Shown here: positions 1-64,000 of the stretch, one piece after another
Position numbering within the stretch: position 1 is the first letter of the stretch
Layout: each line of letters opens with the position of its first letter
Notes under the pieces: model-generated
Seen by the model: the letters and a program-made list of their open reading frames with translations, nothing else
Database searches by the model: none
Told to the model about the DNA's origin: nothing
NCBI GenBank assembly: GCA_038224325.1
Contig: JBBRFL010000016.1
Span: forward strand, 3,076-67,075
Length of the DNA: 64,000 nucleotides
From: Thermoanaerobaculia bacterium
GTDB taxonomy: Bacteria; Acidobacteriota; Thermoanaerobaculia; UBA5066; Gp7-AA6
Direction of reading: 5' to 3'
Translations under genes and position numbers: made by a program

Positions 1-1624
1 CCACGAGCGAAGGAATCTCGCACGCGAGCTCGACCTGGACCGCGTACCGGGTCTTCCTGTCCGCGGACGCGCGCTGGCGATCCCGCGCGGCTCGTTCGAG
101 CCAGGCGGCGCGTGAGCCTCCCGGAGCGGCTTCCGCGGCCGGGCGCGCGCCGCGCGGCGGCGTCGCGGCGGGGGCGGGGCGAGGCGACGGAGCCGGGACT
201 CGCGCGCTCGGGGCCGGAGCTCGCGTGGGCCGGGAGCGCGGCGGGGGAGCGGGAAGGGGCACGGCGGCGGCGGGCGAGGGCGCGAGGGTCGGCTCCACGG
301 CGGCCGCCGGAAGCGTGGCGGTCGGAGAGGGACGGGCCACAAGCCCCGGCGCGCGGAGAAGCGATCCTTGGGACCGAAGCAGGATGACCCCGGCGACTCC
401 GCCGCCGAGCAGGACTAGGAGCCAGAGCCACGGCCCGGCGGACCGTGCGCGCGGGCGTTCGGCCGACCCGACACCCGTCGCCTCGTTCAGCGGGCCGTCG
501 ACCGCGGGAGCGGAGAAGGAATCGCCGACGAGCGCTCCGGGGTCTTCCCTCGCCGGCTCCTCCTCCGGCTGCGAGTCGGGCCCGCCGCGATCCAGAACCG
601 CTCCGTCCAGCGGGGACTCGACCTCGTCGGGAACGCCCGCGCGCCGGGCGGGAGCCGAGATCCGGGGCTCGTCGGATTCCTCCTCTCCGGTATGCATCGA
701 GCGGCTGTCGACGGCCGATTCTTCCTCGTCGTCCAGATCCGGCGAATCGGAGGGGCCCGTGCCGAGATCCGCCTCGGCGAGATCGAGTCCACGGGGATCG
801 GAAAAAGCCTTCGGCGGGACGGAGAGATCTCCCGACTCGCCCTCCTCTTCCTCGTCCTCTCCTGCCGCGGCCGCCTCCTGGTCCGCCGCCGGTGCGGGCC
901 CGCTCGGCGTCTCCGCAAGGGCGAACTCGGGGTGCACCAGCCCCAGTGTGACGAGGGCCGCGAGGAGCTTCTCGACCGCAAACGGCTCGGCGGAGCCCTC
1001 GCTGGATATCTGCGCCGCGGTCGCCTTCCCGTCGATCAGGCGCACGACCGCCTCCGCGTCGGCCGTCAGACCGAAAGCCGTAAACTCCGCGTCGAAGCGC
1101 GGGGCGCGGACGAGCGGCACGTCGACGCCGCCCAGGTGGTGGAGCACGAGGCTCCGATCGCGCGATCGGAGGAAGAGCTCCAGAACGAGCCGCGGCACCG
1201 TGAGCCGGAACTCCCCCGCCGCGGCGGCCGCGCCGCGATCGAAGACGTAATCGCCCTCGATCCACGTGAGCAGGTCCGAGAGGACCTCGACGGCGCGGAT
1301 TTTCTCGCCCCATCGCCACTCCCGCTTGGTGAGGATCCCCGCCTGGAGCGCCGCGAAGGCGCGGTCGCCGCCATGCGGCGTCGAGAGCCGGTCGAGCGTC
1401 GCGGCGTCGAGCTTTCCAGCGCGCAGCAGGATCGAGGCGGTCTCGAAGCGAGCCTCCGACGAGGTCACCGACGTCAGCTCGCCGTCCGCGAGAAAGAAGC
1501 CCGCGGTCGCGCCCGATCGCGAGAAGTGGACGGATCCGCTCGCGCCCTCCCTCCAGAGCGTCACCAGCGCGGCGAGGACGTCCGTCGCGCGCAGCTCGCC
1601 CTCGTCGCCGAACGCGGTTCTCAT
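1..1624 (-). CDS. Partial gene whose 3' end lies beyond the window start. It encodes an N-terminal DUF4388 (PATAN-like) domain, an acidic linker, one TM helix, a Pro-rich segment and a SPOR-like C-terminal segment.
   Basis: My own minus-strand translation from ATG (rc of 1622-1624) is open to position 1, about 541 codons. It begins MRTAFGDEGELRATDVLAALVTLWREGASGSVHFSRSGATAGFFLADGEL, which fits the DUF4388 pattern G.L..L..LL.L..R.SG.L.L..G...G.IYF.DG. Further down come an acidic D/E-rich stretch, a WLWLLVLLGGGVAGVILL helix and RKTRYAVQVELA near the edge. The ORF is absent from the supplied track because it has no stop in the window. Its ATG overlaps the uvrC stop (ATGA). Confidence 0.5.
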   Translation of the reverse strand, partial: MRTAFGDEGELRATDVLAALVTLWREGASGSVHFSRSGATAGFFLADGELTSVTSSEARFETASILLRAGKLDAATLDRLSTPHGGDRAFAALQAGILTKREWRWGEKIRAVEVLSDLLTWIEGDYVFDRGAAAAAGEFRLTVPRLVLELFLRSRDRSLVLHHLGGVDVPLVRAPRFDAEFTAFGLTADAEAVVRLIDGKATAAQISSEGSAEPFAVEKLLAALVTLGLVHPEFALAETPSGPAPAADQEAAAAGEDEEEEGESGDLSVPPKAFSDPRGLDLAEADLGTGPSDSPDLDDEEESAVDSRSMHTGEEESDEPRISAPARRAGVPDEVESPLDGAVLDRGGPDSQPEEEPAREDPGALVGDSFSAPAVDGPLNEATGVGSAERPRARSAGPWLWLLVLLGGGVAGVILLRSQGSLLRAPGLVARPSPTATLPAAAVEPTLAPSPAAAVPLPAPPPRSRPTRAPAPSARVPAPSPRPAPAATPPRGARPAAEAAPGGSRAAWLERAARDRQRASADRKTRYAVQVELACEIPSLV

Positions 1625-3429
1625 GAGGGCCGCGCTCCGGAACGCTCGAGGTACTCGGCGACCGCGCGCGCCATGGTGGGGCCCACGGCGTCCTCGATCT
1701 CCCGCGGGTCCGCGCCGTGCAGCCCCTGCACCGATCCGAAGCGGCGCAGGAGGAGGCGTGCGCGGATCGGCCCGATGCCGGGGATCTCCGTCAGCCCGGT
1801 CTGGCGCATCCGCTTGCCCCGGCGCTGGCGGTGTCGGCTGATCGCGAATCGGTGGGCCTCGTCCCGCACCCGCTGGATCCACTGCAACGCCGAGTCCTTG
1901 CGGGAGAGGCGGACGGGCTCGGGCCGCTCCGGCACCCAGATCTCCTCTTCCCTCTTCGCGAGCCCTACGACCGGCAGCTCGACCCCGATGCGATCGAGCG
2001 CGGTGAGCGCCGCCTGCAACTGGCCGCGGCCCCCGTCGACGAGGACGAGGTCCGGCCAGGGACCGTCTTCCGCCTGGACTCTCTTGTACCGGCGCTCGAC
2101 GACCTCGGCCATGCTCAGGAAATCGTCCGGCTGGAGCAGCTCCTGCGAGGCGATGTTGAACAGGCGATAGTCGGACTTCTTCGGTTTGCCGTCCTCGAAG
2201 ACCACCATCGACGCGACGCTGTCCGTCCCCTGCAGGTGCGAGATGTCAAAGGCCTCGATGCGGTGCGGCGGGATCGACAGGCCGATGGCCCGGGACAGTC
2301 TCTCGACGGCCACCGCCTCGTCCCCGCCAACGCGCCGGAACCGAACGCGGTGGCGCTCGCGCGCGTTGACCTCGGCGAGCCGCACGCGGTCGGCCGAGGC
2401 CCCCCGCTGGGGGTTCTTGACCGCGACCCGCGCTCCGCGCCGGGCCGCCAGGAAGTCCTGGAGCAGGTCCGCGCCGGCCAGCGCGAGGGGAAGGTGAATC
2501 TCCGACGGCAGGAACGGGTTGGCGTCGTAGAACTGCGGCAGAAAGGCCTCCAGGAATCGCGCGGGGTCGATCTCCTGCGCCTTCTCGAAGAAGAAGTCGC
2601 GCCGGTCCTGGAGCGCGCCGCCCCGCACCACCAGCACGCAGACGGCGACGTCCGACCCCGATTCGAAGAAGCCGAAGACGTCCACGTTCTCGCCCTTCAT
2701 CGACTGGACCACCTGCCTCTCGGCGACGTCGCGCACGGTCTTCAGCGCGTCGCGGTAGGCGGCCGCCATCTCGAAGTCCTGCTGCTCCGAGGAGGACTGC
2801 ATCTTTCGCTCGAGGCTGTGCTGCAGCTCCTGGTTGCGGCCCTCGAGGAACAGGATCACGTCCGCCACGGCTCCTCCGTATGCCTCCTTCGTGGTCAGGC
2901 CGGCGACGCACGGGCCCAGGCAGGCGTGGAGGTCGTAGTAGAGGCAGGGGCGAGGGAGCTTTCCGTCGATCTCCAGCGTGCAGGTGCGAATCTGGAAGTG
3001 CCGGGTGATCATGCGCATGATCCGGCGCGCGAGCCCGCCCCAGAAGGGGCCGAAGTAGGAGTGCCCGTCGTCCTGAACGCGGCGCGTGACGAGGGCGCGC
3101 GGCCAGTCCTCTCCGGTGGTGATCTTGACGTAGGGGTACGTCTTGTCGTCGCGCAGACAGATGTTGTAGCGGGGCTGGTGCTTCTTTATCAGGGTGTTCT
3201 CGAGAAGCAGCGCCTCGAGCTCGGTGTTGGTGACGATCGTCTCGATGTCCTTGAACTGCCGCAGCAGCGCCTCGAGGCGCGCCCCCTCCGGAGTTCCGGA
3301 AAAGTAGGTCGCGACCCGCTTGCGCAGGGAACGGGCCTTCCCGACGTAGAGCAGTTTCCCCTTGTCCCCTCGGAAGAGGTAGACGCCCGGTGAGTCGGGG
3401 AGATTCTCCGGGGCGCGCTTCTCGACCAC
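1621..3429 (-). CDS. uvrC: Excinuclease ABC subunit C (UvrC)
   Basis: 602 aa. N-terminal GIY-YIG motif (GVYLFRGDKGKLLYVGKARSLRKR) and C-terminal HhH motif (LTEIPGIGPIRARLL). Confidence 0.9.
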   Translation of the reverse strand: MVEKRAPENLPDSPGVYLFRGDKGKLLYVGKARSLRKRVATYFSGTPEGARLEALLRQFKDIETIVTNTELEALLLENTLIKKHQPRYNICLRDDKTYPYVKITTGEDWPRALVTRRVQDDGHSYFGPFWGGLARRIMRMITRHFQIRTCTLEIDGKLPRPCLYYDLHACLGPCVAGLTTKEAYGGAVADVILFLEGRNQELQHSLERKMQSSSEQQDFEMAAAYRDALKTVRDVAERQVVQSMKGENVDVFGFFESGSDVAVCVLVVRGGALQDRRDFFFEKAQEIDPARFLEAFLPQFYDANPFLPSEIHLPLALAGADLLQDFLAARRGARVAVKNPQRGASADRVRLAEVNARERHRVRFRRVGGDEAVAVERLSRAIGLSIPPHRIEAFDISHLQGTDSVASMVVFEDGKPKKSDYRLFNIASQELLQPDDFLSMAEVVERRYKRVQAEDGPWPDLVLVDGGRGQLQAALTALDRIGVELPVVGLAKREEEIWVPERPEPVRLSRKDSALQWIQRVRDEAHRFAISRHRQRRGKRMRQTGLTEIPGIGPIRARLLLRRFGSVQGLHGADPREIEDAVGPTMARAVAEYLERSGARPS

Positions 3430-3491
3430 GAAATCAGTTTAACTCGACTCGCCAGAGAGAGTTCGCCGTTGGATATGATCGTCATGTGCCG

Positions 3492-3701
3492 ATGTACGAG
3501 TGCCCGTACTGCTACACCCCCGTGGAGCCGGGCACTCCCGTCTGTCCCAAGTGCGGCCGCGAGATCGAGCGGTGGCAGACGGGCTTCTACACCCGCCAGC
3601 GTCCGCTTGCGGCGAGGTCCCGCACGGCCGTCTGGGCGGCCGCGGTGGCCGCGCTGCTCCTGATCATCGCGGGGTTCGCCCGCGCCTGCCACTTGATATG
3701 A
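3492..3701 (+). CDS. Small zinc-ribbon membrane protein (CPYC...CPKC motif followed by a C-terminal TM helix)
   Basis: MYECPYCYTPVEPGTPVCPKCGREIERW...AVWAAAVAALLLIIAGF; about 69 aa. Lies in the uvrC/uvrB gap on the opposite strand. Its stop overlaps the next ATG (ATGA). A GTG at 3486 is an alternative start. Confidence 0.35.
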   Translation: MYECPYCYTPVEPGTPVCPKCGREIERWQTGFYTRQRPLAARSRTAVWAAAVAALLLIIAGFARACHLI

Positions 3702-4024
3702 ACCGGGCACGCCTCGTGGCGCTCGTCGGCATCGCCCTCGCGTCCGCAGCCGGCGCTCAGGTGGTCCCTCTCGCCCGCTGCGCCGCGGCGATCCCCTGCT
3801 CGATTCCGTTCGGGCTCCGTCCGGCGAGCTCCGTCGAACTCTCTCCGTACGCCCGGCCGGAACAGAGCAATGTCGCGCTCTCCGTGTCCGCCGGAGTCGA
3901 GGAGGGCCTCAAGCCCCGGCTCGTCACCCGCGCCATCGCCGAGGATCCCACCGAGCGGGCGGCCCGGATCTTCGTCCGGCGCAATCCGCTGGCAGGCTCG
4001 CCGCGCCCGACCCCGACCCCCTGA
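3698..4024 (+). CDS. Small secreted protein with an N-terminal signal peptide
   Basis: MNRARLVALVGIALASAAGAQ signal peptide; about 108 aa. Translationally coupled (ATGA) to the upstream zinc-ribbon ORF. Confidence 0.3.
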   Translation: MNRARLVALVGIALASAAGAQVVPLARCAAAIPCSIPFGLRPASSVELSPYARPEQSNVALSVSAGVEEGLKPRLVTRAIAEDPTERAARIFVRRNPLAGSPRPTPTP

Positions 4025-4045
4025 CGGAGGCGACCCGACACCGGC

Positions 4046-6127
4046 CTACGAGCGGAAGATCTCCAGCTCGCGCAGGCCCCGAATCTCGTCCCGGATCTCC
4101 GCGGCTTTCTCGAAGTCGAGCTCCTTGGCGGCGGTCTTCATCCGCTTCTCCAGCTCGGCGATCCGGCGCCGCAGCGATTCGGCGTCCGGAAGGGGCTCGC
4201 GCGAGGAGGGAAGGGGGATCTCGTAGTAGTCGAGGTTCGCCATCCGCACCAGGGGCGAGTTGATCTGCTTGATGATCGAGGCGGGCACGATGTCGTGCTC
4301 GACGTTGTACGCCTGCTGGATCGCGCGCCGCCTCGACGTCTCCGAGATGGCTCGGCGCATCGAGTCGGTCGTCGCGTCGGCGTAGAAGATCACCCGCCCC
4401 TTGAGGTTCCGCGCCGCCCGCCCGGAGGTCTGGATCAACGACGTCTCGCTCCGGAGGAATCCCTCCTTGTCCGCGTCCAGGATCGCCACGACGGCGACCT
4501 CGGGCAGATCGAGCCCCTCCCGCAGCAGGTTGATGCCGATCAGGCAGTCGAAGGTTCCGCGCCGGAATTCGGAGAGGATCGCCACCCGGTCCAGGGTCTC
4601 GATGTCCGAGTGCAGGTAGCGGCACCGCACGCCGACTTCGGAAAAGTAATTGGTCAGCTCCTCCGCCATCCGCTTGGTGAGGGTCGTGACCAGCACCCGC
4701 TCGCCCTGGGCGGCGGCGTCGCGCACCACCGCGAGGAGATCGTCGACCTGTCCCTTCACGGGGCGGATCTCGATCTGCGGATCGAGCAGGCCGGTCGGGC
4801 GAATGACCTGCTCGACGACCTCTCCGCCGGCGCGCTCGAGCTCCTCCGGCCCCGGGGTGGCGCTGACGGCGATCATCTGGCGGATGCGGCCGCGGAATTC
4901 CTCGTAGGTCAGGGGCCGGTTGTCCAGCGCGGACGGAAGCCGGAAGCCGTAGTCCACCAGGACCTGCTTGCGCGAGCGGTCCCCGTGGAACATCCCCCGC
5001 ACCTGCGGAAGGCTGACGTGGGATTCGTCGACCACGAGGAGGAAATCCTCCGGAAAGTAGTCGATGAGCGTGGGCGGCGGCTCTCCCGCTTTGCGGCCCG
5101 AGAGATGGCGCGAGTAGTTCTCGATCCCGTTGCAGTAGCCGAGCTCCTTCATCATCTCGAGGTCGAACATCGTTCGCTGGTGCAGGCGCTGGGCCTCCAG
5201 CAGGCGCCCCGCCTGGGTCAGCTCCGCCAGGCGCTCGTCGAGCTCGACGCGGATCGATCCGATGGCCCGCTCCATGGTCTCCCGCGGCGTCGCGTAGAAG
5301 GTGCGCGGATAGAGGGCGAGGCGGTCCACGCGCTGCAGCGGCGTGCCCCGGATCGGATCGGTGCGGGTGATCTTCTCGATCTCGTCCCCGAAGAACTCGA
5401 CCCTCACGGCCGTGTCCTCGTAGGCCGGCTGGATCTCCAGCACGTCGCCCCGCACGCGGAAGTTTCCCCGGGCGAGGTCCAGGGACGTGCGCTCGTACTG
5501 CATCTCGACGAGGCGCGAGAGGAGCGCGGGCATCCCCTGGGAGTCGCCCACCTCCAGGTACGCGAGCATGTCGTAGTACGCCTCCGGCGCCCCGAGTCCG
5601 TAGATGCAGGACACGGAAGCGACCACGACGACGTCCCGCCGCTCGAAGAGGGCCTTGGACGCCGCCAGGCGCAGCTTGTCGATCTCCTCGTTGCGGGAGG
5701 TCTCCTTCTCGATGTACGTGTCCGTCTGGGGCACGTACGCCTCGGGCTGGTAGTAGTCGTAGTACGACACGAAGTACTCGACGGAGTTGCCGGGAAAGAA
5801 GCCGCGGAACTCCTGGTATAGCTGGGCCGCCAGCGTCTTGTTGTGGGAGAGGACCAGCGTCGGACGGTTCACCGCCTCGATGACCTTCGCGATCGAGAAC
5901 GTCTTTCCCGATCCCGTGACGCCGAGCAGGACCTGGTCGGACCGGCCCTCCCGCAGGCCCGCGGTCAGCCGTTGGATCGCCTGAGCCTGGTCGCCCTGCG
6001 GCGAGAAGTCAGTCTCCAAGCGGAAGCGCCCCCCGGCGCGCGCCTGAGCCTCGTGGTACGACGCCGGCTTCGCGAACGCGGCGGAAGAGTCCGGCGGTTT
6101 CTCCCGGGAGCCTGGACGGGGACTCAT
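4046..6127 (-). CDS. uvrB: Excinuclease ABC subunit B (UvrB)
   Basis: Helicase motifs GVTGSGKTF and [11 protein letters not shown], plus [13 protein letters not shown], and a C-terminal UvrB/UvrC interaction region ([25 protein letters not shown]). The start was trimmed to ATG at 6125-6127 ([10 protein letters not shown]); the 898-aa track ORF carries an R/D-rich spurious 5' extension. Confidence 0.92.
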
Positions 6128-6208
6128 CGGGGCGAGACGGCCGGATGCGGGGACGCGGGCGGGACCGGGGTGCTCACGAAGCCCCCGCTTATAGCATAAC
6201 GGGCGGCT
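6128..6208. promoter_or_regulatory. Divergent uvrB/PBP1A regulatory region containing the motif GGTGCT...TTATAGCATAACGGGCGGC
   Basis: 81 bp gap between divergent start codons. An AT-rich TAnnnT-like element (TAGCAT/CATAAC) sits 9-16 nt upstream of the PBP1A ATG. The 10-mer AGCATAACGG at 6193-6202 recurs at 27823-27832. Confidence 0.3.
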
Positions 6209-8605
6209 ATGCCTCAGAATCGAGGCGTGCGCAGAGTGCCCCGCATCCTGGCGGTGATCGTCCCGCTCCCCCTCGTCGCCCTCCTCGGCGGAGTCGCGGG
6301 CGGCTTCGCCACCAACTTCGTGCGCGTGCCGCGGGTCTCGCAGCTTGCTACGTACCGGCCGGACATCATCACGGAGATCGTGGCGCGCGACGGGTCGACG
6401 ATCGCGCGGTATGCCATCGAGCGGCGCATCCTGGTGCCCCGCGCCGCGATTCCCTCCGTGTTCCGGAACGCCATCGTCGCCACGGAGGACAAGAATTTCT
6501 TCCAACACGGTGGAGTGGACCTTCCCCGCACGCTTTCGGCGCTCGTCGCCAACGTCCAGCAGGGGGGCTACGCGCAGGGCGGCTCTACGCTGACGCAGCA
6601 GCTCGCGCGGGCGATCTTCCTCTCTCCGAACAAGACCCTGTCGCGCAAGATCAACGAGGCGCTGGTCGCCTTCGAGATCGAGCGACGCTACTCGAAGGAT
6701 CAGATCCTGACGATGTACGCCAACGAGATCTACCTCGGCCACGGTAACTATGGCGTCGAGGCCGCCTGCCGCTACTACTTCGGAAAGAGCGTGAAGGACG
6801 TCTCGCTGGCGGAGGCCGCGCTGCTCGCCGGGATCGTCCAGCGCCCGGAGGACCAGTCGCCGTTTCGCAACCCGCCCCTGGCCCGCGCCCGCCGCGCGAC
6901 CGCCCTGCGCCGGATGCGCTCGGCCGGGTTCATCACGGAACGGGAGCGCGCGGCGGCCGAGGCGGAGCCGTTACCGTCGGCCCCATTCCTCCCCGAATCG
7001 ATCATCGGCCCCTACTTCTGCGAGGAGATCCGCCAGTACCTCGAGAAGAGTTACGGCGAGAAGGACCTCTATCGCCGCGGGCTGCGGGTCGAGTCTACGC
7101 TCGACCCCGAGCTCCAGTCCTGGTCCGAGGAGGCCCTGGGATGGGGACTGCGCCAGATCTCGCGGCGCCACGGATTCCACAAGGTCCGAAATCTCCTTGC
7201 GGAGGGATACCGCTCGCTCGAGACGTACGTGGACCCGACCTGGGAGGGCGCTCGGATCGTGGAGGGCGCGTCCTTCCGAGGCGTGGTTTCCCGCGTAACG
7301 CCGGCCGGGGCCGACGTGCGGATCGGCGGGCAGACTCTCCTCCTTCCGAACGCGACTGCGGCCTGGACGGGCGCCTCCACCGCGGCCAAGATTCTCAAGA
7401 CGGGCGACCTCGTCACGACGACGGTCCAGAAGAGCAAGGACGGAAGCCTCGTCCTCGCGCTCGACCAGGAGCCTCGCGAGCAGGGCGCGGTCCTGATCCT
7501 CGAGAACTCGAGCGGCGCGATTCGCGCGATGGTCGGCGGCTCGGACTGGACGCAGTCCAAGTTCAACCGCGCCACCCAGGCGCTGCGCCAGGCCGGCTCG
7601 GCGTTCAAGCCCTTCGTGTACCTCACCGCGCTCGAGCAGGGCTACACCGCCGCGGACACCGTTTTCGACGGGCCGCTGTCGATCGTCATCGACCCGCGGC
7701 AGCCTCCGTATCGCCCCAGCAACTACGACGGCAAGTTCCACGGGATCGTCACCTTCCGCAAGGCCCTCGAGCACTCCTACAACATCCCGGCCGTCCGCGT
7801 GGCACGCATGGTGGGTCTATCGAACGTCATCCAGACGGCGCATCGCCTCGGAGTCCGGCAGGAGCTCCACGCGTACCCGTCGCTCGCGCTCGGATCCTTC
7901 GAGGTCAGCCTGATCGAGCTGACGTCCGCGTACTCGGTCTTCGCCAACCAGGGCCTCGCCTTCTCCCCGTACCTGGTCGAACGGATCACGGACTCCAACG
8001 GCGACGTCCTTGAGCAGACGCATCCGGACCCGCGCGAGGTGGAGAGCCCGCAGACCTCCTACCAGCTGCTGCAGATTCTCCGCGGAGTCACGCAGCGCGG
8101 AACCGGGGCCTCCGCGGCGCAGCTCAAGCTCAACATCGCGGGGAAGACGGGCACCACCAACGACTTCACCGACGCCTGGTTCGTCGGCATGACCCCGCGC
8201 TACACGCTCGGGGTCTGGGTCGGGAACGACCAGAAGACCCAGACGATCGGCCGCGGCTCGGACGGCGCGCACACGGCCCTGCCGATCTGGATCCGCGTCC
8301 TGCAGAAAATGAAGGAGCACGGCCGGATCGATCCGAAGGAGGACTTCGAGGTTCCCCCGAACATCGTCTTCACGCCGGTCGACTACGAAACGGGGCTCAA
8401 GGCGACCACCGACAGCCCGCTGCCGGTCCTGGAATCCTTCGTCAGCGGCTCGCAGCCGACGGAGGAGTGGAACGTCCGGTCGCAGGAGATCTCGCGGCTC
8501 CCCTGGTCCCTGCAGCAGCCCTTCTACGTTCCCAAGAAGGGCGAATCGGAATCCGAGGTGTGGGAGCCGGAAGTCTCGCCGCCGTCACCCCCGTCGCCGC
8601 GCTGA
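6209..8605 (+). CDS. mrcA: Penicillin-binding protein 1A (bifunctional glycosyltransferase/transpeptidase)
   Basis: GT51 motifs ([57 protein letters not shown]) and transpeptidase motifs ([15 protein letters not shown]). Confidence 0.9.
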
Positions 8606-8615
8606 GGGCGAGGGG

Positions 8616-9074
8616 TCAGGAGGCGGCGGCGCCCAGCGGCTGCACGTCGACGGTCACGGTGGCGACCACGTCCCGGTGGAGGCGCACGTGGACGCTGTGG
8701 GCGCCGAGGCGGCGGATCGGCTCGGTGAGCTCGACGCGGCGTCGATCGACCTCGATGCCCTTGGCGGCGAGCGCGTCGGCGATGTCGGAGGAGGTCACGG
8801 AGCCGTAGAGCTGGCTCTCGTCGCCGGCCTTCTTGGAGACCACGATGGTCAGCCCTTCGACCTTGCGCGCGACGTCCTCGGCCACGGCCTTCTCGTTCAA
8901 CATCTTCTGGTCGTACTTCTTCCGCTCCTCGCCGAGCTTGCGGACGTTGGCGTCCGTCGCCTCGTACGCGACCCCCTGAGGAAAGAGGAAGTTTCGCGCG
9001 TAGCCCGGCTTCACGGTCACGGTGTCGCCGCGGTGCCCGAGGCCCCGGATGTCGTCGGCCAGAATGACTTTCAT
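8616..9074 (-). CDS. rplI: 50S ribosomal protein L9
   Basis: MKVILADDIRGLGHRGDTVTVKPGYARNFLFPQGVA... 152 aa. Its ATG overlaps the stop of the upstream DUF2232 gene (ATGA). Confidence 0.9.
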   Translation of the reverse strand: MKVILADDIRGLGHRGDTVTVKPGYARNFLFPQGVAYEATDANVRKLGEERKKYDQKMLNEKAVAEDVARKVEGLTIVVSKKAGDESQLYGSVTSSDIADALAAKGIEVDRRRVELTEPIRRLGAHSVHVRLHRDVVATVTVDVQPLGAAAS

Positions 9075-10060
9075 GACTTCTCCATTGCTCCCTCGCCCAT
9101 TCGGCGAAAGTCGACGTACCAATCGAAAAGCCCCAGCAGCGCCACCCCCACGTGGATCGGGAAGTAGGACGCCAGGACGTACAGACCCGCCCGCAGCAAG
9201 CGGGCCCGGAACCATCTCCGGAGGAAGTGGCAGATGATAGAGAGGCCCGCCACAAAAAACAAGGCCGAGAGCGGAAAGAGGAGATTCCCGGCCGCCCGGC
9301 GCGCCTCCCCCGGGAGGAGCCCGAATGCCGCGCCGGACGCGACGAAGATGCCCGCCGCGGCCGCGGGAACCCGCAGCCCCTCGAACCGGGCCGCATCCGC
9401 CGTCGGACCAGGGCGCGCGCTGGCGGCTCCGCCGTAGAACGCGATCGCCGCACCGATAACCCAGAAGGCGCCGAAGATTCCCCAGAGATATCGCCGGGTC
9501 AGCTCCCGGGCGTCCGTGAGCAGGGCCCGCACGCGCGCCGCAGTGTCCTTGTCCGCGCCCGACCGGGAGTACGACTCCATCACCGAGGGAGTCATCCGGT
9601 CGAATGCGGTGGCGGCTTCGTCGGAGAGGGATGGGCCCGGGCCCCGCGCGGCCGCTCCGAAGGCGGCGGCGAGGAAGGCGCAGCCGGCGAGACAGATTCC
9701 GAGGTAGCAGCGCGAGGGCTCCGCCCCCGCGCGGAGGAAGCCGACGCTCGCCGTCGGAACGATTGTGACGCCCGCGACCGCGAACGCCATGGCGACCGCC
9801 GAGCCGATTCCGCCCGTCGCCGCCGCGAGCCCGAACACGATGGCCGACGTGATCGCGCAGCCGAGCAGCGCCGTCAGGAACCCTCGCCGGTGCGCGAGGC
9901 GCACGATGGGGACCGCCGCCAGCGGGACCCCGAGGACCCCGAAGAGAGGAACTACGAACACGGCCGCGAAACACGTCGCGGCCAGAAGAGCCGCCATGGG
10001 GATCTCGAAGCGGCTCATCGGCCGCGGCGGGGCCTCCGTCGCGACGTCGGTCGAGATCAT
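9071..10060 (-). CDS. DUF2232 (YybS-like) polytopic membrane protein
   Basis: Multi-TM hydrophobic protein. Its position between rpsR and rplI matches the conserved rpsF-rpsR-DUF2232-rplI arrangement. Confidence 0.5.
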   Translation of the reverse strand: MISTDVATEAPPRPMSRFEIPMAALLAATCFAAVFVVPLFGVLGVPLAAVPIVRLAHRRGFLTALLGCAITSAIVFGLAAATGGIGSAVAMAFAVAGVTIVPTASVGFLRAGAEPSRCYLGICLAGCAFLAAAFGAAARGPGPSLSDEAATAFDRMTPSVMESYSRSGADKDTAARVRALLTDARELTRRYLWGIFGAFWVIGAAIAFYGGAASARPGPTADAARFEGLRVPAAAAGIFVASGAAFGLLPGEARRAAGNLLFPLSALFFVAGLSIICHFLRRWFRARLLRAGLYVLASYFPIHVGVALLGLFDWYVDFRRMGEGAMEKS

Positions 10061-10078
10061 GCGCCCGAGCGGGTGCGC

Positions 10079-10378
10079 CTAGTCCGTCGCGTACGGCAGG
10101 AGCGCGATCGAGCGAGCCCGCTTGATCGCCGTCTGCAGCTTGCGTTGGTGGAGGGCGCACGTTCCGGAGATCCGCCGCGGAAGGATCTTGCCGCGCTCGG
10201 GAATGAATCCCTGCAGCATCTTCACGTCCTTCCAGTCGATGTGCTCGATCTTCTCCGCGCAGAACTTGCAGACCTTGCGGCGGCGGACGAAGAATTTCTT
10301 CCGAGGACCGCCCTTCCCGTCCTTGCTCGCCGCGGCGCCGCGCGCGCCGGTGCGTCCCGATCCGCCTCCCATCCTCAT
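10079..10378 (-). CDS. rpsR: 30S ribosomal protein S18
   Basis: [15 protein letters not shown] and [31 protein letters not shown] overlap with rpsF. Confidence 0.9.
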
Positions 10379-10797
10379 GGCTCGGAGCTCCTTTCCGTCG
10401 CGGCTGCGGGAGCCGGCGCGGACGCCTCGGCGGGCTGGGCCGGCGGACGCGGCGGTCGGCGAACCGCCTTGATCTTCAGGCGCTCGGCCATCTTCGCGGC
10501 CCGCTTGAGCTCTTCATCCACGCGCACCGCGAGGTGCCGGAGCACCTGGTCGGAGAGCCCCATGCGCCGCTCGGCCTCGGCCACCGCGGCCGGTGGCGCC
10601 TCGACCTGCCAGTACACGTAGTGGGCTTCGCGTTTGCGCAGGATCGGGAAGGCGAGTCGCCGCTTGCCCCACGGCTCTTCCTTGACGACGTTCGCGCCGC
10701 CGTCCACCAGGATCTTCTTGTATTCGCCCGCGACCTTCGCGGCGTCTTCGTCGCTCAGGTCCGGAGTGACCAGAACGACGATGTCGTACAGCCTCAT
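10375..10797 (-). CDS. rpsF: 30S ribosomal protein S6
   Basis: [30 protein letters not shown]...; GGAGGA Shine-Dalgarno 6 nt upstream. Start trimmed to ATG at 10795-10797. Confidence 0.88.
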
Positions 10798-10816
10798 GAT
10801 GTCCTCCTCATGGATA

Positions 10817-11416
10817 TCAATCCGGATCGAGGCGGTCCGGAGAGGAAGGTTGAACATTCGCACGCCGCATCGCGGCGTCGATTCCGTGCGTCAGCCAGAG
10901 CCGGAGCGCCTCGACGGCGCGCCCCACGCTCTCTTCGAATGTCTCTCGCTCGGCCTTCGCGAAGGGCTCGAGGACGTAGTCCGCGAGGTCCCGCTCGCGC
11001 GAGTACCGCTCGCCGCGGATTCCCACCCTCAGGCGTGGAAAGTCCGTGGTAGCGAGATGGCCCGTCACCGATCGGAGGCCCTTCTGGCCTCCCGCAGATC
11101 CCCGCGCGCGCAGCCGAAGGATGCCGAGCGGGAGATCGATGTCGTCCACGACGACACAGAGCCCCGATGGTTCGACGCCATGTTTCTGGCAAAGAGCCCG
11201 AACCGCCTCACCCGAGGCGTTCATGAAAGTCTGCGGAAGAGCCAGGAGCACCGGGGTCTCTCCCACCCTTCCCCGACCGACTCGCGAGGAGCACTCGCGC
11301 GACCGGATCCGGATTCCCTCCTCGGCCGCCAGCGCCTCGACGATGCGGAACCCGGCGTTGTGACGGGTGCCGTCGTACTCGCCCCCCGGATTCCCGAGGC
11401 CGACGATGGCGTGCAG
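10817..11416 (-). CDS. pth: Peptidyl-tRNA hydrolase. There is no canonical start codon; CTG or ATC are candidates.
   Basis: My own translation of the frame upstream of the track ORF gives [36 protein letters not shown]...[17 protein letters not shown], the conserved Pth N-terminus with the catalytic His. The frame is open from the rplY TAG (11420-11422) with no ATG, GTG or TTG before GTG at 11266. The 5' coordinate is therefore provisional. Confidence 0.75.
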   Translation of the reverse strand: [199 protein letters not shown]

Positions 11417-11419
11417 AGG

Positions 11420-12127
11420 CTACTTCTCCTTTTCCTTCTCCTTCTTGCCGTCCTTGCCCTCTTCCGCGGCCTCGTCCTCGGATACCGCCTTGCCCTTCTT
11501 CAGCACCTCGGGCTCGGCCGTCTCGGCGGCGCCCTCGACCGCCTCGACGACGGGCTCCTCCTCGCGCGTCGGATGCGCGACGTGGAGGACCACCTTCTCG
11601 GGATTGTCGACGATGCGCACGCCCTCCATCGCGGGAAGCTCGGCGATGCGGATCGCATCCCCGATCGACAGCTCCGTCACGTCCACGGCGATGTGCGCCG
11701 GGATGTCCGCGGGAAGGCACTCGATCTCGATCTCGCGGGTGACGACGTCCAGGATCCCCCCGTCGGTCTTCACGCCCTTCGCGATCCCGACGACCTCGAC
11801 GGGCACACGGACCGTTACCCTGACGTCCATCAGGACGCGCACGAAGTCGATGTGGAGCGGCTTGCGGGAGACGGGGTCGCGCTGGAGCTCGCGGATCATC
11901 GCGTGACGGCTCTGGTCCGAGCCAGCCAGCTTGAGCAGGAAGATGGCGTTCTCGCCCGCGCCCTCGCGAAAAAGATCGGCGAGCGCCTTGCGGTCGAGCG
12001 AGATCGGGACGTTGGGCTTGCCGGCCCCGTAGACGACGGCCGGGATCCGTCCGCCCGCGCGGCTTCGCCGAGCCTCGTTCTTCCCGATCGTCGAGCGCTT
12101 CTCGACGGACAACTCGATGGTCTTCAT
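11420..12127 (-). CDS. rplY: 50S ribosomal protein L25/general stress protein Ctc
   Basis: MKTIELSVEKRSTIGKNEARRSRAGGRIPAVVYG... with a C-terminal K/E-rich tail. Confidence 0.85.
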   Translation of the reverse strand: MKTIELSVEKRSTIGKNEARRSRAGGRIPAVVYGAGKPNVPISLDRKALADLFREGAGENAIFLLKLAGSDQSRHAMIRELQRDPVSRKPLHIDFVRVLMDVRVTVRVPVEVVGIAKGVKTDGGILDVVTREIEIECLPADIPAHIAVDVTELSIGDAIRIAELPAMEGVRIVDNPEKVVLHVAHPTREEEPVVEAVEGAAETAEPEVLKKGKAVSEDEAAEEGKDGKKEKEKEK

Positions 12128-12166
12128 GGCCTTCCCCGCGCGGGGTTCCGCGCAAAGAGGCGGATT

Positions 12167-13126
12167 CTACACAAAAAGCGAGGAAACGGAAGCCCCATCG
12201 TGGATCCGCTGGATCGCCTCGCCCAGCAGAGCCGCCACGGAGAGGGCCCGGATCCGGGCGCAGCGGGCCATCGCGGCCTCCACGGGAATCGTGTTGGTGA
12301 CGAGCAGCCGCTCGAGCTTCGAGCCCTCGATGCGGTCCAGGGCGGGTCCTGAGAAGACGCCGTGCACGGCGGCCGCGAAGGTGCGCCGCGCCCCCTGCCC
12401 CCGCAGGGCCTCCTCGGCCTGGGTCAGGGTGCCGGCCGTGTCGATCATGTCGTCCAGAATCAGGGCGTCCTTCCCCTCGACCTCGCCGACGACGTTCAAG
12501 ATCTCGGTCTCGTTCTTCCCCGTGCGCCGCTTGTCGATGACCGCCAGCGAGGCGTCGAGGCGTTTGGCGATCGCCCGCGCGCGCGTCAACCCGCCCACGT
12601 CGGGCGAGACGATGACGAGGTCGTCGAGGTTGAGCTTCCGGATCGCGTCGAGGAGCACCGGGGCCGCGAACAGGTGATCGACCGGGATGTTGAAGAACCC
12701 CTGGATCTGGGCCGCGTGGAGATCCATCGTCAGGATCCGATCCGCGCCGGAGGCCGTCAGCAGGTCCGCCATGAGCTTGGCCGCGATCGGCACGCGGGGC
12801 TTGTCCTTCTTGTCCTGTCTCGCGTAGCCGAAGTACGGGAGGACAGCGGTGATCCGGGACGCCGACGACCGACGGAACGCGTCGAGCAGGATGAGCAACT
12901 CCATGACGTGGTCGTTGACGGGAGAGCACGTGGGCTGGACGACGAAGACGTCGGCGCCACGCACGTTCTCGTCGATCTGGCAGTAGTCCTCGCCGTCGGA
13001 GAAGTTGTAAAGGGTCAGCGCGCCGAGTGAGATGCCCAGATACGCGCAGATCTCCTGCGCGAGCGCCGGGTGCGCGCGGCCCGAGAAGATCTTGAGGTCA
13101 CCGTAGTTGAACGCGTGGCTCGTCAA
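12167..13126 (-). CDS. prs: Ribose-phosphate pyrophosphokinase (PRPP synthetase)
   Basis: DLHAAQIQGFF, VVSPDVGG and LILDDMIDTAGT motifs. Confidence 0.92.
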   Translation of the reverse strand: MTSHAFNYGDLKIFSGRAHPALAQEICAYLGISLGALTLYNFSDGEDYCQIDENVRGADVFVVQPTCSPVNDHVMELLILLDAFRRSSASRITAVLPYFGYARQDKKDKPRVPIAAKLMADLLTASGADRILTMDLHAAQIQGFFNIPVDHLFAAPVLLDAIRKLNLDDLVIVSPDVGGLTRARAIAKRLDASLAVIDKRRTGKNETEILNVVGEVEGKDALILDDMIDTAGTLTQAEEALRGQGARRTFAAAVHGVFSGPALDRIEGSKLERLLVTNTIPVEAAMARCARIRALSVAALLGEAIQRIHDGASVSSLFV

Positions 13127-13254
13127 GCGATCCGGATTCTAACCGCGAATCGGGGGCCCGAGGAGGCGGACGAAGAAATGGCTCAGAGGGAGGCGAGGCA
13201 GCCCTTCTCCCTCGCCACCGTCGGTCTCAGCGGGCGGGCTGCAGTCCCGACAAC

Positions 13255-13553
13255 ATGGTGACGAATCCAAACGGCGCCCTGCCCGTGATCACCCAGATCC
13301 AGGTTAACCCGACGCATTCCGCCAGCGTGCTGATCATCGCAGGGATGAACTTCGAGCAGACGGCGACGTTCGATCTTCGGCAGGGCGGCGCGGCGAAGGC
13401 TGCTGACGCAGAGGATCCTGGCGACCGGCACGCCTGCGACCGGGATTCAGTTCGAAGCGACGATCCCGGTGGGCACCGCCCCCGGGAGCGCCACGACGAA
13501 CGCGGGTACGGGCTGCGGGCGGGTCCTCGTCAAAGTGTTCTAGGGGCCCGACG
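13255..13553 (+). pseudogene. Possible frameshifted IPT/TIG (Ig-like) domain gene remnant next to the tRNA-Gln 3' end
   Basis: Frame 1 reads MVTNPNGALPVITQIQVNPTHSASVLIIAGMNFEQTATFDLRQGG. A +1 frame continues LLTQRILATGTPATGIQFEATIPVGTAPGSATTNAGTGCGRVLVKVF to a stop. Together they resemble the TIG consensus P.I..I.P..G...GGT.V.I.G.NF...V.FG.... Confidence 0.2.
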
Positions 13554-13575
13554 GGTGCGCCGCCGCACGGTTGGC

Positions 13576-13648
13576 TGGGGCGCTAGGACTCGAACCTAGA
13601 AATGCCGGCTCCAAAGGCCGGTGCCTTACCAATTTGGCGACGCCCCAA
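13576..13648 (-). tRNA. tRNA-Gln (anticodon UUG)
   Basis: The reverse complement folds as a cloverleaf: acceptor UGGGGCG/CGCCCCA, anticodon stem CCGGC/GCCGG with loop CUUUGGA, T-arm GGTTCGAGTCC. Near-identical to E. coli tRNA-Gln. CCA is not encoded. Confidence 0.85.
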
Positions 13649-13660
13649 GCTCCGGAGATT

Positions 13661-13978
13661 TTACCCCGCCGCTCGCGAGGTCTCCGCGCCGGCCTGGGCC
13701 GAGGCCACCGCCTCCCCGGGGTCGTTCACCCGGGCGCGCTCGTACTCCTCCAGGATCCGCCGTTCCATCAGCTCCCGGGTCTCGCGGTTGAGGGGATGGG
13801 CGACGTCCTTGAACTCCCCGTTCTTCTTGCGCTTCGAGGGCATGGAGATGAAAAGACCGTTGGGGCCCTGGATGACCTTCAGGTCCGAGACCAGGAAGCA
13901 CTCGTCGAGCACGATAGACACGTAGGCCTTCAGCTTCTCCTCCGAGACGGGAAACACCTTCACCTGCGTGATGTTCAT
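13661..13978 (-). CDS. spoVG: SpoVG family protein
   Basis: MNITQVKVFPVSEEKLKAYVSIVLDECFLVSDLKVIQGPNGLFISMPSKRKKNGEFKDVAHPLN; GGAGGAG SD. ATGA overlap with ispE. Confidence 0.85.
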   Translation of the reverse strand: MNITQVKVFPVSEEKLKAYVSIVLDECFLVSDLKVIQGPNGLFISMPSKRKKNGEFKDVAHPLNRETRELMERRILEEYERARVNDPGEAVASAQAGAETSRAAG

Positions 13979-14829
13979 GAGACTCCTCCCGGATCGATGC
14001 GGTGTTGGAATTCTCGGCGGCCGAGGGTGAGGCATCGGAAGATTCGCGCCTCGGGATGACGCGCCCCGATCGCCATGGAGGCCTCCGCGTTCACGCCGTG
14101 AAGGACGATCGCGGATCCGGATCCACTGATCGCGTAGTCGAGCGTGGCTCGTTCGACGGTTCGGAGGTAGGCATCCATCCTCGGTTCCACACCTAGCACG
14201 GCGGATGCCAAATCGTTCGGGCCCAGGTATCGGACCGAATCTTCCTCGATCGCGAGGCGCTCCGGGAGCCGACCGCGACCCGCAAACGCGCGGTAGACCG
14301 CAGCGGTGGAGATCGAGAAGGGCGGGACGAGAAGGACGAGCTCGACTGCCGGGCCGTCCTCCCGGGGTGTCACGACTTCGCCCCGTCCGCTGACGTCGGC
14401 ATCGCCGCCTGTCAGGAAGAAGGGGACGTCGCTTCCGAGCTCCGCCGCGAGCCCGGCAAGGGACGACTCGTCCTCGTCGAGCGACCAGAATCGCGCCAGG
14501 AGCCTCAGAGTCGCCGCTGCGTCGGCGCTGCCGCCCCCGAGCCCGGCTCCCGCCGGGACCCTCTTCTCGAGCCGCAACCGCACGTGGGGCGGCCTTCCCG
14601 CGTGCTTCGCGAGACGCCGCGCCGCGCGTACGACCAGGTTGTCCTCGCCCGCGGGAAGGCTCGGGTCGTCGCACGAGAGCTCCATAGCGTCCGCCGGCTC
14701 GACTGTCAGCCGGTCCGCGAGGTCGATGGAGGCCATCCGCGATCGGATCTCGTGATATCCGTCGGGCCGCAGCCCGCCCACGCGCAGCTCGCGGTTGATC
14801 TTCGCGGGAGCCAGGCAGGTCAGGCTCAT
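13975..14829 (-). CDS. ispE: 4-diphosphocytidyl-2-C-methyl-D-erythritol kinase
   Basis: APAKINRELRVGGLRPDGYHEI and GHMP-kinase motif PAGAGLGGGSADAAA. Start trimmed to MSLTCLAPAKIN. Confidence 0.88.
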   Translation of the reverse strand: MSLTCLAPAKINRELRVGGLRPDGYHEIRSRMASIDLADRLTVEPADAMELSCDDPSLPAGEDNLVVRAARRLAKHAGRPPHVRLRLEKRVPAGAGLGGGSADAAATLRLLARFWSLDEDESSLAGLAAELGSDVPFFLTGGDADVSGRGEVVTPREDGPAVELVLLVPPFSISTAAVYRAFAGRGRLPERLAIEEDSVRYLGPNDLASAVLGVEPRMDAYLRTVERATLDYAISGSGSAIVLHGVNAEASMAIGARHPEARIFRCLTLGRREFQHRIDPGGVS

Positions 14830-15497
14830 CGGCCGGGCGCCGGTTTCGCCGCGCCCGATTCCACCCCGAGGAGATCCAGCTTCAGGCTTCGGCCGGACCG
14901 GGCCTCCTTCAAGGCGATTTGTTGCGGCCACGTCTCGATCGCGCCCGAATACGACGCGGCCAGGTCGCCTCCGTTGGCGCGGATCCGGAGAGACCGGAGC
15001 CGCCGTGCCTTCACGTCGAGCACCGCCTCGACGGGATAGGGAGTCTCCCAGATCAGGAGGCATTCGCCCCCGTCGCACCCCCCTACGGCGCCGGGGGCTC
15101 CCGGCCAAACTGCCGCCAGTACGGAGCGCAGCGCGTCGGGGTCGACCACGAAGGCCCGCTGGTCCTGGCCCTTCACCCATCCCTCCGCGTAGTCCGCGAT
15201 GCGCGATCCGAAGGGCCCGGTGAGGGACGCGGAGAGGACGCGTTGCCCGTCGTAGCTGACCGCGAGGGTGCCGGAAACCGACGGCATGGCCCGCGAGCTC
15301 ATGTGGGCGTCGTAGAGCAGGCGCGAGGCGGGAAGGCGGGAGGCGCGTTCCTGCGCGGCGCCCCACGCGTCCAGCGCCTCTCGAACATCCTGCGGGCTCG
15401 CGGGCGGAAAGTAGCGAACGGCGCGAGGGCCTGCGCAGGAGGCGAGAATCAGGAGGAGCGGAAGGGCGGCGAGGGATCGGAGGAGACGGACGCTCAA
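14826..15497 (-). CDS. LolB-like outer-membrane lipoprotein, inferred from the lipobox and the conserved position upstream of ispE. TTG start.
   Basis: TTG-initiated (M)SVRLLRSLAALPLLLILASC with lipobox LASC. The TTG overlaps the upstream TPR gene's stop (TTGA). The lolB-ispE-prs synteny is known from E. coli. Confidence 0.4.
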   Translation of the reverse strand: MSVRLLRSLAALPLLLILASCAGPRAVRYFPPASPQDVREALDAWGAAQERASRLPASRLLYDAHMSSRAMPSVSGTLAVSYDGQRVLSASLTGPFGSRIADYAEGWVKGQDQRAFVVDPDALRSVLAAVWPGAPGAVGGCDGGECLLIWETPYPVEAVLDVKARRLRSLRIRANGGDLAASYSGAIETWPQQIALKEARSGRSLKLDLLGVESGAAKPAPGR

Positions 15498-17398
15498 CGC
15501 TGCGTGAGCGGGGAACCCGCGCGCTTGAGCTTCTCGCGAACGCGCTCGGGCTCCTCGCTCTTGAGCTCGAGCGCCTTCGCCCAGTGCCGGACCGCGGAGT
15601 CCATCTTGCCGAGCTTCGCGTCGAGGTCGCCCATGTGCTCCTCGATCGTCGGGTCCGTCGGCTCCCGCCGGTATGCCTCGCGAAGATTCGTCTCGGCGCT
15701 GTCGAGCCGTCCGAGGCGGAAGTACGCCCACCCCAGGGAGTCCCGGAAGGCCGCGTTGCGCGGTTCCCTCGCCACCGCCTTCTCCAGCAACTCGCGCGCG
15801 CGATCCAGCTGGACTCCCTTGTCCGCCCACATGTATCCGAGGTAGTTGGCGGTGGCGGCGTCGTTGGGTCGAATGGCGAGGATTTCCAGGAACACCTTCT
15901 CCGCCTCGGCCGCGGAACCGGCCCGCTCGAGGCTCGAGGCGAGACGGAAGAGCGCGTCGGTGTTCTCGGGGAAGCGGCGCGACGTCTCGCGGGCGATGCG
16001 GGCGGCGGCGGCGAAATTCTTGAGCCGGGCGTACGCGTCGGCCGCCGCGTTCATCGAGTCGGCGTCCGGGGCCGAACCGAGCTCGTCGAGCTTCGCCTCG
16101 GCCCCCTTCCTGTCGCCCGTGCGGAACTGAAACTCGGCCGCCGCGGCCGCCCACTCGGGATCCCGGGGCTCCACCGCGGACAGCGCCTTCGACCGTTCCC
16201 GCCCGTCCGCGAAGTCTTCGCCGTCGCGGTCCGCGGCGAGCAGGATGCGGGCCGCGCGGGGATTCACCTTGCCCTGTGGCTGGGCCGCGGGGGCGAGGAT
16301 CCGCCGGGCCTCGGCCCAGTTCTTCTGGAGATACGCGATGAAGCCGAGCTCGACCGTCGCGGACTGGCGGATGTCGGCTCGGTGCGGATCGTCCCCGGCT
16401 CTCTGGATCATGTCCTGGTACATGGTCCGCGCCTCGTCGAACCTCCGCTCGCGGGTCAGCTCGGAGGCGAGCGCCCGGCGCGAGGCCGAATCGTCCGGAT
16501 CCGCCTCGATCAGAGCGCGCAGCAGCTTCTCCCCCTGGGCGGTGTCCGAACGCTCGAAGAGAACCGTCGAGAGCAGCCGCTTGGCGGAGGGGTTCTCGGG
16601 ACGCTGCGCGATGAGATCCCGCGCGCGCTTCTCCGCGTCGACGAAGCGCCCGGCCCGCGCCAGGTCGAGGACGATGCGCTCCCCGATCGCGCCGTTGGAC
16701 GGGTCCCGCTGCGCGAGCTGCTCGAGAAGCGCGAGCGCCTCGTCCATCTTGTCCTGCTCCTCGTAGAGGTCCACGAGCGCCGCCGCGATCTCGCGGTCCG
16801 CCGGGTCGGCCTCGTGGAGCGAGCGATAGAGCCCCTCGGCTTCCTTCCATCGGCCGCTCCGCGATTTCGCTTCGGCCGTGAGCCGCTGGATCGCGGGCTG
16901 GCCCGCGAGCTCCGGCAGGTCGTCCATGACCGCCGCCGCCTCCGCGGAGCGATCGGCGACCAGAAGCGCCCGGGCCAGGCTCACCGCCGTGCCGACGTCC
17001 GATGGAGAGAGTCGCCGGGCGATCGTGAGCTGCTCAATCGCCGCCGGCAGCCGCGTCGGGTCCTTCTCCGCCGCCGCGAGCTCGAGCGAGCCGAGCAGGC
17101 GACGGGCCTCCGAGAGTTTGGGGTCCAGGGCGACCGCCTTGCGGGCCTCGGCCGTCGCCTCTTCGACGACGTTCAAGTCGCGCAGCAGCTGGGCGTACTC
17201 CAGGTGCACGACCGGGTCCGACGGAAGCTTGAGCAGGACCTTGCGGTAGAGACCCAGCGCCACCTGGAACTGCCCGTCGGCAACCGCCCCGCGGGCCGCG
17301 AGGAAGGCTTTCCGACTCTCCAGGAGATCGTCCGCGGAGGCCGCGAGGGGGTGGAGAATGACGGCCAGGGACAGGACGAGGACAGCTCTCAGCGTCAC
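15494..17398 (-). CDS. Secreted tetratricopeptide-repeat (TPR) protein
   Basis: Signal peptide (M)TLRAVLVLSLAVILHPLAASA followed by many TPR-like helical repeats. Start taken as GTG at 17398; an upstream ATG at 17506 is an alternative. Confidence 0.55.
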   Translation of the reverse strand: MTLRAVLVLSLAVILHPLAASADDLLESRKAFLAARGAVADGQFQVALGLYRKVLLKLPSDPVVHLEYAQLLRDLNVVEEATAEARKAVALDPKLSEARRLLGSLELAAAEKDPTRLPAAIEQLTIARRLSPSDVGTAVSLARALLVADRSAEAAAVMDDLPELAGQPAIQRLTAEAKSRSGRWKEAEGLYRSLHEADPADREIAAALVDLYEEQDKMDEALALLEQLAQRDPSNGAIGERIVLDLARAGRFVDAEKRARDLIAQRPENPSAKRLLSTVLFERSDTAQGEKLLRALIEADPDDSASRRALASELTRERRFDEARTMYQDMIQRAGDDPHRADIRQSATVELGFIAYLQKNWAEARRILAPAAQPQGKVNPRAARILLAADRDGEDFADGRERSKALSAVEPRDPEWAAAAAEFQFRTGDRKGAEAKLDELGSAPDADSMNAAADAYARLKNFAAAARIARETSRRFPENTDALFRLASSLERAGSAAEAEKVFLEILAIRPNDAATANYLGYMWADKGVQLDRARELLEKAVAREPRNAAFRDSLGWAYFRLGRLDSAETNLREAYRREPTDPTIEEHMGDLDAKLGKMDSAVRHWAKALELKSEEPERVREKLKRAGSPLTQR

Positions 17399-17527
17399 CG
17401 CCGCAATGTAGCACGGCCCCCGCGGGCTCCGGACCGCGGCGGGACCTCGCGTCGCGGGAGGCCCGGGAAAGGCCTGCGGCCTGGAGCCGCGCACGCGATC
17501 CGCCATTACGCGATAATCAAAGAGCAC
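17399..17527. promoter_or_regulatory. Divergent intergenic region with a GATAAT -10-like element 10 nt upstream of the MshEN-A ATG
   Basis: cgcGATAATcaaagagcacATG (GATAAT at 17512-17517). The spacing suggests a leaderless or very short-leader transcript. Confidence 0.25.
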
Positions 17528-18874
17528 ATGCCGCGACTCGGCGTCCTACTCGTCAAGGCCGGCGCACTGACCGAGGAGAGCGTGAATCGCGCGCTCGCCA
17601 TCCAGGGCTTTGCGGGCGGTCGCATCGGCACGCTCCTGATCGAGCGGGGCTCGGCGTCCGAGGAGGACGTCGGAAAGGCGCTGGCCGAGCAGCACGACTG
17701 CGAGTACGTTCCGTGGGCCACGCTCGGCGCCGTGCCGCCGGAGGTCACGGCGGCGCTGCCGGCGAAATTCGCGATCCGGCATTCCGCGATTCCCGTCGAG
17801 CTCCAGGAGGGATTCCTCCGGATCGTCCTGCGCGATCCCGCAAACCTCCGGATTCTCGACGAGCTCTTCTTCGTCACGGGTAAGAAAATCGTGCCCGCGA
17901 CCGCTCCCGAGGTCCGCATCTACCAGGCCCTCGAGAAGTATTACGGCGAGCGTCGGACCCCCCGTTTCGCGATCCTGGCGGAAAAGATCTCCCGCCCGAC
18001 GCTGACGTCCGTGATCAAGAAGCCTCTCCCCCCGCCGCCGGACTTCTCGGCGCCGGTAACGTACATGCCGGGAGACTCGGTGCCGCGCGCCGACGCGGAT
18101 TCGGACGACGCCTACGCCACGCCGACCTGGAACATTCCCGACGAGCCTCCCGTCGGCTGGGGGGGATTCGCCCCGCCCGTCGAGGAGGGCGCCGAGCCCG
18201 AGCTCGAGTCGATCCCGTGGGAGGAGATGCCGTCGCAGCCGCTGTGGCGCTCCTCCCCCGAAGAAGCCCGCCAGAGGCCGTCGCCCGTTCGACCCGCGGG
18301 GGCGCCGAGGTCGCGGGAGAACGCGCCGCGGCGGACCGCGCCGTCCACGGAGGCGGCCCCGCCTCCCCCGCCGCAGCGGGCGGGGATCCCCTCCCCCGCG
18401 GACTTCGCCGCGATCCTCGCCGCCTCCGACCGGGACGCAATCTTCGAGGCAGCGCTTAGGGCGCTCGCGCGCCGGTTCCGCAAGAGCGCCGTATTCGCGG
18501 TGCGTCCGGACGGGGTCGCGGGCTGGGCCGGCCTCGGCGATGGCGTCCGGGACGGCGAGCTGAAGGCCCTCGCGATCCCCTGGTCCGAGCCATCCCTCTT
18601 TCTGAACGTCCGGATGAGCCGCTCCTTCTATCTCGGGCCCATGCCGACCCTGCCCCGACACAAGGACCTGGCCGCGGCGTTGGGAGGCTGGCCGTCGGAA
18701 TGCCTGCTCCAGCCCGTCCTGATGCGCGATCGGACCGTGGCCTTCTTCTACGTGGAGGGGTCCTCCGCGCATGGGGCGACCCCGACCGATCTGACGTACG
18801 TCCGGGAGCTGGCCGGGGCAGCCGCCGCAGCGCTGGCCGCGTCCATCCGCTTGAAGAAGAAGCAGGTTATATAA
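17528..18874 (+). CDS. MshEN/T2SS-E N-terminal (GspE_N) domain protein A. It has tandem 24-aa c-di-GMP-binding motifs, a Pro-rich disordered linker and an uncharacterised C-terminal domain.
   Basis: N-terminus RLGVLLVKAGALTEESVNRALAIQ-GFAGG-RIGTLLIERGSASEEDVGKALAEQ fits RLGxxLVxxGxLxxxxLxxxLxxQ twice with a 5-aa spacer. The remainder of the T2SSE_N fold follows (LPAKFAIRHSAIPVELQEGFLRIVLRDPANLRILDELFFVTGKKIV...IYQALEKYYG). The C-terminal roughly 150 aa is paralogous to protein B. Confidence 0.65.
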   Translation: MPRLGVLLVKAGALTEESVNRALAIQGFAGGRIGTLLIERGSASEEDVGKALAEQHDCEYVPWATLGAVPPEVTAALPAKFAIRHSAIPVELQEGFLRIVLRDPANLRILDELFFVTGKKIVPATAPEVRIYQALEKYYGERRTPRFAILAEKISRPTLTSVIKKPLPPPPDFSAPVTYMPGDSVPRADADSDDAYATPTWNIPDEPPVGWGGFAPPVEEGAEPELESIPWEEMPSQPLWRSSPEEARQRPSPVRPAGAPRSRENAPRRTAPSTEAAPPPPPQRAGIPSPADFAAILAASDRDAIFEAALRALARRFRKSAVFAVRPDGVAGWAGLGDGVRDGELKALAIPWSEPSLFLNVRMSRSFYLGPMPTLPRHKDLAAALGGWPSECLLQPVLMRDRTVAFFYVEGSSAHGATPTDLTYVRELAGAAAAALAASIRLKKKQVI

Positions 18875-18894
18875 TCCATGACCCCGGAGGATTC

Positions 18895-19164
18895 GTGATC
18901 AAAGCCGACATCGTGGACCGAGTGGTTGACCTGGCGCAGATCCCGCGAGCCAAGGCCGCGACGGCCGTGGAAACGGTCATCGAGGCCATGCGCTCCGCGC
19001 TTGGCGCGGGAGATCGCATCGAGCTACGCGGATTCGGAGTCTTCCAGGTGAAGCGCCGCAAGCGGGGAATCGGACGCAATCCCAAGACGGGCGTCGAGGT
19101 CTCAATCCCACCCGGGAACACGATTCGATTCAAGCCGGGCAAGGATCTGCGCGACCTGACCTAG
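18895..19164 (+). CDS. IHF/HU family nucleoid-associated DNA-binding protein
   Basis: GTG start with GGAGG SD. (M)IKADIVDRVV...RIELRGFGVFQVKRRKRGIGRNPKTGVEVSIPPGNTIRFKPGKDLRD matches the IHF/HU arm signature. Confidence 0.8.
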   Translation: MIKADIVDRVVDLAQIPRAKAATAVETVIEAMRSALGAGDRIELRGFGVFQVKRRKRGIGRNPKTGVEVSIPPGNTIRFKPGKDLRDLT

Positions 19165-19182
19165 CAAGGAGTTTCCATTCCC

Positions 19183-20478
19183 ATGCCGCGGATCGGCGAA
19201 CTGCTCGTCGCGGAAGGCGTCCTTTCGGAGGTCGCCGTGCAGAGCGCGCTCGGATTCCAACGGCACACCGGGGAACCGTTCCGTCTCGGGACGATCCTGC
19301 TCGACCGCGATCTCCTGGGCGAGGAGAGCCTGATGAAGGCGCTGTCCTCGCTTCACCGCTGCGACTACGTGGCCTGGTCGGAGATTCTCAAGGCCACCCC
19401 GCGCATCGTTCGGCAGCTCCCCGAGCGGACGGCGACGCGCCTTTCGGCGATCCCCTACGCGCTCGAGGGCCGGGGCCTCCGCGTGGCGTTCAAGAATCCG
19501 TCGAACCTCGCGGCGGTGGACGAAGTATCGTCCGTCACGAATCGCCCCGTGATCCCCGCCGTGATCTCCGAGGTCCGCCTCGTGCAGGCGCTCAACCTGT
19601 TCTACGGCCGACCCGTGCCGATCGAGTTTCGCAACGTGCTCCTCAAGCTCGAGCGCAACGAGGAGCGCCGCCTCTACAAGACTCGCGGGACCCTGCGCGC
19701 GCCGCTGTCGCCCCCGCCGCCGCGCGAGCGCGCGTGGGAAACATCCTGGGCTATCCCGATCGAGAACGCTTCGCCCGAGCCCGAGCCCGAGCCCGCGCCC
19801 CGGTCCTACGCGGCTCCGTTCGCCTCCGCGGAGCTGACGCAGGGCGAGCTCGCGGACTCAGGGGACTTCCTGCCGGAATATGCGCCGCCCCGGGCGCTCA
19901 GTCCGGAAGAGATGGTCGCTCGGATGTGGAGGGACGAGACGCCTCCCGATCCCGACGACAGCGCGGTGCGCGCGATGTGGGAGCCGCCCCGGGAGCCCAG
20001 GCCGCAGGCGGCGGAGCGCTCGTCCGCGCGCAACCAGGTCGCCGAGGCCACTCTCGACGCGCTCGCGCAGCGGTTTCCCCGGGTGCTCCTGCTCGTCTCC
20101 GCGCAGGATTCCGTCCAGGGGTGGAGCGGGCGCGGCGCGGGCATCACCCTGGAATCAATCACCGGCCTTCGGATCCCGTGGGGCGAGCCGTCCATCTTCG
20201 CCTTCGTCAAGCTCTCCGGCAGCGCCCACAGGGGATCCCTGAACCGGATTCTCGTACCGCCGGCTCTGGCTCAGATCGTCGGGGCCAAGGCCGTCGCGGC
20301 CTGCGCCGTGTTCCCGGTCCGCATCAAGGATCGCCTGATCGCGTTTCTCTACGCGGACCGCGGAGGCGCGCCCCTTTCGGAAGACGACTACCGGAGCCTC
20401 GAGATCGCGTCGAGCTCCCTTGGCAGCTCGCTCGCCCGACTCCTTCTCGAAATGCGTCGGAACGTTTCGCCGGCCTGA
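19183..20478 (+). CDS. MshEN/T2SS-E N-terminal domain protein B, a paralog of A. Its second motif is degenerate.
   Basis: RIGELLVAEGVLSEVAVQSALGFQ, then RLGTILLDRDLLGEESLMKALSSL in which the Gly and Gln positions are lost. AAGGAG SD. The C-terminal domain aligns with protein A (IPWGEPSIF / IPWSEPSLF; LIAFLYAD / VAFFYVEG). Confidence 0.65.
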   Translation: MPRIGELLVAEGVLSEVAVQSALGFQRHTGEPFRLGTILLDRDLLGEESLMKALSSLHRCDYVAWSEILKATPRIVRQLPERTATRLSAIPYALEGRGLRVAFKNPSNLAAVDEVSSVTNRPVIPAVISEVRLVQALNLFYGRPVPIEFRNVLLKLERNEERRLYKTRGTLRAPLSPPPPRERAWETSWAIPIENASPEPEPEPAPRSYAAPFASAELTQGELADSGDFLPEYAPPRALSPEEMVARMWRDETPPDPDDSAVRAMWEPPREPRPQAAERSSARNQVAEATLDALAQRFPRVLLLVSAQDSVQGWSGRGAGITLESITGLRIPWGEPSIFAFVKLSGSAHRGSLNRILVPPALAQIVGAKAVAACAVFPVRIKDRLIAFLYADRGGAPLSEDDYRSLEIASSSLGSSLARLLLEMRRNVSPA

Positions 20479-21397
20479 TCCCCTGAACGGATCGCCGCCC
20501 TCCGATCCCTTCGGGGAGCCACCGCCTCGTCCGCGCGGCTGGCGCCGCGTCGTCGAGCATCCGCTCTTCCACCTCGCTCTCCTCGCGGCGACGTTCGTGA
20601 CGACGACGCTGGCGGGCGGACTCTTCACCGATCGTGGGGGTTGGCTCGTGAAGGGCTCGTTCTCCGACGGGTACGCGTTTTCCGTTCCGCTCCTTCTCAT
20701 CCTCGGCGTGCACGAGCTCGGCCACTACGCCATGTGCCGGCGCTACGGCCTGGCGGCCACCCTTCCCTACTTTCTACCGTCCCCGCCTCTTCTCGTTCTC
20801 GCCGGCACCTTCGGCGCCGTGATTCGGATCAAGGAGCCCATTCGGACGAAACGCCAGCTCCTAGACGTCGGCGCCGCGGGTCCGCTCGCCGGGTTCTTCA
20901 CCGCGCTTCCCTTTCTTCTGTACGGAACCGCGCACCCGCGCCCGAGCACGACGGCGCTCACTCCGGGCACCTGGCTCTTCGGCTACCCGCTCATCGTCCG
21001 CTGGGCGCAGCAATGGATGCACGTGGGCCCCTACACGAGCGCGACGGTTCACGAGCACCCCACGTTTATGGCGGCGTGGTTTGGACTTCTCGTGACCTGC
21101 CTGAACCTCCTGCCCATCGGCCAGTTGGATGGGGGCCACGTGCTGCGAGCGGCCGTCGGGAAGCTTCAGCCGCGCGTGTCGGCCGTGGTGCTGGGCCTCT
21201 GCGTCATCGCCGGCGTCGCCGGCTCCCCCGTCTGGACGGTCCTGCCGCTCCTCGTGGCCGTAATCCTCGGGGTGACCCATCCGCCCGTCGACGACGACGC
21301 GGCCCCGCTCGACTTCGGCCGCACGCTCGTCGCCCTGCTCTGCGTCGCGGTCTTCCTGGTCTGCTTCACGCTGTCGCCGATCCAAACGCCGCCGTAG
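20420..21397 (+). CDS. Site-2 protease family (peptidase M50) integral membrane metalloprotease
   Basis: HELGHYAMCRRYG (HExxH) and LDGGH motifs with multiple TM helices. The start is uncertain: TTG at 20420 overlaps protein B by 58 nt, and other candidates are non-canonical. Confidence 0.6.
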   Translation: MAARSPDSFSKCVGTFRRPDPLNGSPPSDPFGEPPPRPRGWRRVVEHPLFHLALLAATFVTTTLAGGLFTDRGGWLVKGSFSDGYAFSVPLLLILGVHELGHYAMCRRYGLAATLPYFLPSPPLLVLAGTFGAVIRIKEPIRTKRQLLDVGAAGPLAGFFTALPFLLYGTAHPRPSTTALTPGTWLFGYPLIVRWAQQWMHVGPYTSATVHEHPTFMAAWFGLLVTCLNLLPIGQLDGGHVLRAAVGKLQPRVSAVVLGLCVIAGVAGSPVWTVLPLLVAVILGVTHPPVDDDAAPLDFGRTLVALLCVAVFLVCFTLSPIQTPP

Positions 21398-21407
21398 AGG
21401 CGCCTCC

Positions 21408-21854
21408 TCAGCGCGCCGGTAGCTCCAGGAGAAACGTCGCGGGCCCCTCGTTGACGAGGGAGACATCCATCGTTGTTCCGAAGACGCCCGTTTCGACGCG
21501 TGCGCCGAGGCCTCGGAGCGCGGTGACGAAGCCGTCGTAGAGGGGCCGAGCCTCTTCGCCCGGCAGCGCGCGATCGAATCCCGGCCGGCGGCCGCGGGAC
21601 AGGTCCGCGGCCAGCGTGAACTGGGAGACCGCCAGGACCGCGCCGTCGACATCCGCGAGCGAGAGATTCATCTTGCCGGCCGCGTCCTCGAAAATCCGCA
21701 TTCCCGCGACCTTGCGCGCGGCTTCCTGCGCCGCGGGAAGCGCGTCGCCCCTCTCGGCTCCGAAGAACACGAGCAGGCCGCGGCCGACCGCCCCGACGAT
21801 CTCCCCCGCCACGCGCACCTCCGCGCTCCGGACCCGCTGGACGACGAGCCTCAC
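21408..21854 (-). CDS. dtd: D-aminoacyl-tRNA deacylase
   Basis: (M)RLVVQRVRSAEVRVAGEIVGAVGRGLLVFFGAE...SQFTLAAD...NEGPATF. GTG start overlaps the murJ stop (GTGA). Confidence 0.85.
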   Translation of the reverse strand: MRLVVQRVRSAEVRVAGEIVGAVGRGLLVFFGAERGDALPAAQEAARKVAGMRIFEDAAGKMNLSLADVDGAVLAVSQFTLAADLSRGRRPGFDRALPGEEARPLYDGFVTALRGLGARVETGVFGTTMDVSLVNEGPATFLLELPAR

Positions 21855-23428
21855 GCGCGGCGCCTCCGGGCGATGCGGCGCAGCTCGGCGGGCTCCGGCG
21901 CCCCGAGGAGGTGGGCGGCCACTCCGTAGAACGCCGCCGCGGCTCCGATCATCACCGCCAGGATGCCGGCGCCTCGCCAGCCCGCGATGTCTCCGGGGGG
22001 AACGAGCCGGAACGCGCCCGCCAGGAGCAGGCCCATCGCCGCTGAGGCGGCTCCGATCCGAATCAGCGACGCCGCCACGGCCCTGCCGCGCATGGGCCCG
22101 TGCCGCCGCCGGAACGCGGCGAGGAGGATCGCCACGTCGACGGCGGCCGCGGCGGAGGCGGCGAGGCCTATACCCGGAAGGCCCAGCGAGGGCGTCAGGA
22201 TCCCGCAGAGCAGGAGAAAGACGGCCGCGTCGGCCAGGGCGGCGAGGACCGGAAGCGTGGTGCTCTGGAGCGCGTAGAACGCCGGCACGAGGACGCGGAC
22301 ACCCGCGAAGAAGAACAGACCGACCGCCAGCGCCGCCAGCGCCCCGGCCGTCGCCGCGGTGTCGGACTCGCCGAACCGTCCGCCCTGGAAGAGGACGCGC
22401 ACGATGGGTACCTGGAGGACCACGAGCCCGACGCTCGCGGGGACCGTGACGAACGCGATCAGCCGCAGCGCGAACGCCAGGTTGTCCTTGAAGGGCTCGC
22501 GATCCGCGGCGAGGGCCTGCCGCGACAGCAGCGGCAGGATCGCCGTCGCGACCGAGACCGCGAAGCCGCCGAGCACGAGCTCCTTCAGTCGGTTCGCGTA
22601 GTAGAGGTGGGACACGCTCGCATTCCCGAGGCCCGCGGCGAACCGCGTCGAGACCACGGTGTTGACGGTGTTGATCCCGTAGGCGAAGAGCCTCGGAGCC
22701 ATCAGCAGCAGCACGGAGCGGACGGCGGGGTCTCCCCAGCCGAGGGCGGGCCGGCCGACGGCGCGCAGCCGCCGCAGCTGCGGCACCTGGATCGCGATTT
22801 GGAGGATCCCGCCCGCGAGGACCCCTCCCGCCAGCCCGTACGTGGGCTCCGCCAGGCGGGGCGACACGAAGAGGGCCGCGAAGATCAGGGCTACGTTCAG
22901 GAAGATCGGCGCCGCGGCCGAGATCGCGAACCGGTGATGGGCGTTCAGGATTGCCTGGCACAGCGCGGAGAGAGACACGAGGAGGATGTACGGAAAGATC
23001 CACCGGTTCAGAAGGACCGTCAGCTCGAACTTCCCCGGCGTCTGATGGAACTGCCCCGCGAGGAGCCCCACGAGCCACGGCGAGAGGAGGATCCCGAGGA
23101 CGGTGATGCCGGTCAGCAGCAGCGCGAAGGTCCCCGCGACCCGGGCGAGAAAGGCCCTCGCCTCCTCCTCGGTGCGCCCGGCGGACACCGAGGCGTAAAC
23201 CGGGATGACCGCGGAGGACATGGCCCCTTCTCCAATGATCTCTCGCAGCATGTTGGGGATGCGAAACGCCACGAAGAAGGCGTCGGTGCGCATCCCCGCG
23301 CCGAGGGTGGACGCGATGACCTTGTCCCGTACGTAGCCCGTGACCCGGGACAGGAGAGTCAGAGGGGTGATCGTCGAGGCGGATCGGACCAGTCGCCCGC
23401 GGGCCTCGTCGATCTCTTGCTGGGACAT
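21851..23428 (-). CDS. murJ: Lipid II flippase MurJ (MviN)
   Basis: 525 aa polytopic protein. N-terminus TLLSRVTGYVRDKVIASTLGAGMRTDAFFVAFRIPNMLR is typical of MurJ. Confidence 0.88.
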   Translation of the reverse strand: MSQQEIDEARGRLVRSASTITPLTLLSRVTGYVRDKVIASTLGAGMRTDAFFVAFRIPNMLREIIGEGAMSSAVIPVYASVSAGRTEEEARAFLARVAGTFALLLTGITVLGILLSPWLVGLLAGQFHQTPGKFELTVLLNRWIFPYILLVSLSALCQAILNAHHRFAISAAAPIFLNVALIFAALFVSPRLAEPTYGLAGGVLAGGILQIAIQVPQLRRLRAVGRPALGWGDPAVRSVLLLMAPRLFAYGINTVNTVVSTRFAAGLGNASVSHLYYANRLKELVLGGFAVSVATAILPLLSRQALAADREPFKDNLAFALRLIAFVTVPASVGLVVLQVPIVRVLFQGGRFGESDTAATAGALAALAVGLFFFAGVRVLVPAFYALQSTTLPVLAALADAAVFLLLCGILTPSLGLPGIGLAASAAAAVDVAILLAAFRRRHGPMRGRAVAASLIRIGAASAAMGLLLAGAFRLVPPGDIAGWRGAGILAVMIGAAAAFYGVAAHLLGAPEPAELRRIARRRRA

Positions 23429-23523
23429 TTCGGTAGGCCGATTCTAGCCGGTGCGGCGCCGGGACATCATCTGTCCGGCCGAAAGTGGAATATCGTGTCA
23501 GCACCTGAAAGGAGGGCGAACAC

Positions 23524-23964
23524 ATGGCCAGCGTCAACAAAGTCATTCTGATCGGCAATCTCGGAAAGGACCCGGAGATCCGGACCACCCCCCAGGGGAC
23601 CTCCCTCGCTCGCTTCTCGCTCGCGACGACCTCGACGTGGAAGGACGCGTCCGGCGCCAAGCAGGAGCGCACCGAGTGGCACGACATCGTCGCGTGGGAG
23701 AAGCTCGCCCAGATCTGCGGCGAGTATCTCCACAAGGGGAAGATGGTCTACGTCGAGGGCAGCCTCCAGACGCGCAGCTGGGAGGACCAGAACGGGCAGA
23801 AGCGGTACAAGACCGAGGTCAAAGCCTCCAACGTCGTCATGCTGTCCCGGCGGGAGGATGGCGCGCGGGCGAGCGCGAGCGCCGCTCCCGCGCGGGAAGT
23901 CGCGGACGCGTCCGAAGCTCCCGTGGCCTCCGGCGCGACGTACGACGACGACGTCCCCTTCTGA
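23524..23964 (+). CDS. ssb: Single-stranded DNA-binding protein
   Basis: OB-fold N-terminus ([19 protein letters not shown]...TEWHDIVAW) and acidic C-terminal tip DDDVPF. Confidence 0.9.
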
Positions 23965-23973
23965 GGCGGAGCG

Positions 23974-24258
23974 ATGCCCGCGTACGTCCTCGTCGAGGTC
24001 GAGGTTCTGGACGCTCCCGCCTTCGAGCGTTATCGGGAAATCGCCCCGCCCATCATCGCCGCCTACGGAGGGCGCTACCTCGCTCGCGGAGGACGCAGTG
24101 AGACGCTGGAGGGAGATCCCTGCCACCGGATGGTCGTCCTCGAGTTCCCGAGCCTCGAGCGGGCAAGGGAATGGTGGGCGTCGGAGGAGTACGCCGCGGC
24201 CCGGTCGATCCGGAGCCTCTCGGCACGCGTCCGGATGATCGCCGTCGAAGGGGTCTGA
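23974..24258 (+). CDS. DUF1330 family protein
   Basis: MPAYVLVEVEVLDAPAFERYREIAPP...GGRYLARGG...VVLEFPSLERAREWWAS pattern. Confidence 0.55.
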   Translation: MPAYVLVEVEVLDAPAFERYREIAPPIIAAYGGRYLARGGRSETLEGDPCHRMVVLEFPSLERAREWWASEEYAAARSIRSLSARVRMIAVEGV

Positions 24259-24259
24259 C

Positions 24260-25264
24260 TTAGGCCAGGTCTGCCGCGAACTCCCGAATCTGAGCGGCGA
24301 CGGTCTCGGGGCCGCGGGCCGCGTTCGCCGGCTGCCGCAGGGACGCGAGGTGCCGCGCGTAGTCCTCCAGCCGCTCCTTCGCCTCCACGCGGCGGGCGAC
24401 GGAGACCGAGGCCTCCACGGCCGCGACGCACCGCGGGTAGTCCGCGATCCGGCTGCACACGAACAGGAGGTCGCAGCCCGCCTCCGCCGCCAGCGCGCAA
24501 CGCCGCGGCAGATCGCCGAACGCGTCCAGCGCGCCCATCTCGAGGTCGTCGGAGAACGCCGCGCCCTCGAAGCCCACCCGATCGCGCAGAAGGCGGGTCG
24601 CCCGCTCCGGAGAGAGCGACGCCGGAAGGCCGTCCGGGCCGCCGGCGTGCGAAACCATGATGGCGTGCGCGTCGTGCATCAACCCGTCGAAGGGCGCGAG
24701 ATCGAGGGCCTCCTCGTACGGATCGGGCGAAATCGTGGGGAGAGACCGGTGCGTGTCCACGGTCGCACGTCCGAGCCCGGGAAAGTGCTTGAGGCACCCG
24801 CCGATCCCCCGGGAGTGCAGCCCGGCCAGGAACTCGCCGGCCGCGTGCAGAACCTCGTGCGCTTCCGGCGACGCGCTGCGCTCGCCGAGCACGACAGCGC
24901 CCGCTCCCGCGACGGCCCGGTCCACCACGGGCGCGAGATCGACGTCGAAGCCCAACGTCGAAAGCGCCTCTCCCGCGAGATCGCCCAGTCTCCGGGCCTT
25001 CCCGGCCCGCGCCGCGTCCTGGAACGACGGCGTCGCCGACAGGATGCCGCTCAGCCGATCGACCGGTCCACCCTCCTGGTCGAGGAAGAGAAAGCGCACC
25101 GGAACCGCCCGCAGCTCGGCGATCAGCCTCCGCAGCTGCTCGAGATCCTCGATGTTGCGTCGGAAGAGAATCACGCCGTACGGAGGATATTCGGCGAGGA
25201 CCACGCGTTCGGCGTCGGTGAGTCGAGGCCCCCCGATCCCGACGGCGAAGAGCCCGGAGCTCAC
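24260..25264 (-). CDS. nagZ: Beta-N-acetylhexosaminidase NagZ (GH3)
   Basis: GH3 N-terminal domain with KHFPGLGRATVDTHR. GTG start overlaps the mutS stop (GTGA). Confidence 0.8.
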   Translation of the reverse strand: MSSGLFAVGIGGPRLTDAERVVLAEYPPYGVILFRRNIEDLEQLRRLIAELRAVPVRFLFLDQEGGPVDRLSGILSATPSFQDAARAGKARRLGDLAGEALSTLGFDVDLAPVVDRAVAGAGAVVLGERSASPEAHEVLHAAGEFLAGLHSRGIGGCLKHFPGLGRATVDTHRSLPTISPDPYEEALDLAPFDGLMHDAHAIMVSHAGGPDGLPASLSPERATRLLRDRVGFEGAAFSDDLEMGALDAFGDLPRRCALAAEAGCDLLFVCSRIADYPRCVAAVEASVSVARRVEAKERLEDYARHLASLRQPANAARGPETVAAQIREFAADLA

Positions 25265-27813
25265 TGGTTCTTCAGCCGGCCCTGAAGCGACGCGAGGAGA
25301 GACAGCGCCGAGAGCGGCGTCATGCGGTCGATGTCGAGTCCCCGGAGCTTCTCGAGCGCGAGCTCCTCCTCCGCGGAGAACAGGACGAACTGCCCGGTCC
25401 CCGCGCTCTCCCCCTGCCGCCGCGCGATGACGGGCGCGCCCTGGACATCGAGCTCCTGCTTCTCGAGGTTCGCGAGCACCTCACGGGCGCGACCCGTCAC
25501 CTCCGGAGGGAGGCCCGCGAGCTCCGCGACCTGGATGCCGTAGCTGCGGTCGGCCGCGCCGGCGACGACCTTGCGCAGGAACACCACCCGCCCTCCGATC
25601 TCCTTGACCGCCATCGTGGCGTTGGTGACTGCGGGCTTGACGAGGGCAATCTCAGTCAGCTCGTGGTAGTGCGTGGCGAAGAGGACGAACGCGGACTTCC
25701 CGGGCGTATCGTGCAGATACTCGAGGAGCGCCCAAGCGATCGACAGGCCGTCGAACGTCGACGTGCCGCGACCCACCTCGTCGAGGATCACGAGGCTTCG
25801 GGGAGTGGCCTGCGCCAGGATCGATGCCGACTCGAGCATCTCGACCATGAAGGTGGACTCCCCGCGGGAGAGATGGTCGGACGCGCCGACGCGGGTGAAG
25901 ATGCGATCGAGCGGCGAAAACCTCAGCGAGCCCGCGGGGACGAAGGAGCCCGCCTGAGCGAGGAGAACGATCGTCGCCACCTGGCGCAAGTACGTGGACT
26001 TCCCGCCCATGTTGGGTCCTGTCACGACGAGGATGCGGCGCTCGGGAGTGAGGTCGCAGTCGTTGGGAACGAAGACCTCCTCCCGGCGCAGGTGCTCGAC
26101 GATCGGATGGCGTCCGTCGGTGATCCGCAGGCAGGGAGCATCGGACAGCTCGGGCCGCGCCCATCGGCCCGAGCAGGCGACGTCGGCGAAGCTCGCCGAG
26201 AGATCCAGTTGCGCGATCGCCGCCGCGGTCCGGGCGACCCGCTCTCCCGCGGTCGACAGCTCGGCGAGGAGGCTTCCGTACAGGCGAGTCTCGATCTCCG
26301 CGATGCGATCCTCGGCGCCCAGGATCTTCTCCTCGAGCTCCTTCAGGGCGGGAGTCACGAAGCGCTCCGCGTTTGCGAGCGACTGGCGGCGGATCCAATC
26401 CGAGGGCACCTTGTCCTTGTGCGCGCTGGAAACCTCCAGCGAGTACCCGAAAACGCGGTTGAATCGAACCTTGACCCCCGAAATCCCGGAGCGCTTCCGT
26501 TCCGACGCCTCGACGCCCATCAGGGCGGTCTGCGCGTTGCGGCGAAGGTCCCGGAGCGCGTCGAGCTCGGCGTCGGCGCCGTCGCGGATCACGCCCCCGG
26601 CCGACGCGAGCACCGGAGGCTCCGGCGCAAGGGTCGCCTCGACCCGGGCGACCACGTCATCTGTCTCGGGAACCAGCTCGCACAGCGCGCGGAAGCGGGC
26701 GGCGGCGAGCCGGCTCGCGGCCTCGAGGATCCGGGGAACCACCTTCAGCCCCGCGGCGAGCGCGGCGACTTCGCGGGGCCCCGCGCTGCCGACGGCCACT
26801 CGCGCGAAGCGCCGCTCGAGATCGCCGACCTCCGCGAGCGAGACCTGGAGCTCCTCCGCCGCGTCTCGCCGCCGCATCAGCTCCTCGACGGCGTCCCAAC
26901 GGGTCTCGAGCTCGATCGCGTCCCGGGACGGATGGCAGAGCGCCGCCCGCAGGGCGCGGGCCCCGAGCGGCGTGCGTGTCCGGTCCAGCAGTGCGAAGAG
27001 GCTTCGCGCGGTCGAGCCGTCGGAGGATTCGAACAGCTCCAATGTCGCGGAAGCCGCGGCGTCTAGCCCCATCTCCTCGCCGAACGCCAGCGGGGCCGGG
27101 GCGCCGACGTGGTGCAGGCCTCCCGGCCGCATCTGGCGCGCGTATGCGAGCGCGGCGCCCGCGGCGCTCCGGCAACCCGCGGGAGATCCCGTGTGGGGCT
27201 GCGCCTCCAGGGCCTCCGCCCACCAAGCCGCGTCCCGCCGCGAGAGGGAGGCCGGGAACTCGGGAGGCGGCGCGCCTTCGGGAACCAGGATCTCGCGCGG
27301 CCGAAAGAGCGAGACCGCGTCGGCCACCCGCGAGGCCGGGACCATTCCCGCGTGGAAGCGGCCCGTCGACAGATCGAGGAACGCGACTCCCCAGTCCGGC
27401 TCGCCGGGCACCAGCGCCGCCAGGTAGCAGGGCGCGTCGGGGACGAGGGACTCCGGATCGAGAACTGTACCGGGCGTCACGACCCGCGTGATGTCCCGGC
27501 GGACGAGGCCCTTCGAGGCGCGCGGATCCTCGACCTGGTCGCAGATGGCGACCTTCCGGCCCGCGGCCACGAGCCGGGCGATGTGATGATCGACGCTCTG
27601 ATGCGGCACGCCGCACATGGGGGCCTCGATGTCGGAGTCCCGATGCCGGGCCGTGAGCGCGATCCCCAGCAGCGGCGCCGCCTCCCGGGCGTCCTCGAAG
27701 AACATCTCGTAGAAGTCGCCCATGCGGTAGAGGAGGATGGCGTCCGGAACCCGGCTCTTCATCTCGAAGTACTGCCGGAGCATCGGAGTCGTTCTTGGAA
27801 TCGTTGCGCTCAC
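25261..27813 (-). CDS. mutS: DNA mismatch repair protein MutS
   Basis: 850 aa. Mismatch-binding N-terminus (MLRQYFEMKSRVPDAILLYRMGDFYEMFFEDA), Walker A (GPNMGGKST) and ABC signature. Confidence 0.93.
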   Translation of the reverse strand: MSATIPRTTPMLRQYFEMKSRVPDAILLYRMGDFYEMFFEDAREAAPLLGIALTARHRDSDIEAPMCGVPHQSVDHHIARLVAAGRKVAICDQVEDPRASKGLVRRDITRVVTPGTVLDPESLVPDAPCYLAALVPGEPDWGVAFLDLSTGRFHAGMVPASRVADAVSLFRPREILVPEGAPPPEFPASLSRRDAAWWAEALEAQPHTGSPAGCRSAAGAALAYARQMRPGGLHHVGAPAPLAFGEEMGLDAAASATLELFESSDGSTARSLFALLDRTRTPLGARALRAALCHPSRDAIELETRWDAVEELMRRRDAAEELQVSLAEVGDLERRFARVAVGSAGPREVAALAAGLKVVPRILEAASRLAAARFRALCELVPETDDVVARVEATLAPEPPVLASAGGVIRDGADAELDALRDLRRNAQTALMGVEASERKRSGISGVKVRFNRVFGYSLEVSSAHKDKVPSDWIRRQSLANAERFVTPALKELEEKILGAEDRIAEIETRLYGSLLAELSTAGERVARTAAAIAQLDLSASFADVACSGRWARPELSDAPCLRITDGRHPIVEHLRREEVFVPNDCDLTPERRILVVTGPNMGGKSTYLRQVATIVLLAQAGSFVPAGSLRFSPLDRIFTRVGASDHLSRGESTFMVEMLESASILAQATPRSLVILDEVGRGTSTFDGLSIAWALLEYLHDTPGKSAFVLFATHYHELTEIALVKPAVTNATMAVKEIGGRVVFLRKVVAGAADRSYGIQVAELAGLPPEVTGRAREVLANLEKQELDVQGAPVIARRQGESAGTGQFVLFSAEEELALEKLRGLDIDRMTPLSALSLLASLQGRLKNQ

Positions 27814-27848
27814 GCCGGTGCTAGCATAACGGCGGCGCCCCGCGAAGC
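27814..27848. promoter_or_regulatory. 35-bp divergent mutS/tsaB gap carrying GGTGCTAGCATAACGGCGGCG
   Basis: Shares GGTGCT...AGCATAACGG(C/G)GGC with the uvrB/PBP1A divergent region. The 10-mer AGCATAACGG is at 27823-27832. Confidence 0.3.
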
Positions 27849-28490
27849 ATGAACGTTTTGGCCATCGACACCGCCACCCCGAAGCCCGCCGTCAGTGTCT
27901 CCGCCGACGGAACGCTCTTCGAGCAGCCCCTGCCCGACGATCGCCGATCCTCGGAGGAGTTGCTCCCCGCGGTGAATCGCGCTCTCGAGGCCGCGAACCT
28001 GCGGCTGGACGAGTTCGACCGCCTGGCCGTCTGCTCGGGGCCCGGCTCCTTCACCGGGATCCGGATCGGCATGGCCACGGCGTGGGGTCTCGGCCGCGCC
28101 TCGGGAATCGCCGTCGAGGCGGTCTCGACGCTCGCGGCGATGGCCGAGGCCGCGCGCGGCTCGAGCCCGCACCGCGTCGTGGCGGCGGTTCTCGATGCCG
28201 GCCGCGGCGAGATCGTTCTCGAACGCTTCGACCTGACGGGCCCTCGCGCGCGCTCGCTCGCTCCCGCGCGACGCCATCCTCGTCCGGACCTCTCGGGACT
28301 GGCGGGGACGGACGCGGTGGCGGCGCTGCCTCCCGATCTCGCCGGGGAGAACCGACGGGAGCTGCCGATGCTCGTGGCCTCGGCGCTGGCCCTGGCCGTC
28401 GGGAGAGCGCCGAGTGCGGCGTCGAGCTCTCCCTCGGGGGCTTCCTATTCGCGGCCGAGCGCCGCCGAGGAGAAGCGTGGCGCTTCGTGA
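27849..28490 (+). CDS. tsaB: tRNA threonylcarbamoyladenosine biosynthesis protein TsaB (YeaZ)
   Basis: MNVLAIDTATPKPAVSV...CSGPGSFTGIRIGMATAWGL. Confidence 0.8.
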   Translation: MNVLAIDTATPKPAVSVSADGTLFEQPLPDDRRSSEELLPAVNRALEAANLRLDEFDRLAVCSGPGSFTGIRIGMATAWGLGRASGIAVEAVSTLAAMAEAARGSSPHRVVAAVLDAGRGEIVLERFDLTGPRARSLAPARRHPRPDLSGLAGTDAVAALPPDLAGENRRELPMLVASALALAVGRAPSAASSSPSGASYSRPSAAEEKRGAS

Positions 28491-28971
28491 GCCCCAGGCC
28501 TCGCCCTACCGCGTCCGCCCGGGAACGCCGTTCGACCTCGACGAGGTCGCGCGCATCGAGTCGGAGTCCTTCCCGGTCCCCTGGAAGCGCGAGTTCTTCG
28601 CGAGCGAGCTGTCCGAGCCCCACCGCTACGTCCGGGTGCTCGGGCGAGACGACGGCGGGGATCCCCGGGTCGGCGGGTACCTCTTCGCCGTGTCGCTCTA
28701 CGAGGAATTCCACGTCAACAAGATTGCAACCGACTTGCGTCTGCGGCACCGGGGATACGGCCGGGCCCTGATCGAAGACGCCCTGTCCCGGGCCCGGTCC
28801 GTCGGGGCCTCAGCGGTGACCCTGGAGGTCCGCGTCTCCAACGAAGCGGCGAGACAGTTTTACCGGTCCTACGGCTTCACCGAGGCATACCGGCGCCGCT
28901 CCTACTACCAGGACGGCGAGGACGCCTTCGTCCTGATTCTGGCGCTTCCAGCGGGATTTCGACGTGGTTGA
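28477..28971 (+). CDS. rimI: Ribosomal-protein-alanine N-acetyltransferase RimI (GNAT)
   Basis: GNAT acetyl-CoA binding motif (LRLRHRGYGRALIEDAL). GTG start overlaps the tsaB 3' end by 14 nt. Confidence 0.6.
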   Translation: MALREPQASPYRVRPGTPFDLDEVARIESESFPVPWKREFFASELSEPHRYVRVLGRDDGGDPRVGGYLFAVSLYEEFHVNKIATDLRLRHRGYGRALIEDALSRARSVGASAVTLEVRVSNEAARQFYRSYGFTEAYRRRSYYQDGEDAFVLILALPAGFRRG

Positions 28972-29002
28972 AAGCCTCCGCTCCCGGCATTAGACTTGGG
29001 CC

Positions 29003-29275
29003 GTGGCCCTTCCGTCCTCGTTCCCAGAACAAAAAACAAGGAGGATCGCCCCGATGGCATACGGGAATACGGAGGCTTCGAGCGATACCGATTCCGAGTT
29101 TCGCCGCCTGCACGACGAGCACCGCGACCACGAGGAGCGGCTCTCTCAACTGGCGGCCAAGTCGCATCTCTCCGAAGACGAAGAGTTCGAAGAGAAGCGA
29201 CTCAAGAAGGAGAAGCTCCTGATCAAGGATCGCATGGAGGCGATCGCGCGGCATCGGGGCGAGGCCGCCAGCTGA
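29003..29275 (+). CDS. DUF465 (YdcH-like) small protein
   Basis: MAYGNTEASSDTDSEFRRLHDEHRDHEERLSQLAAKSHLSEDEEFEEKRLKKEKLLIKDRMEAIARH matches the YdcH pattern. Confidence 0.55.
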   Translation: MALPSSFPEQKTRRIAPMAYGNTEASSDTDSEFRRLHDEHRDHEERLSQLAAKSHLSEDEEFEEKRLKKEKLLIKDRMEAIARHRGEAAS

Positions 29276-29907
29276 GGGTTCCCATCGCCCGGGAAGGCTG
29301 GGTCTTCATCCTTCCCCCACTGGCGGCTGGAGGGATCGCCTATCTTCTCGGCCACGCCGTGGTCGCAGCGGTCCTGATCGCCGCCACGCTTTTCCTCATT
29401 CAGTTCTTCCGAGATCCCGAACGATCTCCCGAGGGCGGCCCGGAGACGATCGTGTCCCCCGCCGACGGGACGGTGCTTTCGATCACGGAAGCGCCCGAGG
29501 CTCCCGAGGGCGCGCGACGCCGCCTCTCGATCTTCATGTCGGTGTTCAACTGCCACGTGAACCGGGCCCCCTCGTCCGGGACGCTCGCCGACTACGCGTA
29601 CGTGCGCGGCCGCAAGGAGGCGGCGTTCTCGGACAAGGCCTCCGCCGGCAACGAGCAGAATCGGATCACGCTCGCGACGCCGGACGGCCGCCTGACTTTC
29701 AAGCAGATCGCGGGAGCCCTGGCGCGCCGCATCGTGTTCTACCCCCGGCTCGGCCAGGCCGTGGAGCGCGGAGAGAGGATAGGGATGATCAAGTTCTCCT
29801 CCCGCGTCGACCTGTTCCTCCCCGACGGAGTGGATGCCCTGGTCCAGAAGGGCGACGCCGTCCGGGCCGGCCGGACGGCCATCGCGCGCTGGCCTCGGAA
29901 GGCCTGA
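29272..29907 (+). CDS. psd: Phosphatidylserine decarboxylase family protein (short PSD proenzyme). There is no canonical start; CTG overlapping the upstream TGA is a candidate.
   Basis: IAREGWVFI..., FRDPER, VSPADG, FMSVFNCHVNRAP and GMIKFSSRVD motifs. No ATG, GTG or TTG lies in frame between the internal VVAAV GTG and the far-upstream ATG at 28996, which would overlap DUF465 in full. Confidence 0.7.
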   Translation: MRVPIAREGWVFILPPLAAGGIAYLLGHAVVAAVLIAATLFLIQFFRDPERSPEGGPETIVSPADGTVLSITEAPEAPEGARRRLSIFMSVFNCHVNRAPSSGTLADYAYVRGRKEAAFSDKASAGNEQNRITLATPDGRLTFKQIAGALARRIVFYPRLGQAVERGERIGMIKFSSRVDLFLPDGVDALVQKGDAVRAGRTAIARWPRKA

Positions 29908-29908
29908 C

Positions 29909-30652
29909 GTGGCCGGCCTGACGCGCGAGCGGCTCTCGCGAGGTCTCTTCATCCTCCCGACGCTTTTCACCGTCGGCAACCTCTTCTGCGGCTACCTTTC
30001 CGTATGGTGCTCGATCCGGGGAACCTTCGAGATAGCCGCGGCCCTTATCATCGCGGCGGGAGTGCTGGATGGGCTCGACGGCCGCATCGCGCGGTTGACC
30101 CACTCGACCTCGGCCTTCGGAGAGCAGTACGACTCGATGGCGGATCTCGTCTCCTTCGGCGTGGCTCCGGCCGTGCTCGCGTACTCGTGGGGCCTCGCCG
30201 ACTTCCATCGCCTCGGGTGGATGGTGTCCTTCCTGTTCGTGGTCTGCGGCTCGATGCGGCTCGCCCGCTTCAACATCCAGACCCACGTGGTCGACAAGCG
30301 GTACTTCGTGGGCCTGCCGATCCCGATGGCGGCCGGCACGATCGCGACCATCGTGCTCGCGACGCCCGAGCGGCTCGTCTCGAGGCTCTGGATGGCCGGG
30401 CTCCTCGGGCTGACGATCGTGCTGTCTTACCTCATGATCTCGACGATCCGCTACCGTTCGTTCAAGGACCTGGACCTGCGGCGCAAGCGGCCGGTCTGGA
30501 TCCTTCCCGCGATCGCGCTCTTCTTCGCGGTCGTGGCGCTCCGTCCGGAGCTCGCGCTCGCCGCGCTGACGGCCGTGTTCGTCGGCTCGGGGCCCGTCGC
30601 CAAGCTCGCCGGGCTCTTCCGGCGCAAGGACGCGGGGGGCCCCCGGGCCTAG
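29909..30652 (+). CDS. pssA: CDP-diacylglycerol--serine O-phosphatidyltransferase
   Basis: CDP-alcohol phosphatidyltransferase motif DGLDGRIAR...G...DSMAD. GTG start 2 nt after the psd stop. Confidence 0.85.
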   Translation: MAGLTRERLSRGLFILPTLFTVGNLFCGYLSVWCSIRGTFEIAAALIIAAGVLDGLDGRIARLTHSTSAFGEQYDSMADLVSFGVAPAVLAYSWGLADFHRLGWMVSFLFVVCGSMRLARFNIQTHVVDKRYFVGLPIPMAAGTIATIVLATPERLVSRLWMAGLLGLTIVLSYLMISTIRYRSFKDLDLRRKRPVWILPAIALFFAVVALRPELALAALTAVFVGSGPVAKLAGLFRRKDAGGPRA

Positions 30653-30656
30653 CTTC

Positions 30657-32153
30657 TCAGGCCCTCGGCCTCTTCCTCTTTGCCGCCGTTCGATTCGGGA
30701 CCGGCGTCGGAGCCGGAGGCGGCGAGGACCAGTCCGTCGCGATCTCGGGTCCCGCGGCCGCGATCCAGTGGGTCCGGTAGCGGCAGCAGGAGGCCGGCAG
30801 CGCGCCCCGCACGGCGATGCGGGCCGCAGCGATGGACTCCCACGGCGCCACCAGGGTCTCGAAGAGACGCACGCGGGTCGCACGTCCGGGCGAGACCGGC
30901 CGCCCGACCGCGTCGTACACCTCGTACCGATCGAAGCCTCCGAGGGAGACGTCCGCCGGACGCGCGGGCGTCAGGTCGATCTCGACCCATCCCGAGACGC
31001 GGGAGACGATCGAAGCGTGCGAGGAGCGGTTCACCGCCTCGACCGTCACGGCCCTCCGGCCCTGCGGCTGCACGGTCACGGCGAGAGCCGGCGAGAGCCC
31101 GCGCCCGAGAAGCACGTCCTCGAACGCGGCGATCGGAAAGAGGCGGTCCGCGTCCGACGCCCCCTCGAAGAGCATCACCCTGCCGAGCGCGTAGCGTTTT
31201 CCCGCCAGCACCGACCCCAGCTCGAAGAGCAGCTCGGTCTGGGAAGGAAGACGGAAGGTGATCCGATCTCCCTGATCGAGCGACAGGCCGTCGAGCCTCA
31301 CGGGGTCGCGGGCCAAAAGATGAAACGCGGAGACCGTGGCGTCGTTCTGGGAGAGGTCGTTGCCGAGATCGATGAGCGCGCTTCCGGATAGCGGGTCCAA
31401 AAACTTCTCGGGCACCGCCGCGGGCGCCTCCCCGTCCGCCGCGGACCGCACCCCGTGGCCGGCCGTGCCGAAGGCGGCCCACCACGGCCGGCGAAGCGAA
31501 TCCACGGTCGCGCCTTCCACCCGCTCTCCGTCGCGAAAGACGAACGCGACGATCGCGTCCGTCGCCTCGAGCAGCGGCGCGAGCCTCTTCCGGTCCGCGT
31601 CCGAGGCCGGCGGTGTCTGGATCCCGATCGACACGAACGTGCCCGCCGGCAGCGCGCCCCGGAGCGCGCGGACGAACGCCGCGTAGCGAGCGGCTCCGGC
31701 CGGAGAGAACGGGACGTCGAGGTGCACACCCCGCACGCGCCCGTATGGCCCGGAGGGGTCGAGGGATGGGTGGAGGGCCGTCCCGACGGCGCGCGCGATC
31801 GCGGCGGGATCAGATCCGACGTCGGTGCGGAAAGCGTTGGAGAGCTCGGGGCCCGCGCGCAGAACGAGGGCCACGGGAACGCGATCGAGGGGGCGCGGCG
31901 GGCGCGGATCCCCCCGCACCGCCCAGCGCCCGCTCTCCATCACGATCTCGCCGGCCGGAAGGAAGAGCGCCGCCGCCCCCATGTGCTGGAGCGAATCCTC
32001 CAGCCCCGCCTGACCTGCCGAGGCCGGATCGGACAGCCAGATCGCGTCTCCCCGGGGGGCGAGCCCGCCCGACGCGGATCCGGGAGCCGGAGCCCTCCGG
32101 CAACCCGAGGCGACGGCCGCGGCGATCAGCAGCCCGCCGAGCCGGCGGATCAT
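30657..32153 (-). CDS. Hypothetical lipoprotein of about 498 aa with unknown function
   Basis: [18 protein letters not shown] signal/lipobox. ATGA overlap with the upstream histidine-kinase stop. The 5' part of the track ORF was rejected as an R/P-rich artefact. Confidence 0.5.
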
Positions 32154-35100
32154 GCCGGCTCCCCGGCGGAGGAGACGGGCAGCTCGAAGTCCACGCGAAA
32201 GCCCCGCGGCGACCGATTCCGGGCGCCGATGGTGCCGCCGTGCTCCTCCACGATCTTCTTCGCGATGGCGAGGCCGAGTCCCGTTCCGCCGCTCTTGGCC
32301 GAGAAGTACGGATCGAAGAGCCGCGGCAGGATCGACGCGGCGACCCCGGGGCCGTCGTCCTCCACGCTCACGGCGATGCGGCCGTCCCGCCGTTGCGCAG
32401 CGGCTCGGATCTCTCCGCCCCGGCCGCGCAGGGCCTCGACGGAGTTTCCGATCAGATTGGATAGGACTCGGGCGAGGAGGCGCGGGTCCCCGTCGGCGCG
32501 GAGGTCCGCTCCCGCGTCCACCGCCCACACGATCCCGGGCGCCCCCGCGTACGCCCCAACGGACTCGCGAAGCAGCTTGCCGATGTCGGTGGACCGCATC
32601 TCGGGGCGCGGCAGCCGCGCGTAGTCCGAGAACTCCGCCGCCGCCCGGCGCAACTCGTCCGTTTGGTGCAGCACGTTCCGCACACACTCCTCGAGCACGC
32701 GATCGAATTCCGGAGACTGACGCCTCCAGACCTCTCGGAGATGTTCGACCGAAAGGCGGATTGGAGTCAACGGATTCTTGATCTCGTGCGCGATGATCCG
32801 GGCCATCTCCGCCCAGGCCGCCAGGCGGTTGGAACGGACGACGTCCGACACGTCCTCGATCACCGCCATGCGCGCGCCCGAGCCGCCGAGGGGAAGCGGC
32901 ACCGTCACGACCCGCCAGCGTTCTCCGGGCCTCGGCTCGAGGTCCTCGGAGACGGAGAGTTCACCGTAGCGCTCGAGGAGCTCGCGCACCGGCTTCATCG
33001 CCTCGCCCGGAAACACCTCCTCGAGGGTCGCTCCGTCGGACCGGCCCCCGCCGAGCGCCGCGGCGGCCGGATTGGCCAGGAGGACCCGCCGGTCCTCCCC
33101 GTACGCGACGACCCCGGCCGTCAACTGCGAGAGCAGCGTCGCGAGGCGCTCCTTCTCCTGCGAGAGCGCGTTGGTCTGTTCCTTGAGACTGCGGGACATG
33201 AACAGGAATGCGCGCACCAATTCCCGGAGCTCCTCGTCCGGAGGCTCGGCCAGTTGCGGCGTGAAGTCTCCGCGCGCCACGGCGCGCGTTCCTTCGACGA
33301 GGTCCGCGACCGGCCGGGCGACTCGGACCGCGAGCCGTCCGGCGACGGCCGCGGAGATCAGGAACACGAGCAGGGCGAACGCCGAGAACGCGGCCGTCAG
33401 TTGCGCGGCCTCGGCCTCCGCCACCCGCTGCTGGGGCAGGAGCAGCAGCGTCAGGAGCACGGGGCTGCGGACTCCCGGCACGCCGGGAACCGACGACAGG
33501 GCGGTCGTCATCTTCTCGAACGGGCTCCCCTCCAGGATCCGCGTGTCCGTGCGCTGGCGTGCTCCTCCGAGGCCGATGGCGGAGTAGGCGTCTCCGGACA
33601 TTCGCTCGGGCAGAAGTCCGGCGGCGTACAGATCGCGGCGGGAGGTGGCGATGAGGCGGGCCTCCGGCGAGAAGACCGAAAGGTCGTATCCGACGGCGTT
33701 GGAGAGCCAGGAGAGGAGCGAGTCGTCGAGGAGATTGAGCCGGCCCTGCGCGGCGGCCGAGGGAAGGTAGTCATCGAGAACCCGTCGGGCCGTCTCCAGG
33801 CCCGTCCGCGCATGGTAGAGCGTGTCTTGCGCGGTGCGGGACGCGATCGAGGACCGCAGGAACGCCGTGACCGCGACCAGCGGGATCATCACGGAGAGAA
33901 CGAACAACGCGATCAGCCGCCCGCGAAAGGTCCTCGTGCCCCGCGGCAGGGCGCCGCGAAGCTTGCTCCGGGTCGTGACGAAGCGCCAGGCCAGGATGAT
34001 TCCGCCCGCCACGTAGAGGGCGGCCGCGGGTGGCAGCAGGAGCGCCGCGGTCAGGAGGCGCTGCAGGAAATCGGGCCCCGGGATCGCGACGAGCTGGAAT
34101 CCGTCCGGCAGTGGCCTCAGCTCGCCCCGCAGCTCCTCGGCCCGGTAACGAAGCCGCACGCGCATGGGCCGGCCCGCCTCCCGCACCCTCGCGAGAACCT
34201 CCGGCGAGAAGTCCGGTCCTTCCTCTCGCTTGCTGCCATCCGGACCGTAGGACGCGAGGATGGGGCGCGGCGGCGAAGGGGTCGCCGGTGCCGCGCCGAC
34301 CAGCCGCCGGTACACCTCGAGCCGGGGCGGCAGCGGGTCCCAGCCGGGCCAGTCGGCGACGGAGATCACCGCGCGGCCCCACGGGGCGCCGCCGTCGCGC
34401 AGGACAGCCGCGCGCTTCACCACCGCGACCTCGTGCCGCTCGATCCGGATCCCGCCGCTTTCGGAGCCGGGCGCGTCCTCGGTGGCGGGGATCAGGGAGA
34501 ACCGGCTGCGGAGGAGACCCGTCGGATCGAACACCTCGTAGGCGATCAGAGCGGGCGACGGCGCGGACTCCTGGCCCTCGTGCCACAACCGGTACGCGAG
34601 GTCCGAGAGATCGAGCGAGGCGATGGGAGCCGGAAGCTCGCGCGCGAGGTCGAACGCCGCGACGCCTTCGACGGCGCGCCGCACCGAGACGACCGCGCCC
34701 GCGGAGATGCTCGAGGGCTCGGGCAGGCGGATGGCCGCGGCCGAACGAAACGCGACGGCCGCCCGCTCGTGCTCGTGCCAGGGCGAGGCGATCAAGACGA
34801 ACAGCATCATCGCGGCCCCCAGCAGTCGAAAGGAACCCGGGGCGGCGCCCGCGCCCGCGGTCGCGATCGATCGCCGGCACAGCTCGTAGGCGAGGACCGT
34901 CGCGAGCCCGATCGCCGCGGGGAAGGCCGCGGTCGCGGAGACCCAGCGCAGGCCCAGCACTATGGCTGCCGCGCTCGCGATCAGGGCGGATCCGGTCCAA
35001 CCACGCCCGGTTGGAGCGGGCGCGGCCGCCGCGCCGAGGGCCAGGGCCGAGGCCGCGAGTGCGGTCAGCCCGAGCAGGGCCAGGAAGGACGAGCTTACGA

Positions 35101-36067
35101 TCGGAAGAACCGATCCCAGCTCCGGCAGCGCCACCCGATGCGCCGCGAAAAACGCGAGGGCGAGTAGCGCGTAACCCGCGAGCGCGAGAAGCCCGCGGTT
35201 GCCGTTTCCGTCCCGGCGGCGCAGCCGGTCCAGCGCGTACGGAAGAACGGCGACTCCGAGGGCCGGAATCCAGGCCATCGGCGAGGCCAGAACCCGCGCG
35301 TTTTCGCCGAGGGAGCAACTTGACGCCGCGAGGAGCCCGATCGCGAGCCCGGCCCCGCACTGCACCGGTCCGGCCCGCCCCGCCAGGAGCGCCAGGGCCA
35401 GGCCGATCAGGACGACCAGCGCCGCGATTCGCCAGCGCGGGTCGGTGCCGGGCGCGATGGAGGCTCGCCGGGCGGCGACGAGCGCGGATCCGCCGGGCAT
35501 GTTCAGCAACGTCGGCGCCTGCCCGGCGGCCACGGGCTCCCACGCGAGCGCCTCTCCGCGCAGGTCGAGCGCGCGGCCGAACCCGGGCGCCTCGACCGGC
35601 AACGATCGCGCGGCGCAGATCAGTCCGGCGAACGGCCCGGACCCGGTGACGCGCCAGTGCAGGAGCTCCATCCGCGTCGCCGACCAGCGCACGCTCAGGG
35701 TCCCGGAGGGGCGCACCTCCAGCACCTGCGCCGGAGCGTCGCCCCACCAGGCGTGCACCTCGCCGCCGCGGTCGGCGAGCGCGATCCACGTCCCGGGGCG
35801 GGAGTCCTTCATGGCTTCGCGGGCCGCTGTGAAGAGAGTTTGCCGGCGCACCGCGATCCCGCCGCCCTGCATGGAGCGCGCGACTTCCGGATCGGCCGCC
35901 AGCGCGGCCGCGCGCCGGGCGAGATCCGCCGACACGTCGGAGAGCGCGCGGGCCACGGCCTCGGGAGGACGCGCGCTCGCGGTCGCCCGGGGAAACGGGA
36001 TCCACCCGTCCAACCAGAGCAGGAGCGGCGCCGCGAGGAGAACCGCCCATACTGCCCGCCTTCGCAA
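32150..36067 (-). CDS. Very large multi-TM sensor histidine kinase (HAMP-PAS-HisKA-HATPase_c). No cognate response regulator lies in the window.
   Basis: C-terminus carries an H-box ([10 protein letters not shown]), G-boxes ([18 protein letters not shown]), and a HAMP-like then PAS-like region. About 900 aa of N-terminal polytopic sensor region. Start provisionally TTG at 36067, (M)[18 protein letters not shown]. The upstream 190 aa of the track ORF is R/G/P-rich junk. Confidence 0.72.
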
Positions 36068-36084
36068 GGTCGTCCGGGTCCTCT

Positions 36085-37755
<1,671 letters not shown>

Positions 37756-37807
37756 GAGCCGGGGATTATATCGGGCCGGTGCGAAGGGCTTCGGCCGGCG
37801 GCGGGCC

Positions 37808-39325
37808 TCAACGGAGCGGCCGAATCGCGCGCTCGACCGCCGCGCCGGCGAGGAACCCGCGAGCGCGCTCCAGGTCCGCGTGGAGCTCTCGATCGCGATC
37901 CCACGGCCGCACGACCCGACGGAAGTCGCGGCGCACGGCCTCGATCGCCGCCGACGACCGCAGGGGGCGGAGGAACTCCATGGCCTGGAACGCCGTGATC
38001 ATCTCGATCGCCAGCACCTGCTCGAGGTTCTGGACGATCGCGGTGAACTTCCGGGCCGCGATCGGCGACATCGAGACGTGGTCCTCCTTGGCCGCGGACG
38101 TTGGGATCGAGTCCACGGAAGAGGGATGGGACAGCACCTTGCACTCGGACACCAGCGAGGCCGCCGTGACCTGCGCCATCATCAGGCCCGAGTTCAACCC
38201 GCCCTCGGCGACGAGGAACGCCGGCAGGTCCGAGAGCGCGGGGTTCACGAGCTTCTCTATGCGGCGCTCGGAGATCGAGGCAAGGTCGGTGGCCGCGATG
38301 GCGGCGTAGTCGAGGACCAGTCCCACGGGCGCGCCGTGGAAGTTGCCGCCGGACACGATGTCGCCCCGCGCCGCAAAGACCAGCGGGTTGTCGGTCGCGC
38401 TGTTCATCTCGCGCTCGAGGACGACGCGGGCGTGATCGAAGGCGTCGCGCGCGGCGCCGTGGACCTGCGGCATGCACCGCAGGGAGTAGTTGTCCTGGAC
38501 GCGGCCGCAGCCCCGGTGCGACTCGCGGATCGCGCTTCCGCGGAGGAGCGAGCGCAGGTTGGCGGCGCTCGCAGCGGCCCCCGGGTGCGGGCGCGCGGCC
38601 ACGATGCGAGCGTCGAACGCGGCGTCGGAGCCGCGGGACGCGTCGAGGGAGGCGGCGCCCGCGAGGTCGGCGATCCGGCACAGCGCGAGCGCGCGCTCGA
38701 GAGCGAGCCCTCCGACGGCGACCGACATCTGCACGCCGTTGATGAGCGCCAGTCCCTCCTTGGCCGCGAGGGTGACGGGCGGGATCCGCGCCCTCCGCAG
38801 CGCGGCGCGGGCCGGCTGCAGGCGGTGACGCGAGCGCACGGTGCCTTCGCCGATGAGCGCCAGCGCCAGGTGCGCGAGCGGGGCGAGATCGCCCGACGCT
38901 CCGACGGAGCCCTGCGCTGGGACGATCGGCAGGACGTCGGCCGCCAGCATCCGCAAGAGGGTTTCGACGGTCGAGACGCGAATCCCCGAGTTTCCTCGGG
39001 CAAGGGCATTCGCCCGCAGCGCCATCATCGCCCGGACGATGCCGTCGGGGAGCGGATCTCCCACGCCCGCGGCGTGGCTGCGGATCAGGTTTCGCTGGAG
39101 CGCCTCGATCTGGTCGGCGGGGATCGGGACGTCCGCGAACTTTCCGAATCCCGTGGTCACGCCGTAGACCTTCTCCCCGCCGCAAATCGCGCGATCGACC
39201 ACGCGGCGGGAGGCCTGCATGGCCCGGCGGGCGCCCGGAGACAGAGCGAGGCGCACCGACCGGTCGGCCACCGCGCGCAGCTCCGCCAGAGTCAGGCCGC
39301 GGCCGTCGATACGCACGATCCGCAT
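37808..39325 (-). CDS. hutH: Histidine ammonia-lyase
   Basis: MIO-forming [14 protein letters not shown] motif. Confidence 0.93.
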
Positions 39326-39408
39326 TTGTGTGCGATTCTAAGCGAGACGCCGATGTCGAACTCTGTTAGCCTGCCCTGCTTTTCTGCCGGCGAGCGAGGT
39401 GAGAGAGC

Positions 39409-40719
39409 GTGAACGTGGTGGCGGTCCTGGGCGGACAGTGGGGCGACGAGGGGAAGGGCAAGGTCGTGGACCTCCTCGCCAACCGGTTCGATATCGTCGC
39501 GCGCTATCACGGAGGCCACAACGCCGGGCATACCGTGAAGTTCGGCAACCAGCACTTCGCGCTCCACCTGCTCCCCGCGGGAGTCGTCCGCGGCCGCATG
39601 GGGATCATCGGACCGGGCGTCGTGTTGGACCTCGAGGCTCTCCTGACGGAGATCGACGCGGTGCGGGCGGCCGGGGTGTCCATCGGGGAGAACCTCCTCA
39701 TCTCGGATCGCGCCACGGTGATCCTTCCCTACCACCGCCTCCTGGACGCCGCGCGGGAACGCTGCGCCGGGGACGCGAAGATCGGGACCACGCTGCGCGG
39801 CATCGGGCCCGCCTACGAGTCGGTCGCGGCGCGCAAGGCCGTGCGGGTGGCGGAACTCTTCGCCCCGAAGACCCGGGACGCCCGAGTCGCGGCCATCGCA
39901 GAGGAGACGGGCGCGCTCCTGCGCGTCCTCGGCGTCTCCGAGGTGCCCTCCGTGGACGAGGTCATCGCGATGCTGGAGCCGGCGGCCGAGCGGATTCGAT
40001 CGCACGTGTGCGACACCGGGAGGTACCTGCGCGACCGGCTGAAGTCCGGCGCCACCCTCCTGGCCGAGGGCGCGCACGGCGCGATGCTCGACCTCTCCTC
40101 GGGCACCTATCCCTTCGTGACGTCCTCGCACTGCACGGCGGGCGCCGTCGCCACGGGACTCCAGATCGCGCCGCGATCCCTCGACGCGAGCCTCCTCGTG
40201 CTCAAGGCATACTCGACGCGGGTGGGCGAGGGCCCATTCCCGACGGAGCTGCGCGATGCGACCGGAGAGTTCCTGCGCACGCGCGGCAACGAGTACGGAA
40301 CGTCGACCGGCCGTCCGCGGCGCACCGGCTGGTTCGACGCCGTCGTCGCGCGAACCGCGGTGGAGCTGTCCGGCGCCGCAGCAGTCTGCATCACGAAGCT
40401 CGACTGCCTGGACGACCTCGAGGAGATCCCGGTCTGCCTGGGCTACCGCCTGGACGGCAGACCGGTCTCCGATCTCCCGCCGCTCGCCGAGGACATCGCG
40501 CGCCTGGAGCCGGAGTACGAGCGATTCGAGGGTTGGAAGGCTCTGACCACCGCCGTGACGCGATACGAGGAGCTCCCGGGAGCCGCGCAGCGCTACGTGC
40601 GCGCGCTCGAGGACGCGATCGGCGCGCCGGCCGCCCTGATCTCGACCGGCCCCCGGCGCGAGGAGACGATCTGGCGCCCCGAGATGCCCTTCGTCGCCTC
40701 GCTGCCGCTCGCGTCCTAG
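39409..40719 (+). CDS. purA: Adenylosuccinate synthetase
   Basis: MNVVAVLGGQWGDEGKGKVVDLLA...GGHNAGHTV. Confidence 0.93.
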   Translation: MNVVAVLGGQWGDEGKGKVVDLLANRFDIVARYHGGHNAGHTVKFGNQHFALHLLPAGVVRGRMGIIGPGVVLDLEALLTEIDAVRAAGVSIGENLLISDRATVILPYHRLLDAARERCAGDAKIGTTLRGIGPAYESVAARKAVRVAELFAPKTRDARVAAIAEETGALLRVLGVSEVPSVDEVIAMLEPAAERIRSHVCDTGRYLRDRLKSGATLLAEGAHGAMLDLSSGTYPFVTSSHCTAGAVATGLQIAPRSLDASLLVLKAYSTRVGEGPFPTELRDATGEFLRTRGNEYGTSTGRPRRTGWFDAVVARTAVELSGAAAVCITKLDCLDDLEEIPVCLGYRLDGRPVSDLPPLAEDIARLEPEYERFEGWKALTTAVTRYEELPGAAQRYVRALEDAIGAPAALISTGPRREETIWRPEMPFVASLPLAS

Positions 40720-40728
40720 CGACGGCCC

Positions 40729-40753
40729 TTGGGTCAGACAGAGCCGGACCCAA
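40729..40753. terminator. Hairpin between convergent purA and the lipoprotein gene; a possible bidirectional terminator
   Basis: TTGGGTC-agacagagccg-GACCCAA. No U-tract follows. Confidence 0.3.
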
Positions 40754-40766
40754 TCGGGCAGCTGGG

Positions 40767-41264
40767 CTAGGGCACCGTCACCAGGAAGTTGCCGCAGCCG
40801 TTTCCGTAATCGTTCTGGACGCAAGGCGTGTACGAACCCGGTCGTGGCTCTCGAGAGGCAGTGATGGAAGTGCCGTCGGCCGAGTGAGAAGTCCAAACGA
40901 GCTCGAATGGAATTCCGAAGCGCACGAAGGTGACTTTCAAGTGGTACCCGACGAAGTGGGATCCGTGGATGACGAAATAGGTGATACCGAAAGGGTCCCT
41001 GACCTTCTCCACGCTCACGACGACCGGGACGAGTGACTGCGGCGGAGTCGGAGTTAACGTCGGAGCCTGCGTCACCGCCTGAGTCGGCGTCATCGTCGGC
41101 GGCGGCTGGGTAGGCGGCGGCTGCGTCGGGGTTAGGGTCGAGATCGGCTGCGTCGGACTCGGCGTTGTCGGCGGTGGCGGCTGTGTCGTGACAGCCTTGT
41201 CCCCGCAGCCCCAGTTGAAAAGCGTCGCGAGGGCAACAATTCCAAGGCGTCTCTTGACCATCAT
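40767..41264 (-). CDS. Secreted/lipoprotein with a Pro/Thr-rich linker and a C-terminal Ig-like (IPT/TIG-like) domain, in a lower-GC segment
   Basis: MMVKRRLGIVALATLFNWGC signal, then (TQPPPT)n linker, then C-terminal VVVSVEKVRDPFGITYFVIHGSHF...VTFVRFGIPFELVW. GC is visibly lower than in the surroundings. Sits immediately 5' of tRNA-Lys. Confidence 0.45.
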   Translation of the reverse strand: MMVKRRLGIVALATLFNWGCGDKAVTTQPPPPTTPSPTQPISTLTPTQPPPTQPPPTMTPTQAVTQAPTLTPTPPQSLVPVVVSVEKVRDPFGITYFVIHGSHFVGYHLKVTFVRFGIPFELVWTSHSADGTSITASREPRPGSYTPCVQNDYGNGCGNFLVTVP

Positions 41265-41384
41265 TCCTCCTTCTTACAGAGAAAGGCGGGAAACGGGTTG
41301 GAAAGCCGCAACTCTATCGGCAGATTAATCGTTGGCCCGGGTTCGTTCTCGGGGAATCGAGGTATCTTCTTTGTTTCCAACTGC

Positions 41385-41461
41385 GGGCCGTTAGCTCAGT
41401 TGGTTAGAGCATCGGCCTTTTAAGCCGGTGGTCCTGGGTTCGAGTCCCAGACGGCCCACCA
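41385..41461 (+). tRNA. tRNA-Lys (anticodon UUU), CCA encoded
   Basis: GGGCCGTTAGCTCAGTTGGTTAGAGCATCGGCCTTTTAAGCCGGTGGTCCTGGGTTCGAGTCCCAGACGGCCCACCA. Acceptor GGGCCGU/ACGGCCC, anticodon loop CUUUUAA. Confidence 0.9.
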
Positions 41462-41555
41462 ATCAACCTGCCAGGGCTGCCTACCCTGGCTCATTTACCC
41501 ATTCCCGGACCTCGCGGCGGGGGACTACGCCTTGCGATTTCGCCGTGCATTCGCT

Positions 41556-41768
41556 CCTAAGGATTAACCGACTCTCCCGGCTCCAGCGTTTTGTCGCCGG
41601 GAGCCTCGGAGAACACCACGCGGCGAACTCCCTTGAACCTCAGGAGAGTCTTCTCGACAAGGGGGTGGATCCGAAGCTGGATCGCCCAGGCGCCTGCCCA
41701 GCCATCCCGATCGATGTCCAGCAGCACGTAGGCCGTCTTTCCTCGAACCTTCAGGTAAGCGACTGAAG
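41556..41768 (-). pseudogene. Start-less ORF fragment immediately 3' of tRNA-Lys (...AYLKVRGKTAYVLLDIDRDGWAGAWAIQLRIHPLVEKTLLRFKGVRRVVFSEAPGDKTLEPGESVNP*)
   Basis: My own translation. It is protein-like for about 70 codons but has R-rich junk upstream and no start codon, so it is likely a remnant. Confidence 0.15.
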
Positions 41769-41827
41769 CATGGGCTGGTCGCCGCCGGCTGGAAGATCCT
41801 CGGCGGCCGCCTGGGCGCTCGCGCGGA

Positions 41828-42094
41828 TCACGTCGTCGTGGCAGGCACGCGCTTCTTAAGGATGAGTTTCATGGAGCCCAAGGCCAGCTCATCGTTGTCA
41901 CCCGTCACTGCCTTGTAGTACCGCTGCCCGTCCAGAGGCGCGACGTACGCGACGACGATCGTCTGTTGGGACTCCCCATGAGACTCCGCCGGCGCCGCCG
42001 CAGTGACTCTTACGCTCTCCCTGGCCGTCTGCGCACGAACCTCGAAACTAGCGAGAACCCATAGACTCGCGGCGACCCCGACGCATAGCCTCAT
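41828..42094 (-). CDS. Small secreted protein (88 aa) with signal peptide
   Basis: MRLCVGVAASLWVLASFEVRAQT...; lies in the lower-GC tRNA-Lys flank. Confidence 0.3.
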   Translation of the reverse strand: MRLCVGVAASLWVLASFEVRAQTARESVRVTAAAPAESHGESQQTIVVAYVAPLDGQRYYKAVTGDNDELALGSMKLILKKRVPATTT

Positions 42095-42193
42095 TCATTT
42101 CTCGCCTAACCTAAGGGGCGGTTGGTGTCACTCAGTACGAATCCCGGACGGCCAAGAATTCCGCAGAGGCGACGCCTCGCCCTTGCCGTGTCG

Positions 42194-42433
42194 CTACTTC
42201 CCGCCCGTCTCCTCCCGTTCCTTGCTGCGCCGATCAACCATCTTCCAGTTGCAGCGTCCGCAGACGAAAAAGAGATCGTCGGACTTTGAGGACGGGTCGG
42301 GCGCCGGTCCCTTCATGTGGACCTTGCGGCTCCCGGTCTGGGTACAGTTCGGGCAGAGGGGGCCGCCCGGGTCCAGGAAGCGCGGCGAAGAGGGTTTGTC
42401 GATGGAACGCGAGTATACGCCGCGGTCTGGCAC
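42194..42433 (-). CDS. Small zinc-ribbon protein (CPNC...CGRC), 7 nt downstream of the TPR gene
   Basis: (M)PDRGVYSRSIDKPSSPRFLDPGGPLCPNCTQTGSRKVHMKGPAPDPSSKSDDLFFVCGRCNWKM; GTG start. A palindrome GAGGCGaCGCCTC (42166-42178) lies just downstream. Confidence 0.4.
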   Translation of the reverse strand: MPDRGVYSRSIDKPSSPRFLDPGGPLCPNCTQTGSRKVHMKGPAPDPSSKSDDLFFVCGRCNWKMVDRRSKEREETGGK

Positions 42434-42440
42434 GCGCTCG

Positions 42441-43370
42441 CTACCGAGGCAGGCGCGCCAGCTCCTTTTGCCAGTCGCGATGCTTCGGCTCGATGCGCAG
42501 GGCCTCCGTCAGGTACTCGCGCGCCTCGGCCGGTCGGTGGAGCCGTCCCGCGACTCGGGCGAGCCGCACCCGCAGTTCCGCTTCCCTCGGCCCGTCGGGA
42601 GAGGCGGGGAGGCGCAGGCTCGCCTCCAGATCCTCCAGAGACTCGCGCAGCTTTTCTCCCGACTCGAGCGCGATGGCGCTCGACTCGTAGGCTTGGACCG
42701 GATCGCCCGCCCCCGCGCGAAGCCACAGGGCCCTCGCCTCCTCGTAGCGCTTTCGCCGGAGGAAGAACCCGGACAGCGCGCGCCGCCCCCGCAGCCCCTT
42801 GGTGGAGGCGGCCAGCGCCAGCCGGTACTGCTCCTCCGCCGCGACCGCGTCTTCTTCCCGCTCGGCGATCGCCCCGAGCAGCTCGTGGCCACGTTCGGGA
42901 TCGAGCTTGAGGACCTCCTCGGCCTCCCGGCGGGCCTTCGACCGCCCGCCTCCAAGGAGCGCCGGAGCCAGCAGGTCGTAGGTCGCGAGGTCCGCCAGTG
43001 CGGCGGCGTTGGACGGGTCGATGGCGGCGGCGCGCGCGAAGGACGCCCGAGCCTTGCGGGCCAGGAAGGCCTGCCTGAGTGCGAGGGACTGTTCGGCCTT
43101 GCGCCCGTAGGCGCGCCCCAGCAGGTCGTGGGCCTCGGAGTTGGAGGGCTCGGCCGCCACGAGGCGCTCGCCCACGCGGACCGCCTCGTCGAAGTCGCCC
43201 TGCTCGATCCCCGAGCGGAGAACCGAGAGCTCCGGCTCGGCGTGGCTACCCTGAGCGATCGTCTGCCCCGCCGGGGCCGGCCCGGCCGACGCGATGACCG
43301 CCGCGAGGAGGGGCCCGGCCGCGAGAAGGACTCTCTGTCCGCGGAACGACCGACGGAGCTGCGGCCTCAC
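42441..43370 (-). CDS. Secreted TPR-repeat protein
   Basis: GTG start, (M)RPQLRRSFRGQRVLLAAGPLLAAVIASAGPAPA signal, then TPR-like repeats. GTGA overlap with the DUF4337 gene stop. Confidence 0.6.
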   Translation of the reverse strand: MRPQLRRSFRGQRVLLAAGPLLAAVIASAGPAPAGQTIAQGSHAEPELSVLRSGIEQGDFDEAVRVGERLVAAEPSNSEAHDLLGRAYGRKAEQSLALRQAFLARKARASFARAAAIDPSNAAALADLATYDLLAPALLGGGRSKARREAEEVLKLDPERGHELLGAIAEREEDAVAAEEQYRLALAASTKGLRGRRALSGFFLRRKRYEEARALWLRAGAGDPVQAYESSAIALESGEKLRESLEDLEASLRLPASPDGPREAELRVRLARVAGRLHRPAEAREYLTEALRIEPKHRDWQKELARLPR

Positions 43371-43948
43371 CGAAGCGACGTCGCGATCAGGAGAGCGAGA
43401 CCGCCCGCTCCGAGGAGGAGCGACCCGATCCACACGGGGCGGCTGCGGGTCAGCGCCGCCACCGCGCCGAGCGCGATCGAGACCTGGAAGAGGGCGACCG
43501 CGTACGCGAACCCGTGGTGCGCGTGGAGAAGGTGGTCCGATTCCGCGATCTTCTCGTCGCGCTGACGCTCCTTCTCCCGCGCGCGGGTCTCGATCTCGCG
43601 CTGCTCCGCGGCGTGACGGTCCTGGCGCTGCCCATACTCGGGAGGCGGCTCCTTCCCGACCGCCAGCCACGACGTACGGGAGGCTTCCTCGACGGCGGCC
43701 TTGAGGCCCTTCGCCTGGTAGTACGCCCATTGGTCGGACGCCTCCGCCTGGAGCCGAGTCGCCTCGGTGCGCAGCATCAGCGCCTCGTTGACCGTCGAGC
43801 CCGCCCGGAGCGCGGCGAAGGCGGCGAACGCGGCCAGGATCGCCGTCGAGAGCGCGATGCGCTTCAGGAACCCGCCGCCCTCGTGCTCGAGCTGCTCGGC
43901 GATCTTCTCGCGGAGCGGATCGGTCTCGATCTCGGGGGCCTCCGGCAT
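43367..43948 (-). CDS. DUF4337 family membrane protein
   Basis: MPEAPEIETDPLREKIAEQLEHEGG...RIALSTAILAAFAAFAAL...ASDQWAYYQAKGLKAA, with a C-terminal TM helix. Confidence 0.55.
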   Translation of the reverse strand: MPEAPEIETDPLREKIAEQLEHEGGGFLKRIALSTAILAAFAAFAALRAGSTVNEALMLRTEATRLQAEASDQWAYYQAKGLKAAVEEASRTSWLAVGKEPPPEYGQRQDRHAAEQREIETRAREKERQRDEKIAESDHLLHAHHGFAYAVALFQVSIALGAVAALTRSRPVWIGSLLLGAGGLALLIATSLR

Positions 43949-44000
43949 GGCGACGGAGTATAGCGTCCGACCGCCCGGGTTCTCGGCGGTCGCCCGGGCG

Positions 44001-44582
44001 TCAGCGGGGAGGAATCGGGTCCGCCGCGGGCCAGCCCGTATCGCCGACACGCTTCAGGTCCATCTCGAAGATGCGGACGGGATCCTTGCCGGGAAGAATC
44101 CGGTCGCCGACTTCCTTCCATGCGCCACCGCGGATGACCGCCGTGTAGCGGATCGTCGCGGGACCGGCGGGAATCTCCCACACGTAGCCGTCCGGCGCCG
44201 GCTTGAGGACGAAGTCCCCGACTCGCCCCATCGCGTGCGAATGCAGGGTGTACGCGTGCGCGCCGGCGTCGTAGGAGATCGTGCCAAAGGCGTTGAAGGT
44301 GACTCGGCCGTCGGCGTCGTACCCGCGGCCCTCGATCACCTTGACCGATCCGTCGAGGAACGGACCGATCCGCTCCGTCTGCGTGATCGCGTGCTTCTCG
44401 CCCGAGGGGAGGAGCGACCATGCCGGTCCGCGCCATACCCCGTCCATGAACCCCAGGGACGCCATGGCGTCCCGCTCCCCCGCGATCAGCGAGGCGGGAT
44501 CCGGACGCTCCTGCCCCGCGGCGGTCGTCGAGGCGCACAGCGCCAGGAGAACGAGCGTCGCGAGGGAGGGCGTTCGAGTCAT
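44001..44582 (-). CDS. DUF1579-like secreted protein
   Basis: Signal peptide MTRTPSLATLVLLALCAS. DGVWRGPAWSLLPSGEK...GRVTFNAFGTISYDAGAHAYTLHS pattern. Confidence 0.45.
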   Translation of the reverse strand: MTRTPSLATLVLLALCASTTAAGQERPDPASLIAGERDAMASLGFMDGVWRGPAWSLLPSGEKHAITQTERIGPFLDGSVKVIEGRGYDADGRVTFNAFGTISYDAGAHAYTLHSHAMGRVGDFVLKPAPDGYVWEIPAGPATIRYTAVIRGGAWKEVGDRILPGKDPVRIFEMDLKRVGDTGWPAADPIPPR

Positions 44583-46255
44583 GGCGAAGACTCTACACGA
44601 GGCGGAGCGGTCCCCAGTCGGATGAGCGAGAGGGACTCGAAGGCGCCCTTCCGGTCCGCGGCGGCCGCGACCCGCGGCCTGGCGAGGACGAGCCGGCGCT
44701 CGACGACCTCGGACCCGGCCGGCAGCGGAGGCAACCGGCGCTCCTCGTCGGTCCGAACCACTACGAAACCCCTCGCGTGCGTGCGAAGCGCCGCCAGATC
44801 CGGCGGCGGCTGCGCGAAGGAACTCCAGTCCGCGCGCGAGGAGAACGTCAGGCTCGATGCGTTCGCGCCGATTAAGAAGAGGTCGCATCCGCTCCCGCAC
44901 TCGCGGCGGATGCGCTCGCCCCATTCGCCGAACGGATCGAAGCGCGCCAGCCGCTCGTCGAACCGCTGGACGCCCAGAAGCAGGAGGCCGCAGGCGAGGC
45001 CTGCTCCGACGAATGGTCGCAGGTCCCCCGGAGCGAGCGCGCAGGCCGCGGCCGCGACGACCATTGCGGCGAGACCGACGCCGAGCCCGATCGCCGCATC
45101 CGCTCCCCCCAGGGTTTCGAGGTTGGGAAGCGCCCTCACACAGGCGAAGAGTCCGGCGAGCGCGGCCGCGCCCGCCAGGACCCAGGGCGCTCGCCACCAG
45201 CGGCCCGGGCCCTCGATACGCCGGGCCAGGCCCTCACCCGCGACGAGGGCGAAGGCCGGATACAACGGAAGGAGGTAAACCTCGCGCTTCATCACGAGAA
45301 CGGAGAGAAACAGGAACCCGAAGAGGAGCCAGCCCATCGCGAGGCCGTCCCGCCGCCACCGCCGCCCCGCGACGAGCGGAAGGCAGAGCGACCAGGGAAA
45401 GACGGCCCAGGTCAGGATCCCGAGGTAGTAGAGGAGGCCCCGGTGCGGCAGCATGTAAATGCGCGTCGATGCGCGGAGCACCTGGTTCTTCCAGTAGAAG
45501 GTCTCCCAGAAAACGGCTCCGAGCCTGCGCGTCATCGCCCAGTGCCAGGGGGCCAGCAGCAGGACGAGCGTCCCGGCCGCCCAGGCGCCCCGGCGCCAGA
45601 GACGAACCGGCCGGGCGCGGTCGAGAAGGAGACCCAGCGCCACGCCCCCGACGGGGAGAACGATCCCGACGAGGCCCTTGCAGTAGAAGCAGAGCGCGAG
45701 GGCTGCTCCGACGGTCGCGCCGAGGAACGCGTCGGTCTCGGGCGTCTCCCGGCACGCGGCGTCCAGCGCGAGGGTCGCGATCGTGACCGCGAGCATCAGG
45801 AAGGCGTCCGCGGCGTAGACCAGCGCCGAGAAATAGAGGCCGAACGAGAACACGAGGATGATCGCGGCGAGAACACCGGCGCGGTCGCCCGCGCGGCGGC
45901 GGGCGGCGAGCCCGACCATCAGCACGGTCGCGAGAGACGCGAGGGCCGCGGGAAGCCTCGCCGCGAAGATCGAGACGCCGAGCAACCGGTAGCTCGCCGC
46001 CAGGATCCAGAAGGTCAGGGGCGGCTTGTCCAGAAATGGTTTGTGGAGGTAGACGGGCACGAGGTAGTCGCCGGTTTGGAGCATCGCGATCGGGGGGGAC
46101 GCGTACATGCCCTCGTTTCCGCGCTGGATCGGCGTCGCGCCGAGCCGGCCGAGGTAGAGATAGAGGCCGAGGAGGATCGCAGCGCCCGCGAGGAGTCGCG
46201 ACAGGGGGTCGAGGCCGCCGGCCCGAGTCGCCCGATCCGAGACGTCGCCGTTCAC
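44579..46255 (-). CDS. GT39/GT83-family (ArnT/PMT-like) polyprenyl-phosphate-dependent glycosyltransferase
   Basis: Polytopic; N-terminal loop motif YLHKPFLDKPPLTFWILAASYRLLG is typical of ArnT-like transferases. ATGA overlap with the downstream DUF1579 gene. Confidence 0.72.
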   Translation of the reverse strand: MNGDVSDRATRAGGLDPLSRLLAGAAILLGLYLYLGRLGATPIQRGNEGMYASPPIAMLQTGDYLVPVYLHKPFLDKPPLTFWILAASYRLLGVSIFAARLPAALASLATVLMVGLAARRRAGDRAGVLAAIILVFSFGLYFSALVYAADAFLMLAVTIATLALDAACRETPETDAFLGATVGAALALCFYCKGLVGIVLPVGGVALGLLLDRARPVRLWRRGAWAAGTLVLLLAPWHWAMTRRLGAVFWETFYWKNQVLRASTRIYMLPHRGLLYYLGILTWAVFPWSLCLPLVAGRRWRRDGLAMGWLLFGFLFLSVLVMKREVYLLPLYPAFALVAGEGLARRIEGPGRWWRAPWVLAGAAALAGLFACVRALPNLETLGGADAAIGLGVGLAAMVVAAAACALAPGDLRPFVGAGLACGLLLLGVQRFDERLARFDPFGEWGERIRRECGSGCDLFLIGANASSLTFSSRADWSSFAQPPPDLAALRTHARGFVVVRTDEERRLPPLPAGSEVVERRLVLARPRVAAAADRKGAFESLSLIRLGTAPPRVESSP

Positions 46256-46274
46256 TGCGAGCGGAAGCGGCCGA

Positions 46275-47537
46275 TCAGACGCCGGGCATCGCCCGCTTCA
46301 GCGGCTTCAGGAGCAGCAACAGCAGCAGCGCCGTCGCCAGCGCCATGGTGCCGAGGACGGCGAAGAACGTGGAGTGCCGCCAGTCGGTCCAGTACACGCC
46401 GATTTGCGTGAGCTTCCCGCCGATTCCCGTCGCCACGAACCAGCAGCCCATCATGAGGCTGCGGTAGCGCCGCGGAGCGACCTTGGAGACGAGGGAGAGG
46501 GCCATCGGGGAGAGCGTGATCTCCGCGAGGCCGACGATCGCGTAGCACCCGACCAGCCACCACGGCGAGACCTTGCCGGTGTCGCCGCCGGCCTTCCCCG
46601 CGAAGTACATCAGGTAGAAGGCCGCGGATATGAGAAACATCCCGATCGCCATCTTGCTGGTCGTGCTCGGTTCCCGGCCTCGCTGGTCGAGCGACTTCCA
46701 GAGCCAGACCAGGGGAAGGCTCAATGTGATCACGAAGAACGGCTCGATCGCGTTCGAGATGACGCCGGAGAAGGTCCAGCGCGTGTTGTCGTTGGCGAAG
46801 TACGTCAGGGTCGACCCGTTCTGGAAGAAGATCATCCAGAAGACGATCGAGATGAGATAGACGACGAGGAGCGCGAGTATCCGATTCCGCTCCGGGACCT
46901 CGTCCATCGCGGTGCGAGCGCTCGCCGCCTCCGCCTCGTCCCGGGCGACGGAGCGATCTCCCGGCTCGATGTCCTTCCGGAAGACGACCAGGGTCAGGAT
47001 GGAGATGACCATTCCTCCCGCGGCGACCGCGAAGGCGGGGTGGAATCCGTACCAGCGGCGCACGAACTCGACGACGATGGGCCCCAGCGCCGCGCCCAGG
47101 TTGAAGCACATGTAGAAGATGTTGTACGCGCGGTCGCGGAGGTGGCTCCCCCTGGGATAGAGGTTGCCCACGATCGTCGAGACGTTCGGCTTGAAGAAGC
47201 CGTTGCCGATGACGAGGCAGGCCAGCGCGGCGTACATGACGGGAATCGAGCGGAACGCCAGCAGGAGGTGACCCGCGGCGAAGAAGCCGCCCCCGATCAT
47301 GACGGCGCGGCGGTAGCCGAGCTTGCGGTCCGCCAGCCAGCCTCCGATCATCGGGCTGAAGAAGACGAAGAGGAGATAGTTCGCGCGCAGCGTGGTCGCC
47401 TGCGCCGCCGTCCATCCGAAGCCCTCGCGGCCGTCCTGCAGGTAGAGGGTGAACAGCGCCAGCATCGTGTAGAAGCTGAAGCGCTCCCACATCTCCGCCG
47501 CGGCCAGGACGTAGAGCCCACGCGGATGCTTCTGCAT
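46275..47537 (-). CDS. Proton-dependent oligopeptide transporter (POT/PTR2 family, DtpT-like)
   Basis: GLYVLAAAEMWERFSFY and FYMCFNLGAALGPIV motifs. Start chosen at ATG 47535-47537 with GGGAGA SD; upstream in-frame ATGs at 47576 and 47606 are alternatives. Confidence 0.82.
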   Translation of the reverse strand: MQKHPRGLYVLAAAEMWERFSFYTMLALFTLYLQDGREGFGWTAAQATTLRANYLLFVFFSPMIGGWLADRKLGYRRAVMIGGGFFAAGHLLLAFRSIPVMYAALACLVIGNGFFKPNVSTIVGNLYPRGSHLRDRAYNIFYMCFNLGAALGPIVVEFVRRWYGFHPAFAVAAGGMVISILTLVVFRKDIEPGDRSVARDEAEAASARTAMDEVPERNRILALLVVYLISIVFWMIFFQNGSTLTYFANDNTRWTFSGVISNAIEPFFVITLSLPLVWLWKSLDQRGREPSTTSKMAIGMFLISAAFYLMYFAGKAGGDTGKVSPWWLVGCYAIVGLAEITLSPMALSLVSKVAPRRYRSLMMGCWFVATGIGGKLTQIGVYWTDWRHSTFFAVLGTMALATALLLLLLLKPLKRAMPGV

Positions 47538-47627
47538 CGCCGATTCTCCCGGAACGCCGGCCAGCGACGCACTCATGGTGGGCGCCGTCAGGCTACCAGA
47601 GAACATCCGAAGCGCATAATCTTCGAC
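47538..47627. promoter_or_regulatory. Divergent POT/kefB region with a GCATAAT -10-like element 7 nt upstream of the kefB GTG
   Basis: agcGCATAATcttcgacGTG; a candidate leaderless promoter. Confidence 0.25.
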
Positions 47628-49346
47628 GTGCAGGCTCCGGCGTTCCTCGGACCCCTCGCGCTGATTTTTCTCGCGGCCCTCGGCGCCGCCTACCTGCTGC
47701 ACCGGCTCCGCCAGCCTCCGCTCATCGGGTTTCTCGTCGCGGGAGCGCTCCTCGGTCCCTTCGGCCTCGGCCTCGTCAAGGACGTGCACGTCGTCGAGTC
47801 GCTCGCGGAGCTCGGTGTCGTGCTCCTGCTGTTCTCGGTGGGGCTCGAGCTCTCGCTCGGGAGCCTTCGCCGCCTCGGGAGGATAGTGTGGGTCGCCGGA
47901 CCCATCCAGGTGCTCGGCACGATCGCGCTCGTTTACGCCGTGGCCTCGGCGGGGGGCTATCCGGCGGCCCGGAGCCTCTTCTTCGGCTACCTCGTAGCGC
48001 TCTCGTCCACCGCGATCGTCCTGAAGCTTCTCCTCGATCGAAGGGAGCTGGACTCGCCGCACGGGCGATTCCTCGTCGGCATCCTGATCCTTCAGGACCT
48101 GGCGGTCGTCCCGATGCTGCTCTCCCTGGAGTTCCTGTCGGGCGCCCGGGGGGGAGGCATGCTCCCGCTGATCACCGCGCTCGGAAAGACGGCGCTGACG
48201 GCCGCCGCCCTCTTCGTGGCCGCCCGGGTCGTCGTCCCGCGATTCATCGGCGCGCTCGCGGGGACCCGGCAGAAGGAGATCTTCGTCGTCGCCATCCTGT
48301 TCCTCATCCTGGGCTCGGCGGTGGCGACCTCCTGGGCCGGTCTCTCGGCGGCCCTCGGCGCCTTCCTCGCGGGACTCGTCCTGTCGGATTCCGAGTACGG
48401 GCACCAGGCGCTCGCGGACATCGCGGGATTTCGCGATGCGTTCAACGCGCTCTTTTTCGTGTCGATCGGGATGCTCTTCGATCCGCGCGTCCTCGTGTCC
48501 CAGACCCTTCTCGTGGGAGTGCTCCTCGCGCTGATCCTCGTCTGGAAGACCGTCGCCGGAGGGGCGGCGGTCCTCGCCCTCGGGTACGGGACCCGCGTGG
48601 CTCTCGTCGTGGGCCTGTCGCTGGCCCAGATCGGCGAGTTCTCCTTCGTGGTGCTGCGCCAGGGCCTCGATCTTCGGCTCATCTCGCCGGGCCTGTACCA
48701 GACGTTTCTGGCCGCGGCCATCGTCACGATGATCGCGACGCCCTTCCTCTCCGAGGCGAGCCACGGGCTCGCGATGCGAATGGCGGCGAGAAGCCGGACC
48801 GCGCCCGGGCCCGACGCCGCGATGGCCGCCGAGAGGCACGTCGTCGTGATCGGGTTCGGCCACATGGGCGAGACGGTCGCCCGCCTCCTGGGCCGCGCGA
48901 AAGTCCCCTTCCGCGTCGTCGACCTCGACCCGGACCGCGTCAAGCGCGGAGCCAAACGCGGCATCCCGATCGAGTACGGCGATGCGACCAACGACTTCGT
49001 CCTGCGGCGTGCGGGCGTCGGAAGCGCCCTCGCCGCTCTGGTCGTGCTGTCGGATCCGCGCGGCACGCGGCAGGTCATCCGGCACTGCCGAAGACTCAAT
49101 CCGGGCATCTTCCTCCTCGCGCGCACGCGCTACCTGGCGGACATCCCCGGTCTCTCGGCGGCGGGAGCCGACGAGGTCGTCGCCGAGGAATTCGAAAGCT
49201 CTCTGGAGATCGCCGCCCGCGCGCTGCACCACCTCGGCTTGCCGATCCCCTGGGTGGAATCCGAGACCCAGGAGATCCGCCGCGCACGACAGGAGGGATT
49301 CCGGCGGTTCCGCGCTCCGGGCGGGGTCGACGGTCCGGTCGGCTAG
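47628..49346 (+). CDS. Monovalent cation:proton antiporter-2 (CPA2) family protein with C-terminal RCK/TrkA-N domain (KefB/KefC-like)
   Basis: Membrane domain of about 380 aa, then Rossmann VVVIGFGHMGETVARLL. GTG start (M)QAPAFLGPLALIFL. The upstream 400 aa of the track ORF is antisense-frame artefact. Confidence 0.8.
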   Translation: MQAPAFLGPLALIFLAALGAAYLLHRLRQPPLIGFLVAGALLGPFGLGLVKDVHVVESLAELGVVLLLFSVGLELSLGSLRRLGRIVWVAGPIQVLGTIALVYAVASAGGYPAARSLFFGYLVALSSTAIVLKLLLDRRELDSPHGRFLVGILILQDLAVVPMLLSLEFLSGARGGGMLPLITALGKTALTAAALFVAARVVVPRFIGALAGTRQKEIFVVAILFLILGSAVATSWAGLSAALGAFLAGLVLSDSEYGHQALADIAGFRDAFNALFFVSIGMLFDPRVLVSQTLLVGVLLALILVWKTVAGGAAVLALGYGTRVALVVGLSLAQIGEFSFVVLRQGLDLRLISPGLYQTFLAAAIVTMIATPFLSEASHGLAMRMAARSRTAPGPDAAMAAERHVVVIGFGHMGETVARLLGRAKVPFRVVDLDPDRVKRGAKRGIPIEYGDATNDFVLRRAGVGSALAALVVLSDPRGTRQVIRHCRRLNPGIFLLARTRYLADIPGLSAAGADEVVAEEFESSLEIAARALHHLGLPIPWVESETQEIRRARQEGFRRFRAPGGVDGPVG

Positions 49347-50689
49347 GCGCCGCGGGGCTGCGCGAAGGCGGCGGCGAGGCTCTCCCCCGCCATCCGCGCG
49401 GTGCGCCGGATGTCGGCGTCGGTGTGCGCGGTCGACAGGAACCAGGCCTCGAACTGCCCCGGGGGGAGGAAGACGCCGCGCTCGCGCATGGCGTGGAAGA
49501 AGAGGGCGTAGCGCCCGACGTCGGATCGCTTCGCCGCCGCGAAGTCCGGCACGGGCCCGGCAGTGAAGAAGAGCGTCAGGAGCGACCCGAGCCGCGCCAG
49601 GTGCAGCCGGTCGGCGAGCCCCCGCTCCCGCATCTGCTCGCGCAGCAGCTCCTCGAGCCGGCTCCCCTTCGCCTCCAGGTCCGCGTAGGGCGGCCTCCGG
49701 GAGATCTCCTGGAGCATCGCGATGCCGACGCTCATCGCGAGCGGGTTCCCGGAGAGGGTTCCCGCCTGGTACACGGGACCCTCGGGAGCCATGCGCTCCA
49801 TCAGCTCGCGGCCGCCTCCGTAGGCGCCGACGGGCAGGCCGCCTCCCAGGATCTTTCCGAGCGTCGTCAGGTCGGGATCGACCCCGAAGAGTCCCTGTGC
49901 GCCGCCGGCGGCGACCCGGAATCCGGAGATGACCTCGTCGAAGATCAGGAGGGCTCCGTGCCGGCGCGTGAGCTCGCGCGCGGCCCGCAGGTAGCCGTCC
50001 CTCGGAATCGAGAGGCCCATGTTGGCCGCGACCGGCTCGAGGATGACGGCGGCGATCTCGCCCGGGAAGCGGGCGAAGGCGGCCTCGATGGCCTCTGGGT
50101 CGTTGTACGGCACGACCGTGGTCAGGGCGGCCACCTCGTCCGGCACCCCGGGGCTCCCCGCGATCCCGAGGGTGGCGAATCCCGATCCCGCGGCCGCGAG
50201 GAAGGAGTCCGCGTGGCCGTGGTATCCGCCCTCGGCCTTCACGATCCGATTGCGCCCCGTGGCGGCGCGCGCCAGCCGGATCGCGCTCATCGTCGCCTCC
50301 GTGCCGGAGCTGACGAAGCGGACCATCTCGATCGACGGGATCATCCGGGTGACGCGCTCGGCCAGCCGCACCTCGAGCTCCGTCGGCGCGCCGAAGGAGG
50401 TGCCGCGCCGCGCCGCCCGGCTCAGGGCGCGCTGCGCGAACGACGGAAGATGCCCGAAGAGATGGGGACCGTACGACATCACGTAGTCGAGGTAGGAGCG
50501 GCCGTCGGCGTCCCGGATGCGCGCGCCCCGGCCCGACGCCGCGAAGAATGGCTCGCCTCCGACCGAGGTGAACGAACGGACGGGCGAGCTCACCCCGCCC
50601 GGCATCAGCTGCCGGGCGCGCCGGAAGAGGCGGGACGAGTTGCGGTTGTCGGGCTTGCGCCGCCCGGGCGGCCCGGTCCGCTTCGTCAT
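49343..50689 (-). CDS. hemL: Glutamate-1-semialdehyde 2,1-aminomutase
   Basis: MPGGVSSPVRSF and PLP-lysine region FDEVISGFRV; full-length. Confidence 0.92.
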   Translation of the reverse strand: MTKRTGPPGRRKPDNRNSSRLFRRARQLMPGGVSSPVRSFTSVGGEPFFAASGRGARIRDADGRSYLDYVMSYGPHLFGHLPSFAQRALSRAARRGTSFGAPTELEVRLAERVTRMIPSIEMVRFVSSGTEATMSAIRLARAATGRNRIVKAEGGYHGHADSFLAAAGSGFATLGIAGSPGVPDEVAALTTVVPYNDPEAIEAAFARFPGEIAAVILEPVAANMGLSIPRDGYLRAARELTRRHGALLIFDEVISGFRVAAGGAQGLFGVDPDLTTLGKILGGGLPVGAYGGGRELMERMAPEGPVYQAGTLSGNPLAMSVGIAMLQEISRRPPYADLEAKGSRLEELLREQMRERGLADRLHLARLGSLLTLFFTAGPVPDFAAAKRSDVGRYALFFHAMRERGVFLPPGQFEAWFLSTAHTDADIRRTARMAGESLAAAFAQPRGA

Positions 50690-50702
50690 GCGCGGGGGCC
50701 GG

Positions 50703-51695
50703 TCACCGGGTCTCGAACCCGTCCCGAAGCCAGCCCGCCGCGTCCCGCGCGTGATACGTCAGCACGAAGTCGGCCCCGGCGCGGACGATCCCGGTCAGGA
50801 TCTCGAGGACGATCCTCTTCTCGTCGATCCAGCCGCGCTCCGCCGCCGCCTTGACCATCGCGTACTCGCCGGAGACGTTGTACGCGGCGATCGGTGCGTC
50901 GAATCGCCGCCGGGCCTCGCGGATCACGTCGAGGTAGGCGAGCGCGGGCTTCACCATCACGGCGTCGGCTCCCTCCTCGAGATCGAGAGCGATCTCTCGC
51001 ATCGCCTCGCGGCGGTTGGCCGGGTCCATCTGGTAGCCGCGCCGGTCGCCGGAGTGGGGCGCGGAGTCCGCGGCCTCACGGAAGGGACCGTAGAACGCGG
51101 AGGCGGACTTGGCGGAATACGCGAGGATGGCGACCCGGGACTGATCCGCCGCGTCGAGGCCGGCCCGGATGGCGCCCACCCGACCGTCCATCATGTCCGA
51201 GGGGGCGACGACGTCGGCGCCGGCGCGCGCGTGGGACAGCGCAACCCTGGCTAAAAGCGGGAGCGTCGCGTCGTTGTCCACCTCGCCGTCGCGGAGGACA
51301 CCGCAGTGCCCGTGCGAGGTGTACTCGTCCAGGCAGACGTCCGTGATCACCAGCAGGTCGGGCGACGCCTCCTTGATCCGACGGACGCTCTCCTGCACCG
51401 CCGCGGCGTCGTCCCAGCTCTCGCTTCCCGTCTCGTCCTTGCGCTCGGGCAGGCCGAAGAGGAGGACAGCCGGAACGCCGAGGCCGCGCAGCTCCTGCGC
51501 CGAGGCGACCGCTTCGTCCGGCGAGAGGCGCTCCACACCGGGAAGGGACGCGATGGGCTCGCGCAGGCCGCGGCCGCGGCGAACGAACAGGGGCGCCACC
51601 AGCTGCTCCGGCGACACGCGGACCTCGCGGACGAGCGCGCGCGACGCGGGGCTTCGCCGCAGCCGGCGCAGTCGGGTCTCCGGATAGCGGGTCAT
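50703..51695 (-). CDS. hemB: Porphobilinogen synthase (ALA dehydratase)
   Basis: RLRRLRRS, SDMMDGRVGAIR and SAKSASAFYGPFREAADSAP motifs. Start trimmed to MTRYPETRLRRLRR. Confidence 0.92.
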   Translation of the reverse strand: MTRYPETRLRRLRRSPASRALVREVRVSPEQLVAPLFVRRGRGLREPIASLPGVERLSPDEAVASAQELRGLGVPAVLLFGLPERKDETGSESWDDAAAVQESVRRIKEASPDLLVITDVCLDEYTSHGHCGVLRDGEVDNDATLPLLARVALSHARAGADVVAPSDMMDGRVGAIRAGLDAADQSRVAILAYSAKSASAFYGPFREAADSAPHSGDRRGYQMDPANRREAMREIALDLEEGADAVMVKPALAYLDVIREARRRFDAPIAAYNVSGEYAMVKAAAERGWIDEKRIVLEILTGIVRAGADFVLTYHARDAAGWLRDGFETR

Positions 51696-51708
51696 GAGTG
51701 CCCGCAGA

Positions 51709-52455
51709 CTATTGCCCGACGCCCTCGCCCGCAAGCTCTTCGAGCAGGCGAGCGGCGGCGTCGAACCGGGGCTCCTCCGCGACTGCGATGCGCGCGACTC
51801 CGTGCGACTCCAGGTAGCGGCGCGTGTAGCGACCCAGCACGACGGCGGGCGTCTCCTTGAGCCGCTCCGCCGCAGCCACGGGAAGCCCGCGGAAGAGCCA
51901 CGTCGCGGCGGAGGGAGACGTCACGCAGAACGCCATGAAGGGCCGCTGCAAGATCTGACGGCCGAGCTCCTCGTCGGCCGGAACCGGAACCTTTCGGTAC
52001 ACGGCGACCTTGCTCACGGCGGCCCCGCGCCGCGTCAGCGCCGCGGCGAGCTCTGGCGTCGCGTCTTCCGCGCAGGGATAGAGGACGTGAAACCTCTCGA
52101 GCGCCGCGGGAAGGTGGTCGAGAACGGATTCGCCCGAGCCCTTGGCGACGACGTCCGGCGGCAGGCCGAGCCGTCGCAGGGAGCTCTCCGTGGCGCCGCC
52201 CACGGCGACAACGCGCCCGCCGGATGCGGCCGCCCGCAGCAGCGGCGCCAGGCGGTCATCGGACAGGACTCGCTCGACCGTGACCTGGCTCGTGAAGAGA
52301 GTCAGGTCGGCGTGGCGCTCGAAGGCGGACGGCGGCACTTCCAGCGGTTCGATCGAGTGGCTCACGCGCTCGACGATCTCCAGGTTCGATTCCGCGGGGA
52401 GGCGCGCGAAGGGGTTCGCTCCGGAGCGGACGACCAGCACGCGCGGCCCGCTCAT
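51709..52455 (-). CDS. hemD: Uroporphyrinogen-III synthase
   Basis: Position between hemC and hemB. VLVVRSGANPF...LTLFTSQVTVERVL pattern. ATGA overlap with hemC. Confidence 0.72.
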   Translation of the reverse strand: MSGPRVLVVRSGANPFARLPAESNLEIVERVSHSIEPLEVPPSAFERHADLTLFTSQVTVERVLSDDRLAPLLRAAASGGRVVAVGGATESSLRRLGLPPDVVAKGSGESVLDHLPAALERFHVLYPCAEDATPELAAALTRRGAAVSKVAVYRKVPVPADEELGRQILQRPFMAFCVTSPSAATWLFRGLPVAAAERLKETPAVVLGRYTRRYLESHGVARIAVAEEPRFDAAARLLEELAGEGVGQ

Positions 52456-53357
52456 CGGGAGGCCCGCGCGATCCACTCCGCGGCCCCCCGCGCGAGCAGG
52501 CGCTCGGCGAGCTCTCTCCCGACGGCCTCGGCCGCTTCGGCCCGCCCCTCCGCCTCGTCCCGGATCACTCGGGAGCCATCCTCGGCGAAAACCGCGCCCT
52601 CCATCCGGAGATTCCCCTCCCGGACGCGGGCCCGGGCGGCGACGGGCCCCCGGCATCCCGCCTCGAGCCGGGCGAGGAACGCGCGCTCCGCGAGAACTTC
52701 CCGATGCGAGGCCGGGTGATCCATCTCCCGGAGCGCCCCCCGAGTCTGCGAATCCGCCTCCCGCGCGACGATCGCGAGCGCTCCCTGCCCGACCGCCGGA
52801 AGCATCACCGAGGCGTCGAAGATTTCCGCGATCTCGCCCAGCCGGTTGAGGCGCGAGAGGCCTGCCCGGGCGAGCACGATCGCGTCCCAGCGTCCCTCCC
52901 GCAACCGGCGGATCCGGGTGTCCACGTTTCCTCGGGCCTCTTCGACGACGAGGTCCGGCCGCGCGGCGAGGACCTGGGCGCGCCGGCGCGGACTGGATGT
53001 TCCCACTCGCGCCCCCGGAGCGAGCTCTCCCAGGGTCCGGCCCTCCCGGGAGACGAGAACGTCGCTCGGATCCTCGCGCTCGGGGACCGCGGTGAGGACG
53101 AGCCCGGCCGGGATCGCCGACGGCACGTCCTTGAGGCTGTGGACCGCCAGGTCGATCCGGGAGTCGAGCAAGGCTTCGTCCAGCTCCCGCGTGAAGTCTC
53201 CCTTCCAGGAGATCGGCTTTCCGGACCCGGAGAGGCGATCCCCCGTCGTCCTCACCGTCACGAGCTCGACCTCGTTGGGGCCGGCGAGCGCGCTCCGGAC
53301 AATCTCCGCCTGCGCCATCGAGAGCGCGCTGCCGCGCGCGCCCAGACGGAGCCTCAT
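52452..53357 (-). CDS. hemC: Hydroxymethylbilane synthase (porphobilinogen deaminase)
   Basis: RLRLGARGSALSMAQAEIV and GNVDTRIRRL motifs, plus the cofactor-binding Cys (LEAGCRGPVAA). Confidence 0.9.
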   Translation of the reverse strand: MRLRLGARGSALSMAQAEIVRSALAGPNEVELVTVRTTGDRLSGSGKPISWKGDFTRELDEALLDSRIDLAVHSLKDVPSAIPAGLVLTAVPEREDPSDVLVSREGRTLGELAPGARVGTSSPRRRAQVLAARPDLVVEEARGNVDTRIRRLREGRWDAIVLARAGLSRLNRLGEIAEIFDASVMLPAVGQGALAIVAREADSQTRGALREMDHPASHREVLAERAFLARLEAGCRGPVAARARVREGNLRMEGAVFAEDGSRVIRDEAEGRAEAAEAVGRELAERLLARGAAEWIARASR

Positions 53358-54613
53358 CGGTCCAGGTCGAAGAGGTGGCGGATCGCCTCGACGCGGTCGA
53401 GCTTTCGGGAGGCGTCGGTCTCCGACTTCAGCCGCCGCAACGGCTCGTGAAGGAGCTTGGACGCGATCGCGTCGGCGAAGGCGCGGAAGCGCTCGCGGTC
53501 TTCGCCGGGGAGGCGGGAGAGCTCCGCGTCGCGGAGGGACGCCAGGCGCGCCTGGAGATCCGTGAGCGTCGGGACGACGGCGAGATTTCCGAACCAGCCG
53601 AGGAAACGGCCCAGCTCCTCCTCGAGGATCGCCTCCGCCCGCGGGACCTCGCGGCCGCGCCGCCGCCGGTTCTCCTCCGCCGCGCCCTCCAGCTCCTCGA
53701 GACCGTACGAGTAGACGTTGTAGATCTCCGCGACCGCCGGGTCGATGTCCCGTGGCACGGCCAGGTCCAGGAAGAACATCGGCTTGCCGCGCCGCCGCCG
53801 CATCGCTTCCTCGACGTGCTCGCGCCGCACGATGGACCCGGGGCTCGCCGTCGCGCCGACCACGACATCCGCCTCGGGCAGCAACTCGGAGAGGCCCTCC
53901 CACGCGACGCAGCGGCCTCCGACCCGGCGAGCCAGCTCCTCCGCCCGCCCGGGAGTGCGGTTGGCGATGCGGATGTCGCGCACGCCGGCCTCCACCGCCT
54001 GCTGCGCGAAAAGAGTGCCGGTCTCCCCCGCTCCGATCACCAGCACCGTCTGGTCCGCCATGTCGCCGAAGATCTTCGTGGCCAGACCGAAGCCGATCGA
54101 CGCGACCGAGAGCGGGTGTCGGGAGATTTCGGTCTCCGTCCGCACGCGCTTTCCCGCGGCGACCGCGTTCTCGAAGAGGCGATGGAGCACCGCGCGCGAG
54201 AATCCGGTCTCCCGGGCCAGTCGGAGCGCGGTGCGCACCTGGCCGAGCACCTCGCTCTCCCCGAGCGCCATCGAGTCGAGACCCGCCGCGACCCGGAAGA
54301 GATGGCGGACCGCCTCCGCACCCTCGCTGTAGAAGCTCGACCGCGCCGCCTCCCCGACGTCGACCCCGCGCCACTCCGCGATCAAGCGGGTCAGCTCGCG
54401 GTCGGTCCCGTCGCCCTCCGCGATCCCGTAGATCTCGCTGCGGTGGCAGGTCGCGACGATCACGCCCTCGCTCATCAGGCCGCGCCCGCGGATCCGCTCG
54501 AGCGCCTCCCGTACCTCCTCGCCCGTCCAGGCGATGCGCTCGCGCACCGACGCCGCGCCCGACCGGAAGTTCCAGCCGAGCACGAGGAGGCGGCCTTCGC
54601 TCGCCCCGCTCAT
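53354..54613 (-). CDS. hemA: Glutamyl-tRNA reductase
   Basis: VIVATCHRSEIY and NAD-binding VLVIGAGETG motifs. ATGA overlaps on both sides. Confidence 0.9.
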   Translation of the reverse strand: MSGASEGRLLVLGWNFRSGAASVRERIAWTGEEVREALERIRGRGLMSEGVIVATCHRSEIYGIAEGDGTDRELTRLIAEWRGVDVGEAARSSFYSEGAEAVRHLFRVAAGLDSMALGESEVLGQVRTALRLARETGFSRAVLHRLFENAVAAGKRVRTETEISRHPLSVASIGFGLATKIFGDMADQTVLVIGAGETGTLFAQQAVEAGVRDIRIANRTPGRAEELARRVGGRCVAWEGLSELLPEADVVVGATASPGSIVRREHVEEAMRRRRGKPMFFLDLAVPRDIDPAVAEIYNVYSYGLEELEGAAEENRRRRGREVPRAEAILEEELGRFLGWFGNLAVVPTLTDLQARLASLRDAELSRLPGEDRERFRAFADAIASKLLHEPLRRLKSETDASRKLDRVEAIRHLFDLDR

Positions 54614-55419
54614 CGGAAGCTGTGCACGCGGGTGAAGTAGAGGTTCACGACTGTGTACGAGAAGATCACGACACCGAATCCGAAGATCGACAGGACGGCG
54701 ACGCGGGGGCCCTCCCAGCCGCGGCGGTCCATCCACAGCAGGAATCCGTACACCGCCAGGGTCAGGGCCGCCCACTCGACCTTCGGGTCCGCGAGCGTGC
54801 TCCAGACCCGTTCCGCCCAGACGACGCCCAGCACGAGCGACAGGGTGAGGACGGCCAGGCCGACCGAGACGCTCGTGCGGTTCATCCGTCCGATGACCTC
54901 CAGCGCGGGCAGGCGGGAGAACAGCAGCCCGGTTCGCCGTCGGCGGATCTGGCGATTCTGAACCAGGTACAAGACCGAGAGCACGAAGGAGAACGTGAAC
55001 GCCGCGTAGGCGAGGATCGCCAGTGTGACGTGCAGGGCGAACACGGAGCCATAAGTGCCCGGCGACGTCCCCGACGCGGCGTCGGGGAGCAGCAGCCCGG
55101 CCGCGGTCGCGAGGACCACCATCGGAATGAGGAACGCTCCCATCGAGCGCTCCCGGTGGCGGACGAGCAGAACGAGGTACGCGATTCCCAGCATCCATCC
55201 GAAGAGCGACACCGATCCGCCGAGTGTCCGATACGGGACCGAGCCGAGCTCGCGCGCGCGGCGCATGAGATCGCCGAAATGGAGCGCGAGGCCGGCCGCG
55301 ATCCATACAGGCGTCAGGCGCGGCCAGGACGCGCGAGGAGCCATCAGCGTTGCGATGGCAAATCCTTCCGCGCCGAGGTAGCACAGCAGCGCGAGCCCTC
55401 CGAGGACGTGTGGAACCAT
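54610..55419 (-). CDS. CcsA/ResC-like cytochrome c assembly family membrane protein (HemX-like) heading the hemA operon
   Basis: Polytopic, 269 aa, with a W-rich region (VVWAERVWSTLADPKVEWAALTLAVYGFLLWMD). Sits immediately upstream of hemA with an ATGA overlap, analogous to B. subtilis hemX. Confidence 0.65.
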   Translation of the reverse strand: MVPHVLGGLALLCYLGAEGFAIATLMAPRASWPRLTPVWIAAGLALHFGDLMRRARELGSVPYRTLGGSVSLFGWMLGIAYLVLLVRHRERSMGAFLIPMVVLATAAGLLLPDAASGTSPGTYGSVFALHVTLAILAYAAFTFSFVLSVLYLVQNRQIRRRRTGLLFSRLPALEVIGRMNRTSVSVGLAVLTLSLVLGVVWAERVWSTLADPKVEWAALTLAVYGFLLWMDRRGWEGPRVAVLSIFGFGVVIFSYTVVNLYFTRVHSFR

Positions 55420-55467
55420 GGGCGCGCGGATTTTATCAGCCAGGAGAGGCCGTAATACGATAGCCCG
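55420..55467. promoter_or_regulatory. 48-bp divergent control region between the two heme operons (ccsA-like-hemACDBL on one side and acnA-hemENHY on the other)
   Basis: GGCGCGCGGATTTTATCAGCCAGGAGAGGCCGTAATACGATAGCCCG. Locally AT-rich elements (GATTTTATCAG, GTAATACGATAG) lie between start codons on opposite strands. Confidence 0.3.
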
Positions 55468-58295
<2,828 letters not shown>

Positions 58296-58299
<4 letters not shown>

Positions 58300-59372
58300 C
58301 GGACCCCGGTTCCCCCTCGGCGGACCGTCTCCTCTCGGCTTGCGGCGCGCGCCCGGTCGACCGGCCTCCCGTTTGGATGATGCGGCAGGCGGGACGCTAC
58401 CTGCCGGAGTATCGGGAGGTCCGCCAGCGCGTCTCCTTCCTCGAGCTTTGCCGATCGGTTGAGCTCGCGACGGAGGTCTCGCTGCAGCCCTTCCGCCGAT
58501 TCGCGCCGGACGCCGTGATCTTCTTTTCCGACATCCTCGTTCCGGCCGCCGCCATGGGAGCGCGCGTCGAGTTCGGCGACGGAGGCCCCGAGCTTCCCGA
58601 GCCGGTCCGCGACGCCTCGGGAGTCGAGCGCCTCCACCGGTTCGACCCCGCGGCCGAGATCGGATTCACGGGCGAAATCCTCCGGGCGCTGCGCCGGGAG
58701 GTTGGTGACCGGGCCGCGGTGCTGGGCTTCTGCGGCGCGCCCTGGACGCTCGCCTCCTACCTGGTAGAGGGCGGCGGGTCCAAGAGCTTCGCGCGCATCA
58801 AGGAAATGATGGGGCGCGATCGCGCCTGCCTCCGCGGGCTTCTCGATCTCCTGGCGGACGTAGCCGCCGACGTGCTCTCTTTCCAGATCGCCTCCGGCGC
58901 GCAGGCGGTGCAGCTTTTCGACACCTGGGCCGGCGAGCTGACCGAGGAGGACTACCGCGAATGGGCGCTGCCGGCCCTCGCTCGCGCGATCGCGGGCATC
59001 CGCCGCGCGGAGGCTCCCGTTCTCCTCTACGTCAACGGCTGCGGGCACCTCCTCGAAGCGATGGCCGAATCGGGCGCGGACGTCCTCTCGATCGACTGGC
59101 GCACGAGCCTGCGGGAAGCGCGGCGGCGGCTGCCGGGAAAACCCCTCCAGGGGAACCTCGATCCGGGGCTGCTGCTCGGAACCCCCGAGGAGGTCGCGCG
59201 CCGGACCCGGGCCGCCGTCGCGCAGACCCGGGGACAGGCGCATGTCGTCAACCTCGGGCACGGGATCCTTCCCGGTTCCCGGCTGGAGTGCGTCGAGGCG
59301 CTCTTTTCCGCCGCGCGCGAGCCCCTCGCGGCGCCGCCGGTGGCGGCGCCCGCCACGAGCGCGGCCCGATGA
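58296..59372 (+). CDS. hemE: Uroporphyrinogen decarboxylase
   Basis: [21 protein letters not shown] overlap with the acnA stop. Confidence 0.92.
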
Positions 59373-60751
59373 ATCCCGGCGAGGTTCCCCTCGAGCTCTT
59401 GCGGCGCTACAACGTTCCGGGGCCGCGCTACACCTCGTATCCGACCGCGCCCATGTGGAAGGACGACTTCGCGGCGGCGGACTACGGCCGCGCGCTGGAG
59501 GAGTCGGGCTCCGCGGCGTCTCCCGCGCCGCTCTCGCTCTACGTGCACCTGCCCTTCTGCGAAAGGCTCTGCTACTTCTGCGGCTGCACGGTGGTGATCA
59601 CCGGGACCCGCCACGCGCCGGAGTCGGACTACCTCGATGTTCTCGAGCGCGAGATCGACTGGGTCGCCGAGCGCGCCGGGGCGGCCCGCACGGCCGTCCA
59701 GCTCCACTGGGGCGGCGGCACGCCGACCTATTTTCCGCCGCCCCTGCTCGAGCGGCTCGGGCGACGCATCTTCGACCGCTTCGCGTTCGCGGCCGACGCC
59801 GAAATCGGCGTCGAGGTGGATCCCCGGGTCACCACCTCGGAGCACCTCGAGACCCTCGCGAGGCTGGGCTTCAACCGCCTCAGCATGGGCGTGCAGGATT
59901 TCGACCCGCGGGTCCAGGCGGCGATCAACCGCATCCAGCCCTACGAGCAGACCCGCGGGCTGGTCGAGTCGGCTCGCGGCCTGGGATTCACCAGCCTGAA
60001 CATCGACCTGATCTACGGTCTGCCCCACCAGACGCCGGAGAGCTTCTCCGCGACCATCGACCGCGTGCTCGAGATCGCCCCCGACCGCCTCGCGGTTTAT
60101 TCCTACGCCAACGTGCCCTGGATGAAGAAGCACCAGAGCGTGCTCGTCCCGGACCTGCCCGCCGAGCAGACGAAGTTCGAGATCTTCCGCCGCGCGCTGT
60201 CGCGGTTCACCGCCGCGGGATTCGAATACATCGGGATGGACCACTTCGCCCGGCCGGACGACGAGCTGGCCCGCGCCCGGCGCGATCGCACGCTTCACCG
60301 CAACTTCCAGGGATACACGACGAAGGCCGGGACCGACCTCATCGGCTTCGGGATGAGCGCCATCGGCTCGATCGGCGCTCACTACGTGCAGAACCGGCGC
60401 GAGCTGCCGGCGTACCGGGAGGCCGTCGCGGACGGCGGAGCGGCGACGTTCCGCGGCTTGCGACTCTCCGGCGACGATCTGCTGCGCCGCACCATCATCG
60501 GAAATCTGCTCTGTCACGGCATCGTCGTCAAGGCCGAGATCGAGGAGCGGTTCGCCCTCGATTTCGACGCCCACTTCGCGGACGCCCTCGATAAGCTCCG
60601 GTCTTGCGCCGCGGACGGGCTGGTCGAGCTCACGCCGGGTGAAATCCGCGCCACCGGGTTAGGGCGGATCTTCCTCCGCAACCTCGCGATGCCGTTCGAC
60701 GCCTACCTCGACGCGGGACGCGAGCAACCCGTCTTCTCGCGGACCCTGTAG
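59369..60751 (+). CDS. hemN: Oxygen-independent coproporphyrinogen III oxidase (radical SAM)
   Basis: CERLCYFCGC radical-SAM cluster motif in a HemN-length protein of 460 aa. ATGA overlap with the hemE stop. Confidence 0.88.
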   Translation: MNPGEVPLELLRRYNVPGPRYTSYPTAPMWKDDFAAADYGRALEESGSAASPAPLSLYVHLPFCERLCYFCGCTVVITGTRHAPESDYLDVLEREIDWVAERAGAARTAVQLHWGGGTPTYFPPPLLERLGRRIFDRFAFAADAEIGVEVDPRVTTSEHLETLARLGFNRLSMGVQDFDPRVQAAINRIQPYEQTRGLVESARGLGFTSLNIDLIYGLPHQTPESFSATIDRVLEIAPDRLAVYSYANVPWMKKHQSVLVPDLPAEQTKFEIFRRALSRFTAAGFEYIGMDHFARPDDELARARRDRTLHRNFQGYTTKAGTDLIGFGMSAIGSIGAHYVQNRRELPAYREAVADGGAATFRGLRLSGDDLLRRTIIGNLLCHGIVVKAEIEERFALDFDAHFADALDKLRSCAADGLVELTPGEIRATGLGRIFLRNLAMPFDAYLDAGREQPVFSRTL

Positions 60752-60753
60752 CG

Positions 60754-61773
60754 ATGCCCCGGCCAGGCGCCCGTCCGATGATGCCCGCCGGGCCCGCTCG
60801 CGCCATCCTCTTTCTCCAGCTCGGCGGGCCCGAGACCCTCGACGACGTTCCGGGGTTCCTGTATCGGCTCTTCTCGGATCCCGACGTCATTCGCGTGCGG
60901 CCCGCGCTTCTCCGGAAGGCCATCGCCGCCGCGATCGCGCTGGGCCGTCAGAAGGCTTCGCGCGCGCTCTACGCGTCGATCGGCGGCGGCTCGCCCATCC
61001 GCCGCCTGACCGACCAGCAGGCCGCGGGAACGGAGCGACTCCTCCGCGAGGAGGGGCGGGACGTCGCCGTCCGAACCGCGATGACCTGCTCGCCTCCGTT
61101 CGTCGAGAGCGTGGTCGAGGAGCTCGCGGAGGCAGGAGTGCGGCGCTTCCTGGCCTTCCCGCTCTACCCGCAGTACTCCACGACCACCACCCGGGGAGCC
61201 CTGCAGCGCAGCCGAGACGCGGTGCGCCGCTACGCTCCCGGCGCCACGCTCGCGGAGATCGGCTCCTGGCCGACGCACCCGCTGTTCGTCCAGGCGCACG
61301 CGGAGTCGATCGTCGAGGAGCTCGCCCGCTTTCCGGATCCGCGGGCGGAGTCCACCCACCTGCTGTTCTCGGCGCATTCGATTCCGAAGAAGCTCGTCAC
61401 GCGGCACGGGGACCCGTACCCCGTGGAAGTCGAGGCGAGCATCCGCGCGATCCGCGAGCGGCTCGCGTGGCGCGGACCCTCGACGCTCGCCTACCAGTCC
61501 AAGCTCGGCCCAGTCGAATGGCTGGGCCCGCCGACCCTTCAGGTCATCCGCGAGCTCGGACGGAGCGGCCAGGCGCAGGTCCTCGTCGTCCCCATCGCCT
61601 TCGTGACCGACCACGTCGAGACGCTCCAGGAGATCGATCAGCTCTTCGCCGACGCGGCGCGAGCGGCGGGGATCGCGCACTTCCGCCGGACGCCCGGGCT
61701 GAACGACCGCCCGACGTTCCTCCGGGCGCTCGCGGACCTCGCGCGCTCGGCCGAGCCGTTCTGGAGCGAGTGA
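60754..61773 (+). CDS. hemH: Ferrochelatase
   Basis: ILFLQLGGPETLDDVPGFLYRLFSDPDVI plus a C-terminal metal-binding His/Glu region (FSAHSIP, VTDHVETL). Confidence 0.9.
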   Translation: MPRPGARPMMPAGPARAILFLQLGGPETLDDVPGFLYRLFSDPDVIRVRPALLRKAIAAAIALGRQKASRALYASIGGGSPIRRLTDQQAAGTERLLREEGRDVAVRTAMTCSPPFVESVVEELAEAGVRRFLAFPLYPQYSTTTTRGALQRSRDAVRRYAPGATLAEIGSWPTHPLFVQAHAESIVEELARFPDPRAESTHLLFSAHSIPKKLVTRHGDPYPVEVEASIRAIRERLAWRGPSTLAYQSKLGPVEWLGPPTLQVIRELGRSGQAQVLVVPIAFVTDHVETLQEIDQLFADAARAAGIAHFRRTPGLNDRPTFLRALADLARSAEPFWSE

Positions 61774-63104
61774 GCGGACGGACCATCGTCGTCGGCGGCG
61801 GCCTCTCGGGCCTGGCCGCGGCGTACGCGCTCTCTCGCCGCGGAGAGGAGTTCGTGCTCCTCGAGTCGTCGGATCGGCCGGGCGGTGTGGTGCGGAGCCA
61901 ACGGGATCGCGGCTTCCTCCTGGAGCTAGGCCCCAACACGGTCCGGCCGACCGCGCCGCTGTGGGGACTCATCGAGGAGCTCGGGCTCGCGGGCGAGGCT
62001 CTTCGAACGGACCCGAAGAGCCCCCGGTACGTCGACTTCGACGGAGAGCTGCACGAGGTGCCGATGTCGCTCGGGGGCTTCGCCGCGACCCGCCTCCTCT
62101 CGCCCGGGGGGAAGCTTCGCCTCCTCGCCGAGCCGTTCGTCCGCCGCGGAACGGATCCGGACGAGAGCGTCCGCGACTTCGTCACCCGAAGGCTGGGAGC
62201 GCAGGTTGCCGACCGGCTCGTCGAACCGTTCGTCGCGGGAATCTTCGCGGGCGACTGGTCGCGGCTCTCGGCCGCGGCCGCCTTCCCCGCTCTGCTCCGC
62301 TCCGAGCGGGAGCACGGGAGCCTCCTCGCCGGTGCGATCGCCGGGCGCCCTGCGCGTCGCCGCGCCCGCGAGACGGCGCCGGCGCGCGGCCTCCTCTCGT
62401 TCCGAGACGGCCTGGAGACGCTGCCCCGCGTTCTCGCGCGGCGCCTCGGCTCCTCGATGCGCGCGGGAGTCGGCGCGATGTCCCTCGCTCCACGAGCCGG
62501 AGGATGGTCCGTCGCGGCCGGGGCCGAGGAGCTGCGGGCGGAACGCGTCGTGCTGGCGGCTCCGGCTCATGTCGCCTCTATGCTCATTTCCCCCTTCGCG
62601 CCGGATGCGGGGCGCGCGCTGCGGGAGATTCCCCATCCTCCCCTGGCGGTCGTCCACCTGTCGTGGCCGGAGGCCTCGATGCGAGGGCCTCGGCGGGGCT
62701 TCGGACACCTCGTGGCCCCGGGGGGATCGCGCCGGATCCTCGGGGCCGTGTGGAGCTCGAGCCTCTTCCCGGGCCGCGCCCCGGAGGGCCGGTCCCTCCT
62801 GACCGTCTTTCTCGGCGGGACCCGCGACCCCTCGGCGCCCTCGCTGTCGGATGCCGCGCTCATCGACGCCGCGGCGCGCGACCTCGAGTCGGAGGGACTC
62901 GTGCGGGGCGCTCCGGATCCAGTTCGCGTCACCCGATGGGAGCACGCGATCCCGCAGTACGACCGGGGCCACGCCGGCCGAATGGAGGTCCTGGCCGAGA
63001 CCGAGAGGCGGATGCCGGGCCTGCTCTTCGCGGGCAACTATCGGGACGGAGTCTCGGTTGCCGACGTCATCCGCTCCGGGCTCGCGGCGGGCGCCGGCCC
63101 CTGA
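61770..63104 (+). CDS. hemY: Protoporphyrinogen oxidase (HemY-type, FAD-dependent)
   Basis: GTG start overlapping the hemH stop (GTGA). Rossmann VVGGGLSGLAAAYAL...LLESSDRPGG. Confidence 0.8.
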   Translation: MSGRTIVVGGGLSGLAAAYALSRRGEEFVLLESSDRPGGVVRSQRDRGFLLELGPNTVRPTAPLWGLIEELGLAGEALRTDPKSPRYVDFDGELHEVPMSLGGFAATRLLSPGGKLRLLAEPFVRRGTDPDESVRDFVTRRLGAQVADRLVEPFVAGIFAGDWSRLSAAAAFPALLRSEREHGSLLAGAIAGRPARRRARETAPARGLLSFRDGLETLPRVLARRLGSSMRAGVGAMSLAPRAGGWSVAAGAEELRAERVVLAAPAHVASMLISPFAPDAGRALREIPHPPLAVVHLSWPEASMRGPRRGFGHLVAPGGSRRILGAVWSSSLFPGRAPEGRSLLTVFLGGTRDPSAPSLSDAALIDAAARDLESEGLVRGAPDPVRVTRWEHAIPQYDRGHAGRMEVLAETERRMPGLLFAGNYRDGVSVADVIRSGLAAGAGP

Positions 63105-63632
63105 TCACGGATGCTCGTGGTCGGAATCGCCGTCCGACTTCAAAGCCTTCTGCTCCTCCGCGGTCAGCCGCGGCAGCTGCCGCACGACCGACACGATCTT
63201 CCAGATCTCCTCGTCCTTGTGGGTCGGCCCGAAGGCCGGCATCCCGGACATCCGAATTCCGTTCTGGATGATCCAGAAGAGCTCCCCGTCCGTTCGCTGC
63301 TGGATGCGGGCGAGTGTCAGGTCGGGAGCCGGGGGGTTCAGCCCCTCGCCCGCCTCCGACGCATCGACGCCCGGAGCGCCGTGGCAGAAGACGCACATCT
63401 CCTTGTAGTGGGCCATCCCCCCGCGCGCCGCGTCCGGGTTGCCCGAGAACGGATTGGCCGCCTTCGGGGCCCGGCGTGCGACCGATCGATCCAGGGCCAT
63501 TCCCGCGAGGCGCTTCTCCAGAGTGCTCGGAGGGACGTTGGCCGACGTGTTGAACGACCCCGTCGCGACGACCGCAGCGGCAGCCAGCCCGAGGAGCAGG
63601 AATCCGGTGATCAATCCCGTCAGAAACTTCAT
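63105..63632 (-). CDS. Membrane-anchored monoheme c-type cytochrome (class I)
   Basis: N-terminal hydrophobic anchor, heme-binding CVFCHG and distal Met region (SGMPAFG). Convergent with and adjacent to the hemY stop. Confidence 0.7.
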   Translation of the reverse strand: MKFLTGLITGFLLLGLAAAAVVATGSFNTSANVPPSTLEKRLAGMALDRSVARRAPKAANPFSGNPDAARGGMAHYKEMCVFCHGAPGVDASEAGEGLNPPAPDLTLARIQQRTDGELFWIIQNGIRMSGMPAFGPTHKDEEIWKIVSVVRQLPRLTAEEQKALKSDGDSDHEHP

Positions 63633-63671
63633 GAGAACCTCCTCGCCATCTTCCGGCGAATGCTAGTCATT

Positions 63672-64000
63672 TCACAGGAGCGGCGCCAGCCGGGCAGCGA
63701 GGGAGTCCCCGAAACGGTGGAGGGCGCCGCGCCGGTTCCAGGACCGCCGCTCGATCTCGACCGAGGCCGCCAGGTCCTCGAGGTATTGAGCCTCCATCCG
63801 CGCGGCGGTCTCGACGTCCGCGATCACGAAGTTGCACTCGGCGTTGAGCTCGAAGGACCGGAAGTCGAGGTTGCTCGATCCCACCAGCGATAGGAGCCCG
63901 TCGGCCACCATCGTCTTGGCGTGGAGGATCGCGGGCTGGTACTCGAAGATGCGCACGCCCCGGGAGAGAAGCCCCGAATAGAAACCGTGGCTGGCGTGCC
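63672..64000 (-). CDS. cls: Cardiolipin synthase / phospholipase D family protein, C-terminal part only (5' end beyond window)
   Basis: HKD motif HAKTMVADG....GSSNLD. The frame stays open to the window edge (RIFEYQP... continues upstream). Confidence 0.75.
   Translation of the reverse strand, partial: HASHGFYSGLLSRGVRIFEYQPAILHAKTMVADGLLSLVGSSNLDFRSFELNAECNFVIADVETAARMEAQYLEDLAASVEIERRSWNRRGALHRFGDSLAARLAPLL

What the first reader, a model, noticed from the sequence alone, without database searches (positions are those of the whole stretch)
10817..11422. pth lacks any canonical start codon; the frame opens directly at the rplY stop with CTG as the nearest candidate
The conserved Pth N-terminus, including IVGLGNPG and the catalytic His in TRHNAGF, is encoded in frame immediately after the rplY TAG. 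The reading is TAG CCT CTG CAC GCC ATC GTC GGC. There is no ATG, GTG or TTG anywhere between that stop and codon 50 or so of Pth. Translation must therefore start at CTG (3 nt after the stop) or ATC, or by termination-reinitiation, or the assembly has an error. An essential gene with a non-canonical initiation is unusual.
Basis: seen in the sequence. Interest (0 to 1): 0.5.

Follow-up and report, generated by a model that had tools for sequence, protein, structure and literature searches.

The report
Conserved CTG start codon of pth
The essential enzyme peptidyl-tRNA hydrolase in this soil Acidobacteriota lineage has no ATG, GTG or TTG start and almost certainly begins at a rare CTG codon three bases after the stop of the ribosomal protein L25 gene; the arrangement is conserved in over a hundred relatives, and common gene finders mis-call it.

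Summary
On the minus strand, rplY ends with TAG (11420-11422). The pth frame opens right after it: CCT CTG CAC GCC ATC GTC GGC. The first in-frame ATG/GTG/TTG is a GTG at codon 52 (11264-11266), past the catalytic His.

It is not an assembly error. 15 related species genomes and about 100 distinct metagenome contigs carry the same AAGGAGAAG-TAR-NNN-CTG junction.
- The stop alternates between TAG and TAA.
- The spacer triplet is hypervariable.
- CTG never varies, although other conserved Leu codons in the gene do.

CTG sits where orthologues have ATG, GTG or TTG, and 9 nt downstream of a perfect AAGGAG Shine-Dalgarno inside the rplY tail.

In a Gemmatimonadota-like clade, the homologous codon is CTG, GTG or ATG. 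It is unconserved only when a GTG start lies one codon upstream.

Best explanation: fMet initiation at CTG (11414-11416), probably coupled to rplY termination. This would give a low Pth yield from a highly expressed ribosomal-protein operon.

Conserved bacterial CTG starts are already known, for example rpsL in Deinococcus-Thermus. NCBI already annotates CTG starts for some of these pth genes. I therefore rate this a new member of a known kind, of moderate interest.

The parts
11420..12127 (-). rplY/ctc (ribosomal protein bL25, long Ctc form, 235 aa) with a K/E-rich tail ...KKEKEKEK. The stop TAG is at 11420-11422.
   Evidence: ORF listed. Pfam Ribosomal_L25p + Ribosomal_TL5_C and TIGR00731 hits.
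11426..11431 (-). Shine-Dalgarno-like AAGGAG inside the last codons of rplY, 9 nt upstream of CTG. The stretch AAG GAG AAG is invariant at nucleotide level in relatives.
   Evidence: Sequence. Codons -5 to -3 are invariant in 17 genome loci. The upstream 21-mers in metagenome hits are all purine-rich ...AAGGAGAAG (the scan pattern itself required GGAGAAG). The region is predicted unpaired.
11417..11419 (-). Spacer triplet CCT between the rplY stop and CTG. I read it as untranslated.
   Evidence: It is hypervariable in relatives, with no amino-acid conservation: CCT, TCC, CTT, CGC, GGC, AGC, TCT, CCC, AAC, TTT, CTC, GAC, CGA.
11414..11416 (-). CTG, the proposed initiation codon of pth (decoded as fMet).
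   Evidence: Found in 16/16 genome loci. Found in 111/113 metagenome hits with a 9-nt gap when the codon was left as NNN in the pattern; the other 2 have GTG. Found in 113/115 loci with at least 60% Pth identity. It sits at the modal -5 position of canonical starts in orthologues. With CTG as Met1, the protein aligns to residue 1-4 of solved Pth chains.
10817..11416 (-). pth (peptidyl-tRNA hydrolase, Pth1 family), 199 aa if started at CTG. The stop TGA is at 10817-10819.
   Evidence: PF01195 at 1.4e-59 and TIGR00447 at 7.9e-51. PDB Pth hits down to 1e-36. Codons 2-51 show low amino-acid entropy but high third-position entropy across 109 relatives.
11405..11407 (-). ATC (Ile4), the rival near-cognate start. 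NCBI chose it in one relative.
   Evidence: in L083 the gene start is the ATC. It is 18 nt from AAGGAG. It is part of the conserved beta-1 sequence I-V-G-L-G, so its conservation is explained by the protein.
11360..11362 (-). CAC codon of the catalytic His (T-R-H-N motif), codon 19 from CTG. It lies upstream of the first canonical start.
   Evidence: The codon is invariant in relatives (codon index 18).
11264..11266 (-). First in-frame canonical start (GTG, codon 52 after the stop). Starting here would give a 149-aa product without GLGNPG and the catalytic His.
   Evidence: ORF 10817..11266.
10803..10848 (-). Conserved RNA structure spanning the pth 3' end and the rpsF ribosome-binding site. 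The outer stem CUUCCUC/GAGGAGG would sequester the rpsF SD. The inner hairpin covaries. The 3' bulge UUGAYAUCCAY carries an invariant CC. It fits the published S6:S18 rpsF leader motif. This is adjacent context, not part of the start-codon feature.
   Evidence: 92% of cells paired, and 0/500 shuffles reach the observed covariation score. Motif description in PMC3895269.
10378..10797 (-). rpsF (S6). Its ATG is at 10795-10797, 19 nt after the pth stop, and rpsR and rplI follow. This shows that pth is embedded among ribosomal-protein genes.
   Evidence: No promoter-like or minus-strand terminator-like site in 8500-13600.

Best explanation
pth is a real, intact, full-length gene whose translation starts at the near-cognate codon CTG (11414-11416, minus strand), read by initiator fMet-tRNA. 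The codon lies 3 nt after the rplY stop and 9 nt after a perfect AAGGAG Shine-Dalgarno encoded by the K/E tail of L25.

Because stop and start are only 3 nt apart, ribosomes that have just finished rplY are the likely main source of initiating ribosomes (translational coupling or reinitiation). De novo SD-directed 30S binding is also possible.

In E. coli, CUG initiates at roughly 0.1-3% of the AUG rate. The arrangement would therefore act as a built-in step-down: a small amount of Pth made from an operon (prs-rplY-pth-rpsF-rpsR-rplI) whose neighbours are needed at ribosomal abundance.

Shown: the gene is intact and under protein-level selection from CTG onward; there is no canonical start; and CTG, the SD and the short spacing are conserved at nucleotide level across a deep clade.

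Inferred: CTG is the codon actually used; translation is coupled to rplY; and the purpose is low expression.
For: 1. There is no ATG/GTG/TTG between the TAG and codon 52, while the Pth domain, including GLGNPG and TRHN, starts at codon 4-5.

2. 15 species-level genomes of Acidobacteriota/Thermoanaerobaculia (Pth identity 66-86%) all have AAGGAGAAG | TAG or TAA | variable triplet | CTG.

3. I scanned metagenomes with the start codon left as NNN and got 119 hits, 101 distinct. Of the 113 with the 9-nt gap, 111 have CTG and 2 have GTG. Four more have CTG after a 2-nt spacer, out of frame with the stop.

4. In the per-codon analysis, the spacer codon shows 4 triplets coding 4 amino acids among 17 genomes. 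CTG is invariant. The codons after it vary synonymously: CGC/CGT/CGG and GCC/GCG/GCA.

5. Among 45 conserved 4- or 6-fold degenerate codons in 109 distinct CDS, CTG is the only one with no synonymous variant (these CDS were extracted by matching CTG, so the unbiased figures are those of point 3). The GLG Leu codon, for comparison, is CTC 96 / CTG 13. Leu codon usage in the window is CTG 40% and CTC 51%.

6. The most common canonical start position in 55 distant orthologues is 5 codons before GLGNPG, which is exactly where CTG lies. Aminicenantes have TAA-GTG or TAG-CGC-TTG at the same junction.

7. The Gemmatimonadota-like clade provides natural controls. The homologous codon is CTG in L037, L047, L051, L060 and L080; GTG in L093 and L110; ATG in L208. 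It is GAG, GCG or GTT only where a GTG start lies one codon upstream, in L205-L207.

8. With CTG as residue 1, the protein aligns from residue 1-4 of solved Pth structures.

9. NCBI annotation of two relatives starts pth at this CTG.

10. The SD region is predicted unpaired.

11. Published precedents and rates: a CTG start of rpsL, supported by mass spectrometry and conserved in Deinococcus-Thermus (PMC2830850); CUG at 0.1-3% of AUG in E. coli (10.1101/063800); and +3-nt stop/start pairs galT-galK and rplK-rplA that are translationally coupled (PMC12548453).
Against: - There is no experimental N-terminus or ribosome-profiling evidence for any member of this clade.
- ATC or ATT, three codons downstream, is also conserved and is also a near-cognate codon. 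NCBI picked it in one relative.
- The 9-nt SD spacing is at the long end of the usual range.
- The sequences are phylogenetically related, so the invariance of CTG cannot be turned into a formal probability.
- Coupling to rplY, co-transcription and the low-expression rationale are inferred only.
- The CUG efficiency values come from E. coli, not from this lineage.
Confidence: 0.8

Rival explanations
1. Translation starts at ATC (Ile4, 11405-11407), giving [8 protein letters not shown]..., and CTG is only a conserved untranslated or Leu codon.
For: ATC or ATT is conserved in all relatives. AUC and AUU are near-cognate starts of similar strength to CUG in E. coli. NCBI annotated the ATC as the start in one relative (L083). 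An ATC start for dnaA is documented in Deinococcus.
Against: - The conservation of ATC is explained by the protein: Ile is part of the family-wide I-V-G-L-G strand.
- ATC is 18 nt from AAGGAG, with no purine-rich stretch closer.
- The two codons between CTG and ATC vary synonymously, as translated codons do: CGC/CGT/CGG and GCC/GCG/GCA.
- This reading does not explain why CTG never becomes CTC. Nor does it explain why CTG is exchanged for GTG or ATG, or released from constraint, only when another start lies upstream.
- Canonical starts of orthologues sit at the CTG position, not the ATC position.
Confidence: 0.08
2. Pth is made only by ribosomes that terminate on rplY and restart without dissociating (obligate termination-reinitiation). 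The codon matters little, and the SD merely tethers the post-termination ribosome.
For: The stop-to-CTG distance is always very short: 3 nt in the window clade, and 2, 3 or 4 nt in two other lineages. Other lineages behind rplY appear to lack canonical starts too: L150 with ACG overlapping TAA and L116 with ATC. +3-nt gene pairs are known to be coupled.
Against: The strict invariance of CTG, and its replacement only by GTG or ATG, shows that codon identity is under selection, so this is a mode of delivery to CTG rather than an alternative to it. Whether pth translation depends on rplY translation cannot be tested in silico. A strong SD would also support independent initiation.
Confidence: 0.3
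3. Pth is produced as an L25-Pth fusion by readthrough of the in-frame TAG.
For: The stop is in frame with pth in the window and in all 16 genome loci and 113 metagenome hits of the clade. The base after the stop is usually C.
Against: - The stop is TAA in about 40% of relatives.
- The codon after the stop shows no amino-acid conservation.
- Related CTG lineages have 2- or 4-nt spacers that put the stop out of frame.
- There is no stimulatory structure: folding z-score -0.6, with no covarying helix at the junction.
- No suppressor tRNA is present in the window, and TAG ends other genes here.
Confidence: 0.02
4. The feature is an artefact or a decayed gene: either a sequencing or assembly error removed a normal start, or pth is a pseudogene or truncated protein starting at GTG codon 52.
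For: Most database gene calls for relatives are N-terminally truncated (174-175 aa, or starting at V/M-GLGNPG).
Against: The same junction occurs in more than 100 independent assemblies from different projects. Codons 2-51 are under clear protein-level purifying selection and contain the GLGNPG Asn and the catalytic His. The truncated calls simply reflect gene finders limited to ATG/GTG/TTG.
Confidence: 0.01

Closest known systems
CTG initiation codon of rpsL (ribosomal protein S12) conserved across Deinococcus-Thermus, and ATC for dnaA (Baudet et al. 2010, PMC2830850)
   Same: An essential translation-related gene in a high-GC lineage lacks a canonical start. A near-cognate CTG is conserved at nucleotide level across the whole clade, and standard annotation mis-places the start.
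   Different: That case has mass-spectrometric support; this one has only comparative evidence. The gene (pth) and the phyla (Acidobacteriota/Thermoanaerobaculia, Gemmatimonadota-like and a third lineage) differ. Here CTG is locked 2-4 nt behind the stop of a ribosomal-protein gene, with the SD inside that gene's tail.
infC (IF3) AUU/AUA start codon and IF3 autoregulation
   Same: A conserved weak, near-cognate start on a translation-factor gene. IF3 is the factor that discriminates against such codons, so expression can respond to IF3 activity.
   Different: No evidence here for a feedback loop, and Pth is not an initiation factor. An IF3-sensitive link is speculation.
Translationally coupled gene pairs with +3-nt stop/start spacing (galT-galK, rplK-rplA; review PMC12548453)
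   Same: The stop of the upstream gene is 3 nt before the start of the downstream gene, the SD lies inside the upstream ORF, and the setting is a ribosomal-protein operon.
   Different: Those pairs use canonical starts and typically aim at similar outputs. Here the downstream start is a near-cognate codon that should cut output by one to three orders of magnitude.
NCBI (PGAP) annotation of pth in related MAGs
   Same: GCA_049273755.1 and GCA_035262565.1 carry pth CDSs of 199-200 aa that begin at exactly this CTG.
   Different: The annotation is inconsistent: ATC was chosen in GCA_039931865.1. It is a pipeline decision, not a study. I found no paper describing it.

Membership tests
Pth1 bacterial peptidyl-tRNA hydrolase (PF01195 / TIGR00447) | Full-length match to the family profiles above the curated cut-offs | tested here: met
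   PF01195 scores 201.5 bits (cut-off 27) over profile positions 2-183 of 183. TIGR00447 scores 172.3 bits (cut-off 100) over 2-172 of 172.
Pth1 bacterial peptidyl-tRNA hydrolase (PF01195 / TIGR00447) | Conserved active-site motifs: GLGNPG (Asn), T-R-H-N (catalytic His), and the acidic D-D-x-D-L-P segment | tested here: met
   All three are present in the translation. The GLGNPG Asn and the T-R-H-N His are invariant in 17 relatives. The translation aligns to solved Pth and CRS2 chains.
Bacterial gene with a conserved near-cognate (CTG) initiation codon | No in-frame ATG/GTG/TTG between the upstream stop and the start of the conserved domain | tested here: met
   The same holds in 20 of 75 scorable genome loci: 15 in this clade and 5 Gemmatimonadota.
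Bacterial gene with a conserved near-cognate (CTG) initiation codon | The candidate codon occupies the position of canonical starts in orthologues and is exchanged only with start codons | tested here: met
   CTG is at the modal -5 position. GTG replaces it in L093 and L110, ATG in L208 and TTG in L034. It is unconstrained when a GTG lies upstream.
Bacterial gene with a conserved near-cognate (CTG) initiation codon | Nucleotide-level invariance of the codon, in contrast with synonymous variation at comparable codons | tested here: met
   The unbiased count comes from the pattern scan with NNN at the start codon.
Bacterial gene with a conserved near-cognate (CTG) initiation codon | Shine-Dalgarno at functional spacing | tested here: met
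   AAGGAG lies 9 nt upstream and is invariant. In Gemmatimonadota, AAGG(A/G) lies 6-8 nt upstream.
Bacterial gene with a conserved near-cognate (CTG) initiation codon | Protein N-terminus (fMet/Met) mapped to that codon | not testable with these tools
   This needs N-terminal proteomics or initiation-site ribosome profiling.
Translational coupling by termination-reinitiation | Very short or overlapping stop-start distance, conserved in relatives | tested here: met
   +3 nt in the window clade, and +2, +3 or +4 nt in other CTG lineages.
Translational coupling by termination-reinitiation | Both genes on one transcript | tested here: inconclusive
   No promoter-like site and no minus-strand terminator-like site in 8500-13600. 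The gene order prs-rplY-pth is conserved across phyla. There are no transcript data.
Translational coupling by termination-reinitiation | Downstream translation depends on upstream translation | not testable with these tools
   This requires reporter genetics.
Programmed stop-codon readthrough | Leaky stop context or stimulatory structure, and coding-type conservation immediately after the stop | tested here: not met
   TAA and TAG alternate. The spacer codon is not conserved. No structure is found. The stop is out of frame in related CTG lineages.
S6:S18-binding rpsF leader RNA (Fu et al. 2014), noticed in passing | H1 stem sequestering the rpsF SD, a variable paired H2, and a 3' bulge with a conserved CC | tested here: met
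   Architecture seen. H2 covariation: 5 of its 8 pairs have compensatory changes, and 0/500 shuffles reach the observed score. Motif description. H1 is nearly invariant and so is untestable by covariation. There is no Rfam hit. Protein binding is not testable.

The most novel reading that the evidence does not exclude
Pth synthesis may be hard-wired to ribosomal-protein synthesis. Under this reading, pth is translated essentially only by ribosomes that have just terminated on rplY and restart on a near-cognate codon, so each cell makes a fixed small fraction of Pth per L25. This solution would have evolved repeatedly behind rplY in at least three deep lineages: CTG in Thermoanaerobaculia-like Acidobacteriota, in Gemmatimonadota-like bacteria, and in a third soil lineage, with possible ACG or ATC variants elsewhere. 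IF3 polices near-cognate starts, so the ratio could also respond to IF3 activity or translational stress.
Probability: 0.25. Interest if true: 0.6.

Novelty: new member of a known kind. Interest (0 to 1): 0.4.

Why it matters
1. Annotation. Of the 120 closest database proteins, only 6 include the full N-terminus. 89 lack the GLGNPG motif at the N-terminus, and most of those seen also lack the catalytic His. 25 start at or next to GLGNPG. An essential enzyme is therefore systematically mis-called in at least two soil phyla, because common gene finders allow only ATG, GTG and TTG. NCBI's own calls are inconsistent between CTG and ATC.

2. Biology. This adds a deep, clade-wide and apparently recurrent example of a near-cognate start on an essential translation-quality-control gene. 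It is placed 2-4 nt behind a ribosomal-protein stop codon. That makes it a clean natural system for testing how coupling and weak start codons set expression ratios inside operons.

3. It is not a new mechanism. Conserved bacterial CTG starts and +3-nt coupling are both documented.

Tried and rejected
- Assembly error or pseudogene: rejected by more than 100 independent assemblies and by the protein-level selection pattern.
- Readthrough fusion: rejected. The evidence is listed under the readthrough rival and the readthrough membership test.
- A known RNA element at the junction: Rfam, at both gathering and E-value thresholds, found only two tRNAs and noise.
- Genome-wide relaxed start-codon use: ten other window genes with long open stretches before their first canonical start all have Pfam domains beginning after a canonical start. 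The feature is specific to pth.
- The idea that the weak start exists to keep ribosomes off the rpsF leader embedded in the pth 3' end. This may contribute here, but it is not general. Gemmatimonadota-like CTG lineages have no rpsF after pth (an H+-PPase gene follows in relatives L205-L207), and a third CTG lineage has a gap of about 100 nt before rpsF.
- Exact look-up of the window's Pth, tried as the CTG-, ATC- and GTG-start versions: none is in the protein collection.
- Literature searches for a described pth CTG start found nothing. One hit on reinitiation at non-canonical codons turned out to be eukaryotic and irrelevant.
- Cultured isolates: a second protein search seeded with a Gemmatimonadota Pth returned only MAG and metagenome proteins. 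No finished isolate genome was examined.
- L150 (ACG overlapping TAA) and L116 (ATC) are single contigs and remain unresolved.
Full report
**What is there.** The feature lies on the minus strand. rplY (bL25/Ctc: Pfam Ribosomal_L25p + TL5_C, TIGR00731) occupies 11420-12127 and ends ...AAG GAG AAG TAG, with the TAG at 11420-11422. The same frame continues CCT CTG CAC GCC ATC GTC GGC CTC GGG AAT CCG GGG, encoding [12 protein letters not shown], then ...T-R-H-N-A-G-F, and runs to a TGA at 10817-10819.

The 200 codons after the TAG match Pfam PF01195 over residues 5-188 (201.5 bits) and TIGR00447 over residues 4-175. The first in-frame ATG/GTG/TTG is a GTG at 11264-11266, codon 52. That is downstream of the GLGNPG Asn and of the catalytic His codon at 11360-11362.

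A 51-codon stretch without a canonical start codon is not unusual in this 70% GC window (P about 0.13 from the window's own codon usage). What is unusual is that the conserved N-terminus has nothing canonical in front of it.

**Not an artefact.**
- A scan of one genome per species found 15 close relatives: Acidobacteriota/Thermoanaerobaculia MAGs from several projects, with Pth identity of 66-86%. All 15 have the same junction, AAGGAGAAG | TAG or TAA | one variable triplet | CTG.
- A metagenome scan used a pattern that fixed only the rplY tail and the downstream G-L-G-N-P codons, leaving the start region as N. It gave 119 hits, 101 of them distinct.
- Of the 113 hits with the 9-nt gap, 111 read NNN-CTG-NNN and 2 read CCG-GTG-CGG.
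- Across all loci with at least 60% Pth identity to the window, 113 of 115 have CTG at this position.
- The two exceptions are informative. L084 is a short contig in which pth no longer follows rplY; it has acquired ATG-GCC-ATC in place of the TAA-CCC-CTG of its closest relative (P0002 in L082). L085 keeps TAA-GGA-CTG-CGC-GCC behind rplY but carries a 36-nt insertion that contains a GTG.

**Which codon starts the protein.** Five lines of evidence point to CTG.

1. Pattern of variation in 17 genome loci:
   - Codons -5 to -3 (AAG GAG AAG) are invariant.
   - The stop alternates between TAG (10) and TAA (7).
   - The next triplet has four forms coding four different amino acids. In the metagenome set it has more than thirteen forms.
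   - CTG is invariant.
   - From the following codon onward, variation is of the synonymous, coding type: CGC/CGT/CGG and CAC, then GCC/GCG/GCA.
   - So translation-type constraint begins at CTG and not before it.

2. Comparison with other codons. Among 45 conserved four- or six-fold degenerate codons in 109 distinct CDS, CTG is the only one without a single synonymous variant. The Leu of G-L-G, for comparison, is CTC 96 / CTG 13. These CDS were selected by a regular expression containing CTG, so the unbiased figures are those. In this window, CTG is only 40% of Leu codons.

3. Homology of position. In 55 more distant orthologues with canonical starts, the commonest start position is 5 codons before GLGNPG ([11 protein letters not shown]). 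That is exactly where CTG sits. Aminicenantes have TAA-GTG or TAG-CGC-TTG at the same rplY-pth junction. With CTG as Met1, the protein aligns from residues 1-4 of solved Pth chains (4yly 1:1, 8iu6 2:2, 2pth 3:4).

4. Natural controls. Gemmatimonadota loci also lack any canonical start and have CTG 2, 3 or 4 nt after the rplY stop, with the stop out of frame in two of them. Within that clade (65-72% mutual identity), the homologous codon is one of the following:
   - CTG;
   - GTG (L093, L110);
   - ATG (L208);
   - a non-conserved GAG, GCG or GTT, and only where a GTG start lies one codon upstream (L205-L207).

   This is the behaviour of a start codon, not of a conserved leucine. A third lineage (L130, L140, L146, L172), about 45% identical to both of the others, has TAG-nT-CTG-AAG-GCC-ATC.

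5. Ribosome-binding site. AAGGAG (11426-11431) lies 9 nt upstream of CTG, in a purine-rich stretch predicted to be unpaired. The rival ATC is 18 nt away, with no nearer purine run.

**Rivals.**
- ATC (11405-11407) is conserved, but it belongs to the family-wide I-V-G-L-G strand. NCBI chose it in one relative and chose CTG in two others.
- Readthrough to an L25-Pth fusion is contradicted on several counts. TAA and TAG alternate. The post-stop codon is unconserved. Sister CTG lineages have out-of-frame stops. No structure is present (z = -0.6; no covarying helix). No suppressor tRNA is found.
- A truncated protein starting at GTG-52 would lack the active-site His and Asn, yet codons 2-51 show low amino-acid entropy with high third-position entropy across 109 relatives.
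- Ten other genes in the window with long open stretches before their first canonical start all have domains starting after a canonical start. This is therefore not a genome-wide relaxation of start-codon choice.

**How it most likely works.** Initiator fMet-tRNA reads CTG with a first-position mismatch. In E. coli, CUG supports about 0.1-3% of AUG-level initiation (10.1101/063800), and discrimination against it depends on how the ribosome inspects the initiator tRNA anticodon stem (PMC11497404) and on IF3 (my own knowledge).

The stop-start spacing of +3 nt is the spacing of the classic coupled pairs galT-galK and rplK-rplA (PMC12548453). Across three lineages the spacing stays at 2-4 nt. I therefore infer that ribosomes terminating on the highly translated rplY, held by the AAGGAG in the L25 tail, provide most initiations.

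The gene order prs-rplY-pth is conserved across phyla. In this clade, rpsF, rpsR and rplI follow immediately. No promoter-like site, and no terminator-like site on the coding (minus) strand, was found. A weak start is a simple way to make a low-abundance enzyme from a ribosomal-protein transcript.

Coupling, co-transcription and the expression rationale are inferences. The identity of the start codon rests on comparative evidence only.

**Side finding.** The last 12 codons of pth ([11 protein letters not shown]-stop) lie beyond the Pfam domain end. They encode the 5' half of a conserved RNA structure that ends at the rpsF Shine-Dalgarno:

ACCUUCCUCUCC-[hairpin]-GGAUUGAYAUCCAYGAGGAGGA-N5-AUG (10803-10848).

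- The inner hairpin covaries extensively. 5 of its 8 pairs have compensatory changes, 92% of cells are paired, 0/500 shuffles reach the observed score, and the slid controls score far lower.
- The outer stem CUUCCUC/GAGGAGG is nearly invariant.
- The architecture is an SD-sequestering H1, a variable H2 and a 3' bulge with an invariant CC. It fits the published S6:S18 autoregulatory rpsF leader (PMC3895269), although Rfam reports nothing.

Ribosomes finishing pth must melt this structure, so low traffic through pth may help the leader to function here. The CTG lineages in Gemmatimonadota do not have rpsF after pth, so this cannot be the general reason for the weak start.

**Comparison and novelty.** The closest precedent is the CTG start of rpsL, supported by mass spectrometry and conserved across Deinococcus-Thermus, together with the ATC start of dnaA (PMC2830850). 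infC AUU is the classic regulated near-cognate start. NCBI's pipeline already calls CTG for some of these pth genes. I found no paper describing a pth CTG start.

This is a new member of a known kind. Its main practical consequence is annotation. Of the 120 nearest database proteins, only 6 carry the full N-terminus (4 start at the CTG, 2 at other upstream starts); 89 lack the GLGNPG motif and 25 begin at or next to it. Interest is moderate (0.4). The recurrence of near-cognate starts directly behind rplY in several deep lineages is the most interesting aspect and deserves a tree-wide survey.

Noticed in passing
window 10803-10848 (minus strand), spanning the pth stop (10817-10819) and the rpsF SD (10803-10809): A conserved RNA structure. 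The outer stem CUUCCUC/GAGGAGG would sequester the rpsF Shine-Dalgarno. The inner hairpin covaries strongly among about 50 diverse relatives. The 3' bulge UUGAYAUCCAY has an invariant CC. It fits the published S6:S18 autoregulatory rpsF leader motif, but Rfam does not detect it. Its 5' half lies inside the pth coding sequence.
   Followed up: partly
window 10820-10855 (minus strand), last ~12 codons of pth: The Pth C-terminal tail (V)[11 protein letters not shown] lies beyond the Pfam domain end (aa 188). Its conservation, with low third-position entropy at P-S-S-P, seems to be dictated by the overlapping rpsF leader RNA rather than by the protein. In L012 and L013 the pth frame runs on into the rpsF ATGA.
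   Followed up: partly
window 11192-11197 (minus strand), pth codons 74-75 (GCT CTT, Ala-Leu): Two T-ending codons, rare in a 70% GC genome, are almost invariant across 108-109 relatives (CTT in 107 of 108). This suggests a nucleotide-level constraint inside pth of unknown nature.
   Followed up: no
related loci L150 (1132-1172) and L116 (2863-2917): Two other soil lineages with pth directly behind rplY also lack any in-frame canonical start. L150 has ACG overlapping the TAA stop at the position where its 74%-identical relatives have CTG. L116 has only an ATC four codons before Ile. These are single contigs, so error is not excluded.
   Followed up: partly
related loci L084 (1-140) and L085 (150-330): L084: pth no longer follows rplY, and it has ATG-GCC-ATC in place of the TAA-CCC-CTG of its closest relative (P0002, L082), preceded by a terminator-like GCCGGCGGGTTTTTTT. 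L085: a 36-nt insertion after CTG-CGC-GCC introduces a GTG and duplicates the L-R-A codons.
   Followed up: partly
protein database hits P0001-P0240: Gene callers handle this gene inconsistently. Most JGI, ENA and Logan entries are N-terminally truncated. NCBI entries start at CTG in some MAGs and at ATC in others. A few entries are stored with a literal N-terminal Leu.
   Followed up: yes
window 12138-12153 (minus strand), prs-rplY intergenic region: A GC-rich hairpin GCGCGG-AACC-CCGCGC lies just upstream of the rplY ribosome-binding site, with the ATG at 12125-12127. It could be a regulatory element for L25 synthesis.
   Followed up: no
window 22094-22193 (minus strand): ARAGORN calls a 100-nt tRNA-Arg(CCG), but Rfam's tRNA model does not report it at gathering score. 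It is probably a false positive or an unusual, interrupted tRNA. It lies inside a coding-like ORF (21851-23443).
   Followed up: no
window 13572-13647 (minus strand): tRNA-Gln(UUG) lies directly upstream of prs, heading the prs-rplY-pth-rpsF-rpsR-rplI gene string.
   Followed up: no

Follow-up and report, generated by a model that had tools for sequence, protein, structure and literature searches.

Two genes for paralogous proteins with an MshEN domain, here called A and B, flank a gene for an HU/IHF-family protein (HU) in a genome of the Thermoanaerobaculia (Acidobacteriota), a class of soil bacteria, and a gene for an M50 protease follows. The locus raises the question of whether A and B are receptors for c-di-GMP, and whether their position beside HU and the protease reflects a joint pathway or common ancestry. 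The stretch of DNA analysed, hereafter the window, is 64,000 nucleotides long. At a probability of roughly 60%, we favour the explanation that A is a receptor and B a specialised paralogue, that two promoters serve the cluster and that the adjacency of A and HU is inherited. The MshEN-GAF pair beside HU would then represent an unstudied form of c-di-GMP receptor.

Organisation of the locus

The layout of four genes on the forward strand with short gaps, as described in an earlier sequence-only reading, was borne out by the coordinates of the open reading frames and by their Shine-Dalgarno sites (Table 1). HU starts 20 nt after the stop codon of A and is preceded by GGAGGA at 18886-18891, and B starts 18 nt past the HU stop codon with AAGGAG as its Shine-Dalgarno sequence. 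No terminator-like site was found in the A-HU or HU-B gaps. The M50 gene does follow B directly, and the overlap that had been considered depends on an ambiguous start: TTG at 20420, the sole upstream in-frame classical start, would share 59 nt with B and lacks a Shine-Dalgarno sequence, and CTG at 20483 lies 5 nt past the B stop codon. In the literature searched, no described system was found that pairs stand-alone MshEN proteins with a nucleoid protein and an intramembrane protease, in agreement with the earlier reading.

Table 1. Features of the locus, with positions in the window or residues of the protein named.
Feature	Position	Strand	Evidence
TACGCGATAATC, -10-like element, 9 nt upstream of the A ATG	17507-17518	+	Invariant in aligned upstream regions
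Gene A, 448 aa, soluble MshEN-linker-GAF protein	17528-18874	+	HMMs above cut-offs, AF2 + Foldseek
A, tandem c-di-GMP motif	residues 3-55, nt 17534-17692	+	NF053729
A, MshEN_C subdomain	residues 69-143	+	Pfam MshEN
A, disordered Pro-rich linker	about residues 145-288	+	
A, GAF domain	about residues 290-447, nt 18395-18868	+	GAF_2, AF2 + Foldseek
Constrained 3' end of A, candidate HU promoter	18845-18876	+	Nucleotide-level conservation
HU/IHF-family nucleoid-associated protein, 89 aa, GTG start	18895-19164	+	Pfam Bac_DNA_binding, E 1e-25
Gene B, 431 aa, paralogous MshEN-linker-GAF protein	19183-20478	+	HMMs, hhalign, AF2 + Foldseek
B, GAF domain	about residues 280-428	+	
Polytopic M50 (site-2-type) metalloprotease	20420-21397, start uncertain	+	Pfam Peptidase_M50

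Gene A encodes an MshEN-linker-GAF protein

Both A and B had been put forward as MshEN proteins, and profile searches gave a Pfam MshEN match for each (E 7.8e-15 for A). The canonical tandem motif claimed for A was confirmed with the c-di-GMP_motif model NF053729 (46.4 bits, cut-off 38) and consists of the 24-mers RLGVLLVKAGALTEESVNRALAIQ and RIGTLLIERGSASEEDVGKALAEQ, separated by the spacer GFAGG. A long disordered linker with conserved short motifs leads to a C-terminal domain, which matched GAF_2 at residues 300-436 (30.7 bits, cut-off 28.6). That A and B share a C-terminal domain had been recognised before; it was then said to have no obvious name, and the profile match and structure model now identify it as a GAF domain. 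In the AF2 model of A, residues 1-40 are of low confidence, and the Foldseek matches were PilF/MshE N-domains and GAF domains, with TM scores up to 0.78. No TM segment is present in either A or B.

A and B resemble Vibrio cholerae MshE (5HTL) and Thermus PilF GSPII-B (8PDK), c-di-GMP-binding N-domains of T4P/T2SS ATPases, in having a fold of two subdomains and a tandem motif of 24 residues; sequence identity to these is 26-31% with a Foldseek probability of 1.0. A also agrees with them in its canonical spacer of 5 residues and in every key Arg, Gly, Leu and Gln position. Unlike them, A and B have no T2SSE ATPase domain and carry a disordered, Pro-rich linker of ~140 residues and a GAF domain instead, and the second repeat of B is without Gly10 and Gln24. 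Fusion of MshEN to a non-ATPase output is shared with the candidate c-di-GMP effectors compiled by Wang et al. 2016, namely FrgA (MshEN-UNK-HEAT), PA3740, MshEN-REC and NfrB, among which FrgA and PA3740 affect motility. None of the architectures listed there has MshEN followed by a C-terminal GAF domain, the sole GAF entry being GAF-MshEN-T2SSE.

The c-di-GMP motif model was matched at E<=1e-9 by 40 of 42 close A orthologues and by 11 of 12 distant A-type proteins. In A-type orthologues Gly3 and Leu6 never vary in either motif, nor does Arg1 in motif 2 or Gln24 in motif 1, even at 31-44% overall identity, and Gln24 of motif 2 is found in 100% of those in the window clade and in 88% of those in the broad clade.

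These data bear on the alternative that the MshEN domains are protein-interaction modules, in the manner of the XpsE N-domain binding XpsL or the Xanthomonas PilB N-domain binding PilZ, and that the GAF domain is the real sensor of a cyclic nucleotide or another small ligand. The XpsE N-domain, a non-binder, and the PilB(N)-PilZ complex are also among the Foldseek matches, a cAMP-binding GAF domain (5w10) was among the closest GAF structures, and the second half-site of B is degenerate. In MshEN-like domains, moreover, good-looking motifs may fail to bind and degenerate ones may bind (Wang 2016, PMC5013675). However, the c-di-GMP-contacting positions (Arg1, Gly3, Leu6 and Gln24) are largely kept in both A-type repeats across very deep divergence, A-type proteins exceed the curated cut-off of a model made for the binding motif, and XpsE has lost the contacting residues (PMC5013675); we consider the alternative unlikely.

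The most likely reading of A is as a soluble receptor for c-di-GMP whose GAF domain provides the output. Its MshEN domain, with both canonical 24-residue half-sites, would bind c-di-GMP in the cytoplasm, and the signal would travel via the long disordered linker to the GAF domain, whose output may be dimerisation, partner binding or the binding of a second ligand.

A scan of ~25 ORFs in the window yielded no gene for c-di-GMP metabolism. GGDEF and PilZ genes are present on contigs bearing MshEN-GAF homologues, which suggests that c-di-GMP signalling exists in this group.

Gene B carries one altered half-site

An hhalign comparison of the A-family and B-family profiles spanned both domains (100%, E 8.8e-47, 385 columns); the two are paralogues. 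B matched Pfam MshEN with E 5.6e-12 and GAF weakly (E 0.067), and scored 37.1 bits with the c-di-GMP_motif model, slightly below the cut-off of 38. In its AF2 model the MshEN and GAF domains both have pLDDT >90; the former was matched by Foldseek to MshE with c-di-GMP (5htl, TM 0.74), and the latter to 3eea (0.76) and 3o5y (0.77).

As the sequence-only reading had it, one half-site of B is degenerate. The intact RIGELLVAEGVLSEVAVQSALGFQ is followed by a 7-residue spacer, RHTGEPF, and by RLGTILLDRDLLGEESLMKALSSL, in which Asp takes the place of Gly10 and Leu that of Gln24. Across 60 distinct B orthologues the Gly10 position of motif 2 is occupied by Asp (53), Glu (5), Ala (1) or Gln (1) and never by Gly, and the Gln24 position never holds Gln, at least 58 of the orthologues having Ile, Leu, His or Phe there. 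B orthologues keep motif 1 intact, and both domains of B are under purifying selection.

B, which is restricted to one clade, appears to be an old paralogue inserted there between the HU and M50 genes. Since half-site 2 seems permanently altered and half-site 1 kept, B is best regarded as a specialised variant, possibly of altered affinity or stoichiometry. The homologous GAF domains might allow it to pair with A. The strict conservation of the asymmetry makes the receptor/decoy or heterodimer arrangement previously suggested for A and B plausible.

The HU gene and candidate promoters

The HU-gene product scored 83 bits for IHF-beta and 61 bits for HU-beta, both under the equivalog cut-offs, and IHF and HU chains in the PDB score about equal. 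The protein is 92-100% identical across 80 genomes, and a second HU gene, 74-76% identical, lies beside the mre operon without any MshEN gene.

Upstream of A, an alignment of 13 orthologous regions shows no variation in TACGCGATAATC and no conservation in the rest of the spacer, and the window clade has GATAAT at that offset. Judged by spacing and conserved motifs, this element probably acts as A's own promoter and drives a leaderless or near-leaderless transcript.

A second constrained element lies at the 3' end of gene A. Its codons read S I R L K K K Q V I and stop, and TATAAT at 18870-18875 overlaps the stop codon. The DNA of this block does not vary among 13 genomes, the last 8 codons of A show a commonest-codon fraction of 0.95 against a gene mean of 0.68, and rare AT-ending codons are fixed there in 33 orthologues. 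TTGACA-N17/18-TAGACT is found at the equivalent place in the broad clade; in the window clade the -35 region is poor, and a simple sigma-70 scan gave no match. HU appears to be served by a separate promoter that lies partly within the last codons of A, and from this promoter HU, B and probably M50 would share a transcript. The single transcript once envisaged for the cluster would accordingly be divided: A and HU together are unlikely, and co-transcription of HU-B(-M50) is likely.

The M50 protease

The M50 protein matched Pfam Peptidase_M50 with 78.6 bits (cut-off 27.2), and HELGH is encoded at 20711-20725 and NLLPIGQLDGGH at 21104-21139. It has TM-like segments and neither a PDZ nor a CBS domain. 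With HExxH, NxxPxxxLDG and a polytopic membrane core, it resembles the site-2 proteases without PDZ/CBS domains (MjS2P type), although MjS2P and SpoIVFB gave distant matches only. RseP is likewise a distant relative, and the RseP equivalog models were not reached (20 against 147.55 bits). No gene for an anti-sigma or other TM substrate is present in the cluster.

Conservation of the locus in Thermoanaerobaculia

Of 141 informative loci, 135 have HU directly after an MshEN-GAF gene, and the remaining 6 are fragmented genes or truncated contigs; taxon names apply to genome-derived loci only, metagenome loci being placed in the class by similarity. Where the sequence extends far enough, M50 is the next gene after HU or B in about 96 of 99 loci. 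It is not beside HU in at least three loci and is inverted in one, and in three others an insertion of ~2.8 kb separates it from B. The gene order is kept in relatives, but the conserved core is MshEN-GAF and HU and not the full set of four. In locus L090, with DnaB upstream and M50 inverted beyond SSB, this pair is retained. The core lies within a block of ~15 kb conserved class-wide, which includes unrelated housekeeping genes, with Dtd and SSB on one side and TPR, IspE, SpoVG, Prs and L25 on the other.

It has been proposed that the four genes form one pathway, in which c-di-GMP-bound MshEN-GAF proteins act directly on the HU-family protein to alter how it binds DNA or compacts the nucleoid, and/or couple to regulated proteolysis by M50. 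The persistence of the A-HU adjacency in essentially all of ~140 loci, the rearranged L090 included, and the frequent position of M50 after HU or B agree with this, as does the probable co-transcription of B and HU, whose genes are only 18 nt apart. A conceptual precedent exists in Myxococcus xanthus, where c-di-GMP acts on the nucleoid-associated protein CdbA (PMC7156744); CdbA and CdbB are nucleoid-associated proteins that bind c-di-GMP, and CdbA, which does so itself, is a ribbon-helix-helix protein, whereas here an ordinary HU/IHF fold is found with a separate putative sensor. On the other hand, the housekeeping genes of the block have no plausible link to such a pathway, so that synteny is weak evidence here and, with the whole block conserved, no argument by itself for a functional module. 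Elsewhere in these genomes, MshEN-GAF paralogues occur with neither HU nor M50 nearby; together with the housekeeping neighbours and the apparent HU promoter, this leaves the module idea to synteny alone. The HU gene by the mre operon does without an MshEN gene, A and B lack TM segments that an intramembrane protease could cleave, and M50 is missing or displaced at several loci. A four-gene module is for these reasons improbable, and a direct link of the receptor to HU or M50 is possible.

Under the favoured explanation, the strict A-HU adjacency would go back to a housekeeping block passed down vertically throughout the class, and the physical interlocking of the HU promoter with the 3' end of A would reinforce it.

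Less probable still is that the receptor serves cell-envelope or motility functions and lies beside HU by an accident of ancestry. MshEN domains are best known from T4P/T2SS ATPases and NfrB-type glycosyltransferases, their usual roles are in pili, secretion and polysaccharide synthesis, and FrgA of M. xanthus, a non-ATPase MshEN protein, affects motility. Envelope genes also lie nearby (murJ, PBP1A and a LolB-like lipoprotein, besides the M50 and TPR-lipoprotein neighbours). Yet the MshEN-GAF protein has no enzymatic or membrane domain, the conserved block holds no pilus, secretion or glycosyltransferase gene, and in the broad clade MurJ lies outside it.

Organisation of the locus

Four genes are arranged head to tail on the plus strand in the region 17528-21397 of the window, in which the G+C content is approximately 70%. 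Two of them, here named A and B, encode proteins with an MshEN domain and flank a gene of the HU/IHF family, and an M50 protease gene follows. Positions and order were as the sequence-only reading had given them. That reading had left the M50 gene as possibly overlapping B, and this depends on the start codon. The TTG at 20420 is the sole classical start 5′ of the first membrane helix and creates an overlap of 59 nt with B, but no Shine-Dalgarno sequence was found for it; if translation begins at the alternative CTG, located 5 nt past the B stop codon, there is no overlap.

Features of the A-HU-B-M50 locus and other annotated elements, in window positions.
Feature	Position	Strand	Remarks
Housekeeping cluster	11420-17527	-	Divergent from A; L25, Prs, tRNA-Gln (13572-13647), SpoVG, IspE, lipobox-bearing ORF (14826-15530; no Pfam match), 677-aa TPR protein
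Conserved element, TPR-A spacer	17507-17518		Ends 9 nt before the A ATG
Gene A	17528-18874	+	448 aa
A linker	17960-18391	+	Disordered, Pro-rich
Constrained 3′ end of A	18845-18876	+	Candidate promoter
TATAAT	18870-18875	+	Spans the A stop codon; HU starts 20 nt downstream
HU/IHF-family gene	18895-19164	+	89 aa; GTG start, GGAGGA upstream, 20 nt past the A stop
Gene B	19183-20478	+	431 aa; AAGGAG upstream, 18 nt past the HU stop
B linker	19690-20020	+	Disordered, Pro-rich
M50 protease gene	End at 21397	+	Start uncertain
tRNA-Arg (ARAGORN)	22094-22193	-	100 nt; within the murJ coding sequence
410-aa ORF	31392-32624	+	

[quoted passage not shown]

Among predictable c-di-GMP receptor domains, MshEN ranks as one of the two main ones and, to our knowledge, almost everything understood about its function comes from fusions to pilus and secretion ATPases. 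The domain is recognised by a tandem 24-residue motif, RLGxxL(L/V)xxG(L/I/F)(L/V)xxxxLxxxLxxQ, with a joiner of about 5 residues, and binding does not always require perfect conservation of the motif (Wang et al. 2016, PMC5013675). Both proteins matched the MshEN model PF05157, A with an E-value of 7.8e-15 (residues 69-143) and B with 5.6e-12, in support of the domain assignment first made by eye. Against NF053729, the NCBIfam model of the 53-residue c-di-GMP-binding motif with a cut-off of 38 bits, A scored 46.4 bits over residues 3-55 and B slightly below the cut-off with 37.1 bits. The two near-perfect copies ascribed to A, RLGVLLVKAGALTEESVNRALAIQ and RIGTLLIERGSASEEDVGKALAEQ, are separated by the 5-residue spacer GFAGG, and Arg1, Gly3, Leu6, Leu21 and Gln24 are kept in both repeats. 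B has an intact first copy, RIGELLVAEGVLSEVAVQSALGFQ, a 7-residue spacer, RHTGEPF, and a second copy, RLGTILLDRDLLGEESLMKALSSL, in which Gly10 is changed to Asp and Gln24 to Leu.

From related loci 219 MshEN-GAF proteins were taken, 153 of A-type with the 5-residue spacer and 66 of B-type with the 7-residue spacer. Among the A-type proteins of the window clade, to which the locus of the window belongs, 67 distinct N-termini were invariant in Gly3, Leu6, Leu21 and Gln24 of both repeats and in Arg1 of repeat 2. In the much more divergent A-type group (58 distinct), Arg1 of repeat 2 was conserved in 100%, and Gln24 in 100% for repeat 1 and 88% for repeat 2. All 60 distinct B-type sequences displayed the one good and one degenerate copy noticed earlier in B itself: repeat 1 was intact, position 10 of repeat 2 was Asp in 53, Glu in 5, Ala in 1 and Gln in 1 but Gly in none, and position 24 was never Gln, being Ile, Leu, His or Phe in at least 58. 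Of 42 close orthologues of A, 40 were detected by the motif HMM at E<=1e-9; among distant A-type proteins the figure was 11 of 12, and among orthologues of B it was 10 of 29. Since the altered positions are constant and both domains are well conserved, the asymmetry of B is a fixed character, and the idea of B as a decaying pseudo-receptor was rejected. The longer spacer was likewise rejected as a stand-alone argument for a disabled site, because the same 7-residue spacing is found in Geobacter PilB.

The N-domains of both proteins, as predicted by AF2 and compared by Foldseek, resembled 5htl, 8pdk and 9g1w at a probability of 1.0, in agreement with the typical fold of an MshEN_N four-helix bundle and an MshEN_C (T2SSE_N1) subdomain. 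The best match of the modelled B N-domain was V. cholerae MshE with c-di-GMP bound (5htl, TM 0.74), and the N-terminal part of the A model matched PilF GSPII and MshE domains.

The shared C-terminal domain is a GAF domain

The sequence-only reading was right that A and B share a C-terminal domain, but the domain does have a name. A matched Pfam GAF_2 with 30.7 bits (cut-off 28.6; residues 300-436), and B gave a weak match to Pfam GAF. In the AF2 model of A, the MshEN_C subdomain was confident, approximately residues 145-288 were disordered, and a GAF fold occupied 290-447 with pLDDT above 90; in the model of B, computed from B aligned with proteins of the A family, both domains were confident. 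The predicted C-terminal domains have the alpha/beta fold typical of GAF, a six-stranded sheet flanked by helices. By Foldseek, the predicted C-terminal part of A resembled the GAF structures 5w10 and 3oov (TM 0.70-0.78) and that of B 3eea and 3o5y (TM 0.76-0.77). With BLASTP the alignment of A and B was limited to the N-terminal 179 residues (37% identity), and hhalign of the A-family and B-family profiles aligned 385 columns over both domains with a probability of 100% and an E-value of 8.8e-47. The shared domain is therefore GAF, and A and B are paralogues over their full length. W333, S356 and G370 (A numbering) were invariant family-wide, and no ligand-specific motif (cNMP, haem, bilin and so on) was recognised in the GAF domain.

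No transmembrane helix was found in A or B. A hydropathy peak at 356-379 of B was considered as a membrane segment and rejected, as it lies inside the GAF core of the confident model. The linkers hold conserved islands, KKPLPPPPDFS, VPDxPPVGWGG and ESIPWEE in A and SYAAPFxSAE, DFLPDFxPP and MW in B; these resemble short linear motifs for interaction, and the A set differs from the B set.

The reading to which we commit is that A would be a soluble receptor of c-di-GMP with its GAF domain as the output, and B a specialised paralogue in which the second half-site is altered and which may pair with A. If A does bind c-di-GMP, it offers a handle on second-messenger signalling in Acidobacteriota, of which Thermoanaerobaculia is a soil-abundant and barely cultured class, and on GAF output downstream of MshEN. 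The A/B pair, with A canonical and B permanently altered in one half-site, is in addition a natural experiment on the contribution of each half-site to binding.

A large family distinct from the pilus and secretion ATPases

The T2SS and T4P ATPases (PilB/MshE/GspE) differ from A and B by their T2SSE ATPase domain with Walker boxes. Pfam T2SSE had no match in A or B, both of which end in GAF, and TIGR02538, which has a cut-off of 675.65 bits, gave a score of 34, covering only the N-terminal 145 residues or so. The nearest homologues of A (60-96% identity) were hypothetical proteins from Thermoanaerobaculia and Acidobacteriota MAGs. A profile search with a more diverse family alignment likewise gave mostly members of this class among its hits, few of which bore taxon names. 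When 1.84 billion cluster representatives were searched with HMMER, at least 303 clusters (50% identity) reached E<1e-30 to A. Many of these contained proteins of 370-500 aa matching both ends of A at 28-40% identity, and the MshEN-linker-GAF proteins therefore form a sizeable family. One member carried the automatic JGI annotation "T2SS protein E N-terminal domain/GAF domain".

In the architecture table of Wang et al. (PMC5013675), GAF appears in a single entry, GAF-MshEN-T2SSE, and none has GAF placed C-terminal to MshEN. In the literature searched, no work dealt with MshEN-GAF proteins, with MshEN in combination with HU, or with c-di-GMP in members of Thermoanaerobaculia. The window reveals a large and unstudied family.

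Contigs with MshEN-GAF homologues also encode a cNMP-binding and PilZ protein (locus L083, 12314-13108), a PilZ protein (L086, 354-1646) and a REC-GGDEF protein (L085, 12743-13717), so that other c-di-GMP components appear to be present in the group.

Gene order across Thermoanaerobaculia

Related loci were gathered from three sources. Genomes representing each GTDB species once yielded 80 loci with A at 42-77% identity, every one of them in a MAG of Thermoanaerobaculia or Acidobacteriota. Metagenomes searched with a divergent A-type alignment added 80, and look-ups from HU homologues 4 more with the A-HU arrangement. Gene order was mapped by tblastn. HU was located immediately 3′ of the MshEN-GAF gene in 135 of the 141 loci with enough sequence (median gap 37 nt), and the six exceptions were split genes or truncated contigs. 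The TPR gene lay upstream of A and divergent from it in 130/130 loci. Downstream of HU the order varied, with B and then M50 in 65 loci, M50 directly in 31, and Dtd directly without M50 in 3. B was confined to the window clade. In the related locus L090 M50 was inverted and beyond SSB, in L068, L069 and L074 approximately 2.8 kb was inserted between B and M50, and L053 was without B. Another locus, L031, had an insertion between M50 and Dtd; the insertions in these four loci ranged from about 1.5 to 2.8 kb. Of the conserved MshEN-IHF-MshEN-M50 order that had been anticipated, the A-HU part was upheld, but not B outside one clade nor a constant place for M50.

It had been proposed that the four genes form a module in which c-di-GMP, through A and B, controls DNA-binding by HU or proteolysis by M50. 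That A and HU stay paired where the locus is rearranged gives such a module some support. Against it, the conserved block is far wider than four genes, with L25, Prs, SpoVG, IspE, a lipoprotein-like gene and TPR on one side and Dtd, SSB and MurJ (window clade only) on the other. Conserved order within a class-wide housekeeping block says, therefore, little on function by itself. MshEN-GAF paralogues elsewhere (L085, L086, L172 and L173) were in unrelated contexts with neither HU nor M50 as neighbours, which also weighs against a module. The minus-strand cluster of the window resembles the proteobacterial TPR-lolB-ispE-prs-L25-pth cluster.

The locus is an uncharacterised variant among MshEN receptors with a class-wide fixed position beside HU; throughout Thermoanaerobaculia, one MshEN-GAF orthologue occupies this chromosomal site beside an exceptionally conserved HU gene.

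The HU/IHF protein and the M50 protease

The protein encoded between A and B matched Pfam PF00216 (E 1e-25). It reached none of the IHF/HU equivalog cut-offs (IHF-beta 83.2 of 115 bits, IHF-alpha 75.4 of 111, HU-beta 61.4 of 157) and scored about equally against PDB chains of IHF-beta (67.5 bits) and HU (66.3 bits). By sequence it can be placed in the HU/IHF superfamily but in neither subfamily. Across the genomes of loci L003-L082 HU was 92-100% identical where A was 42-77%, Prs approximately 83-96% and L25 approximately 69-86% identical; judged from these values, constraint on the HU protein is unusually strong. In the broad clade of more divergent A-type loci, identity to the window was 31-44% for the A-type protein and 69-72% for HU. 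Two further HU genes, in mreBCD-pbp2-rodA loci with no MshEN gene nearby (L088, 6001-6270; L089, 6001-6348), encode proteins 74-76% identical to the window HU and have in common with it the residues FQVK.RK.GIG...IPPGNTIRF, which the A-adjacent HU of the broad clade does not share.

The last gene encodes, as had been recognised, a polytopic M50 protease: PF02163 scored 78.6 bits (cut-off 27.2), the HExxH and NxxPxxxLDG motifs occur as HELGH at residue 98 and NLLPIGQLDGGH at residue 229 (numbered from TTG 20420), and there are several TM-like segments. No PDZ or CBS domain was found in it. In regulated intramembrane proteolysis, a site-2 protease of this kind cuts a membrane-tethered regulator once a site-1 cut has been made. 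The conserved block contained no anti-sigma or TM-regulator gene as a candidate substrate, and the want of a plausible M50 substrate makes the proposed module less likely.

Proposed transcription signals

The promoter proposals rest on DNA conservation across genomes; a simple scan for sigma-70 promoters and terminators over 17200-21700 found nothing. In the TPR-A spacer the element TACGCGATAATC was invariant in 13 genomes and the remainder was unconserved. Its resemblance to a -10 element suggests a leaderless or near-leaderless A mRNA. In the more distant clade, TATAAT-like boxes were located further upstream of A.

The last approximately 10 codons of A (SIRLKKKQVI and stop) were invariant at the DNA level across genomes. 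They include the rare AT-ending CGA, TTG, AAA, GTT, ATA and TAA, in a genome of 70% G+C. No other stretch of 8 codons in A reached so high a commonest-codon fraction, 0.95 here compared with 0.68 averaged over the gene. A perfect TATAAT spans the stop codon, and a promoter is probably embedded in the A coding sequence. The equivalent spacer in the broad clade contains a textbook TTGACA-N17/18-TAGACT promoter. From the constrained 3′ end of A with its TATAAT and the broad-clade promoter together, it follows that HU most likely has a promoter of its own, so that A and HU would be transcribed separately. Short gaps and the lack of a terminator-like site make it probable that HU, B and perhaps M50 are co-transcribed.

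These signals bear in both directions on control of HU or M50 by c-di-GMP through A and B. Presumed co-transcription of HU and B would suit it, and a separate HU promoter would not; in the window clade, the interlocking of this promoter with the 3′ end of A would itself resist separation of A from HU. Taken with the gene order, we regard such control as unlikely. A form of it in which the HU-adjacent MshEN-GAF protein, joined by B in loci that have it, partners HU in a c-di-GMP-dependent way and M50 controls the turnover or localisation of a component appears to us improbable. Were it true, the level of the second messenger would remodel nucleoid structure or global transcription directly in Thermoanaerobaculia. 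We know of no earlier description of c-di-GMP acting on the nucleoid by way of a separate receptor protein, and a real HU link would be a new mechanism tying c-di-GMP to chromosome organisation. The reading of A as a soluble receptor and B as its specialised paralogue is the one we retain.

Apart from two tRNAs, Rfam found neither a riboswitch nor any other RNA in the window. The tRNA-Arg called by ARAGORN within murJ is probably a false positive, because Rfam does not see it. The 410-aa ORF further downstream had no Pfam match at E<=1e-4 and displayed a coding-like GC3.

Follow-up and report, generated by a model that had tools for sequence, protein, structure and literature searches.

A compact, divergent heme gene cluster with an embedded aconitase gene in an uncultured Thermoanaerobaculia bacterium

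Why should an aconitase gene stand at the head of a heme biosynthesis operon? In an uncultured soil Acidobacteriota lineage of the class Thermoanaerobaculia, all nine heme-synthesis genes are organised into two back-to-back operons. The locus covers positions 49343-63104 of the window (the whole 64,000-nt stretch of DNA analysed) and includes the minus-strand hemX-like, hemA, hemC, hemD, hemB and hemL genes and the plus-strand acnA, hemE, hemN, hemH and hemY. A first-pass annotation of this DNA had reported the same genes, arranged as two operons diverging from a 48-bp region and encoding every step from glutamyl-tRNA to protoheme, and had suggested that iron or redox co-regulation might explain the acnA link. 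Coordinates, NCBIfam and Pfam matches and scores against relatives of solved structure confirm the description; the suggested regulation finds no such support. We consider it likely, taking the explanation as a whole, that this lineage has its own, very compact version of a heme gene cluster of known kind, to which an aconitase, probably the housekeeping one, has been fused.

Gene content and type of pathway

Gene identities were assigned by profile searches with NCBIfam and Pfam, and every protein could be clearly assigned from its sequence. The minus-strand genes are:

54610..55419, minus strand: hemX-like, heading the operon and encoding a polytopic membrane protein (269 aa) of the CcsA family (PF01578, 105.7 bits)
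53354..54613, minus strand: hemA (gtrR), glutamyl-tRNA reductase (TIGR01035, 362.7 bits, cutoff 209.55)
52452..53357, minus strand: hemC, hydroxymethylbilane synthase (TIGR00212, 316 bits)
51709..52455, minus strand: hemD, uroporphyrinogen-III synthase (PF02602 HEM4, 118.9 bits)
50703..51695, minus strand: hemB, porphobilinogen synthase (NF006762, 486.5 bits, profile aligned from residue 4)
49343..50689, minus strand: hemL, glutamate-1-semialdehyde 2,1-aminomutase (TIGR00713, 556 bits, above cutoff)

The plus-strand genes are:

55468..58299, plus strand, GTG start: acnA, aconitate hydratase A of the IRP1 family, 943 aa (NF006757 and NF009520, 1342 bits)
58296..59372, plus strand: hemE, uroporphyrinogen decarboxylase (TIGR01464, 374.8 bits)
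59369..60751, plus strand: hemN, oxygen-independent coproporphyrinogen III oxidase, a true CgdH (TIGR00538, 552 bits, cutoff 325)
60754..61773, plus strand: hemH, ferrochelatase, probably of the protoporphyrin type (TIGR00109, 275 bits)
61770..63104, plus strand, GTG start: hemY, protoporphyrinogen oxidase (TIGR00562, 300 bits)

The acnA start is placed at GTG 55468 because an in-frame TAA occupies positions 55453-55455. The hemH start is ambiguous (60754 or 60778), and the gene caller applied to identical contigs chose ATG 60778, which makes a 26-nt gap after hemN.

Both C5 entry enzymes, GtrR (HemA) and GsaM (HemL), are encoded and score above the cutoffs. The core enzymes PbgS, HmbS, UroS and UroD are all encoded as well (NF006762, TIGR00212, PF02602 and TIGR01464, respectively); UroS passes only the Pfam cutoff, as the NCBIfam equivalog models match hemD weakly and below their cutoffs. 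The hemN product carries the CxxxCxxCxC motif (CERLCYFCGC) and reaches 132 bits with the HemW model TIGR00539, far under its TIGR00538 score. HemY scores 244 bits with PgoX of M. xanthus (2IVD) and 186 bits with its B. subtilis counterpart (3I6D), and HemH scores 232 bits with human FECH against 113 bits with the coproporphyrin ferrochelatases (CpfC). These affinities support the protoporphyrin(ogen) rather than the coproporphyrin type for HemY and HemH. The sequence affinities of HemN, HemY and HemH led us to reject a coproporphyrin-dependent pathway, and no ChdC/HemQ-like gene was seen among the window ORFs examined, several of which were labelled by eye from sequence. The cluster would thus encode the whole C5 protoporphyrin-dependent route: GtrR, GsaM, PbgS, HmbS, UroS, UroD, HemN/CgdH, HemY/PgoX and HemH/PpfC. 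Acidobacteria have been considered a transitional phylum, standing between the coproporphyrin route and the protoporphyrin one (PMC5095920), and the region would constitute a clean example of the full protoporphyrin-dependent pathway in this phylum.

The hemX-like gene is present in all related loci that reach that far. Its product could be taken for the System II cytochrome c synthase CcsA/CcsB, which we rejected: the TIGR03144 (CcsB) score is 113 bits, under the cutoff of 187.6, and there is no ResB-like neighbour. The Trp-rich motif region reads WAERVWSTLADPKVEW and looks degenerate against the CcsA consensus. Kyte-Doolittle hydropathy gives six strong segments and two weaker ones judged by eye. 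Proteins of the HemX family have eight transmembrane segments with four conserved transmembrane residues, and their genes sit beside gtrR across phyla and in all three pathways (PMC5801465). The PF01578 member adjoining hemA fits this family, as had been proposed for it earlier. It resembles HemX of S. aureus and B. subtilis in domain, length (about 270 aa), adjacency to gtrR and, apparently, its roughly eight hydrophobic segments (PMC5801465), but lies upstream of hemA, not downstream. The cluster thus shows a HemX homologue placed upstream of gtrR. By analogy with Bacillus and Staphylococcus, this membrane protein probably restrains GtrR levels.

Complete heme clusters have a precedent in Leptospira interrogans hemACDBLENYH (PMC2266917). 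There, too, the whole pathway lies in one chromosomal cluster with non-hem genes embedded and a part transcribed oppositely; the embedded genes, however, are a two-component regulator pair with a heme-related phenotype, in place of the central-metabolism enzyme found here (PMC2266917). Our cluster further departs from it in gene order, in its two divergent operons and in having a HemX-like gene. The Bacillus subtilis operons hemAXCDBL and hemEHY share with it the early genes accompanied by a HemX-type CcsA-family protein beside hemA, and the second operon made of the late genes hemE, hemH and hemY (PMC10991733, PMC5801465). In contrast to B. subtilis, hemX precedes hemA, the early and late operons adjoin in a head-to-head arrangement, a true HemN is encoded in the late operon, which begins with an aconitase gene, HemY and HemH are, as judged by sequence, of the protoporphyrin rather than the coproporphyrin type, and no PerR-like operator was found. 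Literature searches returned nothing specific on an aconitase-heme operon link or on heme biology of Thermoanaerobaculia, and did not find the acnA-hemE genomic fusion.

Operon junctions and the divergent spacer

The minus-strand genes had been described as strung together by ATGA overlaps. This applies to hemX-hemA, hemA-hemC and hemC-hemD, but hemD-hemB and hemB-hemL are separated by 13-nt gaps. The plus-strand junctions agree with the earlier reading: ATGA overlaps at acnA-hemE and hemE-hemN, a 2-nt gap at hemN-hemH and a GTGA overlap at hemH-hemY, i.e., spacings of -4, -4, +2 and -4 nt. acnA is indeed the first gene of its operon and overlaps hemE by 4 nt, with neither an above-chance terminator-like site nor a promoter-like box nearby. 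Between 48800 and 64000 there are five terminator-like sites, compared with an expectation of 4.3, all of them away from the gene junctions; a sigma-70 consensus scan of the same 15 kb found no site. By gene spacing, and with no terminator or promoter site found between its genes, acnA-hemENHY looks like one operon, and co-transcription and co-expression of acnA with hemENHY are likely.

The 4-nt overlap could instead reflect nothing but genome streamlining, with hemENHY driven by an unrecognised promoter inside acnA. Genes are packed extremely tightly throughout the window: at either end of the cluster the stop codons of convergent genes are shared or abut, the hemL stop overlapping that of the convergent kef gene, and the promoters of this clade are dominated by the -10 element and are easily missed. 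However, the extended -10 box (TGnTAnnnT) is absent from the last 400 nt of acnA in 12 out of 12 overlap loci, the hemE promoter boxes of spacer-bearing relatives are missing here, and with an overlap of 4 nt ribosomes could not load separately on hemE unless a signal lay upstream. We find this explanation improbable and favour a common transcript initiated upstream of acnA.

The features of the divergent region are:

55420..55467, no strand: divergent control region of exactly 48 bp between the hemX and acnA starts, as had been reported
55430-55435 (plus-strand coordinates of the hexamer), minus strand: extended -10-like box for hemX, TGATAAAAT, 10 nt before the ATG
55452-55464: conserved 13-mer GTAATACGATAGC, whose TACGAT hexamer ends 6 nt before the acnA GTG

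The core AATACGAT is invariant in all 11 relatives with a short spacer, and a by-eye check of seven of them found the TGnTAnnnT box in six. The 13-mer is unique in the window, with only chance matches of three mismatches elsewhere, and in related loci it occurs upstream of acnA only. The proposed promoters rest on this comparative conservation and not on the sigma-70 scan. Transcription would start at two back-to-back -10-type promoters within the spacer, probably yielding leaderless mRNAs or mRNAs with leaders of 3-4 nt in both directions. This architecture seems to be common in the genome, as a -10-like hexamer lies 6-12 nt ahead of 8 out of the 20 gene starts in the window that lack a Shine-Dalgarno sequence. 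The region thus offers evidence at the sequence level that -10-only promoters with leaderless or short-leader transcripts are common in the lineage, which matters for gene calling and start-site annotation in its MAGs. The conservation of the 13-mer is stricter than a simple -10 box would require, and the element could also serve as an operator.

Aconitase and the question of iron control

AcnA is full-length in architecture (PF00330 and PF00694) and has the three cysteine ligands of the [4Fe-4S] cluster (ITSCTNTS, GYGCTTC). Its best solved relative is IRP1/cytosolic aconitase (969 bits), with respect to which it contains an insertion of about 65 residues (about 407-470). It is an ordinary, catalytically intact AcnA and probably has a housekeeping role in the TCA cycle, given its vertical-looking similarity to other AcnA proteins of Acidobacteriota (68-70%). 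A specialised paralogue was rejected, as the next-closest AcnA proteins (68-70% identity) are encoded by ordinary Acidobacteriota and Verrucomicrobiota genes without hem neighbours.

A single iron-, peroxide- or heme-responsive factor acting in the 48-bp spacer could in principle govern both operons. The tiny spacer is common to both, and the 13-mer is conserved beyond the needs of a -10 hexamer and overlaps the predicted start site. Joint iron control of aconitase and heme synthesis also has a precedent, since the iron-sparing sRNA IsrR of S. aureus targets aconitase and heme-synthesis genes (PMC11317140, PMC12607789).

The first-pass annotation had named Fur, Irr, PerR and HrrA as motifs to look for in the spacer. 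We compared the spacer with consensus strings for Fur, PerR, Irr, DtxR/IdeR, Zur, FNR, IscR, OxyR and RirA sites and found matches no better than those of shuffled sequences: the best ones have 6-11 mismatches, reached by 38-100% of the shuffles. The conserved spacer elements are non-palindromic -10-like boxes, and the distance between them varies among relatives from about 11 nt to more than 60 nt. There is no regulator gene in or beside the cluster. In basal relatives yceI and kinase genes separate acnA from both hem operons, acnA and hemE form separate units and acnA has a different promoter. The unrelated genes flanking the cluster (kef, cytochrome c, cls, purA) are as syntenic as the heme cluster itself. 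Dedicated iron or redox regulation of the acnA-hem operon is thus unsupported, and we regard a common regulator in the spacer as unlikely.

Control could also reside in the aconitase: cluster-free AcnA might bind its own polycistronic mRNA or that of the hemX operon and so match the late heme steps to the iron supply. AcnA is an IRP1-family protein with intact cluster ligands, binding to mRNAs, their own among them, is known for the apo-aconitases of M. tuberculosis, S. aureus and E. coli (PMC7527780, PMC11317140, PMC4150767), and co-transcription would place hemENHY on the same RNA. However, IRP1 homology is common to all AcnA proteins and is not specific evidence. A search of 48800-64000 with Rfam at E<=5 found neither IRE_I nor IRE_II nor any other credible structure, the only two matches (an L20 leader and a snoRNA) being at chance level, and basal relatives do not preserve the linkage with hemE. 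AcnA resembles the bifunctional IRP1-family aconitases in both Pfam domains, the three cluster cysteines and the score with IRP1; it differs in its insertion, in having no RNA target found by Rfam and in the fusion to hemE.

Such moonlighting would parallel the control of ALAS2 by IRP1. An aconitase made from the same leaderless polycistronic mRNA as HemE, HemN, HemH and HemY, sensing iron or oxidative stress, binding that message in its cluster-free form and so setting late heme output, would be the bacterial counterpart of the way IRP1 governs heme synthesis in erythroid cells, with the operon fusion as its hard wiring. We consider both the mRNA-binding mechanism and this sensor role very improbable, and retain the reading of AcnA as a probable housekeeping enzyme.

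Origin of the acnA-hemE fusion

The 11-gene layout was found in six GTDB species genomes of Thermoanaerobaculia/Acidobacteriota (L001-L005 and L043), with AcnA 72-79% identical, and is absent around the 74 AcnA genes that are more distant. About 25 metagenome contigs extend far enough upstream of hemE to be informative, and apart from a few ambiguous ones they have acnA there; L095 and L108 have no acnA within 1.2-2.3 kb. The exact AcnA protein had no match in the contig index, and the exact HemE turned up only in two short Logan contigs, in which the gene order is the same. Chance or an assembly artefact can be dismissed, because the layout, whose conservation the first-pass annotation had left to be checked, recurs in six independent species-level genomes and many metagenome contigs.

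The acnA-hemE junction itself varies. The ATGA overlap is present in the window and 14 related loci, gaps of 17-240 nt occur in nine loci, and a 2.4-kb insert is found in L005 and L104, which in L005 is an opposite-strand Ser/Thr kinase-TPR gene. Where a spacer exists, hemE has promoter-like boxes of its own (TGCTATACT or TTGGACA-N17-TATTGT). In a neighbour-joining tree of HemE, which carries no support values, the overlap loci are nested and the gap loci basal, and one locus with a 17-nt gap (L094) falls inside the overlap group. Judged by this tree, only a single nested subclade has the ATGA fusion, and we infer the polarity from separate to fused. In the ancestor of the clade acnA would already have had its place between the hem operons and would have formed a transcription unit of its own, and in the subclade of the window the acnA-hemE spacer and the promoter of hemE would have been lost. 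This suggests that the aconitase was fused on late through spacer loss and not within a dedicated iron-control system.

With the spacer and the hemE promoter lost, acnA and hemENHY would have become one translationally coupled operon, and a likely consequence of this fusion is that aconitase and the late heme enzymes are expressed together, which does not in itself point to a dedicated device for iron or redox control. Such co-expression is plausibly tolerated or mildly useful, since both functions serve respiration and consume iron. The persistence of acnA between the hem operons across the whole clade may reflect weak selection for linkage.

None of these findings overturns current understanding. 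If co-transcribed, the fused operon sets an Fe-S enzyme of the TCA cycle in a stoichiometric link with the terminal enzymes of heme synthesis, in a group of soil Acidobacteriota that is abundant but uncultured, and would provide a natural test case for operon growth by spacer loss and for the regulatory consequences of such accretion.

Gene content and the encoded heme pathway

Organisation of heme genes into operons is classical. Bacillus subtilis has hemAXCDBL and hemEHY, and in Leptospira interrogans the complete set, hemACDBLENYH, forms one cluster that also encloses non-hem genes (PMC2266917, PMC10991733). An unrelated metagenome contig of 52% GC (L114, 2038-10832) contains hemE-hemN-hemH-hemY-hemC-hemD-hemL-hemB on one strand, so large heme super-operons arose independently elsewhere. 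What is new in the window is the head-to-head architecture, the fusion of aconitase to hemE and the predicted pair of leaderless promoters.

The G+C content of the window is about 70%. Gene starts were picked from ORF lists and the point where the family profile alignment begins.

Genes of the divergent heme cluster; a curated NCBIfam/Pfam cutoff is passed unless stated otherwise
55419..54610, minus: CcsA-family/HemX-like gene (PF01578 cutoff passed; CcsB equivalog not, 113 bits vs cutoff 187.6)
54613..53354, minus: hemA
53357..52452, minus: hemC
52455..51709, minus: hemD (Pfam HEM4 passed; no NCBIfam equivalog model passed)
51695..50703, minus: hemB
50689..49343, minus: hemL
55468..58299, plus: acnA (GTG start)
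58296..59372, plus: hemE
59369..60751, plus: hemN
60754..61773, plus: hemH
61770..63104, plus: hemY (GTG start)

The first-pass annotation described both operons as strings of overlapping genes. Most of these overlaps stand: ATGA joins hemX/hemA, hemA/hemC, hemC/hemD, acnA/hemE and hemE/hemN, GTGA joins hemH to hemY, and hemN is separated from hemH by 2 nt. The hemD/hemB and hemB/hemL junctions turned out to be 13-nt gaps. The gene caller used on identical Logan contigs (those matched by the HemE look-up) chose an alternative hemH start, ATG 60778. The acnA start was set at GTG 55468 because of an in-frame TAA at 55453-55455, and the spacer between the operons (55420..55467) measures 48 bp. 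Convergent genes meet both cluster ends (49343-49346 and 63102-63107) with zero intergenic DNA, the stop codons of hemL and kef overlapping (CTAG) and the TGA of hemY abutting the stop of a cytochrome c gene, which leaves no space for terminators. The latter gene (63105-63632, minus, convergent with hemY) codes for a 175-aa membrane-anchored c-type cytochrome with a CVFCH motif (PF13442).

HemN scores 552 bits on TIGR00538 vs 132 bits on the HemW model and has the CxxxCxxCxC motif, the profile of a true oxygen-independent coproporphyrinogen oxidase. HemY is best matched by the Myxococcus xanthus protoporphyrinogen oxidase 2IVD (244 bits; B. subtilis 3I6D is lower at 186 bits), and HemH by human protoporphyrin ferrochelatase (232 bits vs about 113 bits for coproporphyrin ferrochelatases). 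Together with HemA/HemL, HemB, HemC, HemD and HemE, these assignments bear out the initial claim that every step is present, and the cluster is predicted to encode the full nine-step C5, protoporphyrin-dependent route, with substrate specificities read from sequence affinity alone. Neither a ChdC/HemQ-like gene nor a Fur-type regulator was found among the other labelled window genes (some labelled by Pfam, the rest by eye). The former absence matters because HemQ was reported in Acidobacteria, a phylum that figures as early-branching in discussions of how heme pathways evolved (PMC5095920).

The window's HemX-like protein is of the same family and similar size as the published HemX, likewise adjoins gtrR (hemA) and has about eight hydrophobic segments, six of them strong and two weaker ones read by eye. 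Where CcsA has its Trp-rich WWD motif for heme handling, the HemX-like protein (residues ~198-216) reads WAERVWSTLADPKVEW and apparently lacks most of the tryptophans of the CcsA consensus. Such a degenerate WWD region would fit a non-synthase, regulatory role. In many phyla, and in all three heme pathways, homologues of HemX are encoded close to gtrR (PMC5801465). HemX of B. subtilis has been co-expressed with HemA in E. coli, and according to PMC10991733 the way in which HemX reduces the GtrR level has yet to be worked out.

Control region and regulatory hypotheses

Loci with a short spacer share only two short conserved elements. The one before acnA is a 13-mer, GTAATACGATAGC, unique within the window; its core AATACGAT is invariant in 11 of 11 loci and ends 3-4 nt ahead of the acnA start. 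The hexamer TACGAT, of the TAnnnT type, thus stands 6-7 nt ahead of this start, a spacing that predicts a leaderless acnA mRNA. Transcription in the window is predicted to begin at 55468, give or take about 1 nt, on the plus strand and 0-4 nt ahead of 55419 on the minus strand. On the other strand, an extended -10 motif, TGnTA(A/G/C)A(A/C)T, is located 10-11 nt from the hemX ATG in six of the seven loci inspected. The two boxes stand at widely differing distances from each other in different relatives, and neither is palindromic.

In the basal group of relatives, acnA has a canonical TTGAC(C/G)-N17/18-TAGACT promoter instead. It is followed after 10-11 nt by an upstream ORF of 6-24 codons in all five loci (L005 at 9930-9998, L090, L091, L106 and L111), the stop of which overlaps the acnA start (ATGA, GTGA or TGATG; 5/5), while the peptide sequence is not conserved. 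Such an arrangement suggests that a leaderless uORF delivers ribosomes to acnA through termination-reinitiation.

Eight of the 20 window gene starts examined (minus strand: 3429, 13126, 23428, 27813, 39325, 55419; plus strand: 6209, 55468), including those of hutH, murJ, mutS, prs and uvrC, lack a Shine-Dalgarno sequence and are preceded at 6-12 nt by a -10-like hexamer, often TAGAAT. By rough estimate, the chance expectation is a few percent. Leaderless mRNAs or very short leaders therefore seem to be the rule in this organism and not a special property of the heme locus. Clear GGAGG sites precede other window genes (ssb, the cytochrome c gene). Beside hutU and hutH (histidine utilisation, 36085-39325) lies a gene for a 1476-aa HAMP/HisKA/HATPase sensor kinase (32150-36580, minus), the long N-terminal part of which has no Pfam match.

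A generic scan found no sigma-70 consensus promoter, and terminator-like sites occurred at chance frequency only, none of them at any junction. The first-pass annotation had proposed that aconitase and heme synthesis are co-regulated through iron or redox control. This idea gained nothing from our searches: nine metalloregulator and redox-regulator consensus sequences matched the spacer 55420..55467 no better than shuffled sequences, and Rfam at E<=5 returned no IRE or other cis-element.

AcnA itself has both aconitase Pfam domains, scores 1342 bits on AcnA models and 969 bits to mammalian IRP1, and carries cysteines at all three cluster-ligand positions. It has the look of an ordinary enzyme. 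An insertion of about 65 residues (~407-470), rich in Gly, Ser, Thr and Pro, distinguishes it from IRP1 and the AcnA profile; this insertion sits between the two aligned blocks and has a comparable segment in the AcnA of L005. Since bacterial apo-aconitases can bind mRNA (PMC7527780, PMC11317140, PMC4150767) and one iron-sparing sRNA hits both aconitase and heme-synthesis genes in Staphylococcus aureus (PMC11317140, PMC12607789), a regulatory tie between aconitase and heme genes is conceivable by analogy. In one very improbable form of it, AcnA would exert IRP-like feedback on the hem-containing mRNA from which it is translated.

Distribution of the cluster and history of the acnA-hemE junction

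AcnA relatives in one-genome-per-species GTDB contigs assign the window to Acidobacteriota, class Thermoanaerobaculia. The same 11 genes keep their order and orientation in six species genomes (L001-L005 and L043; AcnA 72-79% identical). At the remaining 74 loci, which come from other Acidobacteriota, Verrucomicrobiota and further groups and whose AcnA is no more than 70% identical, acnA has no hem genes nearby. The HemE metagenome scan gave 31 contigs at 71% identity or above. Wherever these reach far enough, hemE is preceded by acnA on the same strand, with a few exceptions; in L095 and L108 acnA is not within 1.2-2.3 kb upstream of hemE. The protein database holds more than 120 HemE clusters at 74% identity or above, several of their sources naming Thermoanaerobaculia, and therefore this is a common uncultured environmental lineage. 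Among the carriers of close HemE homologues are several contigs of 1.3-4.3 Mb (P0051, P0084, P0043, P0054).

Synteny thus holds for the layout, but the flanks are conserved too: a Kef-type antiporter gene convergent with hemL, genes for a c-type cytochrome and a cardiolipin synthase beyond hemY, and purA farther away. The neighbourhood as a whole is passed on as one block, and its conservation alone is no argument for function. The cytochrome c and cardiolipin synthase gene pair beside hemY is kept in about 12 related loci.

The acnA-hemE junction differs among loci. A 4-nt overlap occurs in the window and 14 further loci, a spacer of 17-240 nt in nine, and a 2.4-kb insert in L005 and L104; L102 is similar and L095 may be. 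In L005 the inserted gene encodes a 790-aa Ser/Thr kinase with TPR repeats and runs on the opposite strand (12907-15279, minus), which makes acnA-hemE co-transcription impossible there. As the Stk1 kinase phosphorylates GtrR in S. aureus (PMC10991733), the presence of a kinase within the heme cluster of L005, and probably also of L104 and L102, may not be accidental.

Spacer-bearing loci have promoter-like elements of hemE's own, either TGCTATACT (extended -10) or TTGGACA-N17-TATTGT with the start codon 6-7 nt further on. An extended -10 box is absent from the last 400 nt of acnA in 12 of 12 overlap loci, so any separate hemENHY promoter here differs from the type found in relatives. In spacer-bearing lineages hemX and acnA are often separated by a yceI gene. 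In L005 it codes for a YceI-like periplasmic protein (9228-9830, minus), the hemX-acnA gap is of similar size (~1 kb) in L091 and L111, and the window's subclade lacks a YceI-like gene at this position.

In an outgroup-rooted neighbour-joining tree of HemE, built without support values, the spacer-bearing loci are basal and the overlap loci group together in a nested position, joined by just one locus with a 17-nt gap. Outside the clade acnA is not near hemE. The most parsimonious reading is a late fusion: acnA would have arrived between the two hem operons in the clade ancestor as an independent unit, and in one subclade the loss of the spacer and of the hemE promoter would then have fused it to hemENHY. 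This pattern points to operon accretion via spacer loss rather than to a purpose-built iron/redox module, with aconitase and the late heme enzymes likely co-expressed in the window's subclade.
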